The notes under the pieces: model-generated
What the model was told of the DNA's origin: nothing
Database searches by the model: none
What the model saw: only the letters and a program-made list of their open reading frames with translations
NCBI GenBank assembly: GCA_031551355.1
Contig: JAVBNT010000003.1
Span: forward strand, 1,520 to 65,519
Reading direction: 5' to 3'
DNA from: Candidatus Xenobia bacterium
Lineage (GTDB): Bacteria > Vulcanimicrobiota > CADAWZ01
Length of the DNA stretch: 64,000 bases
Program-made: the position numbers and the translations under genes
Shown here: positions 1 to 64,000 of the stretch, one piece after another
How positions within the stretch are numbered: position 1 is the stretch's first letter
Layout of the letters: every line of letters starts with the position of its first letter

Positions 1-879
1 CCCAATCTCGATCTGACCGTAAGGGGAGCCATCAGCATCGGCAGACGGCTGCAAAATCCGCTGGCCGAACTGGTAAAAGTCGATCCCAGGTCAGTCGGAG
101 TCGGCCAGTATCAGCATGATGTGGATCAGAAAAAACTTAAGGAATCACTTGAAAGAGTTGTTCAGATATGCGTAAACAATATCGGCGTTGATATCAATAC
201 CGCATCATACTCCATTCTAACGTATATCTCCGGCCTGGCGTCTAAAGTAGCAAAAAACATCGTCGAGCACAGGGAAACAAACGGATTTTTCAAAAGCCGT
301 GCCGAGCTGAAAAAAGTGAAAGGCGTGGGACCGAAAGTATTTGAACAATGTTCCGGTTTCCTGCGCATCAGGGACGGAAAAAATCCTCTCGACAATACCA
401 GGGTACACCCGGAGTCATATGATATTGTTGCCATGATTGCCAAAGACTACGATATGAAAATATCCGACCTTGTAGGCAATAAATCCATGCTGTCAACAGT
501 CAAAACAAAAAAATACGAATCTGACAACATCGGAGAGCTGGCGCTGAAATCAATCGTCGACGATCTGATACACCCTTCAAGCGATCCCAGAAAAGAATTC
601 CGCAATGTCAAATTCCTTGAAGGCGTAGATAAAATAGAAGATTTAAAAATGGAAATGACAATGGAGGGCAGAGTCACCAACGTCACCAATTTCGGCGCCT
701 TTATCGATATCGGCGTTCACAACGACGGGCTATGCCACATCTCGCAGATGGGAGACCGTTTTATTAAAGACCCTGCGGAAGTCGTCAAAGTCGGCGATGT
801 GGTAAAGGTAAAAGTCATCAATATTGATATTCCGAAAAAAAGAGTATCGCTAAAACTCGTAAATAATCAGAATAAATAA
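1..879 (+). CDS. tex: Tex-like transcription accessory protein, C-terminal part (5' end is outside the window)
   Basis: Frame 1 is open from base 1 (PNLDLTVRGAISIGRRLQNPLAELVKVDPRSVGVGQYQHDV...). It has HhH-like segments and a C-terminal S1 domain (GRVTNVTNFGAFIDIGVHNDGLCHISQM). The track start at 121 is an internal GTG. Confidence 0.8.
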   Translation, partial: PNLDLTVRGAISIGRRLQNPLAELVKVDPRSVGVGQYQHDVDQKKLKESLERVVQICVNNIGVDINTASYSILTYISGLASKVAKNIVEHRETNGFFKSRAELKKVKGVGPKVFEQCSGFLRIRDGKNPLDNTRVHPESYDIVAMIAKDYDMKISDLVGNKSMLSTVKTKKYESDNIGELALKSIVDDLIHPSSDPRKEFRNVKFLEGVDKIEDLKMEMTMEGRVTNVTNFGAFIDIGVHNDGLCHISQMGDRFIKDPAEVVKVGDVVKVKVINIDIPKKRVSLKLVNNQNK

Positions 880-1211
880 AAATATTGTCGCTGAACATAA
901 AATCCGTATCAATTCAGTTATTACCAATCTTTGAAAAGAAGTAGAAGGATGTCATACGGTCCCCGTTTTCACGAGGATAAACTCCGGCGGGTATTCAGAA
1001 ATAAAGCTGAAATAAGTATTATTTTTTTCGGTTACTGTAAAAACCCGATTTTAGTAATTTCTCAAAACGTATAATGGTTTTTCTCCAACAAAAAACTGTC
1101 TTAATGTTAAGCAAAACTATTTTACCGTAATTTGAGCATGTATATGTTTTTAAATATGCTGTTTGTATGAATCCTAAAAAATATTTTGACTTGATATTTA
1201 CGATATGGCCT

Positions 1212-1424
1212 GTTGGTTTGGTTTGCTTGTTTTCTTGCCTTTCGCGGGAGGAATCGGGCACCTTAACTCAGTAAATTCTGATCTGATTCCATCAAAATGC
1301 ATGTTTGAAGCGACAGAGCCGAACGCAGTGAGCGTAGGAGTGAGTTCGCATTTTGTCTCTTGAATTTACTGAGAGTTAAGGTCGATTTCGGAGCGTCTTA
1401 GCAAGAAAACAAGCAAACCAAACC
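1212..1424. mobile_element. MITE-like element, family E (about 210 bp, about 24-bp terminal inverted repeats GGTTTGGTTTGCTTGTTTTCTTGC)
   Basis: The left arm at 1212-1238 is the reverse complement of the right arm at 1401-1424. There is an internal second inverted repeat (ccttaactcagtaaattc / gaatttactgagagttaagg). A second copy in opposite orientation lies at 29515-29724. Confidence 0.75.
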
Positions 1425-1676
1425 GTCTGCGAGACAGGTTGAGCCCATACTATATAAAGAATTATAATCATAGTAATGGTATTGTGGAAATAAAATTATC
1501 GAAAACATTTGCAATACCGGATACATTAGCAAAAATACTTGATTTAAGAAACGATTACCAGCCAATAAACGGCAGGGATTAAAAATAAAAAACTTCCGCC
1601 GCATTTATGAGCAGGGTACGGCAATTTATTGATAGAAATTTGATAATTGATCTTATAAATATTGAGGAGGGGTAAA

Positions 1677-2345
1677 GTGAAGTTATATATTGACTCTGCA
1701 AATACAGAAGAACTCGCTCTTTTGAAAAACGCGCCGTTTTTGAGCGGTGTGACTACCAATCCCAAACTTATTGCCGAGGGAATAGGCAAAAATGAAGTGA
1801 CATGTGATGAGTATTTTGACTACATCCAGAAAATAAGAAGCATAATCAGCGGGGAAATATTTGTTCAGGTAACGTCAGAAAAAAAGCCTGATATTATTGA
1901 TGAAATATCAAAAATAAGAGATAATGTCAAAGGGCCTGTCGTATACAAAATACCGGCAACGGCAGAAGGTTTCCACGCAATATCACTGATGGCAAAGGAA
2001 GGCGTTTCCGTCGCCGCGACAGCCGTGTATACAGCCGCTCAGGCATACCTGGCAATCGCTTCCGGCGCTAAATACGTAATCCCCTATTTTTCAAGGATAG
2101 ATCAGCATGACAAGCAGGGCATTGAGACTATAAGAGAGATTATGGCAATTTCCGGGCCGGAAAAATTGCTGGTTGCCTCAATAAAAACAGAGGCGACACT
2201 GTATTACCTGCTGATGGAAGGCGTAAGGAACTTTACACTCCCCTACCAGTTGTTCAAATACGTAGCCGAATGTGATCTAACGCAGGATTCCATAAAAGAG
2301 TTTTCAGAATTCCTTCATATTACATGGGCTAAAAAGAAAAAATAG
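1677..2345 (+). CDS. Transaldolase family protein (fructose-6-phosphate aldolase / TalC-like)
   Basis: KLYIDSANTEELALL...GVTTNPKLI N-terminus and VYKIPAT (Schiff-base Lys context). About 220 aa, typical of the short transaldolase class. GTG at 1677 follows GAGGAGGGG, whereas the track start at 1662 has no SD. Confidence 0.8.
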   Translation: MKLYIDSANTEELALLKNAPFLSGVTTNPKLIAEGIGKNEVTCDEYFDYIQKIRSIISGEIFVQVTSEKKPDIIDEISKIRDNVKGPVVYKIPATAEGFHAISLMAKEGVSVAATAVYTAAQAYLAIASGAKYVIPYFSRIDQHDKQGIETIREIMAISGPEKLLVASIKTEATLYYLLMEGVRNFTLPYQLFKYVAECDLTQDSIKEFSEFLHITWAKKKK

Positions 2346-2515
2346 AAATAACATAAAATTATTGATTAAAAGATCCGGATTGGTAAACGCCGGGTCTTTT
2401 TTATTAATCGGAAATTTTAAAAACATAATTGCTAACAACATTTTTTTGCGATATACTGTCAAAAGGTTTCATAGAAAAGTTAAGAATAAAATATCCGTAT
2501 ACGGGAGAAGATCAA

Positions 2516-3382
2516 ATGCAAATTTCCGTTCAGAATCTCGGGATGTCATATCCGGGGAAAAAAGACGCTCTTAAAGACATTAATCTGGAAATGCAAAGTC
2601 CCAATATGCTCGGCCTTGTCGGCCCGAATGGCGCCGGTAAAAGCACCTTGATCAAATTGCTGGTTGCCGGATTGTTACAAACTTCAGGCTCCATCCTCCT
2701 TGACGGCAAGCCCCTGACCGAACAGGAAAAAAAGCTTAAATCAATGCTCGGTTATCTACCGCAATCGTTCGGATTGTATGACGAACTTACCGTTTACCAG
2801 TTTCTTGATTATATATGTGCGCTTAAAGGCATCAAAAACAGCAGGGAAGCGATTGAGACGATCATCTCGCAGACCAATCTGCAGGAAAAGAAAAACGCCC
2901 GCATCGGCACGCTGTCGGGAGGACAGCGTCAGAGAGTGGGCATCGCCCAGGCATTAATCGGCAACCCTGAGTTTATCATCCTTGATGAGCCGACAGTTGG
3001 CCTGGACCCCGAAGAACGCATCAATTTCCGCAACCTTTTTTCCCGGACATCACAGAACAAACTGGTACTGCTGTCAACCCATATCATCGAAGACGTCCAG
3101 TCGATCTGCAGCCGCCTGATTGCACTGCACAAAGGGCAAATACTGTTTGACGGTCCGCCGGAAGAGCTGATCATCCCCGCTCAGGGGCACGTCGGCACCT
3201 TTCTCGAACAGGACGGCAAATCAATAGCTGACGGGCTTTGCATAACTTCAAGGATCAATACGGCCAAAGGTGTCTCCTGCCGGATCGTCGCCCAAACGCT
3301 GCCCGATTTCGCCGCACCGGCGGAACCGACGCTTGAAGACGCCTATATGTATCTGCTCAATACCAAAGGAGCAAAAAGCTGA
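2516..3382 (+). CDS. ABC transporter ATP-binding protein
   Basis: Walker A GPNGAGKST, signature LSGGQRQR, Walker B IILDEP. ATG 2516 is preceded by GGGAGAAG. The stop overlaps the next start (TGATG). Confidence 0.9.
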   Translation: MQISVQNLGMSYPGKKDALKDINLEMQSPNMLGLVGPNGAGKSTLIKLLVAGLLQTSGSILLDGKPLTEQEKKLKSMLGYLPQSFGLYDELTVYQFLDYICALKGIKNSREAIETIISQTNLQEKKNARIGTLSGGQRQRVGIAQALIGNPEFIILDEPTVGLDPEERINFRNLFSRTSQNKLVLLSTHIIEDVQSICSRLIALHKGQILFDGPPEELIIPAQGHVGTFLEQDGKSIADGLCITSRINTAKGVSCRIVAQTLPDFAAPAEPTLEDAYMYLLNTKGAKS

Positions 3383-5574
3383 TGAATTTCCTTTACTTTT
3401 TGCACCTGGAAATCAAACGCTGTTTTTTATCACCGGTAACCCGGGTGGTTTCACTGCTGACCGTCTGCGCGCCGCTGGCCGGATACTGGTTCTACAAACC
3501 GGTGGGAATTGTGGGACAATCCATCACCAGGGCCGGCACATACATTGCCAACCCGGTCCTTGCCGGCAGCATCGGCGGCGTGATTTTATTTGCGCTGCTG
3601 ACGCTGTATGAACTAAGCAGAGTCCGGGAAAACAAAATTGACGCCATTACCGACTCAATCGTTTCCCCATTCACGCTCAATACCGCCAAAATTATTTCCC
3701 TGCTGACGGCGGCAACAGTTACCGGTATTCTGACAACGCTTGTTTATCTGCCATACACAATCTACAAAACCGCTTACCTCTTCGATGCCGGCACATATTT
3801 CGGCAGTTTTCTAATCATCTTTACCCCGGTATTGTGGATTGCATGTCTAATGGCAGCTGCTTTTTACCAGATAACGCGGCGGACCGATTTGAGCTTTATA
3901 ATGCTGGCCGCTGTCGCCGCACCCTGCTTCGGAGCGTTTATGAAATATGAGTTCATACTCAAATGGATTAATCCCACCATCGACTTTTTTACCGATATCT
4001 TTTCCAATTCAAGAGTGCTGCGCATCGCCGCCTATAATCGTCTTTTTTGGATTATTGGTCTTAGCGGCCTGCTGTTGCTGTCATTCCTTTGCATGCGTCG
4101 GTACGGCAAAGGAATAATCGGTTCGCTGATTGTCAATCTGAAAAAAATATGGCTGGCACCGCTATCGGCAACCCTTATTTCCGCAGCTGTCTGCCTGTAT
4201 CTATTCCAGCCCTTTGTCAATCACGCACCGATGGAATACAAGTTTCATGAAGAAGGAAACGAAAACATCACTGTTACCTCAACCCATACCCAGGCAAGGC
4301 CTAATATGCTAACCGGGTTTATGCATGGAAAAACAACCATTAATATTGTCAAGGCAGCAGCGGGAGCAAAAAAATGCCTGTTAGAAATCGACTGCGGCTA
4401 TACAGTTCACTATATAACTGCAAACGGTAACAAAATAGATTTCAAAGATCTCAAAAACGATCTATACGTTTCAAAGCAGGTATCCTTTAAACTGCCAGAA
4501 GACGAAAAGGTGGAGTTAATAATAGATTACAGCGGCTATCCGCAAATGCACAGTGCCAGCGCATACCGCTTTTTTGGCAATGAAATCAATGGACGCTATA
4601 TACAACTTTGTCTAACTTCATTTACTCCGCGTTTATCTGCAAAGCACAGCAAAAAAAGAATAATCTCAGCCGATATTATCTTGCCGGCACGAATAACACC
4701 AACAGTTATGTGTGGAAACAGCCATTTAATAAAAGACAATTATGATGGAACCAAAACTTGGCGGCTAAGTTCGGACTACATTCCATTTATAAATCTGTAT
4801 GCATACGATCGCACAATTAGCAGCATCAATACGGCAAATATGTCTATGGACTTTTATTATGCCCATAAAAGCAAACCAGTAATGGAAAAATACAATGTCA
4901 ATGGTACTTTTAAGGAAGCAATCGAATTCTGTGAAAAACATTACGGGGTGTTAAGCAACCTTGACAACAACAAGCTTGTATTGCTGCAAACAGCTGGTTC
5001 AGGCGGTGGAGCTCCTTTTAAGGGAGTATGCACATATGGAGAACTGGCTTTTGCCGAAGATGGCCTCAAGGATACCAACAAAGGCGCCTCCGGCATAGAA
5101 GTTATGGCTCATGAACTCATTCACCAATGGTGGGGACTTAGTGTTGCAATTGAAGAAAATCCCTCCGGACCTTACCCGGAGTGGAGTGCAGAAGGACCGA
5201 CCGTTTTTGCAACGTACAGAATGATGAAGGGAAAATTTGGACCCGAATATGCAAAACGGCATTACACTGATAAATGGGAAAGAGCTATACAGGACAGAAA
5301 CAGAAACTTTTATCACCGCAATCCGCAATACATGGAGAGACTACCTGAAAGATTCTCTTCAAAAATAAAAGAAACGAACACCTCAGTGAATCAATACAGT
5401 CTAATGCCACTGAAAATCCTCAAGGCAGCTGAGCTGTTAGGAGGCGAGGAAAAAATGGATCAGGTAATGGCAAAAATTTACAAAACAAAAACAGAGTCTG
5501 ACGACCCTTACCTGTCATATGAAGAATTCTTATCTGCATGCGGCCTTTCAAAGGAGGATCTGAAAATTGATTAA
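3382..5574 (+). CDS. Fusion protein: N-terminal polytopic ABC-2-like permease domain + C-terminal M1-type (gluzincin) zinc metallopeptidase domain
   Basis: The first ~270 aa are hydrophobic helices. The C-terminal part carries HELIHQWWG followed 18 residues later by E (HEXXH-X18-E). It is translationally coupled to the ATPase. Confidence 0.8.
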   Translation: MNFLYFLHLEIKRCFLSPVTRVVSLLTVCAPLAGYWFYKPVGIVGQSITRAGTYIANPVLAGSIGGVILFALLTLYELSRVRENKIDAITDSIVSPFTLNTAKIISLLTAATVTGILTTLVYLPYTIYKTAYLFDAGTYFGSFLIIFTPVLWIACLMAAAFYQITRRTDLSFIMLAAVAAPCFGAFMKYEFILKWINPTIDFFTDIFSNSRVLRIAAYNRLFWIIGLSGLLLLSFLCMRRYGKGIIGSLIVNLKKIWLAPLSATLISAAVCLYLFQPFVNHAPMEYKFHEEGNENITVTSTHTQARPNMLTGFMHGKTTINIVKAAAGAKKCLLEIDCGYTVHYITANGNKIDFKDLKNDLYVSKQVSFKLPEDEKVELIIDYSGYPQMHSASAYRFFGNEINGRYIQLCLTSFTPRLSAKHSKKRIISADIILPARITPTVMCGNSHLIKDNYDGTKTWRLSSDYIPFINLYAYDRTISSINTANMSMDFYYAHKSKPVMEKYNVNGTFKEAIEFCEKHYGVLSNLDNNKLVLLQTAGSGGGAPFKGVCTYGELAFAEDGLKDTNKGASGIEVMAHELIHQWWGLSVAIEENPSGPYPEWSAEGPTVFATYRMMKGKFGPEYAKRHYTDKWERAIQDRNRNFYHRNPQYMERLPERFSSKIKETNTSVNQYSLMPLKILKAAELLGGEEKMDQVMAKIYKTKTESDDPYLSYEEFLSACGLSKEDLKID

Positions 5575-6280
5575 ATTATTTTTCTATGAACTGCGGCGGT
5601 TGCTTTTAAACAAATTTTTTATCGGCCTTTTGTTTATCGCCGGATTCTTCTCCTACTACGTTTTAAGCGGTGAAGTGATACTCGGCGTCGGTTATACGGC
5701 GCCTTTTTCCGGCTGGAGTTACGGCTGGTTTTTGTCTCAAATACTGCCGCTGCTGATGATTGCGTTGCTCTTCCTGGTGTCCTTCCTGTTTACAAAACAG
5801 GAAAAACAGGTGCAGACGATCATTGCCGCAACGCCGGTTAACCCGGCGGCATATCTGCTCACCAGATGCCTGGCGATGCTGACCGGGCTTGCCGTTATCA
5901 CCGCCGTAATCATTGCCGAGAGCCTGATTTTTTATAAAATACTGTTCCGCTTCACAAGCTTCGGCGACTTCCTGATGCCGGTAATAGTCACCATCATACC
6001 GGCTACATTATTAACCCTGGGAACCGGACTTATAGCCGGGAGGCTCAATCTAAATGTGCTATACTGCCTGATGCTGCTGTTACTTTTTGTCAACCCCATG
6101 CATATCGACATCTTCGGCAGCAATTTTTATTCCAGCTACCCTGCCTCTCTGACAGTAAATGATCCGCCGTTCATTCTGCCGGTATCTTTTTTAACGGGAA
6201 GAGTCATATTTGCCGCGGCCGGAATAATTCTTACAGCGGCGGGGATAATTCTTTATACAAAAAACGGGCAGAAATCATAA
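5567..6280 (+). CDS. ABC-2-type permease-like integral membrane protein
   Basis: 237 aa, about 6 hydrophobic helices. TTG start 8 nt after AAGGAGGA. Overlaps the stop of the previous gene. Confidence 0.7.
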   Translation: MIKLFFYELRRLLLNKFFIGLLFIAGFFSYYVLSGEVILGVGYTAPFSGWSYGWFLSQILPLLMIALLFLVSFLFTKQEKQVQTIIAATPVNPAAYLLTRCLAMLTGLAVITAVIIAESLIFYKILFRFTSFGDFLMPVIVTIIPATLLTLGTGLIAGRLNLNVLYCLMLLLLFVNPMHIDIFGSNFYSSYPASLTVNDPPFILPVSFLTGRVIFAAAGIILTAAGIILYTKNGQKS

Positions 6281-6345
6281 GTAAAAATCGCACAACCTAA
6301 CCTGAAATATAAATACTGCCTCTAAAATCACCGGAGCAACCGCCA

Positions 6346-8526
6346 ATGAATTTTCTTTATTTTTTACGCCTGGAAATCAAACGCTGTTTTTTGTCACCGG
6401 CAACATGGGTGGTGGCGATGCTGACGATATGCGCCCCGCTGGCCGGATACTGGTTTTATAAAGCAGTTGTGTTCGCCAGCAGAGCCGGCACATATATCGC
6501 CAATCCTGTGATGGCCGGCAGTATCGGCGGTGTGATTTTATTTTCACTCCTGACATTGTATGAACTCAGCAGAATCCAAGAAAATAAAATTAACGCCATC
6601 ACCGACTCAATCGTTTCCCCATTCACGCTTAATGCCGTCAAAATCACCTCCCTGCTGACGGCGGCAACCGTTACCGGCATTTTGACAACGCTTGTTTACC
6701 TGCCATATACAATCTACAAAACAGATTATCTCTTCGATGCCGGCACTTATTTCGGCAGTTTTTTGATAATATTTCTTCCGGCGTTATGGATTGCATGTCT
6801 TTTTTCCGCAGTTTTTTATCAGATAACGGAGCGAACCGATTTAAGCTTTATACTGCTGGCCGCCTGCGCCGCTCCTTGTTTTGGGAAATTTATGGCCCCT
6901 GAATTTATTCTTAGATGGATAAACCCGATTACAATTTATTTCAACGATATTTTTTCCAATTCAAATGTATTGAGACTTGCGGCTTACAACAGAATCTTTT
7001 GGTTGCTACTATTAACAGGAACACTTTTGTTGTCTTTTCTATGCCTGCGCAGGTATGGCAAAGGACTTACAGACTCATTCATCATTAACATTCGATATTG
7101 GCGGATACCGCTCATATCATCGCTGTTATTAGCTTCCGGTCTCTGCATTTACATATTCCAGCCCTTTGTAAACCACTCCGGTTCAGACACAGAAGTCCGC
7201 AGGGCAAAAAATGAAGGCATCACAATTCTTTCAACTTACACATATGCCAAACCAAATCCAATTACCGGTATTCAATATGGAAAAACGACAATCAAACTGG
7301 CAAGAAAATCATCTGAGCCGCGAACATGCAAGTTCTCAATCGACTGCGGATATAAAGTAAGTTCTATTACCGCAGATGGCAAATCCATCTCCTTCGCCGA
7401 CCTGAACGATGATTACATTCTATGGAAACAAATTTCGCTGGCTCTTCCCAGGGGGAAGTTTACAGAACTGGTAATTACCTATAGCGGCTATCCGCAAATA
7501 TGGAAAAAATCAATGCCGAATATACTGGCAAATGAAATAAACAACCGGTTTATACAGCTTCCCGGCGGCTCTTTCAGCCCGATATTTAATGCCGATAAGG
7601 ACAAAAAAATTTCTCAGACAGCGGACATCGTGCTTCCCGGCCATATGATTCCGGTCACAACAACTGGTGATGTAAAGTTACTGCAAAGCAATAAAGACAG
7701 CACAAAAACATGGCATCTTGATTTCAAAAGCCATGACAGAATCAGGGTATATGCCGCCGATTATTTACATCAAAAAATTAATTCCCGGGGAATGTCGGTA
7801 GAATTTTATTACGGCCGCAGAAGTAAACCGGTTATGGACAAGTATCGCCTTGCAGAAACACTGAAAGAAGTTTTTGATTATTGCTCAAAACAATACGGCC
7901 CCATAGAATACACCAAAAACAATACGCTGATTTTATTGCAGGAGTCATCACTGGGAGGCGGAGCCGATAAAGGGATAAGTTTTTTCGGAGAGATAACATT
8001 TTCAGAAGACAGCCTAAAAGACCCTAAGCGCGGAGCTTCGGGAATGGAAGTTATGGCTCATGAAATCGCCCATCAGTGGTGGGGACTGGGGGTTGTATTT
8101 GAAGGAGCATACGGGGGCAGTAACAATTATGAGTGGACCTCTGAAGGATTCACAGTCTTTACTACTTACAGAATGATGAAGGAGAAATTTGGAGCCGATT
8201 ATGCAAAAAAATACTATATCGACGTGTGGAAAAAAGAATTAAAAAACAGAAACAGGGACTTCTACTACCGCCGGCCGGAATACTTAGATATATTGCCGGA
8301 ACGGTTTTCCTCAAAAATAAAATCTCAAAGCTGGGGTGTCGATGAATACTGCGTTATGCCGCTTAAAATTCTCAAAGCGGCGGAACTTATCGGCGGCGAA
8401 GACAAGATGGACGGGATAATGGCTAAACTTTATCAAATGAAGGCTAATCAGGAAGACTCCTTCCTGAGTTATGACGAATTTCTATCTGCATGCCACCTTA
8501 CGGATAAAGATCTTGAGTTGAAATAA
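6346..8526 (+). CDS. Second permease + M1-type metallopeptidase fusion (paralog of 3382-5574)
   Basis: The N-terminus MNFLYFLRLEIKRCFLSP is nearly identical to the paralog's. HEIAHQWWG...YEWTSEG zinc motif. Colinear similarity over the whole length. Confidence 0.8.
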   Translation: MNFLYFLRLEIKRCFLSPATWVVAMLTICAPLAGYWFYKAVVFASRAGTYIANPVMAGSIGGVILFSLLTLYELSRIQENKINAITDSIVSPFTLNAVKITSLLTAATVTGILTTLVYLPYTIYKTDYLFDAGTYFGSFLIIFLPALWIACLFSAVFYQITERTDLSFILLAACAAPCFGKFMAPEFILRWINPITIYFNDIFSNSNVLRLAAYNRIFWLLLLTGTLLLSFLCLRRYGKGLTDSFIINIRYWRIPLISSLLLASGLCIYIFQPFVNHSGSDTEVRRAKNEGITILSTYTYAKPNPITGIQYGKTTIKLARKSSEPRTCKFSIDCGYKVSSITADGKSISFADLNDDYILWKQISLALPRGKFTELVITYSGYPQIWKKSMPNILANEINNRFIQLPGGSFSPIFNADKDKKISQTADIVLPGHMIPVTTTGDVKLLQSNKDSTKTWHLDFKSHDRIRVYAADYLHQKINSRGMSVEFYYGRRSKPVMDKYRLAETLKEVFDYCSKQYGPIEYTKNNTLILLQESSLGGGADKGISFFGEITFSEDSLKDPKRGASGMEVMAHEIAHQWWGLGVVFEGAYGGSNNYEWTSEGFTVFTTYRMMKEKFGADYAKKYYIDVWKKELKNRNRDFYYRRPEYLDILPERFSSKIKSQSWGVDEYCVMPLKILKAAELIGGEDKMDGIMAKLYQMKANQEDSFLSYDEFLSACHLTDKDLELK

Positions 8527-8532
8527 AGAGAT

Positions 8533-8606
8533 GCGGAAACCACCCCGACGCTCCGCGTCACCCCTCCGGAGGAGGGGAATTCATTAAAATCAAAATCAAT
8601 TCAAAC
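8533..8606. repeat. Family A repeat, 'head' module (GCGGAAACCACCCCG.CGCTCCGCG.CACCCCTCC...GGAGGGGAATTCATTAAAATC..AATCAATTCAAAC)
   Basis: The same module recurs at 10463, 34349, 34708 and 34870. It contains the short hairpin CCCCTCC/GGAGGGG. Here it is separated from its hairpin module (8825-8951) by about 220 bp of other repeat fragments: a family B fragment at 8627-8690 and the hairpin ccctctccc-gcaa-ggggagaggg near 8715. Confidence 0.7.
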
Positions 8607-8824
8607 ATTCTATTGATAAAAAATATGAGGCACTCAATTGCGTCTATAGGCTAAGGCAAGCCGGATTTTAACGAGTAAACTCTACTGTAATCAGAACCAT
8701 TCACCCCGGCCCTCTCCCGCAAGGGGAGAGGGAGAAAAGATAATGGTATAAATCTTTTCAACTCTATTGAAAAAATTAATTCAAAAAGATAGAAGTTCCG
8801 ATAAAATACATACATTATAAAGAT

Positions 8825-8951
8825 AAAATCAATTGAAACGGGCGGAGATGCTAAGTCAAAGACAAATTCTACGAGCGAGGCGTAGTCATCTCTACGGTAA
8901 GCGAGAGAATTTGTCTGCGACGACGCAGATTCGCCCGTTTCAATTGATTTT
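8825..8951. repeat. Family A long palindromic element (hairpin module)
   Basis: TCAATTGAAACGGGCG...GACAAATTCTACGAGCGAGGCGTAG // CTACGGTAAGCGAGAGAATTTGTC...CGCCCGTTTCAATTGA is a nearly perfect ~55-bp-arm inverted repeat. Copies at 10520-10646, 30236-30369 and 34349-35047. Confidence 0.85.
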
Positions 8952-10271
8952 AAGGATGCGCCCCCAGTGGGGAGATACTTGTATCTCCTCTCCGGAAAAA
9001 TTTTCCCCGTTCAGCAGATCATAAAACTTCCCGCCGTATCCAGGCAGCTTCACGGCAGCTTCCTGATCGGCTGTATTGATAACAACAGTAATTTTTTCAT
9101 TTCCCAATGCTCTTTCAAAGGCAAACTGCTGCTCATACGTTACCAAAATCTGTTTATAGCTGCCTTTGGACAATACCTTATTTTCATTTCTGATCGCCGA
9201 CAGCTTTTTGATCACGTCTTTTAAATGCATTTCCGAACCGCTGATATTATGCAAGTCAAGATACGGCCTGAGCTGGCGGTCGGAGTCGCCGCCTTTTATT
9301 CCTTTTATCCCCCATTCGCTGCCGTAATATATAGACGGTATCCCGGGAACCGTATACAGAAGCAAATAAATTGTATACAGATCATGCGGATTGCCGGCAA
9401 TGCTTGCCAGCCTGCTCTGATCGTGGTTATCTACAAAATTATACGGCAAAAAATTTCTGTAAATACCGCCATCGGCGGCGAACTGCCTGTTCAGGGAATA
9501 AGCTACCTCAAATAAATTCCTGTCATTATGGCTGGAATACAAACCTTTATATAATTCATAGTTGGTCACGGAATGCAGCAGCTCTCCGTTTGCCCAGCGG
9601 CTGTAATCTCCATGCACCACCTCACCCATTAGCCAAAAATCGGCTTGAAAATCCGTCGTTCTCCATCTGAGTTCCTTCATAAAATCGAAATCGAGGCAAT
9701 CCGCGGCATCAAGCCGCAAACCGTCAATATTAAAAAATTCCAGCCAATACTTAACGGCGGCAAACAGATATTCTCTGAGCGAAGGATTGCGCAAATTAAA
9801 CTTTACCAGTTCATAATATCCGTTCCAGGTATCGTATGTAAAAGGATCTCCCAACGGACTGCGCCGGGAGAAATCAACACCGGAAAACCAGGAACAGTAT
9901 TCGGAATGTTCACCGCGCTCACAGACATTCCTAAATGCAAAAAAGTCTCTGCCGCAATGATTAAATACACCGTCAAGAACAACACGGATATCATTTGCAT
10001 GCAACAAATCAATCAACTCTTTAAATCCGTCATTGTCACCGATACGGTTGTCGATCTGAAAATAATCGGTTGTGTCATAACCATGAGTTTTTGCTTTAAA
10101 AACCGGACCGAAATAAACGGCATTACACCCCATTTCCTTTATATGAGAGACCCACTTCCCTATTTCCCCCAGACGGTTTTCCACGGCAGCATAATTATTT
10201 TCAAACGAAGCATGACACAGACCCAACGGATAAATATGATAAAAATTTGCCTCCCGATACCAATAATCCAT
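8940..10271 (-). CDS. GH13 alpha-amylase family glycoside hydrolase (neopullulanase/cyclomaltodextrinase-like, no signal peptide)
   Basis: All four GH13 regions are present: DGVFNH, GLRLDAADC, LMGEVVH, FVDNHDQ. Confidence 0.85.
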   Translation of the reverse strand: MDYWYREANFYHIYPLGLCHASFENNYAAVENRLGEIGKWVSHIKEMGCNAVYFGPVFKAKTHGYDTTDYFQIDNRIGDNDGFKELIDLLHANDIRVVLDGVFNHCGRDFFAFRNVCERGEHSEYCSWFSGVDFSRRSPLGDPFTYDTWNGYYELVKFNLRNPSLREYLFAAVKYWLEFFNIDGLRLDAADCLDFDFMKELRWRTTDFQADFWLMGEVVHGDYSRWANGELLHSVTNYELYKGLYSSHNDRNLFEVAYSLNRQFAADGGIYRNFLPYNFVDNHDQSRLASIAGNPHDLYTIYLLLYTVPGIPSIYYGSEWGIKGIKGGDSDRQLRPYLDLHNISGSEMHLKDVIKKLSAIRNENKVLSKGSYKQILVTYEQQFAFERALGNEKITVVINTADQEAAVKLPGYGGKFYDLLNGENFSGEEIQVSPHWGRILKIN

Positions 10272-10286
10272 AATCTTTATCCTTTT

Positions 10287-10310
10287 TATATACCTACCGA
10301 TAGGTATATA
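10287..10310. promoter_or_regulatory. Palindrome TATATACCTA-CCGA-TAGGTATATA just upstream of the amylase start
   Basis: Arms of 8-10 bp are exact reverse complements. It shares the TATACC/GGTATA half-sites with the palindrome in front of the TetR gene (11395-11410). Confidence 0.4.
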
Positions 10311-10462
10311 AATGTTTATTTTTTAGGGAATTAAAATAAAAGTTTAATTCCCTCATTATGCCAGATATAAAAACTATACGTCATTGCGGCTTCCGAGCCG
10401 CGATCTCAGATGTTCCCGGCATCCCGCCGGAAGATGGGCGGGCGAATATTCAAGTTGACTTA

Positions 10463-10646
10463 GCGGAAACCACCCCGCCGCTCCGCGGCACCCCTCCAAA
10501 GGAGAGGAATTCATTAAAATCTTAATCAATTCAAACCGGCGGAGATGTTAAGTCAAAGACAAATTCTACGAGCTAGACGTAGTCTTATCTACGTCTAGCG
10601 AGAGAATTTGTCTGCAACGACGCAGCTTCGCCGGTTTCAATTGATT
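10463..10646. repeat. Family A element, complete unit (head + hairpin)
   Basis: Colinear with the units at 34708-35047 and with 8533-8606 plus 8825-8951. Confidence 0.85.
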
Positions 10647-10653
10647 CCAAAAA

Positions 10654-10770
10654 GGCAGTCAATTGGGTCTGAAGGCTAAGGCAAATTAGATTTCGACGAG
10701 TGAGGCGTAGCGGGACTACGCCGGAATGAGCGATATCTAATTTGACAACGCATGCGGGCACAATTCACTG
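10654..10770. repeat. Family B palindromic element
   Basis: GGCAGTCAATTGGGTCTGAAGGCTAAGGCAAATTAGATTTCGACGAG...CTACGCCGGAATGAGCGATATCTAATTTGACAACGCATGCGGGCACAATTCACTG. Copies at 14319-14708 (interrupted), 40166-40284 and a fragment at 8627-8690. It ends 9 nt from the TetR stop codon. Confidence 0.8.
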
Positions 10771-10778
10771 TCTTTTCA

Positions 10779-11384
10779 TTAGGAGTGGATGCCATGCATA
10801 AATTGTTTTACCACTCTCATTGCCAAATCTTCCTCCAAAGAAGCACTGTCAAAATTATTATAGTAAAGTCCGATAAAAGAATTTATCATCCCCAAAAAGG
10901 TCCAGGCAAAGATCGTTTCCTTTCCCTGCATGTTCGTATGCACAGCGGAAAAACTTTTAAACATTCCATGCACAACCTCATACTGTCTGAAATGATATTT
11001 CTTCACAATATGGTATACCGGTGATGAATCCGGCATAAACAGATTGGACAGCACCATTCTGTAAAATAATTCATTTTCTCTGGCAAATTCAAAATATTTA
11101 GAGGCAAGCCTTGTGAGAACAAGATGAACGTCATCAAAATAAGATGACGGATTTGGCAGATATTGACCGGCGAAGGCAGCCATTTGCTCAAGCATTCCGT
11201 AATAACCGGCAATCAGCTGCTCATAAAGGCCTTCCTTGCTGCCAAAATAATAATACAGAGTAGGTTTGGTAATACCGGCGGCATTTACAAGCTCCTGAAC
11301 GGAAACGGCCTCATAGCCTTTTGCCGAAAAAAGCTCCAATGCACACTTGAGTATATTTTCTTTCACCGAGGGATTCACAGTCAT
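10779..11384 (-). CDS. TetR/AcrR family transcriptional regulator
   Basis: N-terminal HTH: ILKCALELFSAKGYEAVSVQELVNAAGITKPTLYYYFGSKEGLY. ATG at 11384 is preferred over the track start at 11420, which would cover the operator-like palindrome. Confidence 0.85.
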   Translation of the reverse strand: MTVNPSVKENILKCALELFSAKGYEAVSVQELVNAAGITKPTLYYYFGSKEGLYEQLIAGYYGMLEQMAAFAGQYLPNPSSYFDDVHLVLTRLASKYFEFARENELFYRMVLSNLFMPDSSPVYHIVKKYHFRQYEVVHGMFKSFSAVHTNMQGKETIFAWTFLGMINSFIGLYYNNFDSASLEEDLAMRVVKQFMHGIHS

Positions 11385-11394
11385 AAAACAATTA

Positions 11395-11410
11395 TATACC
11401 GATCGGTATA
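11395..11410. promoter_or_regulatory. Perfect 16-bp palindrome TATACCGATCGGTATA, candidate TetR operator
   Basis: Exact reverse-complement symmetry, 11 nt upstream of the TetR ATG, in the 60-nt gap between tldE and tetR. Confidence 0.5.
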
Positions 11411-11441
11411 CAGTTGTCAAATACTTTTATTTTTCAATCTT

Positions 11442-12680
11442 TTAAACGTTTGTTTCAACATTCATATTGACAATCAGATAACCGTAAAGGTCACCGGAAT
11501 AAAGACCCTCTGCAATAACACCGACAAAATCTTTACCAAACATATCATACAGATTCGAACTTATTGTCAGCTCCGGCAAACGCCCGATAATATTCTCACC
11601 GTCAAAAAGGAACGACGACTGAACCGGAGCGGCAAAATTACCTTCAGAAGTGAAGCCGCCGCCCTGAGAGATATCAATAAGCACAGCTTCCTGTCCGGCA
11701 AGAAGCTCTGACATACTTCGTGGCGAAGGCTCTGCATATAGAGCCGGAAAGCCTATATCCGGAACCTGATCATAAGCGAAAGACGCAGAAGAGGTTCGCG
11801 GATAGTCATATTTAAGGGCGGTCATTTTATCGGTATACGGGTATTTTATAACGCCCTTGTCGATCAGAACAAACTTATCATTTTCAAGAACCGTTCCTTC
11901 TCCGTCAAAAAAAGGAATGTACTGGATTGCGGAATTTCTGTTTATTGAAAGGGAAAAATTACTGCTGAACAGTTGTTCTCCGATTTTATCGGAAAATATC
12001 GAGGCTTTTTCGGCAACGTTTATACCGTGTAAATCAAAAAACTTACCAAAAATTTTGCAGTCAGGCCCTGACTTAAATACAACAGGAATTTTTGTTTTTG
12101 TAGATACACTCACTTGATTATCATAAGCTCCGCATAAATCCGAGACCATTTTCAACCATCCATCTTTATCATATCTTCTTGATTTGTAAACTACCGACAT
12201 ATCAAAAATATTTGTAGATCGGTTATGGTTCAGCAGCAAATCCGAGGATACGTAAGCATCTCTGTAAACAAGTTCAGCCCCACCACTATTGCCGATTGAT
12301 ATTTCCACATCCTGAAAGATGATATTGCCGAAGCCACAGGAAAAAGAAGATTGCGTATCCAGAAGATTTATTATCTCCGAAGCACCTTCAATAAGTTCAT
12401 CATAAGAAACTTTACACTCGCTTGAAAAATCCTCAGCCCTTTTTAGCCCGGCAGCAGGCATGGCTGTATAAAAAATATTATGCTTAAACATACTCTCGGC
12501 CCTGGATACCAGTTCCTTTTTATCATAACTGCCGATTGCCGAAGCAATGCCAATATTGCTGCCGTCATAAAGACGCAAGCCGGTCTTTACGGAAGAAGAT
12601 TTCAGAATATTTTTCATCTTACCGCTTACGATATTAATCTTAAACTTATCATTTCTATGAGTAACCCATTCCTCAACCAT
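11442..12680 (-). CDS. TldE/PmbA family metalloprotease subunit
   Basis: About 410 aa with the TldD/PmbA fold signature by eye (C-terminal GG..T.G.F...V...F....G). It lacks the HExxxH motif and lies immediately downstream of tldD, the usual pairing. Confidence 0.7.
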   Translation of the reverse strand: MVEEWVTHRNDKFKINIVSGKMKNILKSSSVKTGLRLYDGSNIGIASAIGSYDKKELVSRAESMFKHNIFYTAMPAAGLKRAEDFSSECKVSYDELIEGASEIINLLDTQSSFSCGFGNIIFQDVEISIGNSGGAELVYRDAYVSSDLLLNHNRSTNIFDMSVVYKSRRYDKDGWLKMVSDLCGAYDNQVSVSTKTKIPVVFKSGPDCKIFGKFFDLHGINVAEKASIFSDKIGEQLFSSNFSLSINRNSAIQYIPFFDGEGTVLENDKFVLIDKGVIKYPYTDKMTALKYDYPRTSSASFAYDQVPDIGFPALYAEPSPRSMSELLAGQEAVLIDISQGGGFTSEGNFAAPVQSSFLFDGENIIGRLPELTISSNLYDMFGKDFVGVIAEGLYSGDLYGYLIVNMNVETNV

Positions 12681-12687
12681 AAAAACC

Positions 12688-14022
12688 TCACTTTACGGAT
12701 AAATTCCTTACTCTTACATACGGACCGCCTTCACCGATGGGAAGCGGCATCTGTTCTATCTTGCCACAGCCGATGATGGAATATAATTTAACCTCGTCCG
12801 ATATCCCGTCAATATCCGATAAAGCACGCGACACATTGCCGAAAATTACGGAAACCTTTACCGGCCTTGTTATACACCCGTTTTCTATATAATAAGCAAG
12901 AATCGGGGAAAAAGAAAAGGTGGACAATCCCGAACCAGCTCCACACTGCTTCAAAAATATCCCTTTTCCCACACCGGCAGCAAGTTCTTCAAACGTTTGC
13001 GTTCCTTTATCAATATAAGTAGTAGTCATTCTGACAATCGGTTCAAATTCATAACTTAAAGCTCTGGCATTGCCGGTCGGAATCTCATTCCTTTCTAAAG
13101 CAGTAGAAACCGTATGCATCTTTCCAGCAAGAATGCCGTTTTTAATCAGATAATTTTTCTTCGCTTTTATGCCCTCATCATCATATGGAGTATATCCAAA
13201 TGATTCAACGGAACCGTCATCAATAATTGATAGATTTGCAGGGGCAATCTTTTTACCGGCCGCCCACTCCTCTTCCGATACTTCATTGGCCGAACCTAAA
13301 TCAGCCTCACTCTTATGGCCAAAACACTCATGGGCGAAAATACCGGCGGCATCAGGAGCAAAAATAACCGTATAAGTTCCCGGTTCAACCGGTTCGGAGT
13401 TCAGCATACTTTCAACACATTCGTCAATATATGACGATAATGAATTCTCGTAATCAGCAATTTCATTAAATGCTTTGCCGCTTTTTGTATAATATCCAAA
13501 CGATTTTTTTTTGCCCTCAGCCAGATTCAGACGCGTTTGCAGCATGCAATACTGCTTATCATATTTTATATCCGCACCTTTACTGTTATAAAATTCCTTC
13601 ACAATATGATTATCAAGATAACTGGGACGGAATATTTTCAGATACTTATTTTCTTCCAATAAGGGAATTTGCTTCTTCACCAAAGCAAGCTTATCATCAA
13701 GATTAATTTTAGAGACGTCGGATTCAGAGAACTTCATCACTGTGTCACGGGAGGAACTGAAGAGATTATGGATCGGAAGTTTTGTTACATCCGTTTTGAC
13801 GGAGACAAGACTTGCCAGCGATTCAATTTCCTGTTGGAGATTATTGATATCGGTTGTATTGGCGCACCAAAAACGGCTGCCGTCAAAAACACGGATAAAT
13901 GCCGCACTGTAACTTTTTACGATGCAATTCTTCAGTCCGGCATTCCGAAACATTATCTCAGCAGAATTTATATGTTCAATGCGAACATCGGTATAAAGTC
14001 CCTCAGGAAATGTATATTTCAT
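12688..14022 (-). CDS. tldD: TldD family zinc metalloprotease
   Basis: 444 aa. HECFGH (the HExxxH motif of TldD) in GIFAHECFGHKSEADL. SD AAGGAG upstream. Confidence 0.8.
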   Translation of the reverse strand: MKYTFPEGLYTDVRIEHINSAEIMFRNAGLKNCIVKSYSAAFIRVFDGSRFWCANTTDINNLQQEIESLASLVSVKTDVTKLPIHNLFSSSRDTVMKFSESDVSKINLDDKLALVKKQIPLLEENKYLKIFRPSYLDNHIVKEFYNSKGADIKYDKQYCMLQTRLNLAEGKKKSFGYYTKSGKAFNEIADYENSLSSYIDECVESMLNSEPVEPGTYTVIFAPDAAGIFAHECFGHKSEADLGSANEVSEEEWAAGKKIAPANLSIIDDGSVESFGYTPYDDEGIKAKKNYLIKNGILAGKMHTVSTALERNEIPTGNARALSYEFEPIVRMTTTYIDKGTQTFEELAAGVGKGIFLKQCGAGSGLSTFSFSPILAYYIENGCITRPVKVSVIFGNVSRALSDIDGISDEVKLYSIIGCGKIEQMPLPIGEGGPYVRVRNLSVK

Positions 14023-14318
14023 TTTTACTCCTTATGCAATTCGACCTTTCTCTAAAATACGGACGACTCCAACTTATTGAATTATAAAAATATCAAAACA
14101 TGTAATCTTTTTATTTAGAGCAACTTGTAAAAATGTAGACAATACTTTACAAATATGCCGTGACCATTATCAAATTTATTACACCTACGGATATTGCCGG
14201 ATGGCTTTTACCTGATTGACATAGGCTATGTTAAATCAAGTTGATCTAAAAACTTATCTTTCAAATATTTCAAATCCTTTTAATATGACAAAAACAGCAG
14301 GAATCAACCGATAGTACT

Positions 14319-14708
14319 GAGGCACTCAATTGCGTCTATAGGCTAAGACAAATTAGATTTCAACGCGTGGACTCAATGTCATTAAGTTAGTGTTTTTCAT
14401 TGTCGATTCTGATATCTTTTGGATGTTAACGGAGTCCCTCACAGAGGGCACAGAGGCCACGGAGAATAAATACTAGTATAGCATAAATTAAATAACTGGA
14501 TAAATATTGATTTGAATTACAGAATGGACGAGATTAAAATTGAGGCCAATGAGAGTCCAGTTATTTAGTTAACTATATACTAGGTAAAACTCTCTGTGTT
14601 CTCATCTTCTCTGTAAGAAACCCTTTTCTCTTAACTTAATGCATTGAGCTGACTACGCCGGAATGAGGGAATATCTAATTTGACGACGCATATAGGCGCA
14701 ATTCAGTG
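14319..14708. mobile_element. Family B element carrying nested insertions (three levels)
   Basis: The B left half (14319-14371) and B right half (14649-14708) are separated by a 277-bp element with terminal inverted repeats CTCAATGTCATTAAGTTAG / CTTAACTTAATGCATTGAG (14372-14648). That insert itself contains another inverted-repeat element (ctagtatagcataaattaaataactgga ... tccagttatttagttaactatatactag). Confidence 0.75.
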
Positions 14709-14710
14709 TC

Positions 14711-16252
14711 TCATTCCACGAGGCAGAACTTATCATCTAACCCCAACTCACGGCCCATATCACCCATAAGCCATTCAAGAACAGTCTTGCAATGCGTGCA
14801 GAAAGCCAAATCAAGAGCAAACATATCACCCTGCTTGACAAACGCCTCATCAGCACAGCCGCCTCCGCAAATAGATAACCCGACACAGTCATAACATTCC
14901 GGCATTTGAAGTGGGGTTCTGCGGCACCAATCACTCGAAAGCTCGCTTTTAAGAATCTTTTGCTTTAAATCAGGTTCGTCAATATGTCCCCAGACAAAAC
15001 GTCCGTCATCTGCGGCGATATGGCAGGGGCCGACAAGACCGTCGGCACAGAGCGCAAACTGCCCTCCGTATCCTCCGCAATCATAAATCCATGGTGTTTC
15101 ATTTATAAAAGACTTAACTTTTCTCATTATACGGTCTTCGTAAATACCGCATTTGCGAAGAATTTTGTAAGCGTCGATAATTTTATGAGTCACTTCGTCC
15201 GCTGGGAGTTCGATACCGGAATCAGGCGGAAGTCCCTTCATTATATTAAATCCGAATCCTGTGCATTCAAGCTTAAAAACGAAATACTCAACAATGGATT
15301 CGATATCTTTATAATTATGCGGACCAAGCGTGCAGGAAATACCTACCCGGCCCAGCCTGTTTTTCAAAATAGCATAGCCCCTGAGCGCATCGTCAAACGA
15401 TCCGCTGCCGTCGGCATAAAGCCTGACGGCATTGTGATGGTGTTTCAGGCCGTCAATAGAAATTGAGCCGCCCATTCGCAAATCAAACAAATCTTTGGCA
15501 ATATCGTCAGTAATAAGGGTTCCGTTGCAGACCATGGAAACATCAACCGAAGAGTCTCCAAAAGCGCCTTCTTCTTCCACCTTACGGATATATTCAAGAG
15601 AATTTTTCATAACAGCCCAATTAAGCATCGGTTCTCCGCCGTAATATGTAATCAGCGGGTTCAACATGCGCTTGTTTACCATTGACGCAAAAAGATCTAT
15701 TCCCTTTTTTGCCGAATCCTCATCCATCATGCTGTAATTAAATCCCGACGGCTTACGGCATTCACTCTCTATAGTGCAATACTTACAGCGTAGGTTGCAG
15801 TTGTTGGTTATCAGCAAATACATAAGTCCGATAGTGGGATGGTTAAACGTTATTCTAGCTCTATATGAATCAAGTATAGAATCTTTGGTCTCGTTTTCGC
15901 CAACAAGAAACCCGCATTCAATCAAAGTAAAAAGATCTTTCCATGGATCACGTCCTTCCGTAGACGATGACAGAATGGTAAAATAGTCCTGAAGAGGATG
16001 CGGTTCTGCAGCCATTCGGTAAATTTTTTCAATTTCATTGCCGCCAAAAACTTTTTTTATATTAAGAGAATTATAAAGGGCGCAGTTATTTTTCGATTTA
16101 AAAAGGAACGCAAAAGGAGATCTTTTATAAATAGGCTTTAAGGTTGGAAATGAGCGCAAAACCGGCTCTCTGTAAAGCCAGGAATCAACTCCGGCAACAT
16201 CTTTTTGCATTTCGGGTGTAACAGGGGAAAAATGCTGCTCATATTTACTCAT
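14711..16252 (-). CDS. Radical SAM / SPASM-domain enzyme with ~140-aa N-terminal extension
   Basis: CNLRCKYC (CX3CX2C) preceded by IGLMYLLITNN. C-terminal Cys clusters CGGYGGQFALCADGLVGPC and CYDCVGLSICGGGCADEAF are typical of SPASM/twitch auxiliary clusters. ATGA overlap with the upstream gene. Confidence 0.85.
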   Translation of the reverse strand: MSKYEQHFSPVTPEMQKDVAGVDSWLYREPVLRSFPTLKPIYKRSPFAFLFKSKNNCALYNSLNIKKVFGGNEIEKIYRMAAEPHPLQDYFTILSSSTEGRDPWKDLFTLIECGFLVGENETKDSILDSYRARITFNHPTIGLMYLLITNNCNLRCKYCTIESECRKPSGFNYSMMDEDSAKKGIDLFASMVNKRMLNPLITYYGGEPMLNWAVMKNSLEYIRKVEEEGAFGDSSVDVSMVCNGTLITDDIAKDLFDLRMGGSISIDGLKHHHNAVRLYADGSGSFDDALRGYAILKNRLGRVGISCTLGPHNYKDIESIVEYFVFKLECTGFGFNIMKGLPPDSGIELPADEVTHKIIDAYKILRKCGIYEDRIMRKVKSFINETPWIYDCGGYGGQFALCADGLVGPCHIAADDGRFVWGHIDEPDLKQKILKSELSSDWCRRTPLQMPECYDCVGLSICGGGCADEAFVKQGDMFALDLAFCTHCKTVLEWLMGDMGRELGLDDKFCLVE

Positions 16253-17541
16253 AACTGCCTATTCCTTTCCGCAATGTCCGCAAGCACATTGAACACTAAT
16301 TTATTTATAAAGCGGCATACTTTTATATCGGGCTCATTTTCATTTTTTGCCCGGCATTTTACACATATACCATAGGCCGGACATAAAAAGCACTCCTTTT
16401 TTCCGTAAAATTCCTCTGAATCGCCGATTAAAAACGGGCAGGAATGATTATTCCCGCAAGCTTTTATAAATATTGAGTGCCTATTTAAATTACACAGATT
16501 GCCAATGAATTCTTCACGTGTAAGACAAAATATTTTTTGCCCCCAGACAAGCTCCCTTATATGTTCCTGCCTCAGCATAGAAAAAATATTATAGTAATCA
16601 TCAGCAAGCTGCTCAGGGTTTTCAAATATCTGAGGAAGCTGCAGCCTGACAGCATCTCCTAGCAATTCAGGAGATTTTTCAATAATATGCGGCAAATGCG
16701 AAATCCAAAAATCAGACAATTCAAAAACCGGAATAAATGCACTCTCCGGCATTTTATTACGGTAAAGAACCAGCTCCGGTAAAAAATCATCATCATCGAC
16801 AAAAACAATGATCTCCGACGGATTCAACGTTTCCAGAATACTGCCAAGGCCGCTTAATACACCGGCTCTGACGATAAAAATAATTCTTCCCGACCTTGAG
16901 GTTACGAGCTCACGGATATCCCTCATTGCAACGCCGTCGCAGGGCTGAGGACAGGCATCAAGACTGACGACAAGGCTCTGATAATTTTCATTGCTCTTAA
17001 GCTCACTTAGCAAAGAAGAAAATGAAAATGTTTCCGAAGGACCTGAAGGTTTAAAATAGAAGTCACAAAACGGCAAAAAAGCGCCGCATGCAGCCATCAA
17101 AACAAACTCACTCCCGCAGGAAAGATGTCTATTGGCAGCCGTCTCTTTCAAGTCAGGCTGCTGCTCCAAAAAGGTCTGCGGCAAAATCTTTTTAGCTTTG
17201 GCCGAATCTTCGGGAAGAATAAAATAGTTCTCGGTAAGAAATTTTATAACATCGGAATACCCGCCTAATGAAGAAGACAGACGGCGCAATTCACTATATG
17301 TAAATGGACGGCGGCTTAAAGCTTGCCAGAACTCAGCCAGTGCTGCAGTCCCTACTACTTTTTTCATGGATGTGTTATGAAAAAGCAAATTCAGTTCTTC
17401 AAAAAAAGTAACATGCGGCGACACAAACGCATGCGAATCCGCATTCAAAAAAGACAGCCATACCTTAGCTGAGGATTCATCAAATAACTCTATCTGATCT
17501 GCCAGCTCAAGCCTTTGCTGTAATGACGGTTCAACAACCAT
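16249..17541 (-). CDS. Uncharacterised 430-aa protein with Cys-rich C-terminus (SPASM-like), no canonical CX3CX2C
   Basis: The C-terminus is CGNNHSCPFLIGDSEEFYGKKECFLCPAYGICVKCRAKNENEPDIKVCRF. Only a degenerate ACPQPCDG sits where a radical SAM motif would be. The N-terminal segment resembles a PqqD/RRE-like winged helix by eye. Translationally coupled to the radical SAM gene. Confidence 0.6.
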   Translation of the reverse strand: MVVEPSLQQRLELADQIELFDESSAKVWLSFLNADSHAFVSPHVTFFEELNLLFHNTSMKKVVGTAALAEFWQALSRRPFTYSELRRLSSSLGGYSDVIKFLTENYFILPEDSAKAKKILPQTFLEQQPDLKETAANRHLSCGSEFVLMAACGAFLPFCDFYFKPSGPSETFSFSSLLSELKSNENYQSLVVSLDACPQPCDGVAMRDIRELVTSRSGRIIFIVRAGVLSGLGSILETLNPSEIIVFVDDDDFLPELVLYRNKMPESAFIPVFELSDFWISHLPHIIEKSPELLGDAVRLQLPQIFENPEQLADDYYNIFSMLRQEHIRELVWGQKIFCLTREEFIGNLCNLNRHSIFIKACGNNHSCPFLIGDSEEFYGKKECFLCPAYGICVKCRAKNENEPDIKVCRFINKLVFNVLADIAERNRQL

Positions 17542-17645
17542 TTTTTCAACCTTCCCAATAACAAATATTTAAAATAAAACAGTAACGGCAGGCACAAGGA
17601 ATAAATCCCGGCACCTACCGATCTGCGTAAAATAAATAACTATTA

Positions 17646-19376
17646 TCAATTTGTCTTGAATGACGGCAAAATATCTATCGGCACTTCATACAATGTTTCA
17701 AAAGTTTTACTTAAATGTGAAGCAATATGCCCGTATTTATCAACCAGCAGACTTGCCTGGTCATAACTGCCGTTTCTCTGAATATCAAGCAGTGTTTTGG
17801 ACAAAGAAGTATTTGCACTTCTGAACTTTGCAAAATCCACGCTATAAGTTCCCGTTTTGGCATCATAGACAAAAGCGCCTTTATCCATCATCCAGTTAAG
17901 CTGAATAAGAGCCCCCAGTCCATGAGCCTCTTCAACACCAAAACGTATTGAGCGGAAAAGACCGGTCAGGTAGGATACACACATGTTTTCATAATCGTTT
18001 TTATCAATAATACCTTTATCCATAAGGTAGAACTGATTATACATCGCCAGCGTGTCGGCCTTGCACTCCTCTATTGAAGAATAAAGATCGCCGAGGCAAA
18101 TTCTCACATCCTTACGGGAGCCGTCAGCCATCTTTAGCTCGCCGGGCCCGAGTCCATGAGCCAGTTCATGGAAAACAACATCCCGGAAATAAGATTCAAA
18201 TTTCACATATTTAAGCTGCTTTGGCTCGATAACTTTTTGCGCGATCGGATATGTGCTGCCGGCGAATTTTGCCGACATCACGTTTTTAAGCATAACTTTT
18301 TTGCAGCCCTTTTCTTTTCTCACACGTTCATCATTAGGCAGGGCGAATGCTGATGTATGAACTCCGGCCTTGGCATCGCCCGCCGAGTAAATAAGGTTGG
18401 CAATGCGTATCGGTGAAGTGAAGTCACGATCCATATTTTTATCGGCGTCGGGAATAGGCAAGTTCTTTTCAAGTTCAGGCAGATATGAAACATATGAGGA
18501 GAATGCTTTGGCTTCCTGGGGAAGATTCTGATAAATAAAAGCTTCGTAAGCAGCTTTATAGTTCATGAGGTTATCTTCATATACTTCATAAGGGCCGATA
18601 ACCAGTTCAAGAGCGCTGTCTTCAATTGTCATCCAATCGACATCGCTTCTATAATAGTCGTCGCTGAGAAAAGCGTCGGCTCTTGAGAGAAGATAACGGC
18701 GCAGGCTTTCGTTTTCTGCAAATTCAGCGGCTTTTCTCAGTAAAGCGGCAGCTTTTTTCAGTTCCTGAGCATATTCCCTGTTGTAAGGAACGGCAATCAG
18801 TTTACCACCGGATCTCTTGATTACAGTAAATTCACCCATAAAACTTTTTTGTTCTTCCGGATGGTCAGCCACCCATTTTTCAAATTCACTTTTGGTCAGA
18901 TCAGAGGGATAAAAATTAGCTCCGGCCGGACGTTTTTCATGTCCGTAAAACGGATTCATATCATTGATCCTGTCAAACGGGCAGGCATTGAAAACAAAGT
19001 AGCGCAGAGTAAGGGCATCAAGCGGATCTTTAGAGTTTTTAAGTTTTTCAAGAATCTCTTCGTTACGCGAGTATGCCTGCTTCAAAAAAAGTTTATCCAT
19101 TTCCCCGGCAGCTTCCAGCAAATACACAAGCATTTTCTTTTCTTTTTCCGTCAAAACGGACTCATCATATTTGATGTCTACCGGGTGAAGCTTGGACAGT
19201 TGGCCTTTTATGTAGGTAATACGTTCGAGGCGTGTCCAGTATGACGGACCGTAATTAAGCGGCAGTTGGAAGATCTGTGCTTCAATATCCTGTTTGGGCG
19301 GTGCCGCCGCACTGATATTCAGCGGCACGGCAATGAAAAAAAACGAAATCATCAACGCAATAACAAATCTGACCAT
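17646..19376 (-). CDS. Secreted M49 (dipeptidyl-peptidase III)-like zinc peptidase, pentapeptide HEXXH variant
   Basis: HELAHGLGP plus the downstream EECKADTLAMY (second M49 motif EEXK/RAD/E). ATG 19376 follows GGAGG and gives a signal peptide, MVRFVIALMISFFFIAVPLNISAAAP. Confidence 0.65.
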   Translation of the reverse strand: MVRFVIALMISFFFIAVPLNISAAAPPKQDIEAQIFQLPLNYGPSYWTRLERITYIKGQLSKLHPVDIKYDESVLTEKEKKMLVYLLEAAGEMDKLFLKQAYSRNEEILEKLKNSKDPLDALTLRYFVFNACPFDRINDMNPFYGHEKRPAGANFYPSDLTKSEFEKWVADHPEEQKSFMGEFTVIKRSGGKLIAVPYNREYAQELKKAAALLRKAAEFAENESLRRYLLSRADAFLSDDYYRSDVDWMTIEDSALELVIGPYEVYEDNLMNYKAAYEAFIYQNLPQEAKAFSSYVSYLPELEKNLPIPDADKNMDRDFTSPIRIANLIYSAGDAKAGVHTSAFALPNDERVRKEKGCKKVMLKNVMSAKFAGSTYPIAQKVIEPKQLKYVKFESYFRDVVFHELAHGLGPGELKMADGSRKDVRICLGDLYSSIEECKADTLAMYNQFYLMDKGIIDKNDYENMCVSYLTGLFRSIRFGVEEAHGLGALIQLNWMMDKGAFVYDAKTGTYSVDFAKFRSANTSLSKTLLDIQRNGSYDQASLLVDKYGHIASHLSKTFETLYEVPIDILPSFKTN

Positions 19377-19432
19377 ATATCCTCCCTCAACGGTAAAAAA
19401 TAAACAAAACAAGCGTCTTATTAATTAATTAT

Positions 19433-20920
19433 TTACAAGGAGAAGACCTTTTCACCTGCTGCATAGGTTGCTAAAATTTTTATTTCCCTTAAATTTTGCG
19501 ATGAGACTTTATACGGATGATGCGACAGAACAACAAAATCAGCCTTTTTTCTAACAGCAATGGAACCAAACCTGTGTTCATCAAACGAGAAACGGGAAGC
19601 GGAAGAAGTGAACAGGGCTACAGCTTCTTCAACCGTCAATGATGAGGCAGGATTGGAGTGGTTTACGGCAGCATAAATACCTGCAAGCGGGTCCATCGGC
19701 GTAACATCAAAGTCAGAGCCGCCTCCCATTACAATTGAACGCCGATACATCTGCCTGAAAGGATTGGCCATCTTAGCCCGTTCAGAGCCAAGGCGCTTCT
19801 CATACATAGAATTTTTGCCGTTCCACAGCAGATCAAATACCGGCTGAACACCGACATAAAGGCCAAGCTGTGATATTTTATCAATATCCGCCGGTGACGG
19901 AAGCTCACAATGTTCAATTCGGTGGCGGTGATCTCTTTTAGGGTCTTTAAAAAGAACTTTGTCATAAACGGAAACAATCTGCTTTATAGCCCGGTCACCG
20001 ATAGCATGGAAAGCCGTTTGCAATCCGGATCTATGCGCCCGCTCGACAAAAGATAACAGTGCCCGGTCGGAAAAATACAGACTACCGCTGTTTGCGGGAT
20101 TGTCGTTGTATGGTGCCGACAAAGCCGCCGTTCCGGTGCCCAGAGAGCCATCCAAAAGCAAACAGCCGCCGACACGGCTAAGACCGCGCGATTTTATCCA
20201 ACCAAGATTTACTGTCTGAGGATAAATAATTATTTCCGGACCGGCATATGGCGTCCTGATTTTAGCTAGTAAAAAATCCACATCACCCATCCCCCAGCCC
20301 TCTCCGCCCTCCAGTGCATGAACTGCAGTTATGCCTTTGGAAACAGCAAACCGGCAAGCCCCGGCAAAAGCGATCTCACGCTCTCCATCGGTAGTAAAGG
20401 CATTGAGATGTTTACACAGCCATAAATATGCGGCAGCGGAAAAGATCCCCATGCGGACTTTTTCACAGTCAAGCTCTTTGGGTATTTTAAGCAATTTAAG
20501 GGCGGCACTGTTAATGACGGCCGAATGAGAATCAATTCTGAAAGCGGCCACAGGCAAGACTTCCGAAACCGCATCTAAACCCGATTTATCCAGCGGTTGG
20601 GGCCAGGAAGAATCATCATAGCCATAACCCTTCTTCCAAAGCCCCGGAGAATCGAAACTCAAAAAAACATCTATCATCTCGGAACACGAACGGCACGAAA
20701 ACAGTTGTGCCGATGACAGCGACAAAGCCGAATGCAAAAAGTGGGTATGGGTGTCGATAAACCCCGGCAGCAAAGCATGTCCGTTAAGGTCGATAATTGT
20801 ATCAGGGAGCTCCGTTAGCTGTAACTGCGGGCAAATCCTGACAATAATTCCATCCGCAACCAGAATAACAGTATCCGGATTTAAAGACGAAACAAAATTT
20901 TTGAATAGCTTTACAGACAT
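19433..20920 (-). CDS. Amidohydrolase family protein (YtcJ-like metal-dependent hydrolase)
   Basis: PGFIDTHTHFLH (HxH metal site), AFHAIGDRA, HRIEHCE, GGSDF. About 495 aa, typical of the amidohydrolase_3 family. Confidence 0.75.
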   Translation of the reverse strand: MSVKLFKNFVSSLNPDTVILVADGIIVRICPQLQLTELPDTIIDLNGHALLPGFIDTHTHFLHSALSLSSAQLFSCRSCSEMIDVFLSFDSPGLWKKGYGYDDSSWPQPLDKSGLDAVSEVLPVAAFRIDSHSAVINSAALKLLKIPKELDCEKVRMGIFSAAAYLWLCKHLNAFTTDGEREIAFAGACRFAVSKGITAVHALEGGEGWGMGDVDFLLAKIRTPYAGPEIIIYPQTVNLGWIKSRGLSRVGGCLLLDGSLGTGTAALSAPYNDNPANSGSLYFSDRALLSFVERAHRSGLQTAFHAIGDRAIKQIVSVYDKVLFKDPKRDHRHRIEHCELPSPADIDKISQLGLYVGVQPVFDLLWNGKNSMYEKRLGSERAKMANPFRQMYRRSIVMGGGSDFDVTPMDPLAGIYAAVNHSNPASSLTVEEAVALFTSSASRFSFDEHRFGSIAVRKKADFVVLSHHPYKVSSQNLREIKILATYAAGEKVFSL

Positions 20921-21109
20921 GAAATTAAGCTCTCCCCACAGTGTAAGACTTCACCGGGTTTATCATAAATAATAATTAGCAGCCTCTAAAAACTCTCTGT
21001 CATCCTCGCGAATGCGGGAAGCCACTATTTTATAATAATCGCCGTATTAAAAATAATAATTGCGTAAAGCGGTTATTTAACTGGAATTCCAAAAAGAGGA
21101 TATTAATAA

Positions 21110-21248
21110 TTCAATGCCATTAAGTTAAGAGAAACCATCTTTTAGGCTATACGTAAGCAATTAGCTTTACCGTCATTGCGAGCCTGTAAGGCGTGGCAAT
21201 CCAGACATTTATTTTTCTGGATTGCTTCGTCGGTTGCCTCCTCGCAAT
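21110..21248. repeat. Truncated copy of the family C element containing the family D hairpin (GTCATTGCGAG...CTCGCAAT)
   Basis: 21110-21248 is nearly identical to 34475-34612 (tcaatg.cattaagttaagagaaaccatcttttaggctatacgtaagcaattagctttaccgtcattgcgagcctgtaaggcgtggcaatccag...). The right terminal repeat is absent here. Confidence 0.7.
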
Positions 21249-21623
21249 CGCTCATGCGGTGACGCCGCACCACAAAATGAAAACATGCGTTTCAAACAGC
21301 AATCGCACAAAGTCCATTAAAGAAACTTAAAAACGTGTGTTATGTCATTGTTATGTTTTCATAACAATGACAAGGATGGTAAAAATATAGTCGCCACTTC
21401 TAGAATTTATTGTAAAATTTTAGAAAAAAACCTGCTGTTTTACTTAAAACAGATAAATATTGGATTATGGCAGCGGCTGTAAAAAACAAAGTTAGTCAAT
21501 TAAGCGGCAAAAAAGCTTTTAACAAACAAATTAACGGCAGTTTTTAAATAAACCTGAACTAAAATATTAAGAAAAACCAAAAGGTAAAGTATAGAAAAAA
21601 ATAGAATAGAAAGATAATATTTT

Positions 21624-22025
21624 ATGGAGTTTTCAAAAAAACAGATTTCAAAAATTAAAGGTGGTTACCATATTATGATTATTCCTACAACAGAAAATCT
21701 TTTTGAACATAAATGCCTTTTTAAAGACATGAAACTATCCGGATTCAATCCCGAAAGCCTTAGTTATTACTGTGGCGTCTGCGGAGGAAAAATCTCGCTT
21801 AAAAAGACCCAAAAAGCCGATGAATACATCAAAGCTAAGGCATCGCTAAAACTTTCAAGGCAACTGTATCTTCTGTGCGTAGAGGATGAAAAGGCAGCAG
21901 CGGAAAAGATTCAGAAAGCGGCAAAAAGCGCGGCCGAACCGGTAAAAAAAGCTGAAAAAACCGCGGCAAAAAAAGCAAAAAGCACTGCCGGAGCCACAAA
22001 AAGCAAATCGAAAAAGAAAAAATAA
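21624..22025 (+). CDS. Small protein: Cys-containing N-terminal half (HKC...CGVCGG) + Lys/Ala-rich histone H1-like tail
   Basis: The C-terminal 50 aa are AAEKIQKAAKSAAEPVKKAEKTAAKKAKSTAGATKSKSKKKK. The start is uncertain: ATG 21675 follows AAAGGTGG. Followed by a strong terminator. Confidence 0.55.
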   Translation: MEFSKKQISKIKGGYHIMIIPTTENLFEHKCLFKDMKLSGFNPESLSYYCGVCGGKISLKKTQKADEYIKAKASLKLSRQLYLLCVEDEKAAAEKIQKAAKSAAEPVKKAEKTAAKKAKSTAGATKSKSKKKK

Positions 22026-22061
22026 CCGTTTTTGTTAATAAATCAGAGGTTCCTTAAACAT

Positions 22062-22129
22062 AAAAAGTTCTGAAACGCCAAAACTTCAAATGGATAAATA
22101 TCCGGAAGTTATGGATTTCAGAACTTTTT
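22062..22129 (+). terminator. Long hairpin terminator
   Basis: AAAAAGTTCTGAAA...TTTCAGAACTTTTTATT with inner pairing AACTTC/GGAAGTT and a T-run at the 3' end. Confidence 0.65.
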
Positions 22130-22153
22130 ATTATTGTCGTTATTACGTAACTG

Positions 22154-22499
22154 GAGCAACTTGCAATCAAACTGCCACAAGCTTTAATATCTGCCGGTAA
22201 GACAAATATTGTAAATAAAATACTGGATCGCCGCGCTGCACTCGCGATGACGGCTACGCCGTCTTCTCAAAGACATTTAGCTAAACTTAGTGACATATAG
22301 AATGCAAATCGCTCTGCGCAAACTGTTTTACTGTAATCTGAACACATATATGTTTTAACGTATAATTTTTGCATGAATCCTAAAAAGTATTTCGAATTTA
22401 ACATTTACAATATGAGCGGGAAGGAATTAGCCCCACATGTTTATATGCTGTCCTTATCAGCGTATGCAAAATCTATGACTGTTTGATTGCAAATTGCTC
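22154..22499. mobile_element. MITE-like composite element bounded by GAGCAACTTGCAATCAAAC / GTTTGATTGCAAATTGCTC
   Basis: The 19-bp terminal inverted repeats have 1 mismatch. The interior holds a family D-like fragment (ctggatcgccgcgctgcactcgcgatgac) and a segment homologous to the flanks of the family E copies. The right end abuts the TAG stop of the M28 gene. Confidence 0.6.
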
Positions 22500-23398
22500 T
22501 AGTTTGAATTTTCTTCCTCCAGAAAATCAAGCATTTTCATAACAATATCGCCAACCTTGCCAAGACTTTCAGGAGAAATCATCTCTATAGTATCATCCTG
22601 CGTATGCCAGCTGTCATATGAAAAATCAATAATGTCAATCGCCGGAATACCCGCCTTTAAAAACGGAGTATGATCGTCTTCTATCGAAATACTCCTGCCG
22701 GAAAGAACTTTTACATGTCCGGCCGACTCAGCCGACTTTACCAATAATTTGGACAATTCAAGTGTAGAAGAAGAATCAATATCTATCCCCAGATCTTTAT
22801 CACCGATCATATCAAGCAAAATCATTGCTCTCACAGAAGGAACAGCTCCGGTTCTTTTCAAAGTATCAACATAATGCCTGCTGCCATAAAGACTATCCGT
22901 GTCAGTCCATTGATCGCCAAAAGATTCTTCTCCGTCAAAAAAGACCAAATCAACATCGAAACTATACTTTTTATCTCTGATTCCCGCTGCCATAGCCATC
23001 AACAGGGCCGTTCCCGAGGCATTATCATTTGCGCCCACAAAATGGAGGTCATCAAAATATTTTGATTCGTAGTGTGCAGCCAGAATGACTGTTTTCCCTC
23101 CATGTGTGCCGGGAATTTTAACAATAAGATTCTTCATTTCAACAGCTCCGATAGGAGTTGAAGCCGAAAAAACATCCTGCTTCAGTTCAAGCCCCTCTCC
23201 GGCAAAGTAACTCTTCATATATTCACGCAGCTTTTCGAGCGCTTCGGAACCGGACGGCCTGGGACCTAAAGCAAGTATATTACCGGTAATCTCAAAAGCC
23301 TCCTCCTGAAGTGAAACCGCAGGCAAAGAAGGTGCCGAATATACCAAAAAAAATATTACCAGCGCAATAAGAGACAGCTTCAGTACATTATTACTCAA
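22499..23398 (-). CDS. M28 family zinc peptidase (aminopeptidase / glutaminyl-cyclase-like), secreted
   Basis: Signal peptide. HYESKYFDDLHFVGANDNASGTALLMAMA, FFDGEE, and HTQDD near the C-terminus. Confidence 0.75.
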   Translation of the reverse strand: MSNNVLKLSLIALVIFFLVYSAPSLPAVSLQEEAFEITGNILALGPRPSGSEALEKLREYMKSYFAGEGLELKQDVFSASTPIGAVEMKNLIVKIPGTHGGKTVILAAHYESKYFDDLHFVGANDNASGTALLMAMAAGIRDKKYSFDVDLVFFDGEESFGDQWTDTDSLYGSRHYVDTLKRTGAVPSVRAMILLDMIGDKDLGIDIDSSSTLELSKLLVKSAESAGHVKVLSGRSISIEDDHTPFLKAGIPAIDIIDFSYDSWHTQDDTIEMISPESLGKVGDIVMKMLDFLEEENSN

Positions 23399-24840
23399 TT
23401 CATCAACTCCCGTTCCCGGAACTGCAGCGTATAAATATACAGTGACTCCCTGAATTTAGCATAATCCCTGTCACCAATTTTTTCCCTGCCGATAAATTTT
23501 GTAAAATCAATTATCGATATTTTAGAGCCGTCAGGTGACCAAACCGGTTTTGAAACAGATCTGAAAGGCTGGCGCTCCAATATACTATAGGAGGTCTTGG
23601 CGGAAAGCTCAAAAACCTTATACTGACCCGATGAATCCACCGTATCACTGCTGCGGTAAGCTATTGCCTTTGAAGAAGGAGACCAGTAAATTTCATTAGG
23701 TGTTATACTGTCACCGACAAAAGAAATACTTACCCCGGAAACATTGCTTATCAGACAATTCATTACCTCAGGCTTTTGTTTTGTTGCATACTGCCACAAA
23801 ATGGTATTGCCGTCAGGAGACCAAAACGGAGATGTATAGCTCCAGTCCTGTTTCGGAGAAAATTGTGTAATCACTTCCCCGGAAGAAGACAATACCGCCA
23901 TAAAACTTCTTCCCGCTTTAGTACGCATTGTCAGTGCTATTTTCTTGCCATCCGGAGAAAATACGGCGTCCCTGTTGCCGGTGTATTCCTTCAATACAGT
24001 GGCAACAACTCTGGGAGCGCTGTTCCACTCCAGAACAATAATATCAAAACCGCCGGATGCTTTTTCACAAACCATTCTATCTAAATCAGGAGAAATATTA
24101 CGAATAGTTTTATAGTGCGAAGTCTGTTCTACAATAAATGACGAAGACGGCAGATTCCTGGCTCCGGTCCCGTTTGTACGCATTATCACCGCCTTGTCGG
24201 GTGCATCACTGCGAAACAGAATAGCCCTGGAGCCTGTACGGGAAATAAAAAAATCAGACGCAGAATCAGAAAGTTTCGTCACCTGATTAGATTTGGCGGA
24301 ATAAACCTTCTTTCCACATGAAAATAAACAATTACCGCCGATTTCGGACCATACTGCGGAATCAATGTCGTATTTCGAGGCAAATACGTCATATTTTCTG
24401 CGCTTACCCGAGTAAGAAACCACATCTCCACCAGAACTGCAATAAAGCATAAATTCACCGGATTCGGAAGGGAATAAAACGCAGTCCTTACCTCTAAAAG
24501 TGGGTTTACTGATTTTTTTGCCGGAAGTAGATACTATGACTTTGCCGTCAACAGCGAGAGAAGCATTATTATACCAAAACAAATAAGGCAATGAAGGAGA
24601 ATCCAAATATAAAAATAAAAAAGGAACATTTGCAGGTTCAAATTTTATTTTTTCCGCCGCAGAAGCAAAAGACGAAAAAGCAATAAAAAAAACAGATGCC
24701 AAAATAAAAATTTTCGAATATTTAATGTCCTGCAAGTTGCATCCTCCTATCCAAGCCGCACCGCCATAGACATCCTTTAGAATCTTTCGTGACCGCCACA
24801 GAAAATAAAATGAGTGAAATAAAGTAAACTTAAATTTCAC
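23395..24840 (-). CDS. TolB-like beta-propeller protein (PD40/WD40-like repeats)
   Basis: Repeated FSPDGKKIA, WSPDGNTILW, WSPSSKAIAY and WSPDGSKISI motifs. ATGA-type overlap with the M28 gene. The true start is uncertain. Confidence 0.65.
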   Translation of the reverse strand: MKFKFTLFHSFYFLWRSRKILKDVYGGAAWIGGCNLQDIKYSKIFILASVFFIAFSSFASAAEKIKFEPANVPFLFLYLDSPSLPYLFWYNNASLAVDGKVIVSTSGKKISKPTFRGKDCVLFPSESGEFMLYCSSGGDVVSYSGKRRKYDVFASKYDIDSAVWSEIGGNCLFSCGKKVYSAKSNQVTKLSDSASDFFISRTGSRAILFRSDAPDKAVIMRTNGTGARNLPSSSFIVEQTSHYKTIRNISPDLDRMVCEKASGGFDIIVLEWNSAPRVVATVLKEYTGNRDAVFSPDGKKIALTMRTKAGRSFMAVLSSSGEVITQFSPKQDWSYTSPFWSPDGNTILWQYATKQKPEVMNCLISNVSGVSISFVGDSITPNEIYWSPSSKAIAYRSSDTVDSSGQYKVFELSAKTSYSILERQPFRSVSKPVWSPDGSKISIIDFTKFIGREKIGDRDYAKFRESLYIYTLQFRERELMN

Positions 24841-24862
24841 TCATAAAGAAATATTATTGCGA

Positions 24863-25798
24863 CTAAAGACGTGCAAAGGTAAGCTCTGTTTTACTGATAC
24901 GTATAACATCGCCACTCTTAAGGTTAGATTGTTTTACCTGCTCGGAATTCACATAAATTCCCACAGTCGAACTCATATCATGAATCGTAAATATATTGCC
25001 GTCAGCCATTGAAATTACTGCATGACGATTTGAAATTTCCTTATCTTCCTCATCCTCCAGCACCAGATCACACTCAGGATCCCGGCCAATTGACATCTGA
25101 AGCTGAGATTCATAAAAACTATACTTATAACCGGCATTAACGCCTTTACGTACAGTAATAGTAGCGATAACCCTTCCTGAAGGCCTTGCCTTTTTACGCG
25201 GCTCCACCTGAACAGACGAACTGTGAGAAGACGTTTTAGCGGGCATTGCCGGAGCCATACTCTCCATTTCAAGCATCATTCCCGAATTTGCACTGCAGGT
25301 TTCACAATAATGCATCCCCGGAAGAACTTTTTTGCCGCACTGTCTGCAGGCAGATTTGGTTTTTCCTCCCGACAAAACTTTGGAAATCAAAACCAGAACA
25401 ATAATAAAGACTACAAGACCAATTCCTATATAAAGTCCATATTCCTTAAGTATAGGCATAATGGTATCCATAACACCTTGTGATGCAGGAGGTTCCTCTG
25501 TTGCTGTGCTACGTGGTTTATCTTCCTGATCGGCACTAAAGAAATCTTCTTTTGCAGTTGATTTTGCCTTCGTCCCGTCTTTTTGTTTCTTATCATCCGT
25601 GCCTTTCGAAGCAACGGAGCCAACGGGTTTTGCCTCCTTTTTAGAGTCCTTTTTGGTATCTTTCGAAGTTGCGGCTACCAGAGGTTTGCCGTGACTCTCA
25701 GGTTTACTCTGTTGGGCAAAGCAATTAGAAGATAAAAAGACAGAAAGAATTACTAATACCAAAAAAAACTTAAAGGGTTGCTCCGCAACTCTGCGCAT
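24863..25798 (-). CDS. Membrane-anchored FHA-domain protein with zinc ribbon
   Basis: Signal/anchor, Lys-rich spacer, TM helix (YIGIGLVVFIIVLVLI), CRQCGKKVLPGMHYCETCS, and a C-terminal FHA domain (SIGRDPECDLVL...ISNRHAVI...IHDMSSTVGIYVN). Confidence 0.75.
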   Translation of the reverse strand: MRRVAEQPFKFFLVLVILSVFLSSNCFAQQSKPESHGKPLVAATSKDTKKDSKKEAKPVGSVASKGTDDKKQKDGTKAKSTAKEDFFSADQEDKPRSTATEEPPASQGVMDTIMPILKEYGLYIGIGLVVFIIVLVLISKVLSGGKTKSACRQCGKKVLPGMHYCETCSANSGMMLEMESMAPAMPAKTSSHSSSVQVEPRKKARPSGRVIATITVRKGVNAGYKYSFYESQLQMSIGRDPECDLVLEDEEDKEISNRHAVISMADGNIFTIHDMSSTVGIYVNSEQVKQSNLKSGDVIRISKTELTFARL

Positions 25799-26057
25799 AA
25801 TGAAAACCTCCGAAAAGTTTATACAAACTAATTTTTCACTTACCTTAAATAAAATTTAACAAAAATCCATAAAAATCCTTTAAACAGTATTGAAATTAAG
25901 ATAATTATTAACTTAGATTTATAATTGTAGCATATTCCGAATCAAAAATCAAAGGAATAAATTCAACGGCGAAAGAAAATTTTACCGGCAATCATCAGAT
26001 ATTCATTTTTATTTACGGCAAAAGCTTTTGAAAAGAACACAGGGGGCATTCGCATTG

Positions 26058-27104
26058 ATGAACAAAGAAATACTTATCGCGATGAGCGGCGGCGTTGATT
26101 CCGCTGTAGCTGCGTATATGCTGAAAAAACAGGGCTTCGAAGTAACCGGAGTGACGATGAAGCTATGGAATGAAAACAAAGGCGAAAGCTATGCCTGCGG
26201 CAGCCCTGCCGATATCAATGACGCCGCGGTTACAGCAAAAAAATTAAATATAAAACATATGGTTATTGATGTCAGTAAGGATTACGCCGACATTGTTATA
26301 GACTATTTCAGGAATGAATATATATCCGGACGAACGCCTAACCCATGCTGCGTCTGCAACCGGATGATAAAATTCGAGCTGGCGGAAAAAGCAGGGAATT
26401 CGTTCGCTCTGTTTGCAACAGGCCATTACTGTAAAAAAGAATATGATCGGCAAACCGGCAGGTACGGCATAAAAAAGGCCAGTGATTTGAAAAAAGATCA
26501 AAGCTACTTTTTGTCGTTTTTGAGTCAGCAGCAACTGGCAAAAACAATCTTCCCCCTTGGGGAATCAGATAAAAAGCATATAAAACAAATGGCGAAAGAA
26601 CTTGGATTCGAAATTCATGACAAAAAAGAAAGTCAGGACTTTAAAGGCGGACCGGCGATTCTATCTTCAATCGCAGAAAAAAAAGGCAATGTTGTTGATG
26701 CACACGGCAAAAAACTCGGTGAGCACAAGGGAATACACCTATATACTATCGGACAAAGAAAGGGATTGGGAATATCCTCAAAAACACCTCTTTACGTCAT
26801 TGCAATAAATGCTGTAAAAAATGAAATCGTTCTTGGAGAAGATCATCTTCTTTATTCAGAAAAAGCCGCTGTTTCAGGACTTAACCTTATGAGCAAAAAC
26901 TATAAAGCAGGGGACGAATTCAATGCCAGTGTGAAAATAAGGGCAAATCACCCGGGCTCAGAGGCCTTAATCCAAATAATGCCTGAAAATACGGCGAAAA
27001 TAATATTTGCTCAGCCGCAAAAAAGCGTAACTCTCGGGCAGACAGCCGCCTTTTATGAAGAAGACCTTTTATTGGGCGGCGGTATAATTTCTTCAAAGGA
27101 ATAA
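26058..27104 (+). CDS. mnmA: tRNA 2-thiouridine(34) synthase MnmA
   Basis: PP-loop AMSGGVDSAVAAYML, NPCCVCNR, KDQSYFL. About 350 aa. Confidence 0.85.
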   Translation: MNKEILIAMSGGVDSAVAAYMLKKQGFEVTGVTMKLWNENKGESYACGSPADINDAAVTAKKLNIKHMVIDVSKDYADIVIDYFRNEYISGRTPNPCCVCNRMIKFELAEKAGNSFALFATGHYCKKEYDRQTGRYGIKKASDLKKDQSYFLSFLSQQQLAKTIFPLGESDKKHIKQMAKELGFEIHDKKESQDFKGGPAILSSIAEKKGNVVDAHGKKLGEHKGIHLYTIGQRKGLGISSKTPLYVIAINAVKNEIVLGEDHLLYSEKAAVSGLNLMSKNYKAGDEFNASVKIRANHPGSEALIQIMPENTAKIIFAQPQKSVTLGQTAAFYEEDLLLGGGIISSKE

Positions 27105-27185
27105 CTGCAACCGGCAGTCACCGAAAAATAACCACCGCTCAAAAATGTTAAACCGGCAAAAAAGCCGCAGATACACAATAATAAC

Positions 27186-28109
27186 TTATTTTTTATCCTC
27201 TGAATTTTTCTTCTGGGCAAAAGTAATCACAGATCCCGGCGGAACATCATGCGTAAGCCAGGTATTGCCGCCGATAACGGAGTTCTTCCCTATCGTAATC
27301 CGTCCCAAAATTGTAGACCCTGAATAGACGATAACATCGTCTTCCAGTATCGGATGCCGCAAATTGCCCTTAACGGCGCGTCCGTCCTCATCAAACTGAA
27401 AACTTTTAGCTCCAAGCGTTACTCCCTGGTATATCCTTACCCTGTCGCCGATTATACATGTTTCACCAATTACAACACCCGTTCCATGATCGATAAAAAA
27501 GCTTTTGCCTATTTGGGCGCCGGGATGTATATCTATTCCTGTAATGCTATGAGCCTGCTCGGTTATAATTCTGGGAATAATCGGGACATTCAACTTATAA
27601 AGTTCATGGGCAATACGGTAATTGGTAACGGCAAGCAGTCCGGGATAGGAGTAAATGCATTCGTCTACGCTCGTCGCCGCCGGATCTCCGTCATAAGCGG
27701 CTCCGGCATCGAGAAGAAGCATTTCCTGAATAAATGGCAGCAATGATACAAATTTTTTAGAAATATTGCAAGCTTTTTGTTCACAATCACCGCAATTAAG
27801 ATTATGTTGTTTGCGTCCGAAACAAAAACCGCGCTTTATTTGTTCGCATAGCTTCATTTGCAGTTCATCCAGGCAGGACGCCACATGTAACGGCATACTT
27901 TTCACAGAGACCCCGTCATTGCCGAAAAAACCGGGAAACAAAACAGTTCTCGCAAGCTCAATAAGATTTAAAATCTCTCTTCTTGAAGGGAGAAATACTT
28001 CCGGCCGCTGCTGAGAGAAAGAATCGGAAAAATTATGAAGAGCATTGCACAGTGAAGAGGAAATTACCGATAGCTCTGTTTCAAATTCGGAAAAAGATAT
28101 ATTGCTCAT
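27186..28109 (-). CDS. cysE: Serine O-acetyltransferase
   Basis: Left-handed beta-helix hexapeptide repeats: GIDIHPGAQIGKSFFIDHGTGVVIGETCIIGDRVRIYQGVTLG...HPILEDDVIVYSGSTILG. Divergent from cysK. Confidence 0.8.
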   Translation of the reverse strand: MSNISFSEFETELSVISSSLCNALHNFSDSFSQQRPEVFLPSRREILNLIELARTVLFPGFFGNDGVSVKSMPLHVASCLDELQMKLCEQIKRGFCFGRKQHNLNCGDCEQKACNISKKFVSLLPFIQEMLLLDAGAAYDGDPAATSVDECIYSYPGLLAVTNYRIAHELYKLNVPIIPRIITEQAHSITGIDIHPGAQIGKSFFIDHGTGVVIGETCIIGDRVRIYQGVTLGAKSFQFDEDGRAVKGNLRHPILEDDVIVYSGSTILGRITIGKNSVIGGNTWLTHDVPPGSVITFAQKKNSEDKK

Positions 28110-28285
28110 AAAAAAAACCTCTCTTCAATAAACCTTAAACGTTGTAATTCGCCAGACATCCAGTTTCTACGAAAGGAAAATAAAACCCTACAAAAAGGTT
28201 TTGACAAAATTAGGGCGAAGCCAATAAACCATAACAAACCTAATATTCCACTAATTGTAATTTTTAATATCAAGGAGTAAAAATA

Positions 28286-29230
28286 ATGAGATATTTCAGT
28301 GACAACAGTCTGAGCATAGGGAACACACCACTGATAAAAATAAACAAAATTGCAAAAAATTCGCAAATTTTCTGCAAAATAGAAGGACAAAATCCCTCAT
28401 ATTCCGTAAAATGCCGCGCAGCATACGCAATGATTGAAGATGCCATCAGAACAGGACGGCTGAAACCGGGAATTGAATTGATAGAACCCACAAGCGGCAA
28501 CACAGGCATTGCTCTTGCATATATTGCGGCGGCAAAAGGCTACCGCCTGACACTTACAATGCCTGATACAATGAGTATCGAAAGAAGAAGGCTGATTGCA
28601 GTATTCGGAGCCAACCTGATCCTGACGGAAGGTGCCAAAGGAATGAAAGGCGCGATTGCCAAAGTTGAGGAACTGGTTAATGAAAGCCCGGGCAAATATA
28701 TTATACCGGGACAGTTTGACAACCCGGCTAACCCACGAATCCACAGACTGACTACAGGTCCGGAAATATGGCAGGACACTGAAGGCGAAGTAGACATAGT
28801 TGTCGCCGGGGTCGGAACAGGCGGAACAATCAGCGGAATCGGCCAGTACATTAAACACGACAGAAACAAACAGATCATGTGCGTCGCCGTCGAACCGGAG
28901 GCTTCCCCGGTAATTTCACAGGAATTAGCCGGAGAGGAATTAAAGCCGTCGCCGCACAAAATTCAGGGAATCGGTGCCGGATTTATCCCGGCAACGCTTG
29001 ATTTATCAATACTTGACCGTGCGGTAAAAATTTCCAATGAAGAAGCTATGGACACCGCCCGCAGAATGGCAAAAGAAGAAGGCATTCTTTGCGGGATCTC
29101 AAGCGGAGCGGCAATGGCGGCAGCAATCAAAATATCACAGGAAAGCGGAATGGAGAATAAAAAAATAGTCGTAATCCTGCCGGATTCAGGTGAAAGATAC
29201 CTGTCCACCGCACTTTTTGAAAATATATAA
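28286..29230 (+). CDS. cysK: Cysteine synthase A (O-acetylserine sulfhydrylase)
   Basis: [25 protein letters not shown] (PLP lysine), [19 protein letters not shown]. Confidence 0.9.
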
Positions 29231-29514
29231 GCTTTATCAAGATTTAGAGATAGAGGGGGCTACCTTGTTAAAAAACAGGATGCCCTCCTTTTTAAATTTC
29301 CGATAAAAGCTCCTCGCAGAGACAGGATTCACGCACGAGACACTTACTTTGCCTTTAACCAGCATTTTATAGCAATTCTACCTATCGTGTTCAAATTATG
29401 GAAAAACTGTTTTGTTTAGCATTTAAGAAATCCTATTATTTGAGAAAAACTATATAATTGTTATAATAATTCTCAGTGGTCTTACATACGACTCATCCCT
29501 ATATCGCAGACTGC

Positions 29515-29724
29515 TTTGGTTTGCTTGTTTTCTTGCTAAGACGCTCCGGAATTGACCTTAATCTCAGCAAATTCAAGAGACAAAATACGAACTCACTCCT
29601 ACGTTCACTTCGTTCAGCTCCGTAGTTTCGAACATGCATTTTGATGGAATCAGATCAGAATTTGCTGAGTTAAGGTGCCCAAATCCTCCCGCGAAAGGCA
29701 AGAAAACAAGCAAACCAAACCAAC
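29515..29724. mobile_element. MITE-like element, family E, second copy (inverted relative to 1212-1424)
   Basis: It is the reverse complement of 1212-1424 along its whole length, with scattered substitutions. The flanking DNA is also homologous to the flanks of copy 1. Confidence 0.75.
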
Positions 29725-30235
29725 AATTGCAAATATCAAATCAAATACTTTTAAGGATTCAGACATACAGCCATACAGCATATCTTGACAGTCCTAATTT
29801 CTTTATACATTTTGAAAAAAACTGTTATAAACAAGTTTTCTGGAAATACTATTCCAAAATCCAGTAAAAATAATATGTTATGGAATTTAACTTCCACAAT
29901 CACTGATTTAGAAAAGAGTTACTTTGCCATTCTCCGTCACTAACCGCCGACTCAGCACAATTATTTGCGATTAATCCTAATTTAATCCATAACAAAAAGC
30001 AGGCACTTATAGTAACCGGAAAAAATACGACATGATTCAATTTCTATAAATACTTAACATTAATGGACAAGTTGTCATCGCGAGTGCAGCGCGGCGATCC
30101 AGGGAGCAAAACTAAAACGATGATTATTTTTTCCGGTTACTATAAATCAATAAAGAACCTATGACAAACTGAAGTGTCCCTGTATAAAAGCGTATGGCTT
30201 TTTACAGGGACACTTCAAATTTTATAAAATGTCCA

Positions 30236-30369
30236 TTAAATCTAAATCAATTCAAACCGGCGGAGATGCTAAGACAAAGACAAATTCTACGAGCGAGTCG
30301 TAGTCCTTATCTACGTCGAGCGAGAGAATTTGTCTGCGGCGACGCAGATTCGCCGGTTTCAATTGATTT
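30236..30369. repeat. Family A palindromic element (hairpin module)
   Basis: AATCAATTCAAACCGGCGGAGATGCTAAGACAAAGACAAATTCTACGAGCGAG...GAGAGAATTTGTCTGCGGCGACGCAGATTCGCCGGTTTCAATTGATT. It touches the selD stop codon (30368-30370). Confidence 0.85.
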
Positions 30370-31432
30370 ACTGGCGGAGGGTTATTTTGCCGGGCTCCCT
30401 ATCCGTAATCCGCCCTATAATCACCGCACTTTCAACCCCCGACGACTTAAGCTTGGAGACTAAACCATCCGCCTGGGATTGCTCAACGAAAATCAAAAGC
30501 CCACCCGAGGTCTGAGGGTCAAAAAACAGCTGCAGACGTACGTCGTCAACCGTTTCGGCTCCGTACAAATGTCCGGAGTAAAAATCCCTGTTTCTATACA
30601 AACCGCCGGGTAATAAACCCATTGAAGCATAATCATAAGCCTTTTCCAAAAAAGGAACCGCCTGCGAATCAATAATGGCGCCCATTCCGGAACGCTGCAG
30701 GCATTCAAACAGATGACCGAGCAAACCAAAACCGGTGACATCGGTACAGGCTGTAACCGGGAACTGCTGCATAATCTCCGCCGCTGTTTTATTCAGAGTA
30801 ATCATACTTTCAACCATAGCCGCAAGCGATGATTCATCATACATAGAAGCTTTTACTGCCGTTGATATAATTCCTGTTCCCAAAGGTTTTGTCAGAATAA
30901 CGGCATCTCCGTTATTGACGCCCTTCTTTGTCAAAACTTTGTCAGGGTGTATCGTTCCGGTTACAGAAAGTCCGTATTTTATCTCATCATCCATAACCGA
31001 ATGGCCGCCGACAAGGAGACAGCCGGCTTTGTTCATTATATCAAGTCCTCCGGCGATAATGCTTTTTGCTACGGAATGCGGCATTTTGCCTGCCGGAAAA
31101 CAAAAAATGTTCATTGCCGTAAGAGGTTTGCCCCCCATCGCATACACATCACTAAGAGAGTTGGCAGCCGCTATCTGACCAAAAAGAAACGGATCATCCA
31201 CAAGCGGAGTAAAAAAATCAACCGTCTGAATGATGGCAATTTCATCGGTAAGCTTATAAACTGCCGCATCGTCCGGCTCTTCCATTCCAACCAAAAGGTT
31301 GGGATCTTTCATGAGTTGTAATCCACACAACACATTCGATAAGTCTGCAGGACCTATCTTGGATGCTCAACCGGCGGCTTTCACCAATGCCGTAAGCTTT
31401 ATTTCTTCAAATTCAGACAAATCTTTTTGCAT
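30368..31432 (-). CDS. selD: Selenide, water dikinase (selenophosphate synthetase) with in-frame UGA = selenocysteine at codon 22
   Basis: ATG at 31432 lies 7 nt after AGGAGG. The translation is MQKDLSEFEEIKLTALVKAAG-U-ASKIGPADLSNVLCGL..., which matches the SelD N-terminal G-(C/U)-x-x-K-I-x-P motif. The TGA is at 31367-31369. The track ORF (30368-31333) is the post-UGA remainder. AIR-synthase-like body with DVTGFGLLGH. Confidence 0.85.
31338..31358 (-). promoter_or_regulatory. SECIS-like hairpin downstream of the selD UGA
   Basis: The RNA GAUAGGUC-CUGCA-GACUUAUC has an 8-bp stem (one G-U pair) and a 5-nt loop. It starts 9 nt after the UGA. Confidence 0.55.
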
Positions 31433-31487
31433 CACTGACTCCTCCTTTCTTTATATAACTACAATTGAAATCAGGCGCGCAGGCAGA

Positions 31488-31751
31488 TCATTTCTCTACC
31501 GTATAAACAGAGCCGTCGTAACTGTAAATTTCAAAACGCTCAGCGTCAATACCCGACCTTATTGTTTCAAACGCCGAACAGGCATTTTCATGAGGTATCA
31601 GAATACACAAGCCGCAGGCTTTGGATATTTCCATCGGCAAAGGGGAAAGTTCCATAGAAACCGATTGCTTCTTTAGAAGTCTTTCTGCAGACAGTGTATC
31701 GTGTATAGATCTGAATACGACAAAATATTTTTTATCAGTATTTTTTTGCAT
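31488..31751 (-). CDS. DUF3343-like small protein (putative Se/S carrier, commonly next to selD/yedF)
   Basis: 87 aa from ATG 31751: KYFVVFRSIHDTLSAERLLKKQSVSMELSPLPMEISKACGLCI. Its size and position between yedF and selD fit the known selenium-cluster context. Confidence 0.6.
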   Translation of the reverse strand: MQKNTDKKYFVVFRSIHDTLSAERLLKKQSVSMELSPLPMEISKACGLCILIPHENACSAFETIRSGIDAERFEIYSYDGSVYTVEK

Positions 31752-31798
31752 TGACAATCCTTCCAAAAGCAAATTGCCGCAACCGCCTGCAGATAATT

Positions 31799-32371
31799 TT
31801 AAAAATTGATGACATGAGCAGAATTTGCAACAACGCTGCAAATCTCAAACATATTCGACACAGTCCCGATTTTCAGCTCATCAATCAAGCCGAAATAGTC
31901 AAGACAGGTCCCGCAGACAAGCAGCTCTACCCCGGCACCTGAAAGCTCCGTAAGGGCATTAAGAAATTCCGAGCCGCTGCATGCCAGCTTGACTCCGCCG
32001 TTCAAAAAAACAACCGCAGAAACCGAACCATGCAGCTGAGGCAACGTCTTGAGATACGCATGCATTAAAACACGGCCCAACACCTCATCGCCCCTGCCTA
32101 TTGTTTCCGCAGAAATAACGGCAGTAATCGGCGCAGACGGCTGCAGTGATGAAGAAGCGGCCGAATCACCTTTAACAGCAAACCTAACATAACCTGATTC
32201 ATCCAGACTGTCAAATTCTCTTGAAACCGATTTAAGAAAACGGCTCACATTACCGCATGAAACCGGAGAATCCAGCAAAATATCAAATGTTTTTCCGGGA
32301 TTGGCATCCAAAAACTTTTTTACCCTTATCAAAGGTTCAGGACAATCAAGTCCCCTTACATCAATCTTCAT
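31799..32371 (-). CDS. yedF: Selenium metabolism protein YedF (TusA/SirA-like + DsrE-like domains)
   Basis: MKIDVRGLDCPEPLIRVKKFL (the CPxP motif of the TusA family) followed by a DsrE-like half with CGTCLDYF. ATG 32371 follows GGAGG. Confidence 0.75.
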   Translation of the reverse strand: MKIDVRGLDCPEPLIRVKKFLDANPGKTFDILLDSPVSCGNVSRFLKSVSREFDSLDESGYVRFAVKGDSAASSSLQPSAPITAVISAETIGRGDEVLGRVLMHAYLKTLPQLHGSVSAVVFLNGGVKLACSGSEFLNALTELSGAGVELLVCGTCLDYFGLIDELKIGTVSNMFEICSVVANSAHVINF

Positions 32372-33398
32372 CGCGTCCTCCAAGCTCACCGGAATCACGC
32401 AAAAAAGCAACAAAGGAAGCAACTATATCAGGTGCAAACTGGCTGCCGGCATTTTTTATAAGCTCCTCAACCGCCACTGCCGGTGAAAAAGCCTTTCGGT
32501 ATGGCCTGTCAGACGTCATCGCATCAAAAGAATCGGTAACAGTCACTATTCTTGCGGAAAGAGGAATCTCTCTTTCTTTAATGCCGTCAGGATAGCCGCC
32601 GCCGTCCCACCGTTCATGATGGTGTCTTACCGTAGGCAGAACATGAGCCATACTTTTTATCGGCCGCAAAAGTGCCTCACCGATAACAGGGTGCTGTTTC
32701 ATAATTTCAAACTCAATATCGGTTAGTCTGTCCGGTTTATTGATAATCTCCTCAGGAATATTTATTTTTCCTATATCATGAAATTCACCGGCATCCCTGA
32801 ACGCCTGAAGCTGACCTCTCATAAGAGAGTAAACGATCTCTTTTTCATCATCGTCGGCAAGCGAAAATGTTATCGCCGCCTGTCCAAGTTCCTTAAATTT
32901 TGCTCCGTCGGCAACCTCTTTCATAATCTCGGAATCATTGCCCAACCGCTCTGCGAGTGCGGCTGACAGATCCGTGACCCGGCAACTGTGCTGATAAGTA
33001 AACTGGGTTTCAAGCTTCATCAAAAGTTCAAACAAGTAAAGTTTTTCGCTCTCATCGGTTTCACCGAATTCATCACTCAGTTTTTTCAAAAGAGAATAAA
33101 CCGAGCTTACGGCATTTCTTACCGCCGACTCCAAAGCTTTAACAAAAACGGCAGAGGCGTCGGCAGAGGGAGACATCGACATAAGCTTGGAGGCAAAATT
33201 TCTGTCGGCAACCATTTTGTAAAAATCGCTTACGGACAATTTATCATATGATGAAACACTGACGCTGTCCTGTACATTCCGCTGCGCGGCAGGAGTCTCT
33301 TTAGGCAAAGACGTATGTGTTGCCGAGGGAAATTTAAGACCCTCAACTTTATGAGATTGCGAAAAAGAGCCGATGGGCTCCGGAGGAGTTATATTCAT
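32361..33398 (-). CDS. HD-GYP domain protein (probable cyclic-di-GMP phosphodiesterase)
   Basis: HDIGKINIP...HHERWDGGGYPDG...DSFDAMTSDRPYRKA. Confidence 0.85.
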   Translation of the reverse strand: MNITPPEPIGSFSQSHKVEGLKFPSATHTSLPKETPAAQRNVQDSVSVSSYDKLSVSDFYKMVADRNFASKLMSMSPSADASAVFVKALESAVRNAVSSVYSLLKKLSDEFGETDESEKLYLFELLMKLETQFTYQHSCRVTDLSAALAERLGNDSEIMKEVADGAKFKELGQAAITFSLADDDEKEIVYSLMRGQLQAFRDAGEFHDIGKINIPEEIINKPDRLTDIEFEIMKQHPVIGEALLRPIKSMAHVLPTVRHHHERWDGGGYPDGIKEREIPLSARIVTVTDSFDAMTSDRPYRKAFSPAVAVEELIKNAGSQFAPDIVASFVAFLRDSGELGGRDED

Positions 33399-33401
33399 AA
33401 A

Positions 33402-34322
33402 CTAAAGTTCCTTATCCCTTAACTTTCCTGCATAAAGAACGTTGAGGGCTATTGATAAAAATTTACATGTGGAAGAATCGGCACGTGAAGTCAAAACGAT
33501 AGGTCTCTTTGTTCCCAAAACAACGCCAGCAGGAACTCCGCCGCCAAAATATACAAGTCCTTTAAAAAGCCCGTTCCCCATGTCTATATCGGATACGAAA
33601 ATTACATCAGCATCTCCCGCCACCGGCGAAACGATCTTTTTCTCTCTGACGGACTCCATTGAGATCGCATTATCAAAAGCCAGAGGGCCGTCAATAAGCG
33701 CTCCCTTTATCTGACAGCGGTCAGACATTTTTGCAAGAATAGCGGCATTAAGAGTGCTTGGTATTTTTTCAGAAACCGTCTCAACCGGTCCCAAAACAGC
33801 TATTTTCGGTTTTTCCAACCCTATCAGATGGTAAAAAGCTATCGCATTTTCAAGAATAGCTACCTGTTCAGGAAGTTCCGGAGCAATATTTATCCCACCA
33901 TCGGTAAGAGATAAAAACTTATGGTAACCGGGCAGCTTTATCATAAAAAGATGACTGACAACATTTGCAGTTCTTAAACCGTACTCCTTGTTAAATACTG
34001 CCTTCATCAATGTTCCCGTCTGCAAAATGCCTTTCATCAGGATATCGGCTTTTCCCGCCGAGACATATTTTACCGCCTCAGAGGCACAAAGATCGGGCTC
34101 GGCAATATCAATAATCGCACTCTCATCCAAAATATAATTGACTGCTTTGGCAAAGGACAGTATCTCTTTCTTATTGCCAAAAAGCACAGGCTCTACAAGT
34201 CCGGAAGCCTCAGCTTCCTTAAGTGCTGCAATCACGGTATCTTCATGGGCTCCCGCAACGGCTATTTTCATAGGAGCGTATTTTTTTGCCATCTCCAACA
34301 TTTCATCATATGTTTGAAACAT
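33402..34322 (-). CDS. ptb: Phosphate butyryltransferase / phosphate acyltransferase
   Basis: About 300 aa of the PTA_PTB family (KIAVAGAHEDTVIAALKEA...GDADVIFVSDIDMGNGLFK), paired with butyrate kinase. Confidence 0.75.
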   Translation of the reverse strand: MFQTYDEMLEMAKKYAPMKIAVAGAHEDTVIAALKEAEASGLVEPVLFGNKKEILSFAKAVNYILDESAIIDIAEPDLCASEAVKYVSAGKADILMKGILQTGTLMKAVFNKEYGLRTANVVSHLFMIKLPGYHKFLSLTDGGINIAPELPEQVAILENAIAFYHLIGLEKPKIAVLGPVETVSEKIPSTLNAAILAKMSDRCQIKGALIDGPLAFDNAISMESVREKKIVSPVAGDADVIFVSDIDMGNGLFKGLVYFGGGVPAGVVLGTKRPIVLTSRADSSTCKFLSIALNVLYAGKLRDKEL

Positions 34323-34348
34323 TTAAAACCTCCGGAAATATTTAATGA

Positions 34349-35047
34349 GCGGAAAACCACCCCGCCGCTCCGCGGCATCCCTCCAAAGGAGGGGAATTTA
34401 TTAAAATTCAAATCAATTCAAACAAGCAAAGATGCTAAGCAAAGGCAATTTCGACGAGCGAGACGTAGTCTTATCTCAATGTCATTAAGTTAAGAGAAAC
34501 CATCTTTTAGGCTATACGTAAGCAATTAGCTTTACCGTCATTGCGAGCCTGTAAGGCGTGGCAATCCAGGCATTTATTTTTCTGGATTGCTTCGTCGGTA
34601 GCCTCCTCGCAATGACAAACATGGCAAAACCGGCAATTTAAAATCTTAACTTAATAACATTGAGTCTTACTCTACGGTAAGCGAGAGAATTTGTCTGCGA
34701 CTACACAGAAACCACCCTGCTGCTCCGCGGCACCCCTCCAAAGAAGGGGAATTCATTAAAGTCTAAATCAATTCAAACAGGCGGAGATGCCAAGGCAAAG
34801 GCAATTTCGACGAGCGAGACGTAGTCGTACTTCTACGTTGAGCGAGAGAAATTGTCTGCGACTACACAAGCCCCCTGCTGCTCCGCGGCACCCCTCCAAA
34901 GAAGGGGAATTCATTAAAATCTAAATCAATTCAAACAGGCGGAGAGGCTAAGACAAAGACAATTTCGACGAGCGAGGCGTAGTCTTATCTACGTTGAGCG
35001 AGCGAAATTGTCTGCGACGACGCAGATCTGCCGGTTTCAATTGATTT
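34349..35047. repeat. Tandem array of three family A units (~165 bp each) between buk and ptb; the first unit carries a nested insertion
   Basis: The units start near 34349, 34708 and 34870. Each is a head module plus hairpin module. The array fills the whole buk-ptb intergenic space. Confidence 0.85.
34475..34664. mobile_element. Family C MITE (TIR CTCAATGTCATTAAGTTAAG / CTTAACTTAATAACATTGAG) inserted in the loop of a family A hairpin, flanked by a TCTTA duplication
   Basis: An uninterrupted loop reads GTAGTCTTATCTACG. Here it reads GTAGTCTTAT[190 bp]TCTTACTCTACG. The insert itself contains the family D hairpin at 34537-34616. Confidence 0.8.
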
Positions 35048-36119
35048 AGACGGAGTATTTTAAGGCAGTTGCATACCCCTCGACGATTTGGCGGGTACCA
35101 TACGCAAGCGCACCCATCTCATCCTGTCCGGGATAGACAAAAATTCTACCTAAAAACCCGACCCTTTCGGACACTCCATCCACAATATAATTGGATCTTG
35201 CCATAGCTCCCGTAAGGATAACGGCATCTATTTTGCCGCAAACTACGGTTGCAAAAGAGCCTATCGTTTTGGATATATTATAAATCATGGCATCAAGAAC
35301 GAGCTTTGCTTCCTCATCGCCGTTATCTACTCTGTTAAGAACTTCAAGCACGCTGTTGGTGCCCAGCAGAGCCGTAAGCCCGCTTTTTTTCATCAAAAGT
35401 TTCAGCATCTCATCTTTCGTATATTTGCCGGCATAACAAAACTCAACAAGTTCCTTAAAGGGTAATGTGCCGCTGCGCTCCGGAGAAAAAGGCGATTCGC
35501 TGTTGGCGTTACAGGTATCAACCGCTCTGCCCTTTTCAAAACAGGCAACGGTAATTCCGCTTCCCATATGGGCGACAACGGAATTGATGTCTTCCGCCGC
35601 TCTGCCAAGCTCCCCGGCAGAGCGTCTGTGAACGGCCCTGCAGTTAAGAGCATGCCACAAACTTTTCCTTTTAATTTCGGGACGGCCTGTTATACGGGCA
35701 ATGTCCCGGTATTCATCAACGCTTATCGGATCGGTAAAATAAGCGTTGATATTCAATTTACAGGCTATTTCCCAACCGATCATGATCGCAAGCATTGAAA
35801 CATGAGGAGTAGAAACATTCCCCTTAAACAGCTCCTCCACCAGAGGTTGTTCCACAAGGTAAGTTCCGGCAACAACAGGTTTCAACGGGGCTCCCCTGCA
35901 GGCTATTGCCGACAATTTGCCCTGAAGATCGTGACGGGCAATAAAATCATCCACAGATTTGCTTCTCACCGGAAGCTGATCCAGAATATTTACACATTTT
36001 TCAATTTCGGAATTGTTGTGCACAAGTTCCTCGGAAATAACTTCGTCTTCTCCCATAAAAAGAGATACCCTTGTCGTCATGCTGCCGGGATTTATAACGA
36101 GAATGCACGCGGCCTCCAT
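35046..36119 (-). CDS. buk: Butyrate kinase
   Basis: ILVINPGSMTTRVSLF N-terminus and the acetate/butyrate kinase fold (VAHMGSGITV, ILTGAMARS). 357 aa. Confidence 0.85.
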   Translation of the reverse strand: MEAACILVINPGSMTTRVSLFMGEDEVISEELVHNNSEIEKCVNILDQLPVRSKSVDDFIARHDLQGKLSAIACRGAPLKPVVAGTYLVEQPLVEELFKGNVSTPHVSMLAIMIGWEIACKLNINAYFTDPISVDEYRDIARITGRPEIKRKSLWHALNCRAVHRRSAGELGRAAEDINSVVAHMGSGITVACFEKGRAVDTCNANSESPFSPERSGTLPFKELVEFCYAGKYTKDEMLKLLMKKSGLTALLGTNSVLEVLNRVDNGDEEAKLVLDAMIYNISKTIGSFATVVCGKIDAVILTGAMARSNYIVDGVSERVGFLGRIFVYPGQDEMGALAYGTRQIVEGYATALKYSV

Positions 36120-36289
36120 CTAACGTTTCCTCCCCTAAAAGTTATAATAGATTTTGTTTTAAAATCTTATATAAAGGAATGCTATTTCCCTTCAAGCGAG
36201 AAAATAAACTAGCGTTGCCGGAGCAACCGATAATACTTTTCAGGCATCTTAAAATAATGGTAGAGAAAGAAGTAAAGGAGACTAAAAAA

Positions 36290-36988
36290 ATGAAACGCCA
36301 AATAATAAAAATAGATGAAGAAAAATGTAACGGATGCGGCTTGTGTGTTAGTGCATGCCATGAAGGTGCTATAGGACTCGTTGACGGAAAAGCTCAATTG
36401 TTAAGAGATGATTTCTGCGACGGTCTGGGAAACTGTCTGCCGGTATGCCCTACCGGAGCAATAGAGTTCGAAGAGAGAGAAGCCAAAGCCTTTGATGAAG
36501 CAGCGGTAAAAAAAGCCGCGGAAAAGCTTCCCTGCGGATGTCCCGGAACCCAGGTTAAAAACATCGCTCACAAAGCGGAAAACTGTTGCGACAACAAAAA
36601 AGAAGATGAGAAAAACGAAGCTTCAGAGCTCCGACAATGGCCTGTCCAGATAAAGCTGGTACCGGCAAATGCACCATACTTTCAAAATGCAAATCTTCTT
36701 ATAGCTGCTGATTGCACCGCCTATGCAATAAACAATTTCCACAACCGTTTTATGAAAGGAAAAATAACATTAATAGGCTGCCCAAAACTTGACAATGCCG
36801 ACTATTCGGAAAAACTGGCGGCTATTCTTGAAACAAACGAAATAAAAAGCGTAACCGTGCTGCGTATGGAAGTGCCATGCTGCGGCGGAATTGTCAGCGC
36901 CGTAACCGAAGCCCTCAGAAAGAGCGGAAAAATCACACCATGGCAGGTTATAACCATCAGCACCGACGGTGAAGTCATTGAAAATTAA
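36290..36988 (+). CDS. 4Fe-4S dicluster domain protein with Cys-rich C-terminal domain
   Basis: CNGCGLCVSACHEGAI and CDGLGNCLPVCPTGAI ferredoxin motifs. ATG 36290 follows AAGGAG. Confidence 0.7.
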   Translation: MKRQIIKIDEEKCNGCGLCVSACHEGAIGLVDGKAQLLRDDFCDGLGNCLPVCPTGAIEFEEREAKAFDEAAVKKAAEKLPCGCPGTQVKNIAHKAENCCDNKKEDEKNEASELRQWPVQIKLVPANAPYFQNANLLIAADCTAYAINNFHNRFMKGKITLIGCPKLDNADYSEKLAAILETNEIKSVTVLRMEVPCCGGIVSAVTEALRKSGKITPWQVITISTDGEVIEN

Positions 36989-37159
36989 AACCGTTTATAA
37001 ACAACCGCCGAACCCGGTATTTCCGTGTTAACAAAATGATTGGCTTTCGGATTTGACTAGAAGGTTTTAGCTGTGTTACAGCAGAAAAATATATACCGCA
37101 AAACATGTCCCGGAGTGAATACAAAAAAAGCTCCGGGCTAAATTTTTGGAGGAATAATA

Positions 37160-38695
37160 ATGACTGTAATAATGGACGGGCACAGCCTTACAATAGAAAA
37201 TGTCGTCAATGTAGCAAGACACGGTGAAAAAATTGAAATCAAAGCCGAAGCAATTGAAAAAGTAAAAAAATGCCGCGCACTTCTTGAGAAAAAGATCAGC
37301 GAAGGCGAGGTTATGTATGGGGTAAATACGGGTATAGGAGAATTCTCGGAAATCGCATTGTCCGAAGAACAGGTAAAGGAATTTCAGAAATACCTTGTAT
37401 ACAATCATTCGGCCGGCATAGGAAAGCCTTTGCCAATTGAAGACGTAAGGGCCGCTATGCTGACAAGAATAAACGTCCATATACACGGCAACTCCGGCTG
37501 CAGACCCGAAATTCCTCAGACCCTGGCAGCAATGCTCAACAAAGGTGTCACGCCGGTGGTATGCGAGAAAGGTTCCGTCGGAGCATGCGGTGATTTAGCT
37601 CCTATGAGTCAGGTGGCACTCATCCTTATGGGTGAGGGCGAAGCATTCTACAACGGAGAGAGGCTTTCCGGACGCACCGCTATGGAAAAAGCAGGCATAC
37701 CCATACCAGGATTAATGGCTAGAGACGGACTGGCACTGATAAACGGTTCCAACTTTATCGCCGGTATCGGTTCGCTTTTTATCTACGATATTGAAAATTT
37801 GATTGCACAGGCGGAGATCGCTGCAGCAATGAGCCTTGAAGCGCTTCTCGCAAATATGAAACCTTACGAGGCCACACTGCATGAACTGCGCGGTTTCAAA
37901 GGCGCGATTACATCGGCTGCCAATATAAGGAAAGTAATTGAGGGTTCGGATCTGATTTCCGGAAAAATGAGCGTTCGCGTTCAGGATGCATATTCCATGC
38001 GTTCAACGCCCCAGGTAATCGGCACGGCAAGAGACCAGCTGGCCTACACAAGAAAACAGTTTGAAATTGAAATAAACGGCGTTATGGACAACCCGATATT
38101 CCTTCCCGACGAAGACAGAGTTCTTACGGGAGCAAACTTCCAGGGAACCCCCACGGCCCTGCCTATGGACACAACCGGTGCGGCAGTGGCAATGATCTGC
38201 GTTCTTTCGGAAAGAAGGCTCAACAGATTGCTAAATCCAGCCCTTAGTGCCGGACTGCCGGCCTTTTTGACTAAAGGCGCAGGTATGTTCAGCGGGCATA
38301 TGCTCAGTCAGTATACAGCCGGAATGATGATTGTCGAGCAGAAAATACTCAGTGCTCCGGCATCAATACAGTCAATACCGGCAGCAGCCGATCAGGAAGA
38401 TTTTGTCAGCATGGGTATGAATACAATCCTCAAGACAAGGCAGATAATAGAAAATGCCTATGGAATCCTGGGAATAGAACTCATTGCCGCCGCTCAGGCC
38501 CTTGACTTCAGAGAATTCGAATTCGGCAAGGGAACAACGGCGGCACACAGGGCGATCCGAAAAATTGTCGAGCATCTTGATACCGACAGACCGCTTTTCA
38601 AGGATCACAACGCGATGGCCGAAGCTGTAAAAAATTGTAATGTTCTTAAAGATGTTGAAACGGCCATCGGTAAGATGACCCAAAGCTGGAACTAA
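37160..38695 (+). CDS. Aromatic amino acid ammonia-lyase family enzyme, histidine ammonia-lyase-like, with Ala-Cys-Gly in place of the MIO-forming Ala-Ser-Gly
   Basis: YGVNTGIGEFS, LVYNHSAGIG (His at the HAL selectivity position), GSVGACGDLAPMS, NGSNF, QDAYSMR and ADQEDFVSMG are conserved HAL/PAL blocks. Confidence 0.8.
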   Translation: MTVIMDGHSLTIENVVNVARHGEKIEIKAEAIEKVKKCRALLEKKISEGEVMYGVNTGIGEFSEIALSEEQVKEFQKYLVYNHSAGIGKPLPIEDVRAAMLTRINVHIHGNSGCRPEIPQTLAAMLNKGVTPVVCEKGSVGACGDLAPMSQVALILMGEGEAFYNGERLSGRTAMEKAGIPIPGLMARDGLALINGSNFIAGIGSLFIYDIENLIAQAEIAAAMSLEALLANMKPYEATLHELRGFKGAITSAANIRKVIEGSDLISGKMSVRVQDAYSMRSTPQVIGTARDQLAYTRKQFEIEINGVMDNPIFLPDEDRVLTGANFQGTPTALPMDTTGAAVAMICVLSERRLNRLLNPALSAGLPAFLTKGAGMFSGHMLSQYTAGMMIVEQKILSAPASIQSIPAAADQEDFVSMGMNTILKTRQIIENAYGILGIELIAAAQALDFREFEFGKGTTAAHRAIRKIVEHLDTDRPLFKDHNAMAEAVKNCNVLKDVETAIGKMTQSWN

Positions 38696-38719
38696 ACTGT
38701 CTATATCTGTATAATATCA

Positions 38720-38757
38720 AAAAAATGAGAGGGAGCTTTGGCCCTCTCTCATTTTTT
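38720..38757. terminator. Bidirectional rho-independent terminator
   Basis: AAAAAATGAGAGGG-agctttgg-CCCTCTCATTTTTT between convergent genes. Confidence 0.8.
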
Positions 38758-38775
38758 ATTAGCTGTCTTTAACCG

Positions 38776-40038
38776 TTACTTATATGAATAAACATAAACG
38801 ACTCCCATCGTCGGGAAAAAAAGCTGCGGGGTCATAGGTTCCTCGTTGACCTGACCGTAAAGGCCCAGAACGTAAATATTGCCGGTGGCTTCATTGTAAC
38901 TGGCCGACAAAGGATAGATATTCTCCTCGTTTCTTGATGCCGGCGGCGGAAGTTCTCCGATTACAGCTCCGGTGGAAGGCTCTATAATATTTACGACATT
39001 GGGAATAGCGGCGGTTGCACATATGATTTTACCTTCAGGTCCCCATGAAAGCTCCATCCTGCACTGAGAGTAAAATCCAGCATAATCAGATTTAAAGGCA
39101 TAATGATAATCCCAGTCGCCGGCAACTGTATAACCGTCTTCTGATTTTACCAGTTTCGCTATTTTATAGTAAAATTCAAATTGCTGCTCCCAATTTGTAG
39201 GGGGAGGCGCGGGAGCCACTTTATACGTATTATAATGATATCCTATATATACATTGCCGTCAGTATCGGCAATAACGGAATCAAACAAAATTGCCTGAAA
39301 AGTTGCACCTGAAACTTCAGGGATAAGTACAGACAAATCGGTTTCACTTATCAATTCATGCGATACGGCACCAAGCGAACCTCTTTTTGAGAATATAATC
39401 AACTTATACTGCTGGGCTATTAAATCATAATTTAAGCAATAAAGTTCACTGCTGTTTTTCGAGAAAAACATCGAATTTATAACATCAAAACCGTTATTCA
39501 TCTCATAAAAAGGAGCCATCGTCAGAGGAAGAGGAAAATAATTATAATTAATTCCCAAAGCCGGAGGAGAAAACGGTCTGTTTAAAACATTCGTATAAAA
39601 AGCGCTCTCTCCCGGTATTAAAGCAAAAACCGGATATTCAATAGCACCATACTCCAGAGGAGAAGGGAACAAAGGGGCGCCAAGCGGCAAAACGGTATTC
39701 ATCTGTGAATTTGAAAGTCCGATATTAAACATTTGATAAGGAGAAGCAAATCTATCCGGCTCAGCGTTATAGGCGCAGCCAAACAATTCTTCCGGCGAAC
39801 CTTTAGACATGGGCTCAGAAACCCTTAGGGAACTGTAAGCGCCCCAAAAACCGGCCAAATCGTAAACCCCGCTGTAAGAAATAGCTCTGGGAGTCGGAGT
39901 CGGAGTCGGAACCGGAACCGGAACCGGAGCGGGAACAGAGCCCGAACCCAGGCAGGTATTACAGGGAGAATCTGAACAACCGGAAATTACCATCACCGAC
40001 AAAAACAAAACACTGGCAATCAAACAAAAATGCTTCAT
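38776..40038 (-). CDS. Lipoprotein of unknown function (Pro/Val/Thr linker, probable beta-rich body)
   Basis: Lipobox VISGC, then PAPVPVPVPTPTPTPR. No recognisable catalytic motif. Confidence 0.6.
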   Translation of the reverse strand: MKHFCLIASVLFLSVMVISGCSDSPCNTCLGSGSVPAPVPVPVPTPTPTPRAISYSGVYDLAGFWGAYSSLRVSEPMSKGSPEELFGCAYNAEPDRFASPYQMFNIGLSNSQMNTVLPLGAPLFPSPLEYGAIEYPVFALIPGESAFYTNVLNRPFSPPALGINYNYFPLPLTMAPFYEMNNGFDVINSMFFSKNSSELYCLNYDLIAQQYKLIIFSKRGSLGAVSHELISETDLSVLIPEVSGATFQAILFDSVIADTDGNVYIGYHYNTYKVAPAPPPTNWEQQFEFYYKIAKLVKSEDGYTVAGDWDYHYAFKSDYAGFYSQCRMELSWGPEGKIICATAAIPNVVNIIEPSTGAVIGELPPPASRNEENIYPLSASYNEATGNIYVLGLYGQVNEEPMTPQLFFPTMGVVYVYSYK

Positions 40039-40165
40039 AAAAAATACATACCTCCCAAAATAAGATTTAGATATTATACAAGCTTATAGAATTGAATAAA
40101 CACATGAAAAAACCTTCACCTCATCACATATTTATATTTATTTTTTTTACATACAAAAACCGTGG

Positions 40166-40284
40166 ATTAGCATTACCGCCCGCAGGCTAAGGCAAATCGG
40201 ATTGCAGACGAGCGGAGCGTAGTCTTTTCTACGTGAAGCGAGCAAATATCCGCTTTGACGACGCATGCGCTAGCAATTCACTGC
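40166..40284. repeat. Family B palindromic element
   Basis: ...CGCAGGCTAAGGCAAATCGGATTGCAGACGAGCGGAGCGTAGTC-tttt-CTACGTGAAGCGAGCAAATATCCGCTTTGACGACGCATGCGCTAGCAATTCACTG. Confidence 0.7.
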
Positions 40285-40336
40285 ATCTGGAAATTGGGGA
40301 TTGACATTGAACCATGATCCTGATAAACTATTTCGT

Positions 40337-40423
40337 GGAGAGCTGGCAGAGTGGTCGATTGCGGCGGTCTTGAAAACCGTTGGTGGGGTAACTCACCCGG
40401 GGGTTCGAATCCCTCGCTCTCCG
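40337..40423 (+). tRNA. tRNA-Ser (anticodon UGA)
   Basis: A hand-folded cloverleaf: acceptor GGAGAGC/GCTCTCC, 3-bp D stem, anticodon stem GCGGT/ACCGT with loop CTTGAAA, long variable arm (TGGTGGGGTAACTCACCCGG), and T arm GGGGG-TTCGAAT-CCCTC. No encoded CCA. Confidence 0.9.
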
Positions 40424-40473
40424 TTTTTTATTTCCCCTCAAAAAAACAAACATCGAATATATAAGGTTTCTTT

Positions 40474-40962
40474 ATGCACATTTTCAAACAAGCACTAATC
40501 ACATTTCTAATCACACTATTCCTATCCTCACCACTTTTTGCCCAAAAGCCTATAGACAATTCAGACCTGCAGCTCGGTCCCTTTAAAGTCGGCAATAATT
40601 TTGATATGGAATTGTCAAAAAAATTATTAGGCCGGTTCGAAGAAACGAAAACAAGCGACTCGTTAAAAGGCATCATAAAAAGATTCTATTTTGAAGACGG
40701 AATTGTCTGGTCCATCAACGGAAAAATAGTCGGCGTCTACAGCTACGCCGAAGCATCCGCAAAATTAATGACTCCAAGAGGACTCAATACCGGCGACTTA
40801 ATCGAAAAAGCAATAAAATTATACGGCAAGCCGTCAAAGACCGAAAAACTGGTCAAGGGAAAGTTATTGCATTATTCATTTATAAACAAAAATAAAACAG
40901 TGTCAGCCGCTACCGATAAAAAAGGAAAAATCGTTTTTATTACGGTAATGGATGAAATTTGA
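40474..40962 (+). CDS. Secreted protein of unknown function
   Basis: Signal peptide MHIFKQALITFLITLFLSSPLFA. 162 aa. No motif recognised. Confidence 0.55.
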   Translation: MHIFKQALITFLITLFLSSPLFAQKPIDNSDLQLGPFKVGNNFDMELSKKLLGRFEETKTSDSLKGIIKRFYFEDGIVWSINGKIVGVYSYAEASAKLMTPRGLNTGDLIEKAIKLYGKPSKTEKLVKGKLLHYSFINKNKTVSAATDKKGKIVFITVMDEI

Positions 40963-41149
40963 CGGAAAGTTATAGAGCCGCCTGCAAGCCAACAGCGATA
41001 ATATTATTCCTCATCATAAGGCGGTGAAGCGGCGTTTTGTATTGAAAAAATTAATGCAAATTCCCCGGTATTTAAACAATAAAGGTATTGAGCCGTTAAG
41101 CGCCAATAATTCCTGATTACAAAAAACAGATTAAAACAAAGGTACCCAT

Positions 41150-42340
41150 ATGAAATACCGTATTGATCCCAGAACCGGCAAAGAACTTTCCGTCCTCGGT
41201 TTTGGCTGCATGCGTTTCCCGATAAAAATGGGAACAATAGACATGAAACGCACGGAAAAACTCGTAAAAACAGCCATCGAACAAGGCGTCAACTATTTCG
41301 ACACCGCATACATCTACCCCGGAAGCGAAGCGGCACTGGGGCAAATCCTGACAAAAGAACTGCGCGATAAAGTATACATCGCCGACAAACTGCCGCTGTT
41401 TCTGTGCCGCAGTGCATCCGATCTCGACAAACTATTTAACAAACAACTGGAAAGACTGAAAACAGACCGTATAGATTACTATCTGATGCATATGCTGGCC
41501 GAAAGCAAACAATGGGAAACTTTATGCGGATACGGTATCGAAAAATGGATTGAAGACCAGAAACAAAAGGGCAGAATCGGGCAAATAGGATTTTCATTTC
41601 ACGGCATCAGGGACGAATTCCAAAAAATAATTGATATGTACGACTGGGATTTTTGCCAGATACAGTACAACTATATGGACGAAAACAATCAGGCCGGAAA
41701 AACAGGCCTGATGAAAGCCGCCGCCAAAAATATCGCCATCATCATAATGGAACCGCTTTTAGGAGGAAAACTGGCCACCGGTTTGCCGCCGGCGGCCGTT
41801 AAAATATTTAAAAAAGCAGATTCGGAGCTCACTCCCGCCGCCTGGGCGTTAAAATGGCTCTGGCATCACCCTGAACCAACTGTTTTGCTGTCCGGCATGA
41901 GCGATGAGTCAGGGCTTGAAGAAAATCTAAAAACTGCCGAAACGGCTGAACCCGGAAACTTAAACGATTCCGAAATGGAGTTGTTCACCGAAGTCATAAA
42001 AATTATAAAATCCTCATACAAAATTCCCTGCACCGGCTGCGGATATTGCATGCCATGTCCATTCGGGGTTAATATACCAATGTGTTTTGCGGCATATAAT
42101 GCTTCTTTTGCGATCAGCAAAGGAACGGGAATGCAGCAGTATATGACCAATACCGGAAGTCTCAGTCCCCAGCGCCACAGTGCAAGCGTCTGCAGAAAAT
42201 GCGGCAAATGCGAATCTCACTGTCCTCAAAGTATACCTATAAGGCAAGAGCTTGCCAATGTTGAAAAAAGGATGGAGCCATTCTGGTATAAACCGATATT
42301 ATCGATCATAAGAGCCGTAGTCGGCATAAAAAGCAAATAA
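41150..42340 (+). CDS. Aldo/keto reductase with C-terminal 4Fe-4S ferredoxin-like domain
   Basis: GFGCMRFP, NYFDTAYIYPGSE, DYYLMH, plus CGYCMPCPFGVNIP and CRKCGKCESHCPQSIPI. Confidence 0.85.
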   Translation: MKYRIDPRTGKELSVLGFGCMRFPIKMGTIDMKRTEKLVKTAIEQGVNYFDTAYIYPGSEAALGQILTKELRDKVYIADKLPLFLCRSASDLDKLFNKQLERLKTDRIDYYLMHMLAESKQWETLCGYGIEKWIEDQKQKGRIGQIGFSFHGIRDEFQKIIDMYDWDFCQIQYNYMDENNQAGKTGLMKAAAKNIAIIIMEPLLGGKLATGLPPAAVKIFKKADSELTPAAWALKWLWHHPEPTVLLSGMSDESGLEENLKTAETAEPGNLNDSEMELFTEVIKIIKSSYKIPCTGCGYCMPCPFGVNIPMCFAAYNASFAISKGTGMQQYMTNTGSLSPQRHSASVCRKCGKCESHCPQSIPIRQELANVEKRMEPFWYKPILSIIRAVVGIKSK

Positions 42341-42361
42341 AAACACTTTGGAGAGCTATAA

Positions 42362-43234
42362 ATGAGAAAAATATTTACATTTCTTTTGTTAGTCACGGCA
42401 GTCTTTCAAACGGCATGCTGCACCTTAAACGCCAATGAAGAAACAGATTGTTCAAAATTGGAAAGAGAGACTATTAAAACAGTTGCCGAAATAGATTTAA
42501 GCAAATATTTTGATGGATTTAACGGATGCGCCGTTTTCTACAATCCGCAAAAAAGCGAATATCTCGTATACAACAAAAAACTAAGCGCACACCAATCGTC
42601 GCCATGTTCTACATTCAAAATAGTTTCATCGCTAATCGGTCTGGAAAACGGCACGATAACACCGTCAAATCCATCACTTAAGTGGAGCGGGGAAAAATAC
42701 TGGAACGACAATTGGAACAGAGACACGGATTTTGAACATGCCTTTAAAACGTCATGCGTATGGTATTTCAGAAAAGTGATCGATATTTCCGGAAAAAGTG
42801 CCGTAGCGGAAACGCTCGAAAAACTGAATTACGGAAACCGTGACATAAGTGACTGGGAAGGCAAACTGAACACAAACGAAACCAATCCGGATCTCACGGG
42901 TTTTTGGATTGAGTCTTCATTGAAAATATCACCATGGCAGCAAACAGACATTTTATACAAAATATTCACCGGCAAAACAGGGGCTGATAAAAAAAATATT
43001 GATATTCTCAAAAAGGCTATGCTGGCGGAAGATAAAAACAGAACAAAGATATACGGCAAAACAGGGCTGGGCGTAAAAGACGGCAAACGTGTTGACGCCT
43101 GGTTTGTAGGAATGTTCGAAAAAAATAATAACACGACATATTTTGCCGTCAGACTTGATGATCCCGACAAAAAAGATGTGTCTAGCCAAAAAGCAAAAGA
43201 AATTGCCATAAATATTATTAACAATAATTTCTAA
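42362..43234 (+). CDS. Class D (OXA-type) beta-lactamase family protein
   Basis: Signal/lipobox, then S-T-F-K (CSTFKIV), S-x-V (SCV), YGN, K-T-G (GKTGLG) and WFVG, all in the canonical order and spacing. Confidence 0.8.
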   Translation: MRKIFTFLLLVTAVFQTACCTLNANEETDCSKLERETIKTVAEIDLSKYFDGFNGCAVFYNPQKSEYLVYNKKLSAHQSSPCSTFKIVSSLIGLENGTITPSNPSLKWSGEKYWNDNWNRDTDFEHAFKTSCVWYFRKVIDISGKSAVAETLEKLNYGNRDISDWEGKLNTNETNPDLTGFWIESSLKISPWQQTDILYKIFTGKTGADKKNIDILKKAMLAEDKNRTKIYGKTGLGVKDGKRVDAWFVGMFEKNNNTTYFAVRLDDPDKKDVSSQKAKEIAINIINNNF

Positions 43235-43301
43235 CCTACTTATGTTTACCGTTTTAACTCTAAATCCGTGATCTGATGAAAAGAAATTATGCACCATATA
43301 C

Positions 43302-44075
43302 CTATAACTTTATCGCCTTAGTTGCCCAAAAAGTCGGAATACCGTCGGCACATGTATCAGGTTCATTGTTATCAGGTTCATTGTTATAATCCTCATAAGC
43401 TCCTGTGATAACAAAACCGGCCTTGAGCTGACCGCCGACTTGTTCGTCAAAAGTATGGCTAAATTGTATGCCATCATCTCTATTCTGAAGTTTTGCCATC
43501 TGCTCCGGGTTTTTCAACGGATTAAACGGCAGTTTATTTACAACCGTAAGCGGCCTTTCAAAACTGTCAAACAAGTAATTTATGCCATTATCCATTCCGG
43601 CAAGCAACATGCCGCCGGGCCTCAGAACCCGATAGCATTCCTGCCAGATATGGTAAACGTCCTCTACATAGCAATTTGATACCGGATGAAAAATCAGATC
43701 AAATGAGCAATCCTCAAAAGGAAACCGCTTTGACATATCAGCTTTGACCATTTTTATAGAATACCCCTCACGCTGCGCCACAATTTTCTCACTTTCAAGC
43801 TGCCTATCAGACAAGTCCATAACAGTACAATTTGCCCCAAGTATAGAGAAAACCGGCATCTGTTGTCCACCGCCGCTTGCCAATCCAAGCAAATCCAAAT
43901 CTTTTAACAATGGAAACCATTCTTTAGGGACAGATTTTATTGGAGTGAGAACAACATTCCACTCACCAAGCCGAACTTTTGCGCAGGTTTCCGCTGAGAT
44001 CGAAACGCCCCACTCCCACCCTTCATCCACCCATCGGTCGATCATTTTTGCGTTTGTTTCGGTATAGTCATCCAA
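43302..44075 (-). CDS. Class I SAM-dependent methyltransferase
   Basis: LLGLASGGGQQ (motif I) and LRPGGMLL. TTG 44075 follows AAGGAGA, whereas the track start at 44180 has no SD. Confidence 0.7.
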   Translation of the reverse strand: MDDYTETNAKMIDRWVDEGWEWGVSISAETCAKVRLGEWNVVLTPIKSVPKEWFPLLKDLDLLGLASGGGQQMPVFSILGANCTVMDLSDRQLESEKIVAQREGYSIKMVKADMSKRFPFEDCSFDLIFHPVSNCYVEDVYHIWQECYRVLRPGGMLLAGMDNGINYLFDSFERPLTVVNKLPFNPLKNPEQMAKLQNRDDGIQFSHTFDEQVGGQLKAGFVITGAYEDYNNEPDNNEPDTCADGIPTFWATKAIKL

Positions 44076-44205
44076 AATATATGCTCTCCTTTCACATTTA
44101 TTTTTTTGATTCTTTCCTGCTTGTAACCGGTAAATATATGGTATAAAAAAGGCCGCCCCCATTGGGAAACGGCCATCCATTGTTAATCAAATATTTAATT
44201 TTTAA

Positions 44206-45603
44206 TTACTGATTTTTGGTATTCTGAAAGCTCTGGTTATAGCCGTAGAGAATACCGGGGGTTATGACCAAATCTTTGCCTTCCTTAAGTCCCTGAATAG
44301 TAAACTTCTCATAATCAGTGCTGTTAATTCTGGTACTGCCTTCTGTGCCTGCTTTATAGTCCGGTGAACTGTATACAAGTTTATCGCCATCATATATCGC
44401 AAAGTTTTTATTCGTTTTAGCGTCAACCACCATATTATCCTTACCGAAGATTTTACCGCCGCCAAACAGTCCGTTAGGTCCGCCGCTGGCATTGACAACA
44501 CCGCCGCCCTCACCAAGACGTACAATAGTCGTGTCGTCACCGGTTCCCTCTTTGACATTTACAAATGAAGGTCCTTTGCCCATAATAACTTCCGTTGTGT
44601 CATTGCCGGAACCGCTGTTATGGTTTACAACCATCGGTCCTTTGCCGCCGACATAAGTTGTTTTATCATTACCTGCACCAGTGTTAGTATCAGCATATAA
44701 ACTATTCTTAGCTTTTATAAAGGTCTTATCATCGCCAAATCCTGTCCTTACGTTAGATTCAACATTCCTACCACCATCTATAACAGTTGTCTTGCTGCCA
44801 AAGTTGCCGCTAACATCAGCTCTAAGATTATCCCGGCTGCGAAGCTCAGTAAAATCTTTTCCGGTTCCGGTGTTAACAGTAGCATTCAGTTTGCCTCTGC
44901 TGCTAAGACGTGTTACATCATTGCCGCGACCGGTATCAGCGTGAACCGTTGCTCCTCCTCTTCCTGCATTGTAAGTAAATTTATTATCTTTTGAATTACC
45001 TATATATTTTAGACGTTCATGAAAAGGCCTGGTCTGTCCATGATTGTGATGGTCATGGTTATGTGTATTATTATGATTATGATGATGGTGGTGATGGTGA
45101 TGTACCGGCGGATGATTTGACGGAGGATTATAAACAGGAAGCTGTGATGTCCCACTGTTTCCGTTCCAGTTATTGGCATCATTAATACCTTGCTGATATC
45201 CGTCAACATATCCATTATTATAATTCTGACCATTGTCATAATAAGGATAATTCGGCATCTGATAACCGCTGTTAAGCCCTGTTGACTGATTCTGCTGAGC
45301 CATCTGCATCATTATCATCATCATCATCATCTGCTGCATCTGCATCTGCTGCTGATACTGTTGAAGCATCTGCTGCATTCCTTGCATTCCCTGCATTCCG
45401 CAGCAAGGCATCATCTGGCTGAACAAAGACATTGGGGACATTCCCATTCCACCGATGTTCGAGTTGCAAAACGACATCGGCTGACCCATAAGCATTGATG
45501 CGCCGAAAAAGTTGCCGAATGCCTGAGAAGAGATTCCCATATTCAACGACAGCGAAACATTTTGCGGGGCGCCAAAACCAAAACCTATGACTGAGTGAGA
45601 CAT
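44206..45603 (-). CDS. Low-complexity / repeat protein: Met-Gln-rich tract, Asn/Tyr/Gly-rich tract, poly-His tract, then ~10 RTX-like TG.G.D repeats
   Basis: ATG 45603 follows GGAGG. Tracts: MQGMQGMQQMLQQYQQQMQMQQMMMMMIMMQM; HHHHHHHHNHNNTHNHDHHNHG; repeats such as ADTGRGNDVT, NTGTGKDFT, RTGFGDDKT, NTGAGNDKT, NSGSGNDTT and EGTGDDTT with a period of about 19-20 aa. No signal peptide. Confidence 0.7.
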   Translation of the reverse strand: MSHSVIGFGFGAPQNVSLSLNMGISSQAFGNFFGASMLMGQPMSFCNSNIGGMGMSPMSLFSQMMPCCGMQGMQGMQQMLQQYQQQMQMQQMMMMMIMMQMAQQNQSTGLNSGYQMPNYPYYDNGQNYNNGYVDGYQQGINDANNWNGNSGTSQLPVYNPPSNHPPVHHHHHHHHNHNNTHNHDHHNHGQTRPFHERLKYIGNSKDNKFTYNAGRGGATVHADTGRGNDVTRLSSRGKLNATVNTGTGKDFTELRSRDNLRADVSGNFGSKTTVIDGGRNVESNVRTGFGDDKTFIKAKNSLYADTNTGAGNDKTTYVGGKGPMVVNHNSGSGNDTTEVIMGKGPSFVNVKEGTGDDTTIVRLGEGGGVVNASGGPNGLFGGGKIFGKDNMVVDAKTNKNFAIYDGDKLVYSSPDYKAGTEGSTRINSTDYEKFTIQGLKEGKDLVITPGILYGYNQSFQNTKNQ

Positions 45604-45862
45604 TTTAAAATCCTCCGTATATTTTTTTATCAGTTGAGTAAAGTATACCATCACTACACCGGAAGCTCAATACATTTAACAAACATTTTACTTTTATTTA
45701 ACAATTAAAGAAATTAATAAGAATCAGTTAATATAATGTTCACAAAAGAAGCATAATTCATATATAGATAATATATATCAATATTTTCACAGCATAAGCA
45801 GGAAAGATGAATTTAGTTTATAATGTACCCTTGACAAAATGTATATTTTAAGGAGAATCATT

Positions 45863-47428
45863 ATGCAAAACGAACAGATCGCCTGCAGTATTACAGAAGC
45901 TATCGGGCAGTTCATTGACACTCCTGAGCAAAAAGAAAATCTGATTGAAAGAATAACGGCAACGCGTTATCAAATTGGCCGCACGGAAAGACGTTTCAGA
46001 GAAAATCTGACAGCAAATCCTCCCTGGGTTGAAGATGAATGCCTTGATGAAATAAAAACTATAACTGCTGAATTACAGCAATATAACAGCCTTCTCGATG
46101 AACTCGAAAAAACAGTTGACAAAAGCAATATCCCGCAGGCCGAATCAATCAAAAACAAACTGGAAAAAACAATCGAGACTCTCAACAATGCCTTTTTTAT
46201 TTTCCGCGACAAAGCGCTGATCGCCTGGGGACCTTTTATGCACGGCAATATAAATATGCTGATCGCCCTCTGTTTCAAAGCCAAATCATTTGACTCATCA
46301 ATAATAGAAGTTCATCAGGAATTGGAACCTTTGATACAGGTTACAGAAAATCAGGTATCCGCGCTCAAAACAGAGCTTGAAGAATCACCGTTCAAAAACG
46401 CCATTCTCCAGTGGAATGACGAGTATATAAAAATACTAAAGAAAAATATGAAAATAAAGCCGGAAGAACTTGATAAATTTATTGAAGAACTCCATATTCT
46501 AGGCAACAAATATTATTCCATAGATCTTTTCAATATCGCCAGGAATTATGCTTCCCAAAACGATATACTGCCGATAGCCGAGCTGGTTCTTGAATGTTCG
46601 GGATTATATGCCAAAGAATATCTTCCGGCAGAAATCTTTATGGAAATTTTATCGGCACTCGAACTGAATATAGAGCAGATACAGTCAATCGTCCCGCTAC
46701 AGGATGACTCGATTCAGGAAAACGACGGCGAAAACGATATCGTTTACAACAGTGATATAGACACATCGGCACTCATTGAGTCAATGACAATGATGCAAAA
46801 ATCAATTGAACAATATTACACCGACATCGACGAAGGCAATACCAATACGTCAAAAAATGAGTCACTGCTGAAGCAGGGCATCGAAAAATTCAGAAACGAA
46901 ATGAAGCACCTTAATGTGCTTGCTGAGCGTGAAGGTAAAATTCCCTGTACCAAATGCGGCGGCTACAGTCCGGGCAATACCAGATACTGCGAAAAATGCA
47001 ATGCCCCTCTGCCGGCAATATTAGTGGAAACATTCTCAACAATCGAAGTTATGGATGACAATTCGGATGCTCTGTCCATAGTCATGACAACCAATATCGA
47101 ACAGCTTTTCTCAAGTGCCGAAAGCTTCTTTTACGGAGAAATTTCAAAAGAGCAGTTTGCAGACTCCATTGCTAAATTTGAACGTCTGATTGAACGCGCC
47201 AAAAAGATGGCACCTAAAGACGATGACAGCGACGAAATATTAAAACAGACGGCCCAAAATTATCAGGAAGGCCTGAAACAAATATCCGCCGGAAATGAGA
47301 TTATTAAGTCCCTTATGGAAAAACGCGAAGAAAATTTACTTAACAGCGGAAAAGAAACTGTCTGGAAAGGAGTCGGCATTTTGCAGGAAATGCAAAAGGT
47401 CCTGACACCATATATAGAAAAGAAGTAG
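45863..47428 (+). CDS. Coiled-coil-rich protein with zinc ribbon (unknown function)
   Basis: CTKCGGYSPGNTRYCEKCNAPLP. ATG 45863 follows AAGGAGA. Confidence 0.6.
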   Translation: MQNEQIACSITEAIGQFIDTPEQKENLIERITATRYQIGRTERRFRENLTANPPWVEDECLDEIKTITAELQQYNSLLDELEKTVDKSNIPQAESIKNKLEKTIETLNNAFFIFRDKALIAWGPFMHGNINMLIALCFKAKSFDSSIIEVHQELEPLIQVTENQVSALKTELEESPFKNAILQWNDEYIKILKKNMKIKPEELDKFIEELHILGNKYYSIDLFNIARNYASQNDILPIAELVLECSGLYAKEYLPAEIFMEILSALELNIEQIQSIVPLQDDSIQENDGENDIVYNSDIDTSALIESMTMMQKSIEQYYTDIDEGNTNTSKNESLLKQGIEKFRNEMKHLNVLAEREGKIPCTKCGGYSPGNTRYCEKCNAPLPAILVETFSTIEVMDDNSDALSIVMTTNIEQLFSSAESFFYGEISKEQFADSIAKFERLIERAKKMAPKDDDSDEILKQTAQNYQEGLKQISAGNEIIKSLMEKREENLLNSGKETVWKGVGILQEMQKVLTPYIEKK

Positions 47429-47429
47429 C

Positions 47430-48797
47430 CTAGAACTCTTTAAAATCAGCCTCAGCCTGTCCGGCATACAATACGGCAAAATCCGCAAGCCTTTCCGACA
47501 AAACACTGCTTTTACCGCCAATCCAATCGGTAATCAGTTTAGCATTTCCTTTTTTGCAGCAATGTGAGCCGGCAATTACCTTCGCCGACTGAGACGCAAG
47601 CTCAGACAGTTTTTCGAAATCATCCACTTTAGACAGTTTTACGGTAGCTTTTACGGATTCCCTCTCTCTAACAAGATATGAGAACCCGTCAATATTTGTA
47701 TAGCCTGACAAATCATTTTGCAGTCCGCCCAAAGTTTTTTGGCCATCAAAAATAGATTTACCGTCAGCCTTTGACAAATCACCGCTCCGGTCAATGACAG
47801 CAGAAGGCATTAATTGCTTCACCTCCACGATAACAGGAAGGGGATTTTTATCATACGAAGCCAAAACCCAATAGCGTTTCAAACCGAAACTGCTGCCGCC
47901 GCTATCCTTTTTTTCACAAACATCAAAAATATTAAAAGAGAGCTTTTCTGCAGAACCGGTTACACACGATTTCAGCGCACCCTCCGCTTTTTTTCTTGTT
48001 TCCGGAGCAACAGGGCACAATTCATCATCATAAGCAAAAGCAAGTTTTCCGTCAACAGCCGAGGTATACTTTTTCAAAAACTCCTTATGGTCTTTTTGGG
48101 ACGACTTTTCTATAAGTTTTTTTACCGCTCCGGTGCTTGAGGAATGCGTCAGATAAGGCTGCGGCGTTTTTTCCCCCGACGCTGCCGAAAAGACTGTATC
48201 ACAATAAACCTTCGAAAAAATATCCACAAGCTTCTTCTGCTGTGAGCCGTCAAGCTGTAAATCTCTTGCTTTAAGCACCAGACTTGAGGCAAACCTCTCT
48301 AAATCCAGTTCCGGGCTGCCTTTCGCGCACTGATCAAAATCATTCATCCCCCATACACTCTCTCCCGAGGAAGATTTTACAATGCCGAAATTACCGATAT
48401 GGATATCCCCGTTAACGGTAACCTCCGGAGGATGCGGCAAAAGCGAAGATTTCTCAGAATAAACCCCAAATATATCGTTATAAAACAATGGGGGAGTCGC
48501 CCTGTAAAAAGCCAGAACAGAGTCTTTCATTAATTCGTTCTTTTTAGCCGTATCTTCAGGGGAAAGTCCAAGTTTACGGTTAAATGATTTTATAAATGCT
48601 ACAGAGTCCTTCGGGTCTGCAAGCAACTGCGATTGTTTACGAACAGATTTCTCACCGGAAAATGAAATTTGCGAATCAACCCGGCCGGAGGGAACAAAAG
48701 AATCATCAAAAACCGGCTCGGCAGTATCCGTTATGTCATGATGGCGCACAAAATCAGATGCTGTAAATTTCACAGAAAGATTACCAATAGGTTCCAT
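47430..48797 (-). CDS. DUF2252-like protein
   Basis: FYRATPPLFYND...VNGDIHIGNFG and the overall size match my recollection of DUF2252. ATG 48797 is preferred over the track start. Confidence 0.5.
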   Translation of the reverse strand: MEPIGNLSVKFTASDFVRHHDITDTAEPVFDDSFVPSGRVDSQISFSGEKSVRKQSQLLADPKDSVAFIKSFNRKLGLSPEDTAKKNELMKDSVLAFYRATPPLFYNDIFGVYSEKSSLLPHPPEVTVNGDIHIGNFGIVKSSSGESVWGMNDFDQCAKGSPELDLERFASSLVLKARDLQLDGSQQKKLVDIFSKVYCDTVFSAASGEKTPQPYLTHSSSTGAVKKLIEKSSQKDHKEFLKKYTSAVDGKLAFAYDDELCPVAPETRKKAEGALKSCVTGSAEKLSFNIFDVCEKKDSGGSSFGLKRYWVLASYDKNPLPVIVEVKQLMPSAVIDRSGDLSKADGKSIFDGQKTLGGLQNDLSGYTNIDGFSYLVRERESVKATVKLSKVDDFEKLSELASQSAKVIAGSHCCKKGNAKLITDWIGGKSSVLSERLADFAVLYAGQAEADFKEF

Positions 48798-48970
48798 AAT
48801 ACACAACCTCATATAAAACGCAAAAATAAAATATAGTAAAAGCATCAATACAAAAACCCCATAAAAGTCCGTATTTACCATCTATTATATACCTGTTAAC
48901 AGAACAAAATACATAAACAAATTGTAAATTTTTCCCAAAAAAGCCGCAAAAACACAAAAATAAAATATAC

Positions 48971-48999
48971 TTGCCCCGGTAACGGAAATCATTTATAAT
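48971..48999 (+). promoter_or_regulatory. Sigma70-type promoter TTGCCC-17 nt-TATAAT
   Basis: A perfect -10 at 48994-48999 with 17-nt spacing, 50 nt upstream of ATG 49050. Confidence 0.6.
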
Positions 49000-49049
49000 T
49001 AAATAGAATTGCCTACGGCAATAATATAATACAAGGAGACGGGTCTTTC

Positions 49050-49550
49050 ATGAAAAAATATCTGCTATTGACACTCATAATGGCTATGTTTTTAGCTGTT
49101 ATGGCAACTCCCGGATACTGTGGCTGACGTCCTATAAGCGTCCCCCTGAGTTCAGGGGCAAAAAAACCTGTTGTTTCCACTTATAACGGAAACGAAGTTA
49201 GAAAAATGGTTGAGCAGACAACGGACAAAGATGAAACTCTAAAAGTTTACTACACGCTTCTAAACAACAAACAGATTGATGTTATATATGACAATCTGCT
49301 TTCTTCAAAAATGAAAAAAGAGGTAAAAAGAGCGGATTTCAGACAGCAGCAGTCTAGCGGCAAAAACTACACTTTAGAGCAAATCTGCGACAGTGAGAAT
49401 TCAAAACCATCGGGAACAGAAATTACCGCCAAAGGAACATACAAACTGTCCGGCAAACAAAAGGAACAGAACAGAAGTTTCGAACAAAAATTTACATTGG
49501 TAAAAGACGGTAAATACTGGAAAATACAATCAATAGAAGAAATTAAATAA
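49050..49550 (+). CDS. Candidate selenoprotein: signal peptide-Cys-Gly-[UGA]-linker-NTF2/DUF4878-like domain
   Basis: AAGGAGA SD, ATG 49050, MKKYLLLTLIMAMFLAVMATPGYCG, TGA at 49125-49127, then an uninterrupted frame into the track ORF 49206-49550 (offset 156 nt = 52 codons). A hairpin follows the TGA. Confidence 0.55.
49143..49158 (+). promoter_or_regulatory. SECIS-like hairpin CCCCUGA-GU-UCAGGGG
   Basis: A perfect palindrome starting 15 nt after the TGA. The apical G-U is at positions 26-27 counted from the U of UGA. Confidence 0.45.
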
Positions 49551-49555
49551 GCCCG

Positions 49556-49589
49556 AAGCCTCTGCGGTTAAACCATAAGAGGCTTTTTT
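49556..49589 (+). terminator. Rho-independent terminator
   Basis: AAGCCTCT-gcggttaaaccata-AGAGGCTTTTTTATT. Confidence 0.75.
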
Positions 49590-49608
49590 ATTATAAAGGT
49601 AAAATTTC

Positions 49609-49638
49609 TTGACGGAGATAGCAAAAATAGCATACAAT
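49609..49638 (+). promoter_or_regulatory. Sigma70-type promoter TTGACG-18 nt-TACAAT
   Basis: It lies 28 nt upstream of ATG 49666. Confidence 0.55.
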
Positions 49639-49665
49639 ATAGTTGTATCTCCATAGAAAGGAAGT

Positions 49666-50220
49666 ATGTCGGTGAAAAAATATCTTATACTGGTGCTGAG
49701 CATTCTGTTTACCGTTATATTTATAAACTTGCCGGCTTGTGCCGGTTGAGGCGCGCCAAGTTCTCCTGGTCCAGGAGAGATACTGAGAGAACAGGCGGAT
49801 AAGTTTTCACAGACGCCTAAGGCACTTATGGAAACTTATTACAGTCTCATCAGCCGTCAAAGAAGTTATACCGTTCACCAATATTTACTCTCCGAACGGG
49901 CAAAAAATCAAATAAAAGCAAAGAACTTTGTAAAACAATCGAAAAACAAAAAATACACAATCGAAAGCATTGATATCGACGAGTTTGAAAAACAGGCGCT
50001 GGTAACCGTAAAGCTAAAATGTACAACTCATTACGGTATTTTTGATAACCTGAGATACACATTCCTAATCGGTGCGATAATGAAGACACTGCAAAAATAC
50101 AGTGACAAATCAGTTCCCGGAGAGTATAAACAAAGCTTTACACTGATAAAAATGCCCAACGGGTCCTGGAGAGTCAGTGAAGTTGGAGTAATCGGTAAAA
50201 CCAGTCTGGCAGAAAAGTAA
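49666..50220 (+). CDS. Candidate selenoprotein, paralog: signal peptide-Cys-Ala-Gly-[UGA]-linker-NTF2/DUF4878-like domain
   Basis: AAGGAAG SD, ATG 49666, MSVKKYLILVLSILFTVIFINLPACAG, TGA at 49747-49749, then an uninterrupted frame into the track ORF 49828-50220 (offset 162 nt = 54 codons). A hairpin follows the TGA. Confidence 0.55.
49762..49778 (+). promoter_or_regulatory. SECIS-like hairpin UCUCCUGG-U-CCAGGAGA
   Basis: A perfect palindrome starting 12 nt after the TGA. The apical G and U fall at positions 23 and 24 from the U of UGA. Confidence 0.5.
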
Positions 50221-50252
50221 TATAAAAAAATTACATAAATTTAAAACAAATA

Positions 50253-50289
50253 AAAAATCAGCTTCCAAACGAAACTGATTTTTTATTTT
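50253..50289 (+). terminator. Rho-independent terminator
   Basis: AAAAATCAG-cttccaaacgaaa-CTGATTTTTTATTTT. Confidence 0.75.
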
Positions 50290-50332
50290 GCGAATTATTT
50301 TCTTTTAGCTATGGAGTTTTTCCGGAACGGCA

Positions 50333-51781
50333 TTATTTATTTTTAACTACAGCAACTTTATCGGTATTATCATTACATATACAGATCTTGGTATTGAGAA
50401 TATAATCAGCCGATGTTACCTGAAGAGTATGGTTTCCGGCGGCGATCCTGCCGTCGGAAGTTGTCCAGCAACCGTTGCTGTATGTAAGCGGATAATCATC
50501 AAAACCGAGAGTATCGGCGAGATCTTCCTGAAGAACAATCCTGGCGGTTATGCCGGAGGTAATCTCCTCGTAAGTGCCGTCAATATTCCTGGGTTTGTAT
50601 ATCTTAAGTTTCAACGGCAGCTGTTTGCGGGCAAAACTGACTGTATCAATCGGGAACCGGGCCTCAATCGGGTCAAACACCGGAACGGCAACAGTTCTTT
50701 CTTCATCCGAAAAATCGGGGATGGAAAAAGTATATGTTCCCGCAGCAAGGCCGCGGAATTCCATCCAGGCTCTGCTGGTGCCTACCGATAAAAGTTTGTT
50801 TTCAGCGATGATACTCCCGTTCTGCTTTATAACATAGGACTCGTCTACAAGTTCTATACAGTCATACTCAGTTCTCAGATATTGAAAATCAGTATAAGAC
50901 CTGACATAAATATCCATCGGAGAAGTCATATCGGATGTAAAGTTGAGTTTATAAGGCAAACAGGAGTTGGGCGTACCCCAGAATAAATATACGGTGTTGA
51001 TGCCGGCGGACAGTTTGGGGAACGTAAAGCTCTTGATGTTTGCGGTGCCCTGACCTCCCATCACCTGTCCCATCCAAACCCCGTTCAAACTTACGTAGTC
51101 CTTATAGAAAACCGGATCTGTCGTTCCCTCCTCATAGAAACGGATTACAAAATTATTCTTTTCAATTCTTACGAGACTGACGACAACGGAATCTGTATTT
51201 TCGTCAACAACAAAGGAGGCGGTTTCATCGGAATAGCCGGGAATAGAAAGCGTATAGCTGCCAACCGGCAGTTTCTGGGTATAATATTCGTTTCTGCCGG
51301 CAACCCAGGTAATGTCTCCCTTAGCCTGTTTGCCGTTATAAGTCAGATGAACCGTCGATTCCGTATACGGCTGGTTATCCTGATCGACAACGGCGAGACG
51401 GACCTGCTTTTCGACAATGCCCTTGGTCAGGATAATATTTTCAGACTTATCGGCATCGGAAATAGCGATATCCTGATCGAAAACATCATAACCGGTCATC
51501 GTAGCATGAATGTGATATATCCCCTGAGGCAGGTTTCTGAACTCGTAAAATCCGTTGGCATCGGCCTGGACTACCATATTTACCGGTCCGGTCAATTCTA
51601 TTGTCGCCCCGGGAATAACTGCTCCCGTGACATCCATAACGGTTACCGAAAAAGCATGCGTCACCGGAGCCGGTGCCGGACCGACGGGTCCGAAAGAAGT
51701 ATTGCAATTCTGACTTCCGCACCCGTAAAGCAAAAAAACAACCATCAACGCAAACATGTTTAAAGACAGTTTTTTGATCAT
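50333..51781 (-). CDS. Large lipoprotein with carboxypeptidase-regulatory-like (Ig-like beta-sandwich) repeats
   Basis: Lipobox LLYGC after ATG 51781. GATIELTGPVNMVVQADANGFYEFRNLPQGIYHIHATMTGYD is a typical CarboxypepD_reg module. Paralog of 54693-56177. Confidence 0.65.
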   Translation of the reverse strand: MIKKLSLNMFALMVVFLLYGCGSQNCNTSFGPVGPAPAPVTHAFSVTVMDVTGAVIPGATIELTGPVNMVVQADANGFYEFRNLPQGIYHIHATMTGYDVFDQDIAISDADKSENIILTKGIVEKQVRLAVVDQDNQPYTESTVHLTYNGKQAKGDITWVAGRNEYYTQKLPVGSYTLSIPGYSDETASFVVDENTDSVVVSLVRIEKNNFVIRFYEEGTTDPVFYKDYVSLNGVWMGQVMGGQGTANIKSFTFPKLSAGINTVYLFWGTPNSCLPYKLNFTSDMTSPMDIYVRSYTDFQYLRTEYDCIELVDESYVIKQNGSIIAENKLLSVGTSRAWMEFRGLAAGTYTFSIPDFSDEERTVAVPVFDPIEARFPIDTVSFARKQLPLKLKIYKPRNIDGTYEEITSGITARIVLQEDLADTLGFDDYPLTYSNGCWTTSDGRIAAGNHTLQVTSADYILNTKICICNDNTDKVAVVKNK

Positions 51782-51885
51782 ACTATTCCCCTTAATTTTA
51801 ATTTTGTTTATTGCGTTAAAAATTACCAAATAAAATATACTATCGAAAAATAACATAAAAAATTACGAAAAAAAATTATGAAGAG

Positions 51886-53130
51886 TTAAATAACAACCTC
51901 CTTTATTTTATCGGATGGAGCTCCGCATACATGGCACATTTTAGGGTGTTCGCCGCCATGGAAAGTAAGTCCGCAGGACGTACATGTATAAAATCTGTCA
52001 CAAAATATATCCTTTTTGCCTGCAAGCTCATTATAAGCTTTTTCAAGCAAACCTAAATGTATCCTCTCGGCCTCCCGGGCATCGTTAAAAGCATAGGCGG
52101 CAATTCCGGCATGTTCTTTTTTTGCCTGTTCCAGATAAGAAGCATACGTATTATCAACTTCATTGCGCTCACTGAAAATACTGTCGGCAATCCTTTCCCT
52201 TGGTTCCTTAAACCTGTTCATTGCAAAATAATAATTTCTGGCGTGATAAAACTCCGAATCGGCTATAGCTAAAAACAGCTTCGCCGTATTCGGCATATTG
52301 CGCCTCTGCGCATCTTCCGCATACAGACGGTATTTGACATGGGCAATACATTCTTCCTTAAAAGAATCAAACAGGCTTTCATTTATCTGCTGCTTATGGG
52401 CAAATTCATTTTCCACAAAACAAAGAGTCTTTATCCTGTATGACAATCCCGAATCACCGTAGTAAAATTCAACAACATGGTGGTAAGGCGAAGAGATACC
52501 GTCCACGGGCTCTATCCTGGCACCGCCGCCGCCGGTACAGATAAGTTTGATCCCATCCAAATCATCTTCAAAATAGGAATGAACATGTCCTGATAAAAAA
52601 TACCGGATATTCTTTTTGTAAGGTTCAATAACTTCAGTGATTTTAGCCCACTCCTTCTCGGTGACGGAATTCCCGGCAACAGTGTTGGGCGGAGGAATGT
52701 GAAAGGCGATAACAATATTCTCACGCGAATAATTGTTCAAAGCCTCACGCAATACGTTCAAAGTTTCTTCCGAAAAGCTTCTTTTCGAATTATCAAGCAC
52801 AACAATCAAAAGCCGGTCGTCGCAAATAAAATAATTTTTCCGTCCGAAATAATCCTCATAGGAGTGTGTGTCATGATTGCCGCAAAGCATATAAACCGGT
52901 CGGCGGCATATGGAGTCCATAAGTTCAGCCGTTTTCCCATAAAAAACAGGCGAACCTATGGGAACAATGTCTCCGGCAACAAGCAAAAAATCAGTATCCG
53001 AGTTGTTTAGCGCCAGATTAAAAACAGACATAATCTCTGCTCCCAGGCCATCGCAGCCGGGGTCTCCCACAAAAGCAAATGTATTTATACGGTCAAGAAT
53101 GTTGACAGCCTTTTCAATTTTTTTTATCAT
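51886..53130 (-). CDS. Fusion protein: calcineurin-like metallophosphoesterase + rubrerythrin-like diiron four-helix bundle + rubredoxin-like Cys4 tail
   Basis: MPE motifs: GDPGCDG, VAGDIV, CGNHD, FHIPP, SGHVHSY. ExxH pairs: ADSEFYH and EAERIH. C-terminal CTSCG...CHVCGAP. Confidence 0.7.
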   Translation of the reverse strand: MIKKIEKAVNILDRINTFAFVGDPGCDGLGAEIMSVFNLALNNSDTDFLLVAGDIVPIGSPVFYGKTAELMDSICRRPVYMLCGNHDTHSYEDYFGRKNYFICDDRLLIVVLDNSKRSFSEETLNVLREALNNYSRENIVIAFHIPPPNTVAGNSVTEKEWAKITEVIEPYKKNIRYFLSGHVHSYFEDDLDGIKLICTGGGGARIEPVDGISSPYHHVVEFYYGDSGLSYRIKTLCFVENEFAHKQQINESLFDSFKEECIAHVKYRLYAEDAQRRNMPNTAKLFLAIADSEFYHARNYYFAMNRFKEPRERIADSIFSERNEVDNTYASYLEQAKKEHAGIAAYAFNDAREAERIHLGLLEKAYNELAGKKDIFCDRFYTCTSCGLTFHGGEHPKMCHVCGAPSDKIKEVVI

Positions 53131-53299
53131 ACAACTCTCCAGATTCTTAATATACTTAACAATATAATGGTCCCCTTGTCAAGACACAAAATCAAATTTC
53201 CTTAATGTAGCAAAATGTATTTTTGTTTAATTGCACACAGCTTGAAAAACTGCATGCTTCACCATCCCATTTTTTTAAAAAACAGGAAGTTTAATATTT

Positions 53300-54180
53300 T
53301 CAGGCTGCCGCTTGCTCCTTTTGCAAACGACCAAAGGATGATAAATAAGCCTGATAAGGGCGTTTATTGCCAAGACTCTGGTGAGGGCGTTCATAGTTAT
53401 ACTCGTTGATATATTTATCTATGCCGCGCCGGAGTTCACGAGGACTTGTATATTCGTTTAGATAAATGTCCTCAGACTTAAGGCTCCTAAACCACCGCTC
53501 TATAATTACGTTATCAATCCAACGCGCTTTGCCGTCCATACTTTGCCTGATTCCGTAAGATTTTAAAAGTTCAATACACTCATTGCCTGTAAACTGGCTT
53601 CCCTGATCTGAATTGATTATATCAGGTATGCCATAAGTTTCGATTGCTTGCTTCACGGCTCCAAGAATCGGCACGGTTTCCAGTGTGTCAGACAATGCCC
53701 AACCTACTACAAATCGAGTTGCCCAGTCAATTATAGCTGTTAAATACATATGAGAATGTCTCATATGTATATATGTTATATCAATAGCCCATACTTGATT
53801 AGGCAGCCAAATAAGCTTTTTTCTCAATAGATAAGGGAATTTTTTATGCTCTTTATCTGCCTTGAAAGATTTGGCTTCGGATATAATGCATAAACTCCCA
53901 TTTCCTGCATATATCGGCGAATCAGTTTTCGTCCAATATTGGTAAAACCGTCATCTTGTTTAAGTTTATCCAGAAGTTTACGGGAACCCATCCAACAATA
54001 CTTTGTATGCCAATAATCTAGTCGCCCTTTGATATATTCTTCACAAAATATTTGGTATTCATTTGGCGTTATTGGTTCATAATAACAGCTTGTACAGTTA
54101 ACTTCCAAAAGCTCGCATTGGCGCTTTAAAGACAGTTGTTCATTTTTTGAAACTAACTTTATTATCCCATTCGGTGCCAA
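53300..54180 (-). pseudogene. IS3-family transposase OrfB (DDE), split into two frames
   Basis: 53824-54180 encodes ...MGVYALYPKPNLS. The canonical continuation KADKEHKKFPYLLRKKLIWLPNQVWAIDITYI is in another frame (53300-53827 plus about 40 nt upstream). DDE residues: DITYI, NSDQGSQF, ERWFRSLKSE. The middle piece is +1 relative to orfA and the last piece is in the orfA frame, which is not the canonical single -1 arrangement. Confidence 0.7.
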
Positions 54181-54478
54181 ACAACTTTTTATGCGCCCCT
54201 TTTAAAAAATCTACCTCCAGCGTCAATTGACCTACTTTTGCCTGATATTTCCTTTCCATTTCTTCCAGTTCTTTTATTCTTTTTTCGGCTTCTTTTTCCA
54301 GGCTATTCTGGGCGAAAACTCTTTCGGCATTTTCCAGAAAATCACGTCGCCAGTTGCCGAGTTGATTTACGCTTATCTTTTCTCTAAAAGCTATTTCTCC
54401 AATCGTGCTTTCTTCTTTTAATATTTCAAGCACAATCTTAGCTTTGTATTCGGGCGAATATTCTCTTCTTTTTTTCAT
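54140..54478 (-). CDS. IS3-family transposase OrfA (HTH)
   Basis: MKKRREYSPEYKAKIVLEILKEESTIGEIAFREKISVNQLGNWRRDFLE plus a leucine-zipper-like C-terminus. Confidence 0.8.
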   Translation of the reverse strand: MKKRREYSPEYKAKIVLEILKEESTIGEIAFREKISVNQLGNWRRDFLENAERVFAQNSLEKEAEKRIKELEEMERKYQAKVGQLTLEVDFLKGAHKKLFGTEWDNKVSFKK

Positions 54479-54636
54479 TGGAGCGACCTCTCTTTTTTGA
54501 TTTCTTATCGTTTATATTTTACATCGCTCCATTTAGTTTTTCAAATTTGCTGTCTTAATTTATGGTACCATTATAATTATATTATTTTAAATTATAAAAA
54601 CTCACCGGCAACTCCTCTCTCTTAGAGCACCGATCA

Positions 54637-54668
54637 AAGAAAGCCGCCAAAAGTCGGCGGCTTTCTTT
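54637..54668 (-). terminator. Rho-independent terminator downstream of the lipoprotein gene
   Basis: AAAGAAAGCCGCC-aaaagt-CGGCGGCTTTCTTT. It is symmetric, with T-runs on both strands. Confidence 0.75.
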
Positions 54669-54692
54669 ACTAAAGTATTTGTTTTATTTTTA

Positions 54693-56177
54693 TTATCTGC
54701 TGAAAACGAACACATTCTCGGAGTCGGGCGATACAAACATTGTGAAAGTTGACGTCCCGTCGCTTAAAATATACAGTCCGCTGTCCATAGCTCCGTTAGC
54801 AGCCCAATTTTTAGTGCCTGCATCGTATGTCAGCACATAAGTAGAGCCTTGTACCATTGATGGCTTTAGAGCGGCAATTCTTATGGCATAAAAAATCTGA
54901 ATCTGAGAGAGTGAACCGTCATTGGCAAAAATCTGAGCCCGGAAATCAGCGTTCTGACTTCTGGAGAATTCAAGCTGGGCAGTTCCCTTTTCATAACCGT
55001 TAATATTTTGTCCGGAGACGGTGATTGGAAGCTCCTGGGTAGAAACGGAAGGAACCGAAACCAAATAGTTGCCGTTGGGAAGGCTAAAGTATATATAACC
55101 GTCGTCATAGGAAAGAGGTTCGGCAACGACATCGCCCGTACTGCTGTCCTTTATAACCGCCTGAGCGAATAATACCGGCAAAGATGCGGAATCCGTAATC
55201 CGGACCCTGTGATGGTAAGTCAGCGTAGCGGCGAGCTGAACATTAGGATTAGAGGTTGTAATATCAAGATCATACTTGAAATATTTGTTGGGATAGAGTT
55301 CATAATCATTATAGTGGAAGAAAGAATATCTTCCCGCAGGGACATTCGTATAGGTAACGACTCCGCCTACCGGCTTCAGCTGTTTTGAATAGAATGACGG
55401 ACCGACAATAGAGCCATAGCTGAGAAGACCGAACCAATGATTAAGGTCATCACCGCTCAAACCGTTAAGGGTTACGGTTACGGAAGGTATTATTGCTCTT
55501 GCAAACTGATAAACGCCTTTTGAAGAAGAAGAAACGGTAACCGGTTTCGAATCCGTTGAATATCCGGGGATTGTCAGCAGATAGTTTCCATCGGGAACAG
55601 CATCAATAACAACTGTTTTGCCGGTAATTTCAGCAGAAATCGGATTAACACCGCCGGAAAGCGACAGCCTGGCCCCTAAAAAAGCGCTGTTACACTGATC
55701 AACAATTGAAAGCTCAACTCTGCTGTAATTAATAAGAACAATTTCTTCCACTACCGCAGGCTCATCATAGGTCACGGCAACATTCGTGGAGAAAACAACA
55801 TTATCATTGACGATAGCGGATAGTGAATAGCTTCCAAGGGGAACATCTTCAAATGAATAATACCCGTCGGCATCTGAAAAAGTGGAGGCAAAAACAGAGC
55901 TGTTAAGGCTCCTTGCCTTTGCACCGTATTCTAGTTCAACAAGAGCATCGGCGATGGGCTCACCATCAGCATACACAACTCTGCCGCTTACCGTGTTGGA
56001 ATCGGCTACCGGCTGGGTTGTTACAACCGGATCCGAACCGGAAGACGGTGACGGCTGAACATATGGATTGCCCGAAACAGAAAAAGAACCTGATCCGGAG
56101 CCGGAACTGCAGCCGGTGATAAAAAGCATTACCGCGAACACAAAACACATTAAAAACAAGATAGTTATTTTTTTCAT
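54693..56177 (-). CDS. Large lipoprotein with carboxypeptidase-regulatory-like repeats (paralog of 50333-51781)
   Basis: ATG 56177 follows GGAGGGAA. Lipobox FITGC. GRVVYADGEPIADALVELEYG...SDADGYYSFEDVPLGSYSLSA module. Confidence 0.65.
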   Translation of the reverse strand: MKKITILFLMCFVFAVMLFITGCSSGSGSGSFSVSGNPYVQPSPSSGSDPVVTTQPVADSNTVSGRVVYADGEPIADALVELEYGAKARSLNSSVFASTFSDADGYYSFEDVPLGSYSLSAIVNDNVVFSTNVAVTYDEPAVVEEIVLINYSRVELSIVDQCNSAFLGARLSLSGGVNPISAEITGKTVVIDAVPDGNYLLTIPGYSTDSKPVTVSSSSKGVYQFARAIIPSVTVTLNGLSGDDLNHWFGLLSYGSIVGPSFYSKQLKPVGGVVTYTNVPAGRYSFFHYNDYELYPNKYFKYDLDITTSNPNVQLAATLTYHHRVRITDSASLPVLFAQAVIKDSSTGDVVAEPLSYDDGYIYFSLPNGNYLVSVPSVSTQELPITVSGQNINGYEKGTAQLEFSRSQNADFRAQIFANDGSLSQIQIFYAIRIAALKPSMVQGSTYVLTYDAGTKNWAANGAMDSGLYILSDGTSTFTMFVSPDSENVFVFSR

Positions 56178-56341
56178 AAATTCCCTCCAAATATTTTTTA
56201 TTCCAATTTTTAGCTTCAAAAATTTTAGCACTAAGGCGATTATAGTATATTGTTAACAAAAAAGCAATACTTTTTTAACATTTTTGTAAAATATTTTTAA
56301 CATTGTTTACATTTTGTTAACAAATATTAAAAAATAATAAC

Positions 56342-56375
56342 AAAAAAGCGTTATCAGACATTGTCGGATAACGCC
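56342..56375 (-). terminator. Rho-independent terminator after kdpE
   Basis: Minus strand: GGCGTTATCCGACAATGTCTGATAACGCTTTTTT. Confidence 0.75.
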
Positions 56376-56422
56376 AAATTCGTTAAATATTTTTAAGAAA
56401 ATTATCAAAAGCAACAGAAATG

Positions 56423-57109
56423 CTAAAAGTCAGCCATTCGGTAACCGACACCAACCTCCGTGACAATATATTCTGGCTGGGCGGGATTTTTCTCTATTTT
56501 TCGTCTTATATTAGCCATATTGACTCTCAGAGCCTGGTTATCATTTTCATAAGGGCCCCATATTTCCCTGAGAATATAATCATGCGTCAGTGTTTTGCCG
56601 ATATTCTTAGACATCAGGGAAACGATTTTGTATTCAATAGGAGTTAAATGTACAGGCTCACCATTCAGACTTACAACTCTTTTTTCAAAATCAATAAGCA
56701 AATTGCCGATATTGACAGCCTGAGTCATCAAAACATCAACATTATGCCTGAAATTTGCATGCCGCAAAGCCGTCCTGATCCTCGCCAGAAATTCCGAAGA
56801 ACCAAAAGGTTTTGTAATATAATCATCGGCACCCAAATCAAAAGCCCTAACCTTCTCGCGCTCCTGCTCCCTTGCGGAAACAACAATTACGGGGACGGAT
56901 GAGAATTCCCTTATCCGTCCCAGGACATCAAGTCCATCCTGATCCGGCAGTCCCAAATCAAGAAGTACAATATCCGGCGGATGAGAGGCAACAAGCGAAA
57001 CGGCTTCGCGTCCGCTGCCGGCAACAACAAGATGATAGTCGACAGATTTGAAAATAGCTTTGACAAGGTTTATTATGTTAGCCTCATCTTCTACCAGCAA
57101 TACAGTCAT
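56423..57109 (-). CDS. kdpE: Response regulator KdpE (OmpR family)
   Basis: Receiver domain LLVEDE...DLGLPDQDG, winged-helix C-terminus. Adjacent to kdpD. The start could also be 57124. Confidence 0.85.
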   Translation of the reverse strand: MTVLLVEDEANIINLVKAIFKSVDYHLVVAGSGREAVSLVASHPPDIVLLDLGLPDQDGLDVLGRIREFSSVPVIVVSAREQEREKVRAFDLGADDYITKPFGSSEFLARIRTALRHANFRHNVDVLMTQAVNIGNLLIDFEKRVVSLNGEPVHLTPIEYKIVSLMSKNIGKTLTHDYILREIWGPYENDNQALRVNMANIRRKIEKNPAQPEYIVTEVGVGYRMADF

Positions 57110-57129
57110 CGGCAAAATAATCACTCCTT

Positions 57130-59799
57130 TTACAAAGGCAGGGTAAATCTAAAAATGGCTCCGCCTTCCGGCCTGTTAGCCGCATGCATTTCGCCGCCAT
57201 GCGCTTTTATTATCGACATACAAATAGACAAGCCGATGCCCATTCCACGCGACCTGTCCCCTACTCTGTCTTCCACGGACATTTTGCCTTCAAATAAATG
57301 AGGCAAGTCGTCGGCCGGGACACCTTCCCCCTCGTCAAAGACTTCAAACACAGCGCTAGATCCGCTTCTACGCACCACAACATCCACTTTCGCAGAAGCT
57401 GAAGAATTTTTTATTGCATTTTCCAGTAAATTCATAATGACCTGAATAATTAACGTTGCGTCCATCGGCACCATTAAAAGTTCCTCAGGAGACTTTGCCA
57501 GTATAATGCGAGCAGGGAAATGCCTCTTTGTCCTGCTTATGGCCTCGGCAATAATCTCCTCGGCAGCTTCCGGCATTTTATCCACACTTAAATTATCACC
57601 TTTAATACGCGTAACCGACAGCAAATTCTCTACCATGCGAATCAACCATTGGGAATCATCCCTGATACCGCCGAGAAGTTCCCTTGTAGAATCATCACCG
57701 GCATCACAGCCATTTTCAAGCAGCAATGAACTTGCTCCTGCAATACTTGTTAAAGGGGTACGCAGATCATGGGAGATAGCCCGCAGCAAATTAGCGCGCA
57801 TTTTCTCCTTTTCGGCATCAAAAGCTACGCAGTGCTGCTGCTGAGACAAATATTCGCGCTCAAGGGCTATGGCAATCAAAGAACCGAGGATCTCAAAAAA
57901 ATTACGATCGTAAGTTGTCAGGGACTTACTTCCGGGACAGGAAAGTCCCATTACGCCCAAAACTTTTCCATGGGACATCAAAGGCATATAAAAAGCGTCG
58001 GCACCCATCAAAGTATCAGTTCCCGCTCCTGCCGGTTTTTGATTAACAAAAGTCCAGTGGGCAACAGCTTTTTCGTCCGGCAGCATCAGAAACGATGAAT
58101 CAGGCTCCGCGGCAGACTGTTTTAAGACTGCGGGTTCAGCGGATAAAGGATCTTGCGTATAAAAAACAACGGAGCGGCCGAATATATTTACCACATACTC
58201 ATTGGCTAAATCGACAATACCCTTTAAATCGGGAGTTATTAGAAGTTTTTTATTAATACCGTAAAGCACTTCCGTCCGCCGTTCCCTCGAAACCGCCAGC
58301 TCCGCCTGGGCATTGATACGCATTGTCAGCGTGCTTGTGATCAGGGCAATAATCAGCATAATGGCAAAAGTAACAGGATATCCTGCTCTGATAGCATCAA
58401 AAGTATAGATAGGGTCGGTGAAAAAGAAATTAAAACAAAGAACGCTGAGTAAAGAGGCTAAAATTCCATGCAAATAACCGGAGGTTATCCTTGAAATGAT
58501 AAGAACAGAAAGAATATAGAGCATTATAATATTCTGTTCCCCGATACCGAGTGCCGTTAAAATTTCGCAAAAAACCGTTGTCGCCGCCAAAATGGCCGAC
58601 ATTTTGCCAAGATCAGGCCAGGAAATATAAAACGGATATTTCATCACTGCAGATTTTTTTGCCCCGCGCCTGTCCCTTGCCCCCTGTGAGACGATATGAA
58701 TTTCCACCCCTTCAAGCATTCTTATAAGCCGATCTTCAAATCCGGGCTTTAATATATTAGCCGGAGTCCAAATTTTTTTACCGATAACGATATTGGTAAT
58801 TCCCGCTGTGCGGGCGTATTCGGAGACCGTCAACGGGACATCATCGCCATATAAAGTTACTATTTCAGCCCCCAGCCTCTGTGCCAGTTCGATATGTCCC
58901 TGCAATGTTTTTTTATCGGCGTCGGACAAATATACATTATTATGTGTTTCGACATATAAAACAGTCAAAGGGGCATGCATAGCCTCAGCAATTCTAGCCG
59001 ACCAGCGTATACATCTTGCGGATGAAGGAGCACTGCTTATACAGACTAAAAATTTCATTGCCGCCGATTTTGCAGGTGATTTACTGCTTTCAAAACCATC
59101 CTGGCTCACCCTGTCGGCAGATTTGCGCATGGAAATTTCCCGGAGACTTCTCAGATTCTCTTTGGAAAAAAACTTCTTCATAGCAGTCTCGGCACGTTCA
59201 GGAGCGTATACCTTGCCGCTTTCAAAACGCTTCAGAAGCTCTTCAGGGGAAATATCTATAAGTTTTATATCAGAGCGTTCAAAAATAAAATCCGGCACCG
59301 TTTCACGGACGTTAATGCCGGTAATATCCATTATGACATCATTAAGGCTCTCAATATGCTGAACATTAACCGCCGTATACACGTCAATTCCGGCAAGCAA
59401 AAGCTCCTCAACATCCTGATAGCGCTTTTTGTTGCGGCATCCGGCCGCATTCGTGTGAGCCAATTCATCAACAAGGACAATTTCCGGCCGCTTTTTGAGA
59501 GCGGCATCCAGATCAAATTCCTTCAAGGTTATATTTTTATAGGGGATTACCGCCGGCGGCAGCAAAACAAGTCCGTCAAGCAGCTGCATTGTTTCCGGGC
59601 GCGTATGAGGTTCAATATAGCCGACAAGAACATCCTTTCCGGCTTTAGACTGCAGATGAGCTTCTTCAAGCATCGCATAGGTTTTTCCGACACCGGCGGC
59701 ATAGCCAAAAAAAATACGCAAACGGCCGCTGCTGCTTCCCTCCTTATTAACGGCAGCAAGCAGAGCATCCGGATCCGGTCTAAATTCTTCCATTAGCAA
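57130..59799 (-). CDS. kdpD: Sensor histidine kinase KdpD
   Basis: N-terminal KdpD domain (RLRIFFGYAAGVGKTYAML), USP-like region, 4 TM helices, GAF-like region, HDLRTPL H-box and ATPase domain. Confidence 0.9.
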   Translation of the reverse strand: MLMEEFRPDPDALLAAVNKEGSSSGRLRIFFGYAAGVGKTYAMLEEAHLQSKAGKDVLVGYIEPHTRPETMQLLDGLVLLPPAVIPYKNITLKEFDLDAALKKRPEIVLVDELAHTNAAGCRNKKRYQDVEELLLAGIDVYTAVNVQHIESLNDVIMDITGINVRETVPDFIFERSDIKLIDISPEELLKRFESGKVYAPERAETAMKKFFSKENLRSLREISMRKSADRVSQDGFESSKSPAKSAAMKFLVCISSAPSSARCIRWSARIAEAMHAPLTVLYVETHNNVYLSDADKKTLQGHIELAQRLGAEIVTLYGDDVPLTVSEYARTAGITNIVIGKKIWTPANILKPGFEDRLIRMLEGVEIHIVSQGARDRRGAKKSAVMKYPFYISWPDLGKMSAILAATTVFCEILTALGIGEQNIIMLYILSVLIISRITSGYLHGILASLLSVLCFNFFFTDPIYTFDAIRAGYPVTFAIMLIIALITSTLTMRINAQAELAVSRERRTEVLYGINKKLLITPDLKGIVDLANEYVVNIFGRSVVFYTQDPLSAEPAVLKQSAAEPDSSFLMLPDEKAVAHWTFVNQKPAGAGTDTLMGADAFYMPLMSHGKVLGVMGLSCPGSKSLTTYDRNFFEILGSLIAIALEREYLSQQQHCVAFDAEKEKMRANLLRAISHDLRTPLTSIAGASSLLLENGCDAGDDSTRELLGGIRDDSQWLIRMVENLLSVTRIKGDNLSVDKMPEAAEEIIAEAISRTKRHFPARIILAKSPEELLMVPMDATLIIQVIMNLLENAIKNSSASAKVDVVVRRSGSSAVFEVFDEGEGVPADDLPHLFEGKMSVEDRVGDRSRGMGIGLSICMSIIKAHGGEMHAANRPEGGAIFRFTLPL

Positions 59800-59812
59800 T
59801 CACCACCATACA

Positions 59813-60376
59813 CTAAATCAATCCGTCAAGAGCCAAATTTACCATCAGAACGTTTACACGGGACTCTCCCCAAAAACCAAGAATACGGCCGGCTGTAAAA
59901 CGCTTTACAAGAACCCTGACGTAATCTTCCGTCATCCCGCGCTCCGATGCTATACGCCTTATCTGATATTCCGCGGCTTCAGGGGAAATATAGGCATCTA
60001 CACCGCTTGCCGATGAAGTAACCAAATCCGACGGGACAGGCGTTTCTTTGTCATCATTAAATCTATGCCACCAATCAACACGCTCAGCCACCCGATTTTT
60101 CTGCTCCTTACCGGCAGGAGACAAATAGGAAACCTCCATTGGCCTGCCGATCAGATATTTGGGAGAAGTAAATTTCTGTCCTATAAGGCTGCTGCCAACT
60201 TCCTTTTTTTGTCCGCCGGCAGTTGTGCTCACACTTACAATACTGCCGTTTGCCTTATGTTTGAAAAAGACCTGCGCAGCAAATGTAACGGCAGCGGTAT
60301 AAATTACACCACAAATTAAAGTCATTATTAAAAAACAATATAAAGCCGGTCTAACCGCTTTCCATATCTTTTGCAT
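59813..60376 (-). CDS. kdpC: K+-transporting ATPase subunit C
   Basis: MQKIWKAVRPALYCFLIMTLICGVIYT, SSASGVDAYISPEAAEYQ. Its position after kdpB fits. Confidence 0.85.
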   Translation of the reverse strand: MQKIWKAVRPALYCFLIMTLICGVIYTAAVTFAAQVFFKHKANGSIVSVSTTAGGQKKEVGSSLIGQKFTSPKYLIGRPMEVSYLSPAGKEQKNRVAERVDWWHRFNDDKETPVPSDLVTSSASGVDAYISPEAAEYQIRRIASERGMTEDYVRVLVKRFTAGRILGFWGESRVNVLMVNLALDGLI

Positions 60377-60401
60377 AAAAACACCTCTGTCCTGCAACCG
60401 G

Positions 60402-62459
60402 TTATATGCCGAATAATGCAAGCACCATATCGAGCAGCTTGATCACTATAAACGGAGCCATTAATCCGCCGAAGCCGTATAAAAAAACGTTGTGCGCCAA
60501 TAGTTTTGCGGCGGGCATTTCTCTGTAGGCAACCCCCTTAAGCGACAACGGAATCAAAGCTATTATTATCAGGGCATTATATAATACCGCGGAAAGAATG
60601 GCACTATGTTCACTATTAAGGCCCATAATATTAAGTGAAATAAGCTGAGGATAAATGCCAAAAAACAATACGGGGATGATGGCAAAATATTTTGCCACAT
60701 CATTGGCAACACTAAAAGTAGTCAATGCCCCTCTCGTCATTAAAAGCTGCTTGCCTATACGCACTATCTCAATAAGTTTAGTCGGGCTGGAATCCAAATC
60801 AACCATGTTTCCCGCCTCTTTAGCAGCCTGGGTGCCGCTGTTCATCGCAACGGCGACATCAGCCTGTGCCAAAGCCGGGGCATCATTTGTTCCGTCCCCG
60901 GTCATTGCCACCAAATGCCCCCTGACCTGATAGTCCCTTATAAGCGCAAGCTTGGCTTCCGGCGTAGCTTCGGCCAAAAAATCATCGACTCCGGCCTCCG
61001 CCGCAATCGCCGCGGCAGTCATGGGGTTGTCCCCGGTGATCATTATTGTCTTTATGCCCATCTTGCGAAGATCGCCAAAACGTTCCCTTACTCCGTTCTT
61101 AACAATATCTTTTAAATAAATAACACCTAAAACACGGTTATTAATCACGACAACAAGAGGCGTTCCCCCGGACGAAGCAACCCTGGCAACGATTTCATCA
61201 CATTCATCAGGATAAGGCCATCCATTTTCCCGGACATACGATTTAACGGCATCGGCAGCTCCCTTACGTATTTTATTATCCCCGTAATCAACGCCGCTCA
61301 TTCTTGTTTTTGCACTAAACTCTATAAAACGGGCACCAAGCGCCGCCAAATCTCTGCCTCTTATACCAAACAGCTTTTTTGCCAGCACTACAATACTGCG
61401 TCCTTCGGCAGTCTCATCGGCAATCGAAGACAATTGAGCCGCATCGGCAAGTTCCTGCTGCGATACGCCGCTTACAGGCAAAAACTCACTGGCCTGTCTG
61501 TTACCCAAAGTAATCGTACCGGTTTTATCAAGAAGAAGGATATCAACGTCTCCGGCAGCTTCTATCGCACGTCCGCTCATAGCCAACACATTAGCCCGGT
61601 TTAAACGGCTCATTCCCGCGATGCCTATTGAAGACAGCAAAGCGCCGATTGTCGTAGGCGCAAGGCAGACAAGCAAGGCGATAACATTCGTCAGCGAAAT
61701 CATCTTCCCGGAAGAAGCCTGCATGCAGGCAAAACGGGTGAAGGGCAGCAAAGTCACGGTCACAACAATAAAAATTACCGTCAGGGTAACAAGAAGGATC
61801 TGCAGCGCTATTTCATTAGGGGTTTTCTTTCGCGATGCCCCCTCTACCATAGCGATCATTTTGTCAAGAAAACTCTCTCCCGCTTCGGCGGTGATGCGGA
61901 TAACCAGCCAGTCGGAAATTAAAAGAGTCCCACCGGTAACAGCACTTCTGTCGCCGCCGGACTCACGTATAACGGGAGCCGATTCACCGGTTATGGCACT
62001 TTCATCAACAGAAGCAACCCCGTCAATAACCTCTCCGTCCATAGGAATCTGCTCTCCCGCTTCCACAAACACAATATCACCGGTTTTCAACAATGTTGAA
62101 TCGACAAAGGTAAAAATACTATGCTCTTCGGGCTTTTCAAGCTTTCTGGCCTTAACATCTTTTTTAGCCGAACGCAACGCAGCAGCCTGCGCTTTCCCGC
62201 GCCCTTCCGCAATAGCTTCGGCAAAATTTGCAAATAAAACAGTAAACCAAAGTATCAGGGAAATAGAAAAGACATAAGCCGGATTCTCCCGCGAAACGCC
62301 AAGCAATGCAAGCACCCATATGACGCCCGTTATCAAAGCACCTATATAAACAACCATCATTACAGGATTTTCAGCCTGAACTTTAGGAGAAAGTTTGATA
62401 AAACTGTCTTTCATGGCTTCAAGCAAAACGGAGCCCTGATTTTCCTTCATAAATGCCAT
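60402..62459 (-). CDS. kdpB: K+-transporting P-type ATPase subunit B
   Basis: [27 protein letters not shown]. 685 aa. Confidence 0.95.
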
Positions 62460-62465
62460 GCCTTT

Positions 62466-62690
62466 CTAAAAACGAATATAATATTCCGCACCGGGAAAAA
62501 AGGCCAAATCAGGACAAAAGCTCAATGAAGCCACCAGCATTATCACAGCCAGCAGTAAAATAGCCGCGGCAACCGAAATACCGGTCTGTATAAGCATCCT
62601 CATAAAATCTCTGTTACGCATTTTTTTCAAAGAAGCGGTAAGACTAATTTTCATAAAGCGAATAACGGCAGGATTCCTTTTACCCTTCAT
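62466..62690 (-). CDS. Small single-TM protein whose C-terminal 30 aa duplicate the C-terminus of KdpA
   Basis: [30 protein letters not shown] matches the KdpA end [30 protein letters not shown]. It has its own AGGAGA SD. DNA similarity between 62466-62560 and 62703-62800 is visible. Confidence 0.5.
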   Translation of the reverse strand: MKGKRNPAVIRFMKISLTASLKKMRNRDFMRMLIQTGISVAAAILLLAVIMLVASLSFCPDLAFFPGAEYYIRF

Positions 62691-62702
62691 AACTTTAATC
62701 TC

Positions 62703-64000
62703 CTAAAAACCATTAAGATATTCCGCAATGGGTCCGAGTGCCAGGACAGGCAGAAAACTCAACGCGGCAACGAGCATTATCACGGCGAGCAGAAGAAAAA
62801 CAAACATAAAGTTAGTCGTAGAAAGAGTGCCTTCACCGGAGGCAACGCTTTTTTTCAAAGACAAATTCCCGGCAAGATAAATAACGGCCGTTAAGGGTGC
62901 AAACCTTGCCGCAAGCATAATCAGCGCCCCAAAAACATTTGTAAAAACAGTATTGCCGTTAAAGCCGGCAAAAGAACTGCCGTTGTTATTAGCCATAGAG
63001 GTAAACGCATACAATACCTCGGAAAATCCATGGGGTCCATTATTTGCCAGCCAGGACGGGCATTCGGGCATCATAACAGCCGCAGCTGTTCCTATTAGAG
63101 TTGCCAGCGGCGGGACAAGGACAATTACACAGACCATTTTCATATCAAAGGGCTCAATTTTTTTACCCAGATATTCCGGAGTCCGCCCAATCATCAATCC
63201 GGCGATAAAAACAGTAAGAATAACGAAAGCAATCATCCCGTAAAGCCCGCAGCCGACGCCGCCGAAAACAATCTCACCCAACTGCATCAGAAACATGGCA
63301 ACCATACCGCCCAAAGGTGTCAGGCTGTCATGCATGGAATTCACCGAGCCGTTGGACGATGCTGTAGTGACAACAGACCATAGCGACGATGTCCCCACCC
63401 CATGCATGACCTCCTTCCCCTCCATACTGCCCGACGGCAGTACCCCCATATATTGCGGCGCCAGATAATACTCACTAGCTACAGCGCCGGCCACGGATAA
63501 AAGAAATAGAAAAGCCATCGCAGTATATACGGTTCCCCCCTGACGCATATCATTGACAGCTTTTCCAAAAGTGACGCAAAGTGAAGCCGGTATCAGCAAA
63601 ATAGCCAGCATCTCAAGAAGGTTTGAAACAGGAGTCGGATTCTCAAGCGGATAAGCCGAGTTGGCACCGAAAAAACCACCGCCGTTAGAACCGAGCTGTT
63701 TTATGGAAATCTGGCTCGCCGCCGGTCCCAAAGGAATCTGCACCGGCTTTCCAGCCTCCAGCGCCGCCACTGTTTTATAAGGGGCAAATGTCTGCACAGC
63801 ACCCTCGGCGACAAGAAAAACGGCAAGGACGGCCGACAGAGGAATCAGTAAATACAAAGTGACCCTTGTAAGATCTTTCCAGAAATTTCCGACCGTATCA
63901 GTCTGTTTAGAAACGAAAGATCTTATGAGAACAAATAAAACAGCGATTCCCGTCGCGGCAGATACAAAGTTTTGCACCGTTAGTCCGAGAAACTGCGTCA
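62703..64000 (-). CDS. kdpA: K+-transporting ATPase subunit A (N-terminus outside the window)
   Basis: The frame stays open to the window edge (...[20 protein letters not shown]...), so the track start at 63977 is internal. NGGGFF and NNGSSF selectivity-filter-like motifs. Confidence 0.9.

Follow-up and report, generated by a model that had tools for sequence, protein, structure and literature searches.

A radical SAM/SPASM maturase-type enzyme paired with a catalytically degenerate paralog in a Candidatus Xenobia bacterium

In the 64,000-nucleotide stretch of Candidatus Xenobia DNA analysed here (the window), the conserved unit is a minus-strand gene pair (17541-14711), of which one gene encodes a 513-aa radical SAM (rSAM)/SPASM enzyme of the peptide-maturase type, and the other a 430-aa protein, the "partner", which profile alignment identifies as a paralog of the adjacent enzyme that has lost the CX3CX2C cluster motif. 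An active rSAM maturase with a catalytically dead copy is a rare pairing, kept in related bacteria. A sequence-only reading of this DNA had joined the two genes to downstream tldD, tldE and TetR genes in a RiPP-like maturation locus; all five ORFs are present on the minus strand where it had placed them (Table 1), but the five-gene "locus" is no unit. The explanation that we favour, at somewhat better than an even chance, is that of an active rSAM/SPASM maturase with a dead paralog and a Cys-rich substrate encoded elsewhere, TldD, TldE and TetR being unrelated.

Table 1. Features of the gene pair and its surroundings (window positions)
Feature	Coordinates	Strand	Basis
TetR-family regulator	10779..11384	minus	TetR_N 1.5e-18
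Perfect sigma-70-type promoter, TTGACA-18-TATAAT	11391..11420	minus	sequence reading
TldE/PmbA-type non-catalytic TldD partner	11442..12680	minus	Pfam PmbA_TldD_3rd 1.7e-22
TldD-type metalloprotease, HECFGH	12688..14022	minus	Pfam PmbA_TldD_3rd 1.2e-46
Native spacer upstream of tldD, ~295 bp	14023..14317	minus	weak promoter-like matches, no precursor-like ORF
Composite MITE-like insertion	14318..14713		outer arms 14318-14358 / 14673-14713
Radical SAM/SPASM maturase, 513 aa	14711..16252	minus	Pfam Radical_SAM; TIGR04136 best NCBIfam; 22-member ortholog clade
Partner, 430 aa, catalytically degenerate rSAM/SPASM paralog	16249..17541	minus	hhalign, cysteine map
M49 (DPP III-like) peptidase with signal peptide	17646..19412	minus	synteny with pair
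Amidohydrolase	19433..20920	minus	syntenic with M49 gene in L049 and L004

The radical SAM/SPASM enzyme

The 513-aa protein matches Pfam Radical_SAM (2.3e-14) and, as the sequence-only reading had noted, carries CNLRCKYC (the CX3CX2C cluster motif, residues 152-159) together with a full set of seven SPASM cysteines (C392, C410, C453, C456, C462, C466 and C485), motif and cysteines alike being invariant in 22 orthologs. Its SPASM region can be aligned with those of CteB and TigE in a search of PDB sequences. The profile searches that had been proposed for both proteins were informative for this one, whose best NCBIfam match is the FibroRumin maturase family TIGR04136, aligned end to end (profile positions 4-455 of 458 against enzyme residues 47-501). 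Its score, 229.5 bits, stays far under the curated equivalog cutoff of 400. As the score falls under this cutoff, the chemistry may be unlike that of the TIGR04136 family, for which a literature search found no characterisation.

In the AlphaFold model of the enzyme (pLDDT 85), residues 41-118 (pLDDT ~94) form four strands (41-70), three helices and a short strand (116-118). Foldseek searches with this model place CteB and TigE at the top, aligned over the full length. The match to these two RRE-bearing enzymes takes in the N-terminal domain and spans 479-481 columns, as against just ~387 columns for the RRE-less anSME. Pfam reports no PqqD match in the enzyme and the isolated N-terminal domain has no match in the PDB, so that the claim of RRE domains in both proteins is partly confirmed: the model and the CteB/TigE alignment indicate an RRE-like N-terminal domain (~41-118) in the enzyme, and the corresponding region of the partner is placed by hhalign (see below). 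These data support placing the 513-aa protein among radical SAM/SPASM enzymes of the peptide-maturase type and reading its N-terminal domain as RRE-like.

The partner as a degenerate paralog

The two genes overlap by 4 nt, the partner's stop codon sharing an ATGA with the rSAM start, which bears out the translational coupling described earlier. The partner itself has zero matches in Pfam and NCBIfam, retrieved itself alone in a 5.8-billion word-indexed search and two relatives in an exhaustive 1.8-billion search, and yields an unreliable structure model (pLDDT 48). When the partner family is aligned with the rSAM family by hhalign, the match extends over the full length (99.7%, E 2e-26, 441 columns), pairs the N-terminal region of the partner with the RRE-like region of the enzyme, and establishes, at the level of profiles, the homology of the SPASM-like region. 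P0122, a partner homolog, aligns over its full length with the window rSAM enzyme (E 8e-27), matches TIGR04136 and passes the cutoff of the SPASM domain model TIGR04085 (42.6 bits against 27), whereas the window partner, the most diverged of its family, matches no profile.

The partner has a leader-like stretch at its N-terminus (MVVEPSLQQRLEL...), followed by an RRE-like region and by a barrel that is degenerate and has no CX3CX2C, and its C-terminus is SPASM-like. The site that the profile alignment shows to be homologous to CX3CX2C reads 'AACGAFLPFCDFY' (residues 150-162), where the middle cysteine, C159, alone is left of three, and CX3CX2C is found in none of the five partner sequences. 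The sequence-only reading had thus recognized the loss of the motif but had located it wrongly, since the CPQPC that it singled out (residues 197-201) aligns with the GGEP segment of the rSAM enzyme. The SPASM-like C-terminus retains C350, C368, C384, C387, C393, C396 and C409, which fill 7/7 SPASM cysteine positions, with CX2C instead of CX3C as the last pair; C350, C368, C387, C393 and C409 are invariant across the five partner sequences, and one SPASM cysteine position varies among them.

The partner evolves at ~2x the rate of the enzyme, identities between the window and the related locus L001 being 23% for the partner and 52% for the enzyme, and those between loci L048 and L049 being 49% and 71%. 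This fast divergence, together with the variable SPASM cysteine, could reflect relaxed constraint. One possibility, which we regard as improbable, is that the pair is a decaying, functionless remnant of a RiPP cluster whose precursor has been lost: the strong divergence of the window partner, the lack of a precursor in 64 kb, the MITE-like element at the rSAM stop codon, and a C-terminal tail of the enzyme that departs from the ortholog consensus would all agree with decay. However, both ORFs are intact, the enzyme retains all invariant catalytic and cluster residues of its clade, the ATGA coupling is preserved, and at least three other genomes share the conserved precursor-less layout, in-frame fusions included.

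Conservation and context of the pair

The adjacency of partner and rSAM enzyme is found in the window and in eight other loci (nine in all), in two of which they are fused into one ORF. The gene directly upstream of the rSAM ortholog is that of the partner in the window, in L001, L129, L130 and L131, and on the contigs of P0005 and P0006, while L048 and L049 encode single ORFs of 1004 and 1015 aa; the partner was assigned by sequence everywhere except on the P0005 and P0006 contigs, where position, size and the absence of a Pfam match were used. Because this adjacency is conserved in nine loci and becomes a fusion in two, a functional link between partner and enzyme is supported.

In relatives (L001, L048 and L049), the M49 peptidase gene is the sole neighbour to remain in synteny with the pair. 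The window is also rich in unrelated peptidases (two M1-like, M49 and M28). In L001, L048 and L049, just 6-30 bp separate secA from the pair behind it, and two kinase genes and the M49 peptidase gene come before the pair; on the P0005 and P0006 contigs a kinase comes after it. Such surroundings, together with the absence of a precursor within 10 kb in the same three loci, would suit a housekeeping protein modifier that acts on a cellular or secreted target without Cys repeats and is, in this lineage, expressed together with secA and Ser/Thr kinases; anSME and QhpD are SPASM enzymes that act on proteins, and thus provide a precedent. We nevertheless consider this reading unlikely, although less so than that of a remnant: the enzyme clusters with the peptide maturases and has kept a domain of the RRE type, Cys-repeat ORFs adjoin it in sister loci, and neither secA nor the kinases are found near the window pair.

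The substrate

No plausible precursor ORF is present in 14023-14710 or 17542-17645, as had been reported, and the same holds for the 64-kb window as a whole, which contains no Cys-rich ORF or precursor-HMM match and neither a small CxCxC-rich precursor nor a giant Cys-repeat gene. A comparison with neighbourhoods free of the MITE-like element had been suggested as a check. In L001, L048 and L049 no precursor was found near the pair (10-kb flanks), and since these MITE-free loci are likewise precursor-less nearby, the earlier proposal that the precursor was displaced by MITE insertion is unlikely. Relatives at 29-40% identity, in turn, nearly always have a small CxCxC-rich precursor gene alongside (56 + 20 loci). 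Three lineages of the enzyme's own clade (L005/L050/L051, L130 and L132) have giant Cys-repeat ORFs next to the enzyme gene. A probably Cys-rich nature of the substrate is thus read from relatives that are 44-50% identical. Its gene probably lies elsewhere in the genome, a location that the sequence-only reading had listed among its options and that agrees with the lack of a nearby candidate.

The N-termini of the clade enzymes and of their partners resemble the leader peptide of outgroup precursors, while outgroup enzymes are without such an extension. This resemblance suggests that the N-terminal extension may be a leader captured in cis.

On the favoured explanation of an active maturase with a dead paralog, the paralog would have arisen by duplication of the rSAM enzyme, leaving two translationally coupled genes, and would have dropped the SAM-cleaving [4Fe-4S] motif while retaining most of the SPASM cysteines as well as the N-terminal region that is RRE-like. 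The paralog would most likely serve as the non-catalytic subunit of a heteromeric enzyme, in substrate binding, as a scaffold or as an electron relay. By family relationship, the enzyme would most likely install radical-mediated cross-links on a Cys-rich substrate, possibly of the thioether type, as in its closest solved relative CteB, and this substrate would probably be a long protein with Cys repeats, like those encoded next to sister enzymes, its gene lying elsewhere in the genome.

Relation to known systems

Contrary to what had been surmised, the system is not wholly undescribed: it is indeed of the peptide-maturase type, but belongs, as a divergent branch, to a family of Cys-rich-peptide maturases that is already known. 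With the FibroRumin maturase and its unnamed relatives it shares the architecture of RRE-like region, rSAM and SPASM, and differs in the absence of the adjacent small Cys-rich precursor gene and, at the level of the clade, in the dead paralog partner and the leader-like N-terminal extension.

The closest solved structures to the 513-aa enzyme are those of CteB (SCIFF thioether/sactionine maturase, PDB 5WGG) and TigE (PDB 8VPO), with a sequence profile E of about 1e-35, a Foldseek E of about 1e-20 and a TM of about 0.75 on target, at an identity of just about 20%. TigE has been described as a radical SAM cyclopropyl synthase (PMC10878394). CteB and TigE each work alone, their substrates being short leader-bearing peptides from adjacent genes, and neither is known to have a dead paralog as partner.

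An rSAM/SPASM enzyme with a separately named SPASM protein also occurs in GeoRSP (TIGR04303 and the SPASM-only TIGR04304, the latter presumably without the rSAM motif), and a SPASM-only partner in the sister locus L005 weakly matches the GeoRSP models. The window partner, however, matches neither TIGR04303 nor TIGR04304, and partners of its type are full-length duplicates of their own enzyme, RRE-like region included, either upstream of it or fused to it. In the Dph1-Dph2 heteromer of eukaryotic diphthamide synthesis, two paralogous radical SAM-type subunits are associated and the catalytically essential cluster resides in one; with the window pair it has neither fold family nor chemistry nor substrate in common, and the likeness is one of analogy only.

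TldD, TldE and TetR as neighbours

The HECFGH motif of TldD and the TldE-like nature of its neighbour can be read as described: PmbA_TldD domains are present in both proteins, the HExxxH motif in TldD alone (the TldE translation, read directly, has no HExxH), and the genes are adjacent, with 7 nt between the tldD stop and the tldE start. In E. coli, TldD/TldE (PmbA) processes microcin B17 and CcdA. The window proteins share these traits with the E. coli pair but fall well short of the equivalog cutoffs of NCBIfam (216 against 635). They belong to the TldD/PmbA proteins of ~445 aa, a widespread family in which the members that bear names come chiefly from anaerobic Firmicutes; the TldD family is very large, with 2824 proteins at E<=1e-20 among 8000 candidates scored, the best identity being 52%. 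Elsewhere, TldD and TldE occur as stand-alone pairs in housekeeping contexts.

The TetR gene has a TetR_N helix-turn-helix domain and the perfect 16-bp palindrome that had been attributed to it. Its listed TTG start (11420) falls on the -35 box of a perfect promoter, and the true start is probably the ATG at 11384. The palindrome, TATACCGATCGGTATA, lies at 11395-11410, between and over the promoter boxes, and is a probable autoregulatory TetR operator; no copy exists upstream of the pair (17542-17645) or of tldD (14023-14317), the palindrome being present just in TetR's own promoter, with near-matches at 10293 and 62577.

That the five genes form one RiPP-like locus, in which TldD/TldE would cut the leader and TetR would regulate, is suggested by their closeness on the same strand, the known processing of microcin B17 and CcdA, and the lack of any terminator-like site on the minus strand between rSAM and tldD. 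Yet homologs of TldD, TldE and TetR were found by tblastn in 0/126 loci that carry rSAM relatives, and none was called in three further loci and the two contigs of P0005 and P0006. The housekeeping contexts of orthologous TldD/TldE pairs, the separate promoter and operator of TetR, the 688-bp spacer with MITE-like DNA that parts rSAM from tldD, and the abundance of unrelated peptidases in the window likewise argue against a single locus, which we judge very improbable. The link of TldD, TldE and TetR to the rSAM pair is not supported, and the non-conservation that the sequence-only reading had itself named as counting against its proposal is what was observed. TldD/TldE is a housekeeping peptidase pair and TetR probably an autoregulated repressor, bystanders unrelated to the maturase unit.

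The MITE-like insertion

A MITE-like insertion lies between the pair and the TldD/TldE and TetR genes. This element abuts or overlaps the stop codon of the 513-aa rSAM gene. Its outer arms measure 41 nt and are 80% complementary, and an internal insert is bounded by an inverted repeat (14453-14500 / 14556-14603). The description as a "triple-nested MITE" is not established: the inner inverted repeat is single-copy in the 64-kb window, whereas the outer element belongs to a repeat family of which the window also contains a compact member of ~125 bp (about 10650-10775) and partial copies at 8605-8677 and 40246-40286.

The maturase pair and its gene context

The 513-aa radical SAM/SPASM enzyme and the 430-aa protein encoded before it probably constitute a rare variant, two-subunit or fused, of a Cys-rich-peptide radical SAM/SPASM maturase, and it is the partner together with the enzyme that forms the conserved unit. 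The facts set out in the sequence-only reading, which had described a five-gene RiPP-like locus at this position, were largely correct. The genes for an M49 peptidase, the partner, the enzyme, TldD, TldE and TetR follow one another on the minus strand, and an ATGA overlap joins the second to the third. The remainder of the window holds unremarkable anaerobe housekeeping genes, including several for peptidases, and encodes a Tex-like protein, a transaldolase, an ABC ATPase, two M1-domain membrane proteins, an alpha-amylase-family enzyme, an M28 peptidase, MnmA, cysteine synthase, a phosphate butyryltransferase with an acetate/butyrate-type kinase, histidine ammonia-lyase and rubrerythrin. Neither a RiPP exporter nor a further RiPP gene was found in the window, and an Rfam scan of positions 10000-22500 gave no match. 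The two M1-like membrane proteins are paralogs of ~730 aa (3382-5574 and 6346-8526), each with its M1-peptidase-like domain at the C-terminus; their genes lie 2952 bp apart, downstream of the ABC ATPase gene, and share DNA stretches that are 70-85% identical.

Genes around the maturase pair in the window, and Cys-repeat open reading frames in related loci (L-numbers denote DNA loci around relatives of the enzyme)
Feature	Location	Strand	Remarks
M49 peptidase	19412-17646	-	family assignment by profile search
430-aa partner	17541-16249	-	no Pfam or NCBIfam match
513-aa radical SAM/SPASM protein	16252-14711	-	
rSAM-tldD spacer	14710-14023		688 bp
TldD	14022-12688	-	HECFGH
TldE/PmbA-like protein	12680-11442	-	
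TetR	11420-10779	-	as listed
Cys-repeat ORF, L005/L050/L051	L005:7694-8386	+	230 aa, 53 Cys, signal-peptide-like N-terminus
Cys-repeat ORF, L130	L130:12781-13794	+	338-codon open frame (~240 aa from proposed start), 90 Cys
Cys-repeat ORF, L132	L132:6777-7649	+	about 270 aa; public calls are antisense genes

The radical SAM/SPASM enzyme

The enzyme carries the CNLRCKYC motif and a full set of SPASM cysteines, both invariant across its 22 orthologs (42-54% identity; hereafter the clade), and those members of the clade that bear names come from Eremiobacterota/Vulcanimicrobiota MAGs. Its top NCBIfam match is the FibroRumin-system maturase model TIGR04136, which aligns end to end at 229.5 bits, below the model's cutoff of 400 bits, and which is followed by ranthipeptide, QhpD, SCIFF and other peptide-maturase models; a literature search on 'FibroRumin' and 'TIGR04136' found nothing. 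By sequence profile, the nearest solved structures are CteB (5WGG) and TigE (8VPO), the alignment to TigE running from the N-terminal domain onward. In the AlphaFold model (pLDDT 85), this domain comprises four strands (41-70), three helices and a short strand (116-118), at a pLDDT of ~94. Foldseek with the same model ranks CteB and TigE first, over 479-481 aligned columns, whereas anSME, which has no RRE, aligns over only ~387; together with the modelled fold, this difference makes an RRE-type domain at the N-terminus of the enzyme likely. The Pfam PqqD model did not detect such a domain in the enzyme, and the N-terminal domain, searched on its own against Pfam and PDB profiles, gave no PqqD or RRE match.

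A predicted dead duplicate

A word-indexed search of 5.8 billion proteins returned the partner itself as sole match, and an exhaustive search of 1.8 billion representatives identified two relatives, P0122 and P0123, the gene of the latter lying immediately upstream of an ortholog of the enzyme in an Eremiobacterota MAG (L001, GCA_031082125.1). Direct BLASTP between the window partner and the enzyme is not significant (E 0.46), and their paralogy is detectable only by two routes: via the intermediate P0122, which aligns with the window enzyme over its full length (E 8e-27), matches TIGR04136 and clears the SPASM-domain cutoff, and via profiles, the two families matching over the whole length with 99.7% probability (E 2e-26). 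The CX3CX2C motif is absent from all five aligned partner sequences, the window partner reading AACGAFLPFCDFY at that site and those of L048 and L049 having no cysteine there. The same five sequences all share SPASM cysteines C350, C368, C387, C393 and C409, and mostly keep the remaining two. By these comparisons, the 430-aa partner is a predicted catalytically dead duplicate of the 513-aa enzyme. The CPQPC of the window partner, which had been placed at the lost cluster motif, was mislocated: the profile alignment sets it against the region of the enzyme's GGEP segment. A structure model of the partner, built on a 3-sequence alignment, reached a pLDDT of 48 and was excluded from the fold search.

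Conservation of the pair

The partner gene, identified by sequence, is located directly 5' of the gene for the enzyme, usually overlapping it, in the window, L001, L129, L130 and L131. The same order is seen on the contigs of two further relatives, P0005 and P0006, where a 493-532-aa gene overlaps the start of the enzyme gene; on these contigs, available without DNA, the partner was called from its size, its missing Pfam match and the overlap. Partner and enzyme share one uninterrupted ORF in L048 (1004 aa) and in L049 (1015 aa). Identity comparisons indicate that the partner half diverges at roughly double the rate of the enzyme half (49% and 71% identity, respectively, between L048 and L049; 23% and 52% between the window and L001). 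The remaining members of the clade have no upstream partner of this kind; downstream of the enzyme, L002, L003 and L047 encode a TPR protein and a spermine-synthase-like membrane protein, and L005, L050, L051 and L053 a SPASM-only protein.

Synteny is confined to the upstream side, where an amidohydrolase and the M49 peptidase are kept near the pair in relatives, the order in L001, L048 and L049 being amidohydrolase/M49, two Ser/Thr kinases, secA and then the pair; the genes 3' of the pair are different in each lineage. In these three loci (L001:3893-6694, L048:5388-8312, L049:6104-8938), secA, preceded by the two kinase genes, ends just 6-30 bp ahead of the pair, with which it may be co-transcribed. 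A separate set of recurring genes adjoins the maturase genes in L129:1538-5110, L130:15433-20537, L131:2638-6065 and L132:5121-6677 and 15422-17095: these encode T2SS-F/pseudopilin-like proteins, an S41 peptidase, a transglutaminase-TPR protein, a B12-binding radical SAM enzyme and a second small rSAM/SPASM protein, and none of them occurs in the window.

Candidate substrates

Clustering of the small ORFs located within 2.5 kb of the enzymes of relatives at 29-40% identity (hereafter the outgroup; sampled from Patescibacteria, Chloroflexia, cyanobacteria, Bacteroides-type and other MAGs) yielded two Cys-rich precursor families, of 56 and 20 loci, with leaders of the type '..(V/I)P...DF..I.G.I' or 'KKVSK.QL..VAG.I' followed by a CxCxC-type core. 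Within the clade itself, three lineages (L005/L050/L051, L130 and L132) carry giant Cys-repeat ORFs near the enzyme, whose products, about 230-290 residues long, contain 50-90 cysteines in CxC/CxxC repeats. That of L130 is part of a partner-type locus, and its public gene call lies in another frame; since the public calls for L130 and L132 follow the wrong frame or the antisense strand, such genes are probably under-reported in databases.

No Cys-repeat ORF was found in any frame of the window, nor within 10 kb in the syntenic L001, L048 and L049, and scans of the window and close loci by precursor HMM and Cys density gave only chance-level matches (E>1), in alternative frames of other genes. 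The most economical reading is that the substrate of the window pair is Cys-rich and encoded elsewhere in the genome. The earlier proposal of a peptide-maturase-type system with a remote substrate is supported. Comparative context can rationalise 'orphan' maturases that have no precursor nearby.

Two other sets of ORFs were considered as precursors and rejected. The 'DTGVCC' repeat ORFs of L048 and L049 arise from reading a lipoprotein gene with QQTPVS repeats in antisense. In L003, a 71-aa ORF precedes the ortholog, and L002 has a '...PLFP' ORF; the two resemble each other only as conserved upstream DNA, which L047 lacks. The conserved DNA in these two Vulcanimicrobiota-type loci (L002:7855-7990, L003:7900-8060), which in one frame reads '...PLFP' followed by two stops, is probably regulatory sequence or 5' UTR, and not coding.

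A leader-like motif on the enzymes

In their first ~20 residues, nearly all clade enzymes and all partners display the motif (F/L)xxP(S/T)xxxQ(R/K)xx(I/L)L(G/E)N(I/L), as noted on the window partner and enzyme (residues 1-60), P0009-P0023, L048, L049 and L130. Enzyme P0019 is a clear case (MLIFPTPEQRKRILGNIVD); further examples are enzyme P0013 (MFVSPSFNQRKMLLGNIE), partner P0122 (MFLRPSKQQREKILENIEN), the window partner (MVVEPSLQQRLELADQIE, also given as MVVEPSLQQRLEL) and the window enzyme (HFSPVTPEMQKDVAG). Between the motif and the RRE-like domain lies a linker of 20-40 residues, and residues 1-36 of the window enzyme are of low confidence in the structure model.

In sequence, the motif is similar to leaders found on precursors of the nearest outgroup (IIPSPEAERAILGNLE, VVPSKNSLEAILGNIK, LIPTIEDRLRILGALQ). 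With a leader HMM, the scores were 14.4 bits (P0019) and 9.5 bits (P0022), the maximum of 1500 shuffles being 6.9, and an HMM of the enzyme N-terminus, run against 5051 unique small ORFs, placed 8 of the 66 true Cys-rich precursors in the top 25 (hypergeometric p = 5e-10). Individual E-values are weak (0.1 or worse), and the likeness is therefore a statistical resemblance and not proven homology. The distribution of the motif is complementary: present on the clade enzymes, it is absent from 108 outgroup enzymes with precursors of their own (best 4.6 bits), and the giant Cys-repeat proteins adjoining clade members gave no leader match.

It is conceivable, if rather unlikely, that in this clade the leader peptide has shifted from the substrate onto the enzyme. 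Fusion of precursor and maturase genes would have left the leader on the enzyme, generating a natural 'leader-in-cis' maturase whose substrates would be very long Cys-repeat proteins devoid of a leader, and duplication after the fusion would have given rise to the dead twin. The usual picture of a radical SAM/SPASM maturase is of a lone enzyme that recognizes the leader peptide of a small substrate whose gene is adjacent. The clade departs from this picture in its obligate-looking partnership with a predicted dead duplicate, fused in some genomes, in the length, cysteine content and mis-called genes of its visible candidate substrates, and in an enzyme that possibly carries the leader sequence itself. 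If true, this would represent a natural counterpart of engineered 'leader-fused' RiPP enzymes and a new pseudo-enzyme partnership within the radical SAM superfamily, and its significance would grow with confirmation of either the leader in cis or the giant Cys-repeat substrates.

TldD/TldE and TetR

TldD/TldE and TetR, formerly counted as members of the locus, are bystanders of the maturase pair. Homologs of the three window proteins were found by tblastn in 0 of 126 loci around relatives of the enzyme, and none was called in loci and contigs added later; conservation of tldD/tldE beside the pair, for which the sequence-only reading had looked to relatives, is thus not seen in the 126 loci. 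The family of the window TldD is very large (2824 proteins at E<=1e-20 among 8000 candidates scored; best identity 52%), and in the two TldD+TldE contexts inspected the two genes stand alone, surrounded by genes of sugar metabolism or of the ribosome and accompanied by neither an rSAM nor a TetR gene. This is a cautionary case, in which the proximity of TldD/TldE to a RiPP-type enzyme is no evidence of a common pathway.

The listed TTG start of TetR (11420) falls on the -35 box of a perfect TTGACA-18-TATAAT promoter (11420-11391) that contains a 16-bp palindrome. This arrangement suggests that TetR is probably autoregulated and that its true start is probably the ATG at 11384; since this codon is only 6 nt past the -10 box, the transcript would have nearly no 5' leader. 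Neither the palindrome nor a near-match occurs upstream of the pair or of tldD. Near-copies with 3 mismatches are found at 10293-10308, ~25 bp before the start (10271) of the alpha-amylase-family gene, and at 62577-62592, ~120 bp upstream of a 685-aa gene starting at 62459, bringing the matches in the window to three in total versus 0.15 expected by chance; both near-copies are possible TetR targets.

The rSAM-tldD spacer and intergenic repeats

The spacer between the enzyme gene and tldD holds a MITE-like element whose outer arms are repeated elsewhere in the window, one of them beginning at the stop codon of the enzyme gene, and ~295 bp of native spacer is left upstream of tldD. The description of this spacer as occupied by a 'triple-nested MITE' was overstated. 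The stop codon (14711-14713) forms the extreme edge of the terminal arm, and the final ~12 residues of the window enzyme (GRELGLDDKFCLVE) do not follow AEKLxxSGxL, the consensus of the orthologs; the C-terminus may have been reshaped by the insertion. Another and larger repeat family between genes, which opens with AAACCACCCCGCCGCTCCGCGGCACCCCTCC, occurs at 8537-8949, 10467-10646, 30238-30368 and 34354-35046 as 4-8 copies of 86-179 nt units, partly in tandem at 34.3-35.0 kb, and often adjoins the MITE-like element.

Follow-up and report, generated by a model that had tools for sequence, protein, structure and literature searches.

Two adjacent genes, termed gene 1 and gene 2 in the following, lie on the forward strand of the window, by which we mean the whole 64-kb stretch of DNA that was analysed (Table 1). 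Gene 1 begins with ATG 49050, encodes MKKYLLLTLIMAMFLAVMATPGYCG, reaches a TGA at 49125-49127 and is then open in frame to the TAA at 49548-49550. Gene 2, read from ATG 49666, encodes a segment ending in INLPACAG, reaches a TGA at 49747-49749 and is then open in frame to 50220. Gene callers place the starts further downstream, at ATG 49206 and ATG 49828, so that what is left of each gene is a 25-residue ORF, which is discarded, and a shortened 'hypothetical protein'. These annotated ATGs are in frame with ATG 49050 and ATG 49666, respectively (offsets 156 and 162 nt), and the reading of the first-pass annotation, in which each frame runs open from a signal peptide through the TGA into the called ORF, was confirmed for both genes. 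No in-frame ATG, GTG or TTG is present between the TGA and the annotated ATG in either gene.

Table 1. Features of genes 1 and 2 and of the selenium-related genes in the window.
Feature	Position	Strand	Basis
Gene 1 read-through ORF, 166 codons, candidate Sec at codon 26	49050..49550	+	reading frame, tblastn, codon-frame test
Gene 1 promoter-like site, TTGCCC-17-TATAAT	48971..48999	+	10/12 matches; consensus match only
Gene 1 Shine-Dalgarno sequence AAGGAG, 11 nt 5' of ATG	49033..49038	+	sequence inspection
Gene 1 signal peptide, MKKYLLLTLIMAMFLAVMATPGYCG	49050..49124	+	n-, h-, c-region layout; aligns with signal peptides of gene 2 and P0003
Gene 1 in-frame UGA, candidate Sec codon 26	49125..49127	+	sequence inspection
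Gene 1 disordered linker (~20 residues), then predicted NTF2-like domain	49128..49547	+	AlphaFold2, Foldseek, tblastn
Gene 1 SECIS-like hairpin, CCCCUG-AGUU-CAGGGG, 6-bp stem	49143..49158	+	folding, bSECIS constraints
Gene 1 intrinsic terminator	49555..49592	+	-15.1 kcal/mol, then U-run
Gene 2 read-through ORF, likely start GTG 49672	49666..50220	+	frame, paralog alignment, tblastn, codon-frame test
Gene 2 promoter-like site, TTGACG-18-TACAAT	49609..49638	+	10/12 matches
Gene 2 Shine-Dalgarno sequence AAGGAAG	49658..49664	+	7 nt to GTG 49672, only 1 nt to ATG 49666
Gene 2 in-frame UGA, candidate Sec codon	49747..49749	+	sequence inspection
Gene 2 linker and predicted NTF2-like domain, inserted low-confidence loop	49750..50217	+	AlphaFold2 pLDDT 62, topology as in gene 1
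Gene 2 SECIS-like hairpin, UUCUCCUG-GUC-CAGGAGAG, 8 pairs including one G-U	49761..49779	+	folding, bSECIS constraints
Bidirectional terminator 3' of gene 2	50248..50288	.	terminator hairpin analysis
selD with in-frame UGA 31369-31367 (codon 22), hairpin 31358-31338	30368..31432	-	TIGR00476, 389 bits
yedF, selenium-metabolism sulfurtransferase-like, adjoining selD	31799..32422	-	TIGR03527, 175 bits

Genes 1 and 2 are monocistronic paralogs. The promoters that had been assigned to them are indeed the two best sites in the region (10/12 matches each), but the number of such sites is no higher than in shuffled sequences. A Shine-Dalgarno sequence ahead of each upstream ATG had also been described. 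This holds for gene 1, where AAGGAG is found; in gene 2, GTG 49672 is likely a better start than ATG 49666 because it places AAGGAAG at a spacing of 7 nt, and the protein would then begin with MKKYLILV. This start puts the UGA at codon 26 of both paralogs, with P21, G25 and U26 conserved.

In a codon-frame test, the signal-peptide, linker and domain segments of both genes were all coding-like in the read-through frame. Of intergenic chunks of 26 codons, only 21% are free of stops and only 3.4% score as high as the two linkers in this test. The gene 1 and gene 2 proteins can be aligned from Met1 past the UGA and on into the domain, with 27% identical aa.

Homology searches of 1.84 and 5.8 billion proteins revealed only one family member beyond the two paralogs, the metagenomic protein P0003, whose sources are JGI 3300027904 and ENA ERZ27257344. 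When either read-through protein or a three-sequence profile served as query in word-indexed protein searches, only the proteins of the window and P0003 were detected, and HMMER, run exhaustively on 1.84 billion representatives, returned the same three proteins and no others. A family-profile scan of genome contigs revealed no relative, and a scan of metagenome contigs detected the P0003 contig only; the neighbourhood of P0003 contains no paralog and no TGA-split gene. The family has only three members in public data. For the flanking DUF2252 protein, the genome-contig scan found only a Blastocatellia MAG locus with 43% identity.

P0003 is an uninterrupted protein consisting of signal peptide, linker and domain. 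In a tblastn alignment of P0003 with gene 1, which pairs PVVSTYNGNEVRKM with PVLSEYSGNKIQKM, the similarity begins at 49167, i.e. 39 nt (13 codons) upstream of ATG 49206. The P0003 linker is not alignable and has neither Cys nor Sec after the signal peptide. A lack of homologs with Cys or Sec at the position of the UGA had been named beforehand as a refutation, and P0003, the only homolog outside this genome, answers to it in part; between the two paralogs, UGA aligns with UGA. This Sec/Sec alignment comes from two paralogs of a single genome, and a Cys-for-Sec homolog was found neither among the 5.8 and 1.84 billion proteins nor in the genome and metagenome DNA scans. The read-through proteins of genes 1 and 2 and P0003 had no match in NCBIfam at E <= 1, and Pfam gave sub-threshold matches only, so that no family was assigned. 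The 119 selenoprotein families catalogued in 2026 are listed in a table with no NTF2-like entry (PMC13188914), which together with the NCBIfam result agrees with the earlier remark that no described selenoprotein family with such an architecture was known.

AlphaFold2 modelled the gene 1 protein (pLDDT 77, pTM 0.71) with a disordered tether ahead of an NTF2-like domain. Helix 1 of this model starts near 49188, upstream of ATG 49206, and in both proteins the predicted helix 1 lies upstream of, or across, the annotated Met. The top Foldseek matches were all NTF2-like domains (E ~7e-4, TM ~0.5), and a Pfam NTF2 match remained below threshold (E 0.024, 15.5 bits versus a cutoff of 21). An NTF2-like fold is thus the likely assignment from these models, in agreement with the domain type that had been predicted from the sequence. 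The suggested relationship to DUF4878 is unsupported, as the Pfam search gave no DUF4878 match at E <= 1.

Export of both proteins is predicted from their signal peptides. The possible lipidation considered in the first-pass annotation is not supported by the sequences: with [LVI][ASTVI][GAS]C at the signal-peptide end as lipobox criterion, P-G-Y-C of gene 1 is no lipobox (Tyr at -1) and L-P-A-C of gene 2 is borderline (Pro at -2). Other lipoproteins in the window carry ISGC, LYGC, ITGC and QTAC at the lipobox. The Cys in front of the UGA is not aligned between the paralogs (residue 24 in gene 1 versus 23 in gene 2) and may be lost with the signal peptide, for example by a signal peptidase I cut of the type ACA/GU. 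Since sites like this would remove the Cys, the C-x(1-2)-U redox motif that had been placed at the mature N-terminus is uncertain.

Both UGAs are followed by a short stem-loop. The gene 1 hairpin has a local folding energy of -10.0 to -10.7 kcal/mol (z = -2.9) and a UGA-to-loop distance of 21 nt. The values for the gene 2 hairpin are -9.1 to -9.9 kcal/mol (z = -2.7) and 19 nt; when the full 60 nt around it are folded, another structure has the minimum free energy. The loops of 2 and 1 nt originally drawn are physically impossible and are in fact AGUU and GUC; the position of the apical G-U, at nt 26/27 (gene 1) and 23/24 (gene 2) from the U of the UGA, was correctly given. The bSECIS model defines a loop of 3-9 nt, a stem of 4-16 bp, a G in the first two loop positions, a spacing of 16-37 nt and an energy <= -7.5 kcal/mol (PMC13188914), and a check against this model placed both hairpins within every published constraint. 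Across the window, which has 2335 TGA sites, only 2.5% of these pass the same constraints, so the joint chance of both hairpins is ~6e-4 or less; among these sites gene 1 ranks in the top 0.56% and gene 2 in the top 1.1%. The bSECIS criteria are permissive. If one asks instead for an uninterrupted perfect stem of 6 bp or more, four or more of them G-C, only 1.07% of the 2335 window TGAs have one at the same distance.

Rfam searches of the whole window at gathering thresholds and of 49000-50300 at E <= 10 detected no SECIS and no credible RNA family. The weak matches obtained (SSRC41, miRNAs) are chance or terminator hairpins. In P0003, the homolog without UGA, the best hairpin is no stronger than -6.3 kcal/mol. 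A role of the gene 1 and gene 2 hairpins as transcription terminators or attenuators was rejected, as neither is followed by a U-run and both genes have proper terminators of their own further downstream. Compensatory changes in the two stems could not be used as evidence of covariation, since the stems are one register apart when the codons are aligned.

The UGA previously noted in the selD gene of the window was confirmed and lies at the catalytic position. This implies that the host decodes Sec and has the machinery for it. Within the 64-kb window, selA, selB and tRNA-Sec (selC) were not found; the ARAGORN and Rfam searches for tRNA-Sec included the ORF-free 1.1 kb adjoining selD. The hairpin of selD, the one SECIS of the host that is certain, has the loop CUGCA and is without the G-in-loop feature of the gene 1 and gene 2 hairpins. 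As had been stated, TGA is otherwise a stop: it terminates 12 of 49 ordinary genes in the window. A reassigned code with TGA as a sense codon was rejected on this ground, the genes ending in TGA including well-conserved ones. The base after the UGA (+4) does not distinguish candidate Sec UGAs from true stops.

On balance, we consider it probable that the UGA at codon 26 of genes 1 and 2 is recoded as Sec by the known mechanism, and that the two genes represent a new family of small selenoproteins. This family would most likely be a very rare bacterial one that has not been described before, with the two products as its first members. In this process, the ribosome would synthesise the signal peptide and arrive with the UGA in its A site, while the G-C-rich hairpin, beginning 11-15 nt past the UGA and with G-U in its apical loop, would stay folded just outside the ribosome. 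The hairpin would hold SelB-GTP-Sec-tRNA(Sec), so that Sec is inserted and termination avoided. Translation would then proceed through the disordered linker of ~20 residues, whose coding segment contains the hairpin, into the NTF2-like alpha+beta domain. Export by the Sec pathway and cleavage of the signal peptide would leave Sec at, or a few residues from, the mature N-terminus on a flexible tether and, if the Cys is kept, close to this residue (C-G-U in gene 1, C-A-G-U in gene 2).

The same locus may be read as coding for two products per gene, a hydrophobic leader or micro-peptide of 25 residues, terminated at the UGA, and an NTF2-like protein without signal peptide that starts at 49206 or 49828. 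The shared frame and the hairpins would then be coincidental, or would serve regulation or reinitiation. This is how gene callers see the locus (P0001, P0002), TGA is a normal stop in the host, and NTF2-like proteins are frequently cytoplasmic. Furthermore, the earlier remark that the annotated ATGs are without a convincing Shine-Dalgarno sequence has to be qualified by a weak AAGG 5 nt upstream of ATG 49828. We regard this reading as unlikely, as the similarity to P0003 reaches 13 codons upstream of ATG 49206, where no usable start is present, and the annotated starts cut into the predicted helix 1. P0003 shows the domain exported behind a contiguous signal peptide, and both linkers lack stops, keep the frame and resemble coding sequence. 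The arrangement is kept between paralogs that are only 27% identical.

A continuous and conserved frame fits any read-through mechanism equally, and the UGA could also be passed by a near-cognate tRNA (Trp, Cys) at low efficiency, or act as a programmed brake, with hairpins that merely slow the ribosome. The difference between the selD hairpin and those of genes 1 and 2 and the lack of a Cys homolog would agree with this. However, the selD UGA implies that the host decodes Sec, and the hairpins have bacterial SECIS geometry with G-U in the loop. The adjacent Cys, moreover, yields the CxU and CxxU arrangements seen repeatedly among catalogued selenoproteins. Bacterial read-through by near-cognate tRNAs usually reaches an efficiency of just a few percent and would be an odd route to two proteins, and we judge such an explanation improbable. 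Decay of both genes by one nonsense mutation each, or TGAs that are sequence or assembly errors, would be conceivable in a fluid genome with an IS3-family element and many MITE-like repeats nearby, and for a tiny family that may be dispensable. It is nevertheless very improbable that nonsense mutations arose independently at codon 26 of either gene, each time as TGA and each time ahead of a SECIS-type hairpin, and over its other 140-156 codons each gene is intact and resembles coding sequence. A separately assembled contig (run SRR23967707) is identical across 49089-50245, although both assemblies may rest on the same reads. We therefore give pseudogenes or errors very little weight.

Recoding of codon 26 as Sec would place genes 1 and 2 beside known SelB/SECIS genes such as E. 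coli fdhF and the selD of the window, which likewise have an in-frame UGA in a conserved ORF and a stem-loop just downstream within the coding sequence. The SECIS of E. coli fdhF has G23/U24 in its apical loop, and the loop G-U is found here at nt 23/24 (gene 2) and 26/27 (gene 1). In contrast to these genes, the candidate Sec does not belong to a folded active site but to a disordered tether after a signal peptide, and Cys-containing homologs are lacking. With stems of 6-8 bp and no bulged U, the hairpins are minimal and unlike that of the window selD. Exported and lipoprotein selenoproteins have been described as the SAO proteins SaoB, SaoX and SaoC, for which binding of metals or organometallic compounds has been proposed (Haft & Gwadz, bioRxiv 10.1101/2022.07.06.499078). 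They share with the gene 1 and gene 2 proteins an extracytoplasmic location, a signal peptide and a Sec near Cys (CU motifs in SAO), and in both cases gene callers split or truncate the genes at the TGA. The Sec of SAO proteins is located in the pocket of a substrate-binding protein or at the extreme C-terminus, whereas that of genes 1 and 2 would be in an N-terminal tether; Cys homologs of SAO proteins are numerous and the SAO genes share a conserved neighbourhood of nine genes, whereas genes 1 and 2 have no NCBIfam match and no conserved neighbourhood.

The Cys-Sec spacing in gene 1 (C-G-U) and gene 2 (C-A-G-U) matches that of catalogued CxU/CxxU selenoproteins, e.g. UshA-like NF041198, rhodanese form 3, SelW-like and AhpD-like proteins (Table 1 of PMC13188914). 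These families have unrelated folds and a motif that is conserved and aligned with Cys forms, whereas the Cys of genes 1 and 2 is unaligned and perhaps cleaved off. Regarding the fold, the predicted alpha+beta cone, in which 4-5 helices precede a curved sheet of four strands, resembles that of NTF2-like domains that are likewise located outside the cytoplasm, among them the PBP2a N-terminal domain (1mws/5m18), the intermembrane-space domain of ARC6 (5d9r), RsgI9 (7sjy) and VirB8-like domains. Sequence identity to these is 12-17%, and none of them is a selenoprotein.

For the function of the two proteins we favour, with low confidence, a selenenylsulfide redox tip or a tip that binds soft metals or chalcogens, combined with a binding scaffold. 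Because the Cys is unaligned between the paralogs, the conserved element might instead be G25-U26, with cleavage at or just before Sec (...C-G/U, ...A-G/U or .../G-U, the slash marking the cut) and a mature protein starting with Sec or Gly-Sec, an option to which we attach only a slim chance. Its extreme form, equally doubtful, is an x-x-G-U 'seleno-lipobox' in which Sec would replace the lipid-modified Cys of the x-x-G-C lipoboxes of the host. If true, this would result in an N-terminal selenoether-linked lipoprotein or in a free N-terminal selenol on a 20-residue tether.

SelB/SECIS recoding is a textbook mechanism and new selenoprotein families appear regularly (119 by 2026), so the gain would be incremental unless the chemistry of an N-terminal Sec is special. 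If confirmed, genes 1 and 2 would add a selenoprotein family beyond the reach of standard pipelines, which miss it because there are no Cys homologs, only three members are public and gene callers split each gene. They would also provide an unusual Sec site, at the start of a mature secreted protein, in a disordered tether and on a non-thioredoxin (NTF2-like) scaffold, with the SECIS lying in the coding sequence of the one stretch of the protein that is under no structural constraint. This would bear on the de novo origin of Sec sites and on whether anaerobes use extracytoplasmic selenols at their cell envelope for redox reactions or the handling of metals.

Translation of gene 1 from its ATG revealed the N-terminus MKKYLLLTLIMAMFLAVMATPGYCG, followed by an in-frame TGA (49125-49127), 26 stop-free codons up to the ATG annotated by the gene caller (49206) and a TAA at 49550. 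Its paralog, gene 2, displayed the same layout, and no in-frame ATG, GTG or TTG was found in either 26-codon stretch. The sequence matches the first-pass annotation in its read-through frames, UGA positions and signal-peptide ORFs, and the promoters proposed there coincide with the region's two best promoter-like sites. An intrinsic terminator follows each of the two genes, which we therefore regard as two monocistronic units. The proposed start and Shine-Dalgarno (SD) sequence were confirmed for gene 1; for gene 2, however, the start would be better placed at GTG 49672 than at ATG 49666, because the SD AAGGAAG (49658-49664) then lies 7 nt instead of 1 nt upstream. From this GTG the gene 2 protein begins MKKYLILV..., similar to gene 1 (MKKYLLLT...) and to P0003 (MKKNFIIL...), the sole homolog outside this genome; this start also places the UGA at codon 26 in gene 2, as in gene 1, with P21, G25 and U26 conserved.

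Coordinates of the candidate selenoprotein genes, selD, hairpins, repeats and other loci
Feature	Position	Strand	Details
Gene 1 start ATG	49050	+	SD AAGGAG upstream
Gene 1 hairpin CCCCUG-AGUU-CAGGGG	49143-49158	+	-10.7 kcal/mol, z = -2.9
Gene 1 upstream hairpin	49075-49104		-12.2 kcal/mol
Gene 2	ATG 49666; TGA 49747-49749; ATG 49828; stop 50220	+	...INLPACAG before TGA; 26 codons from TGA to second ATG
Gene 2 hairpin UUCUCCUG-GUC-CAGGAGAG	49761-49779	+	-9.9 kcal/mol, z = -2.7
Gene 2 upstream hairpin GCCGGCUUGUGCCGGU	49731-49746		-10.9 kcal/mol
selD	30368-31432	-	TIGR00476, 389 bits
selD post-UGA hairpin	31338-31358	-	8 pairs, loop CUGCA at nt 20-24 from UGA
MITE/REP-like copies	8771-8949, 10468-10646, 30238-30368, 34354-35046		intergenic; last entry three adjacent copies
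MITE/REP-like partial copies	40193-40286, 14318-14374, 14671-14711
Inverted repeat pair	1211-1422 / 29515-29725		~210 nt, 93-96% complementary, 28 kb apart, intergenic
Direct repeat pair	21111-21248 / 34476-34613		138 nt, 98% identical, intergenic
Region between cysK-like PALP gene and selD	29231-30367		1.1 kb
Terminator-like hairpin	30167-30222		strong
IS3-family insertion sequence	53300-54478	-	HTH_Tnp_1, HTH_21, rve ORFs
CarboxypepD_reg lipoproteins	50333-51856, 54693-56231		paralogous, ~510 aa
Membrane-protein pair	3382-5574, 6346-8526		~730 aa, weak Peptidase_M1 domain
Metallophosphoesterase fusion	51886-53130	-

TGA had been described as otherwise a stop here, and 12 of 49 ordinary genes indeed end in this working stop codon, which excludes a reassigned code with TGA as sense. 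A scan of the window with TGA read as sense revealed only three convincing internal-TGA genes, namely gene 1, gene 2 and the selenophosphate synthetase gene selD. Stop-free sequences make up only 21% of intergenic 26-codon chunks, and the codon-frame scores of both linkers, the disordered segments between UGA and domain (+4.0 and +5.6), are reached by only 3.4% of such chunks; the median for in-frame chunks of real genes is +6.4. That the two loci are pseudogenes or products of sequence error is very improbable.

Each locus could also encode a separate leader peptide and an ATG-initiated product, the latter beginning where the gene caller placed its starts. Word-indexed searches among 5.8 billion proteins, together with an exhaustive HMMER search of 1.84 billion representatives, revealed an extraordinarily small family, consisting only of the two truncated window proteins and P0003 (216 aa; one JGI and one ENA metagenome). 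In P0003 the signal peptide runs on through a long Q/N/T-rich linker into the domain without interruption, and the domain must therefore be exported. P0003 shows 48-50% identity to gene 1, and the tblastn similarity, in which PVVSTYNGNEVRKM is matched to PVLSEYSGNKIQKM, begins at 49167, 13 codons before the annotated ATG; only ribosomes that have passed the UGA can translate these conserved codons. The gene 1 and gene 2 proteins share only 27% identity, yet align from Met1 through the UGA into the domain, and the arrangement is therefore older than an old duplication and has been kept since. In the AlphaFold2 model of gene 1 (pLDDT 77, pTM 0.71) the first 18-20 post-UGA residues are disordered and helix 1 (residues 21-32 after UGA) crosses the annotated Met (residue 27); in that of gene 2 (pLDDT 62) helix 1 (residues 8-19) lies entirely upstream of it. 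Both models agree with a single read-through ORF, and we consider separate products unlikely.

The hairpins following the two UGAs are real. Only 1.07% of the window's 2335 TGA trinucleotides have, downstream at that distance, a perfect stem of 6 bp or more containing 4 or more G-C pairs. According to a 2026 review of prokaryotic selenoproteomes (PMC13188914), consensus bacterial SECIS (bSECIS) hairpins have a 3-9 nt apical loop, a 4-16 bp upper stem, a UGA-loop spacing of 16-37 nt, a G at loop position 1 or 2 with, in most cases, G or U after it, and an energy of <= -7.5 kcal/mol. Gene 1 (loop AGUU, 6 bp, 21 nt spacing, -10.0 kcal/mol) and gene 2 (loop GUC, 8 pairs, 19 nt spacing, -9.1 kcal/mol) fall within these constraints, as do only 2.5% of window TGA sites; of all TGA sites in the window, gene 1 lies in the top 0.56% and gene 2 in the top 1.1%, which bears out the term SECIS-like. 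The best hairpin anywhere in the P0003 gene, which has no UGA, is no stronger than -6.3 kcal/mol. The gene 2 hairpin faces competing folds in its 60-nt context, and no Rfam model matches either hairpin. Both hairpins fall within the stretch that encodes the disordered linker, where the protein sequence would be least bound by structure. Further stable hairpins lie just 5' of each candidate selenocysteine (Sec) codon in signal-peptide coding sequence; the last base of that in gene 2 directly precedes the UGA.

The earlier report of selD with an in-frame UGA holds, with the UGA at the catalytic position (...VKAAG-U-ASKIGP); yedF adjoins the gene, and the host apparently decodes Sec. selA, selB and tRNA-Sec were not found within the 64-kb window. 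The selD SECIS, the host's single certain one, has the stem GAUAGGUC/GACUUAUC and lacks the G at loop position 1 or 2 that the bSECIS consensus calls for. GGUCC is common to its 5' arm and the apex of the gene 2 hairpin.

Between selD and the cysK-like gene we found no ORF of at least 100 aa, Rfam family or tRNA-Sec; the region holds repeat copies and the terminator-like hairpin. One copy of a MITE/REP-like family (~130-180 nt, terminal inverted repeats AAATCAATTGAAAC...GTTTCAATTGATTT, internal G-C-rich hairpin CCCCTCC...GGAGGGG) abuts the selD 3' end, and the inverted and direct repeat pairs may be further mobile-element remnants. The IS3-family element, apparently frameshifted, is flanked by the two CarboxypepD_reg lipoproteins. 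The window also contains a tandem duplicated membrane-protein pair (DNA identity 71-85% in blocks, each preceded by ABC-type genes) and an unusual fusion of a calcineurin-like metallophosphoesterase with rubrerythrin and C-terminal rubredoxin-like domains.

Read-through of the UGA could also occur without Sec. Homologs with Cys or Sec at the UGA position had been proposed as a check: P0003 similarity does extend upstream of the annotated ATG, but its linker, which cannot be aligned, has neither residue. The classical Sec/Cys pair was not found, and the Sec/Sec pair comes from paralogs of one genome. We judge Sec-free read-through about as unlikely as separate products, and Sec decoding at both UGAs is the reading we favour as rather likely. 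Recoding would then follow the usual SelB/SECIS mechanism of bacteria.

The top Foldseek hits in the PDB were all NTF2-like domains (E ~7e-4, TM ~0.5), namely the PBP2a N-terminal domain, the ARC6 intermembrane-space domain, RsgI9 NTF2, NTF2 itself and VirB8-like domains. Of the proposed NTF2/DUF4878-like domain, the NTF2-like fold is likely, with a sub-threshold Pfam NTF2 match, whereas DUF4878 gave no Pfam match. Possible lipidation is unsupported: other window lipoproteins carry canonical boxes (ISGC, LYGC, ITGC, QTAC), in contrast to PGYC in gene 1 and LPAC in gene 2. For gene 1 the -3/-1 rule would allow signal peptidase I cleavage at AVMA|T or GYC|G, and for gene 2 at ACA|G; the Cys might then be lost with the signal peptide, the mature protein starting G-U. 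The Cys, at residue 24 in gene 1 and 23 in gene 2, is unaligned, whereas G25-U26 is aligned. For the biochemical role, our tentative preference is a tethered tip with a redox or a soft-metal/chalcogen-binding function.

Exported selenoproteins are already known (SaoB, SaoX, SaoC and DsbA-like proteins), and the gene 1 and gene 2 products are likewise predicted to be exported. CxU and CxxU motifs are common among catalogued selenoproteins (PMC13188914). Since the catalogue of 119 families (PMC13188914) contains neither an NTF2-like entry nor a family described with Sec immediately after the signal peptide, and no NCBIfam model matches either protein, gene 1 and gene 2 probably represent the first members of a new and very rare family of selenoproteins.
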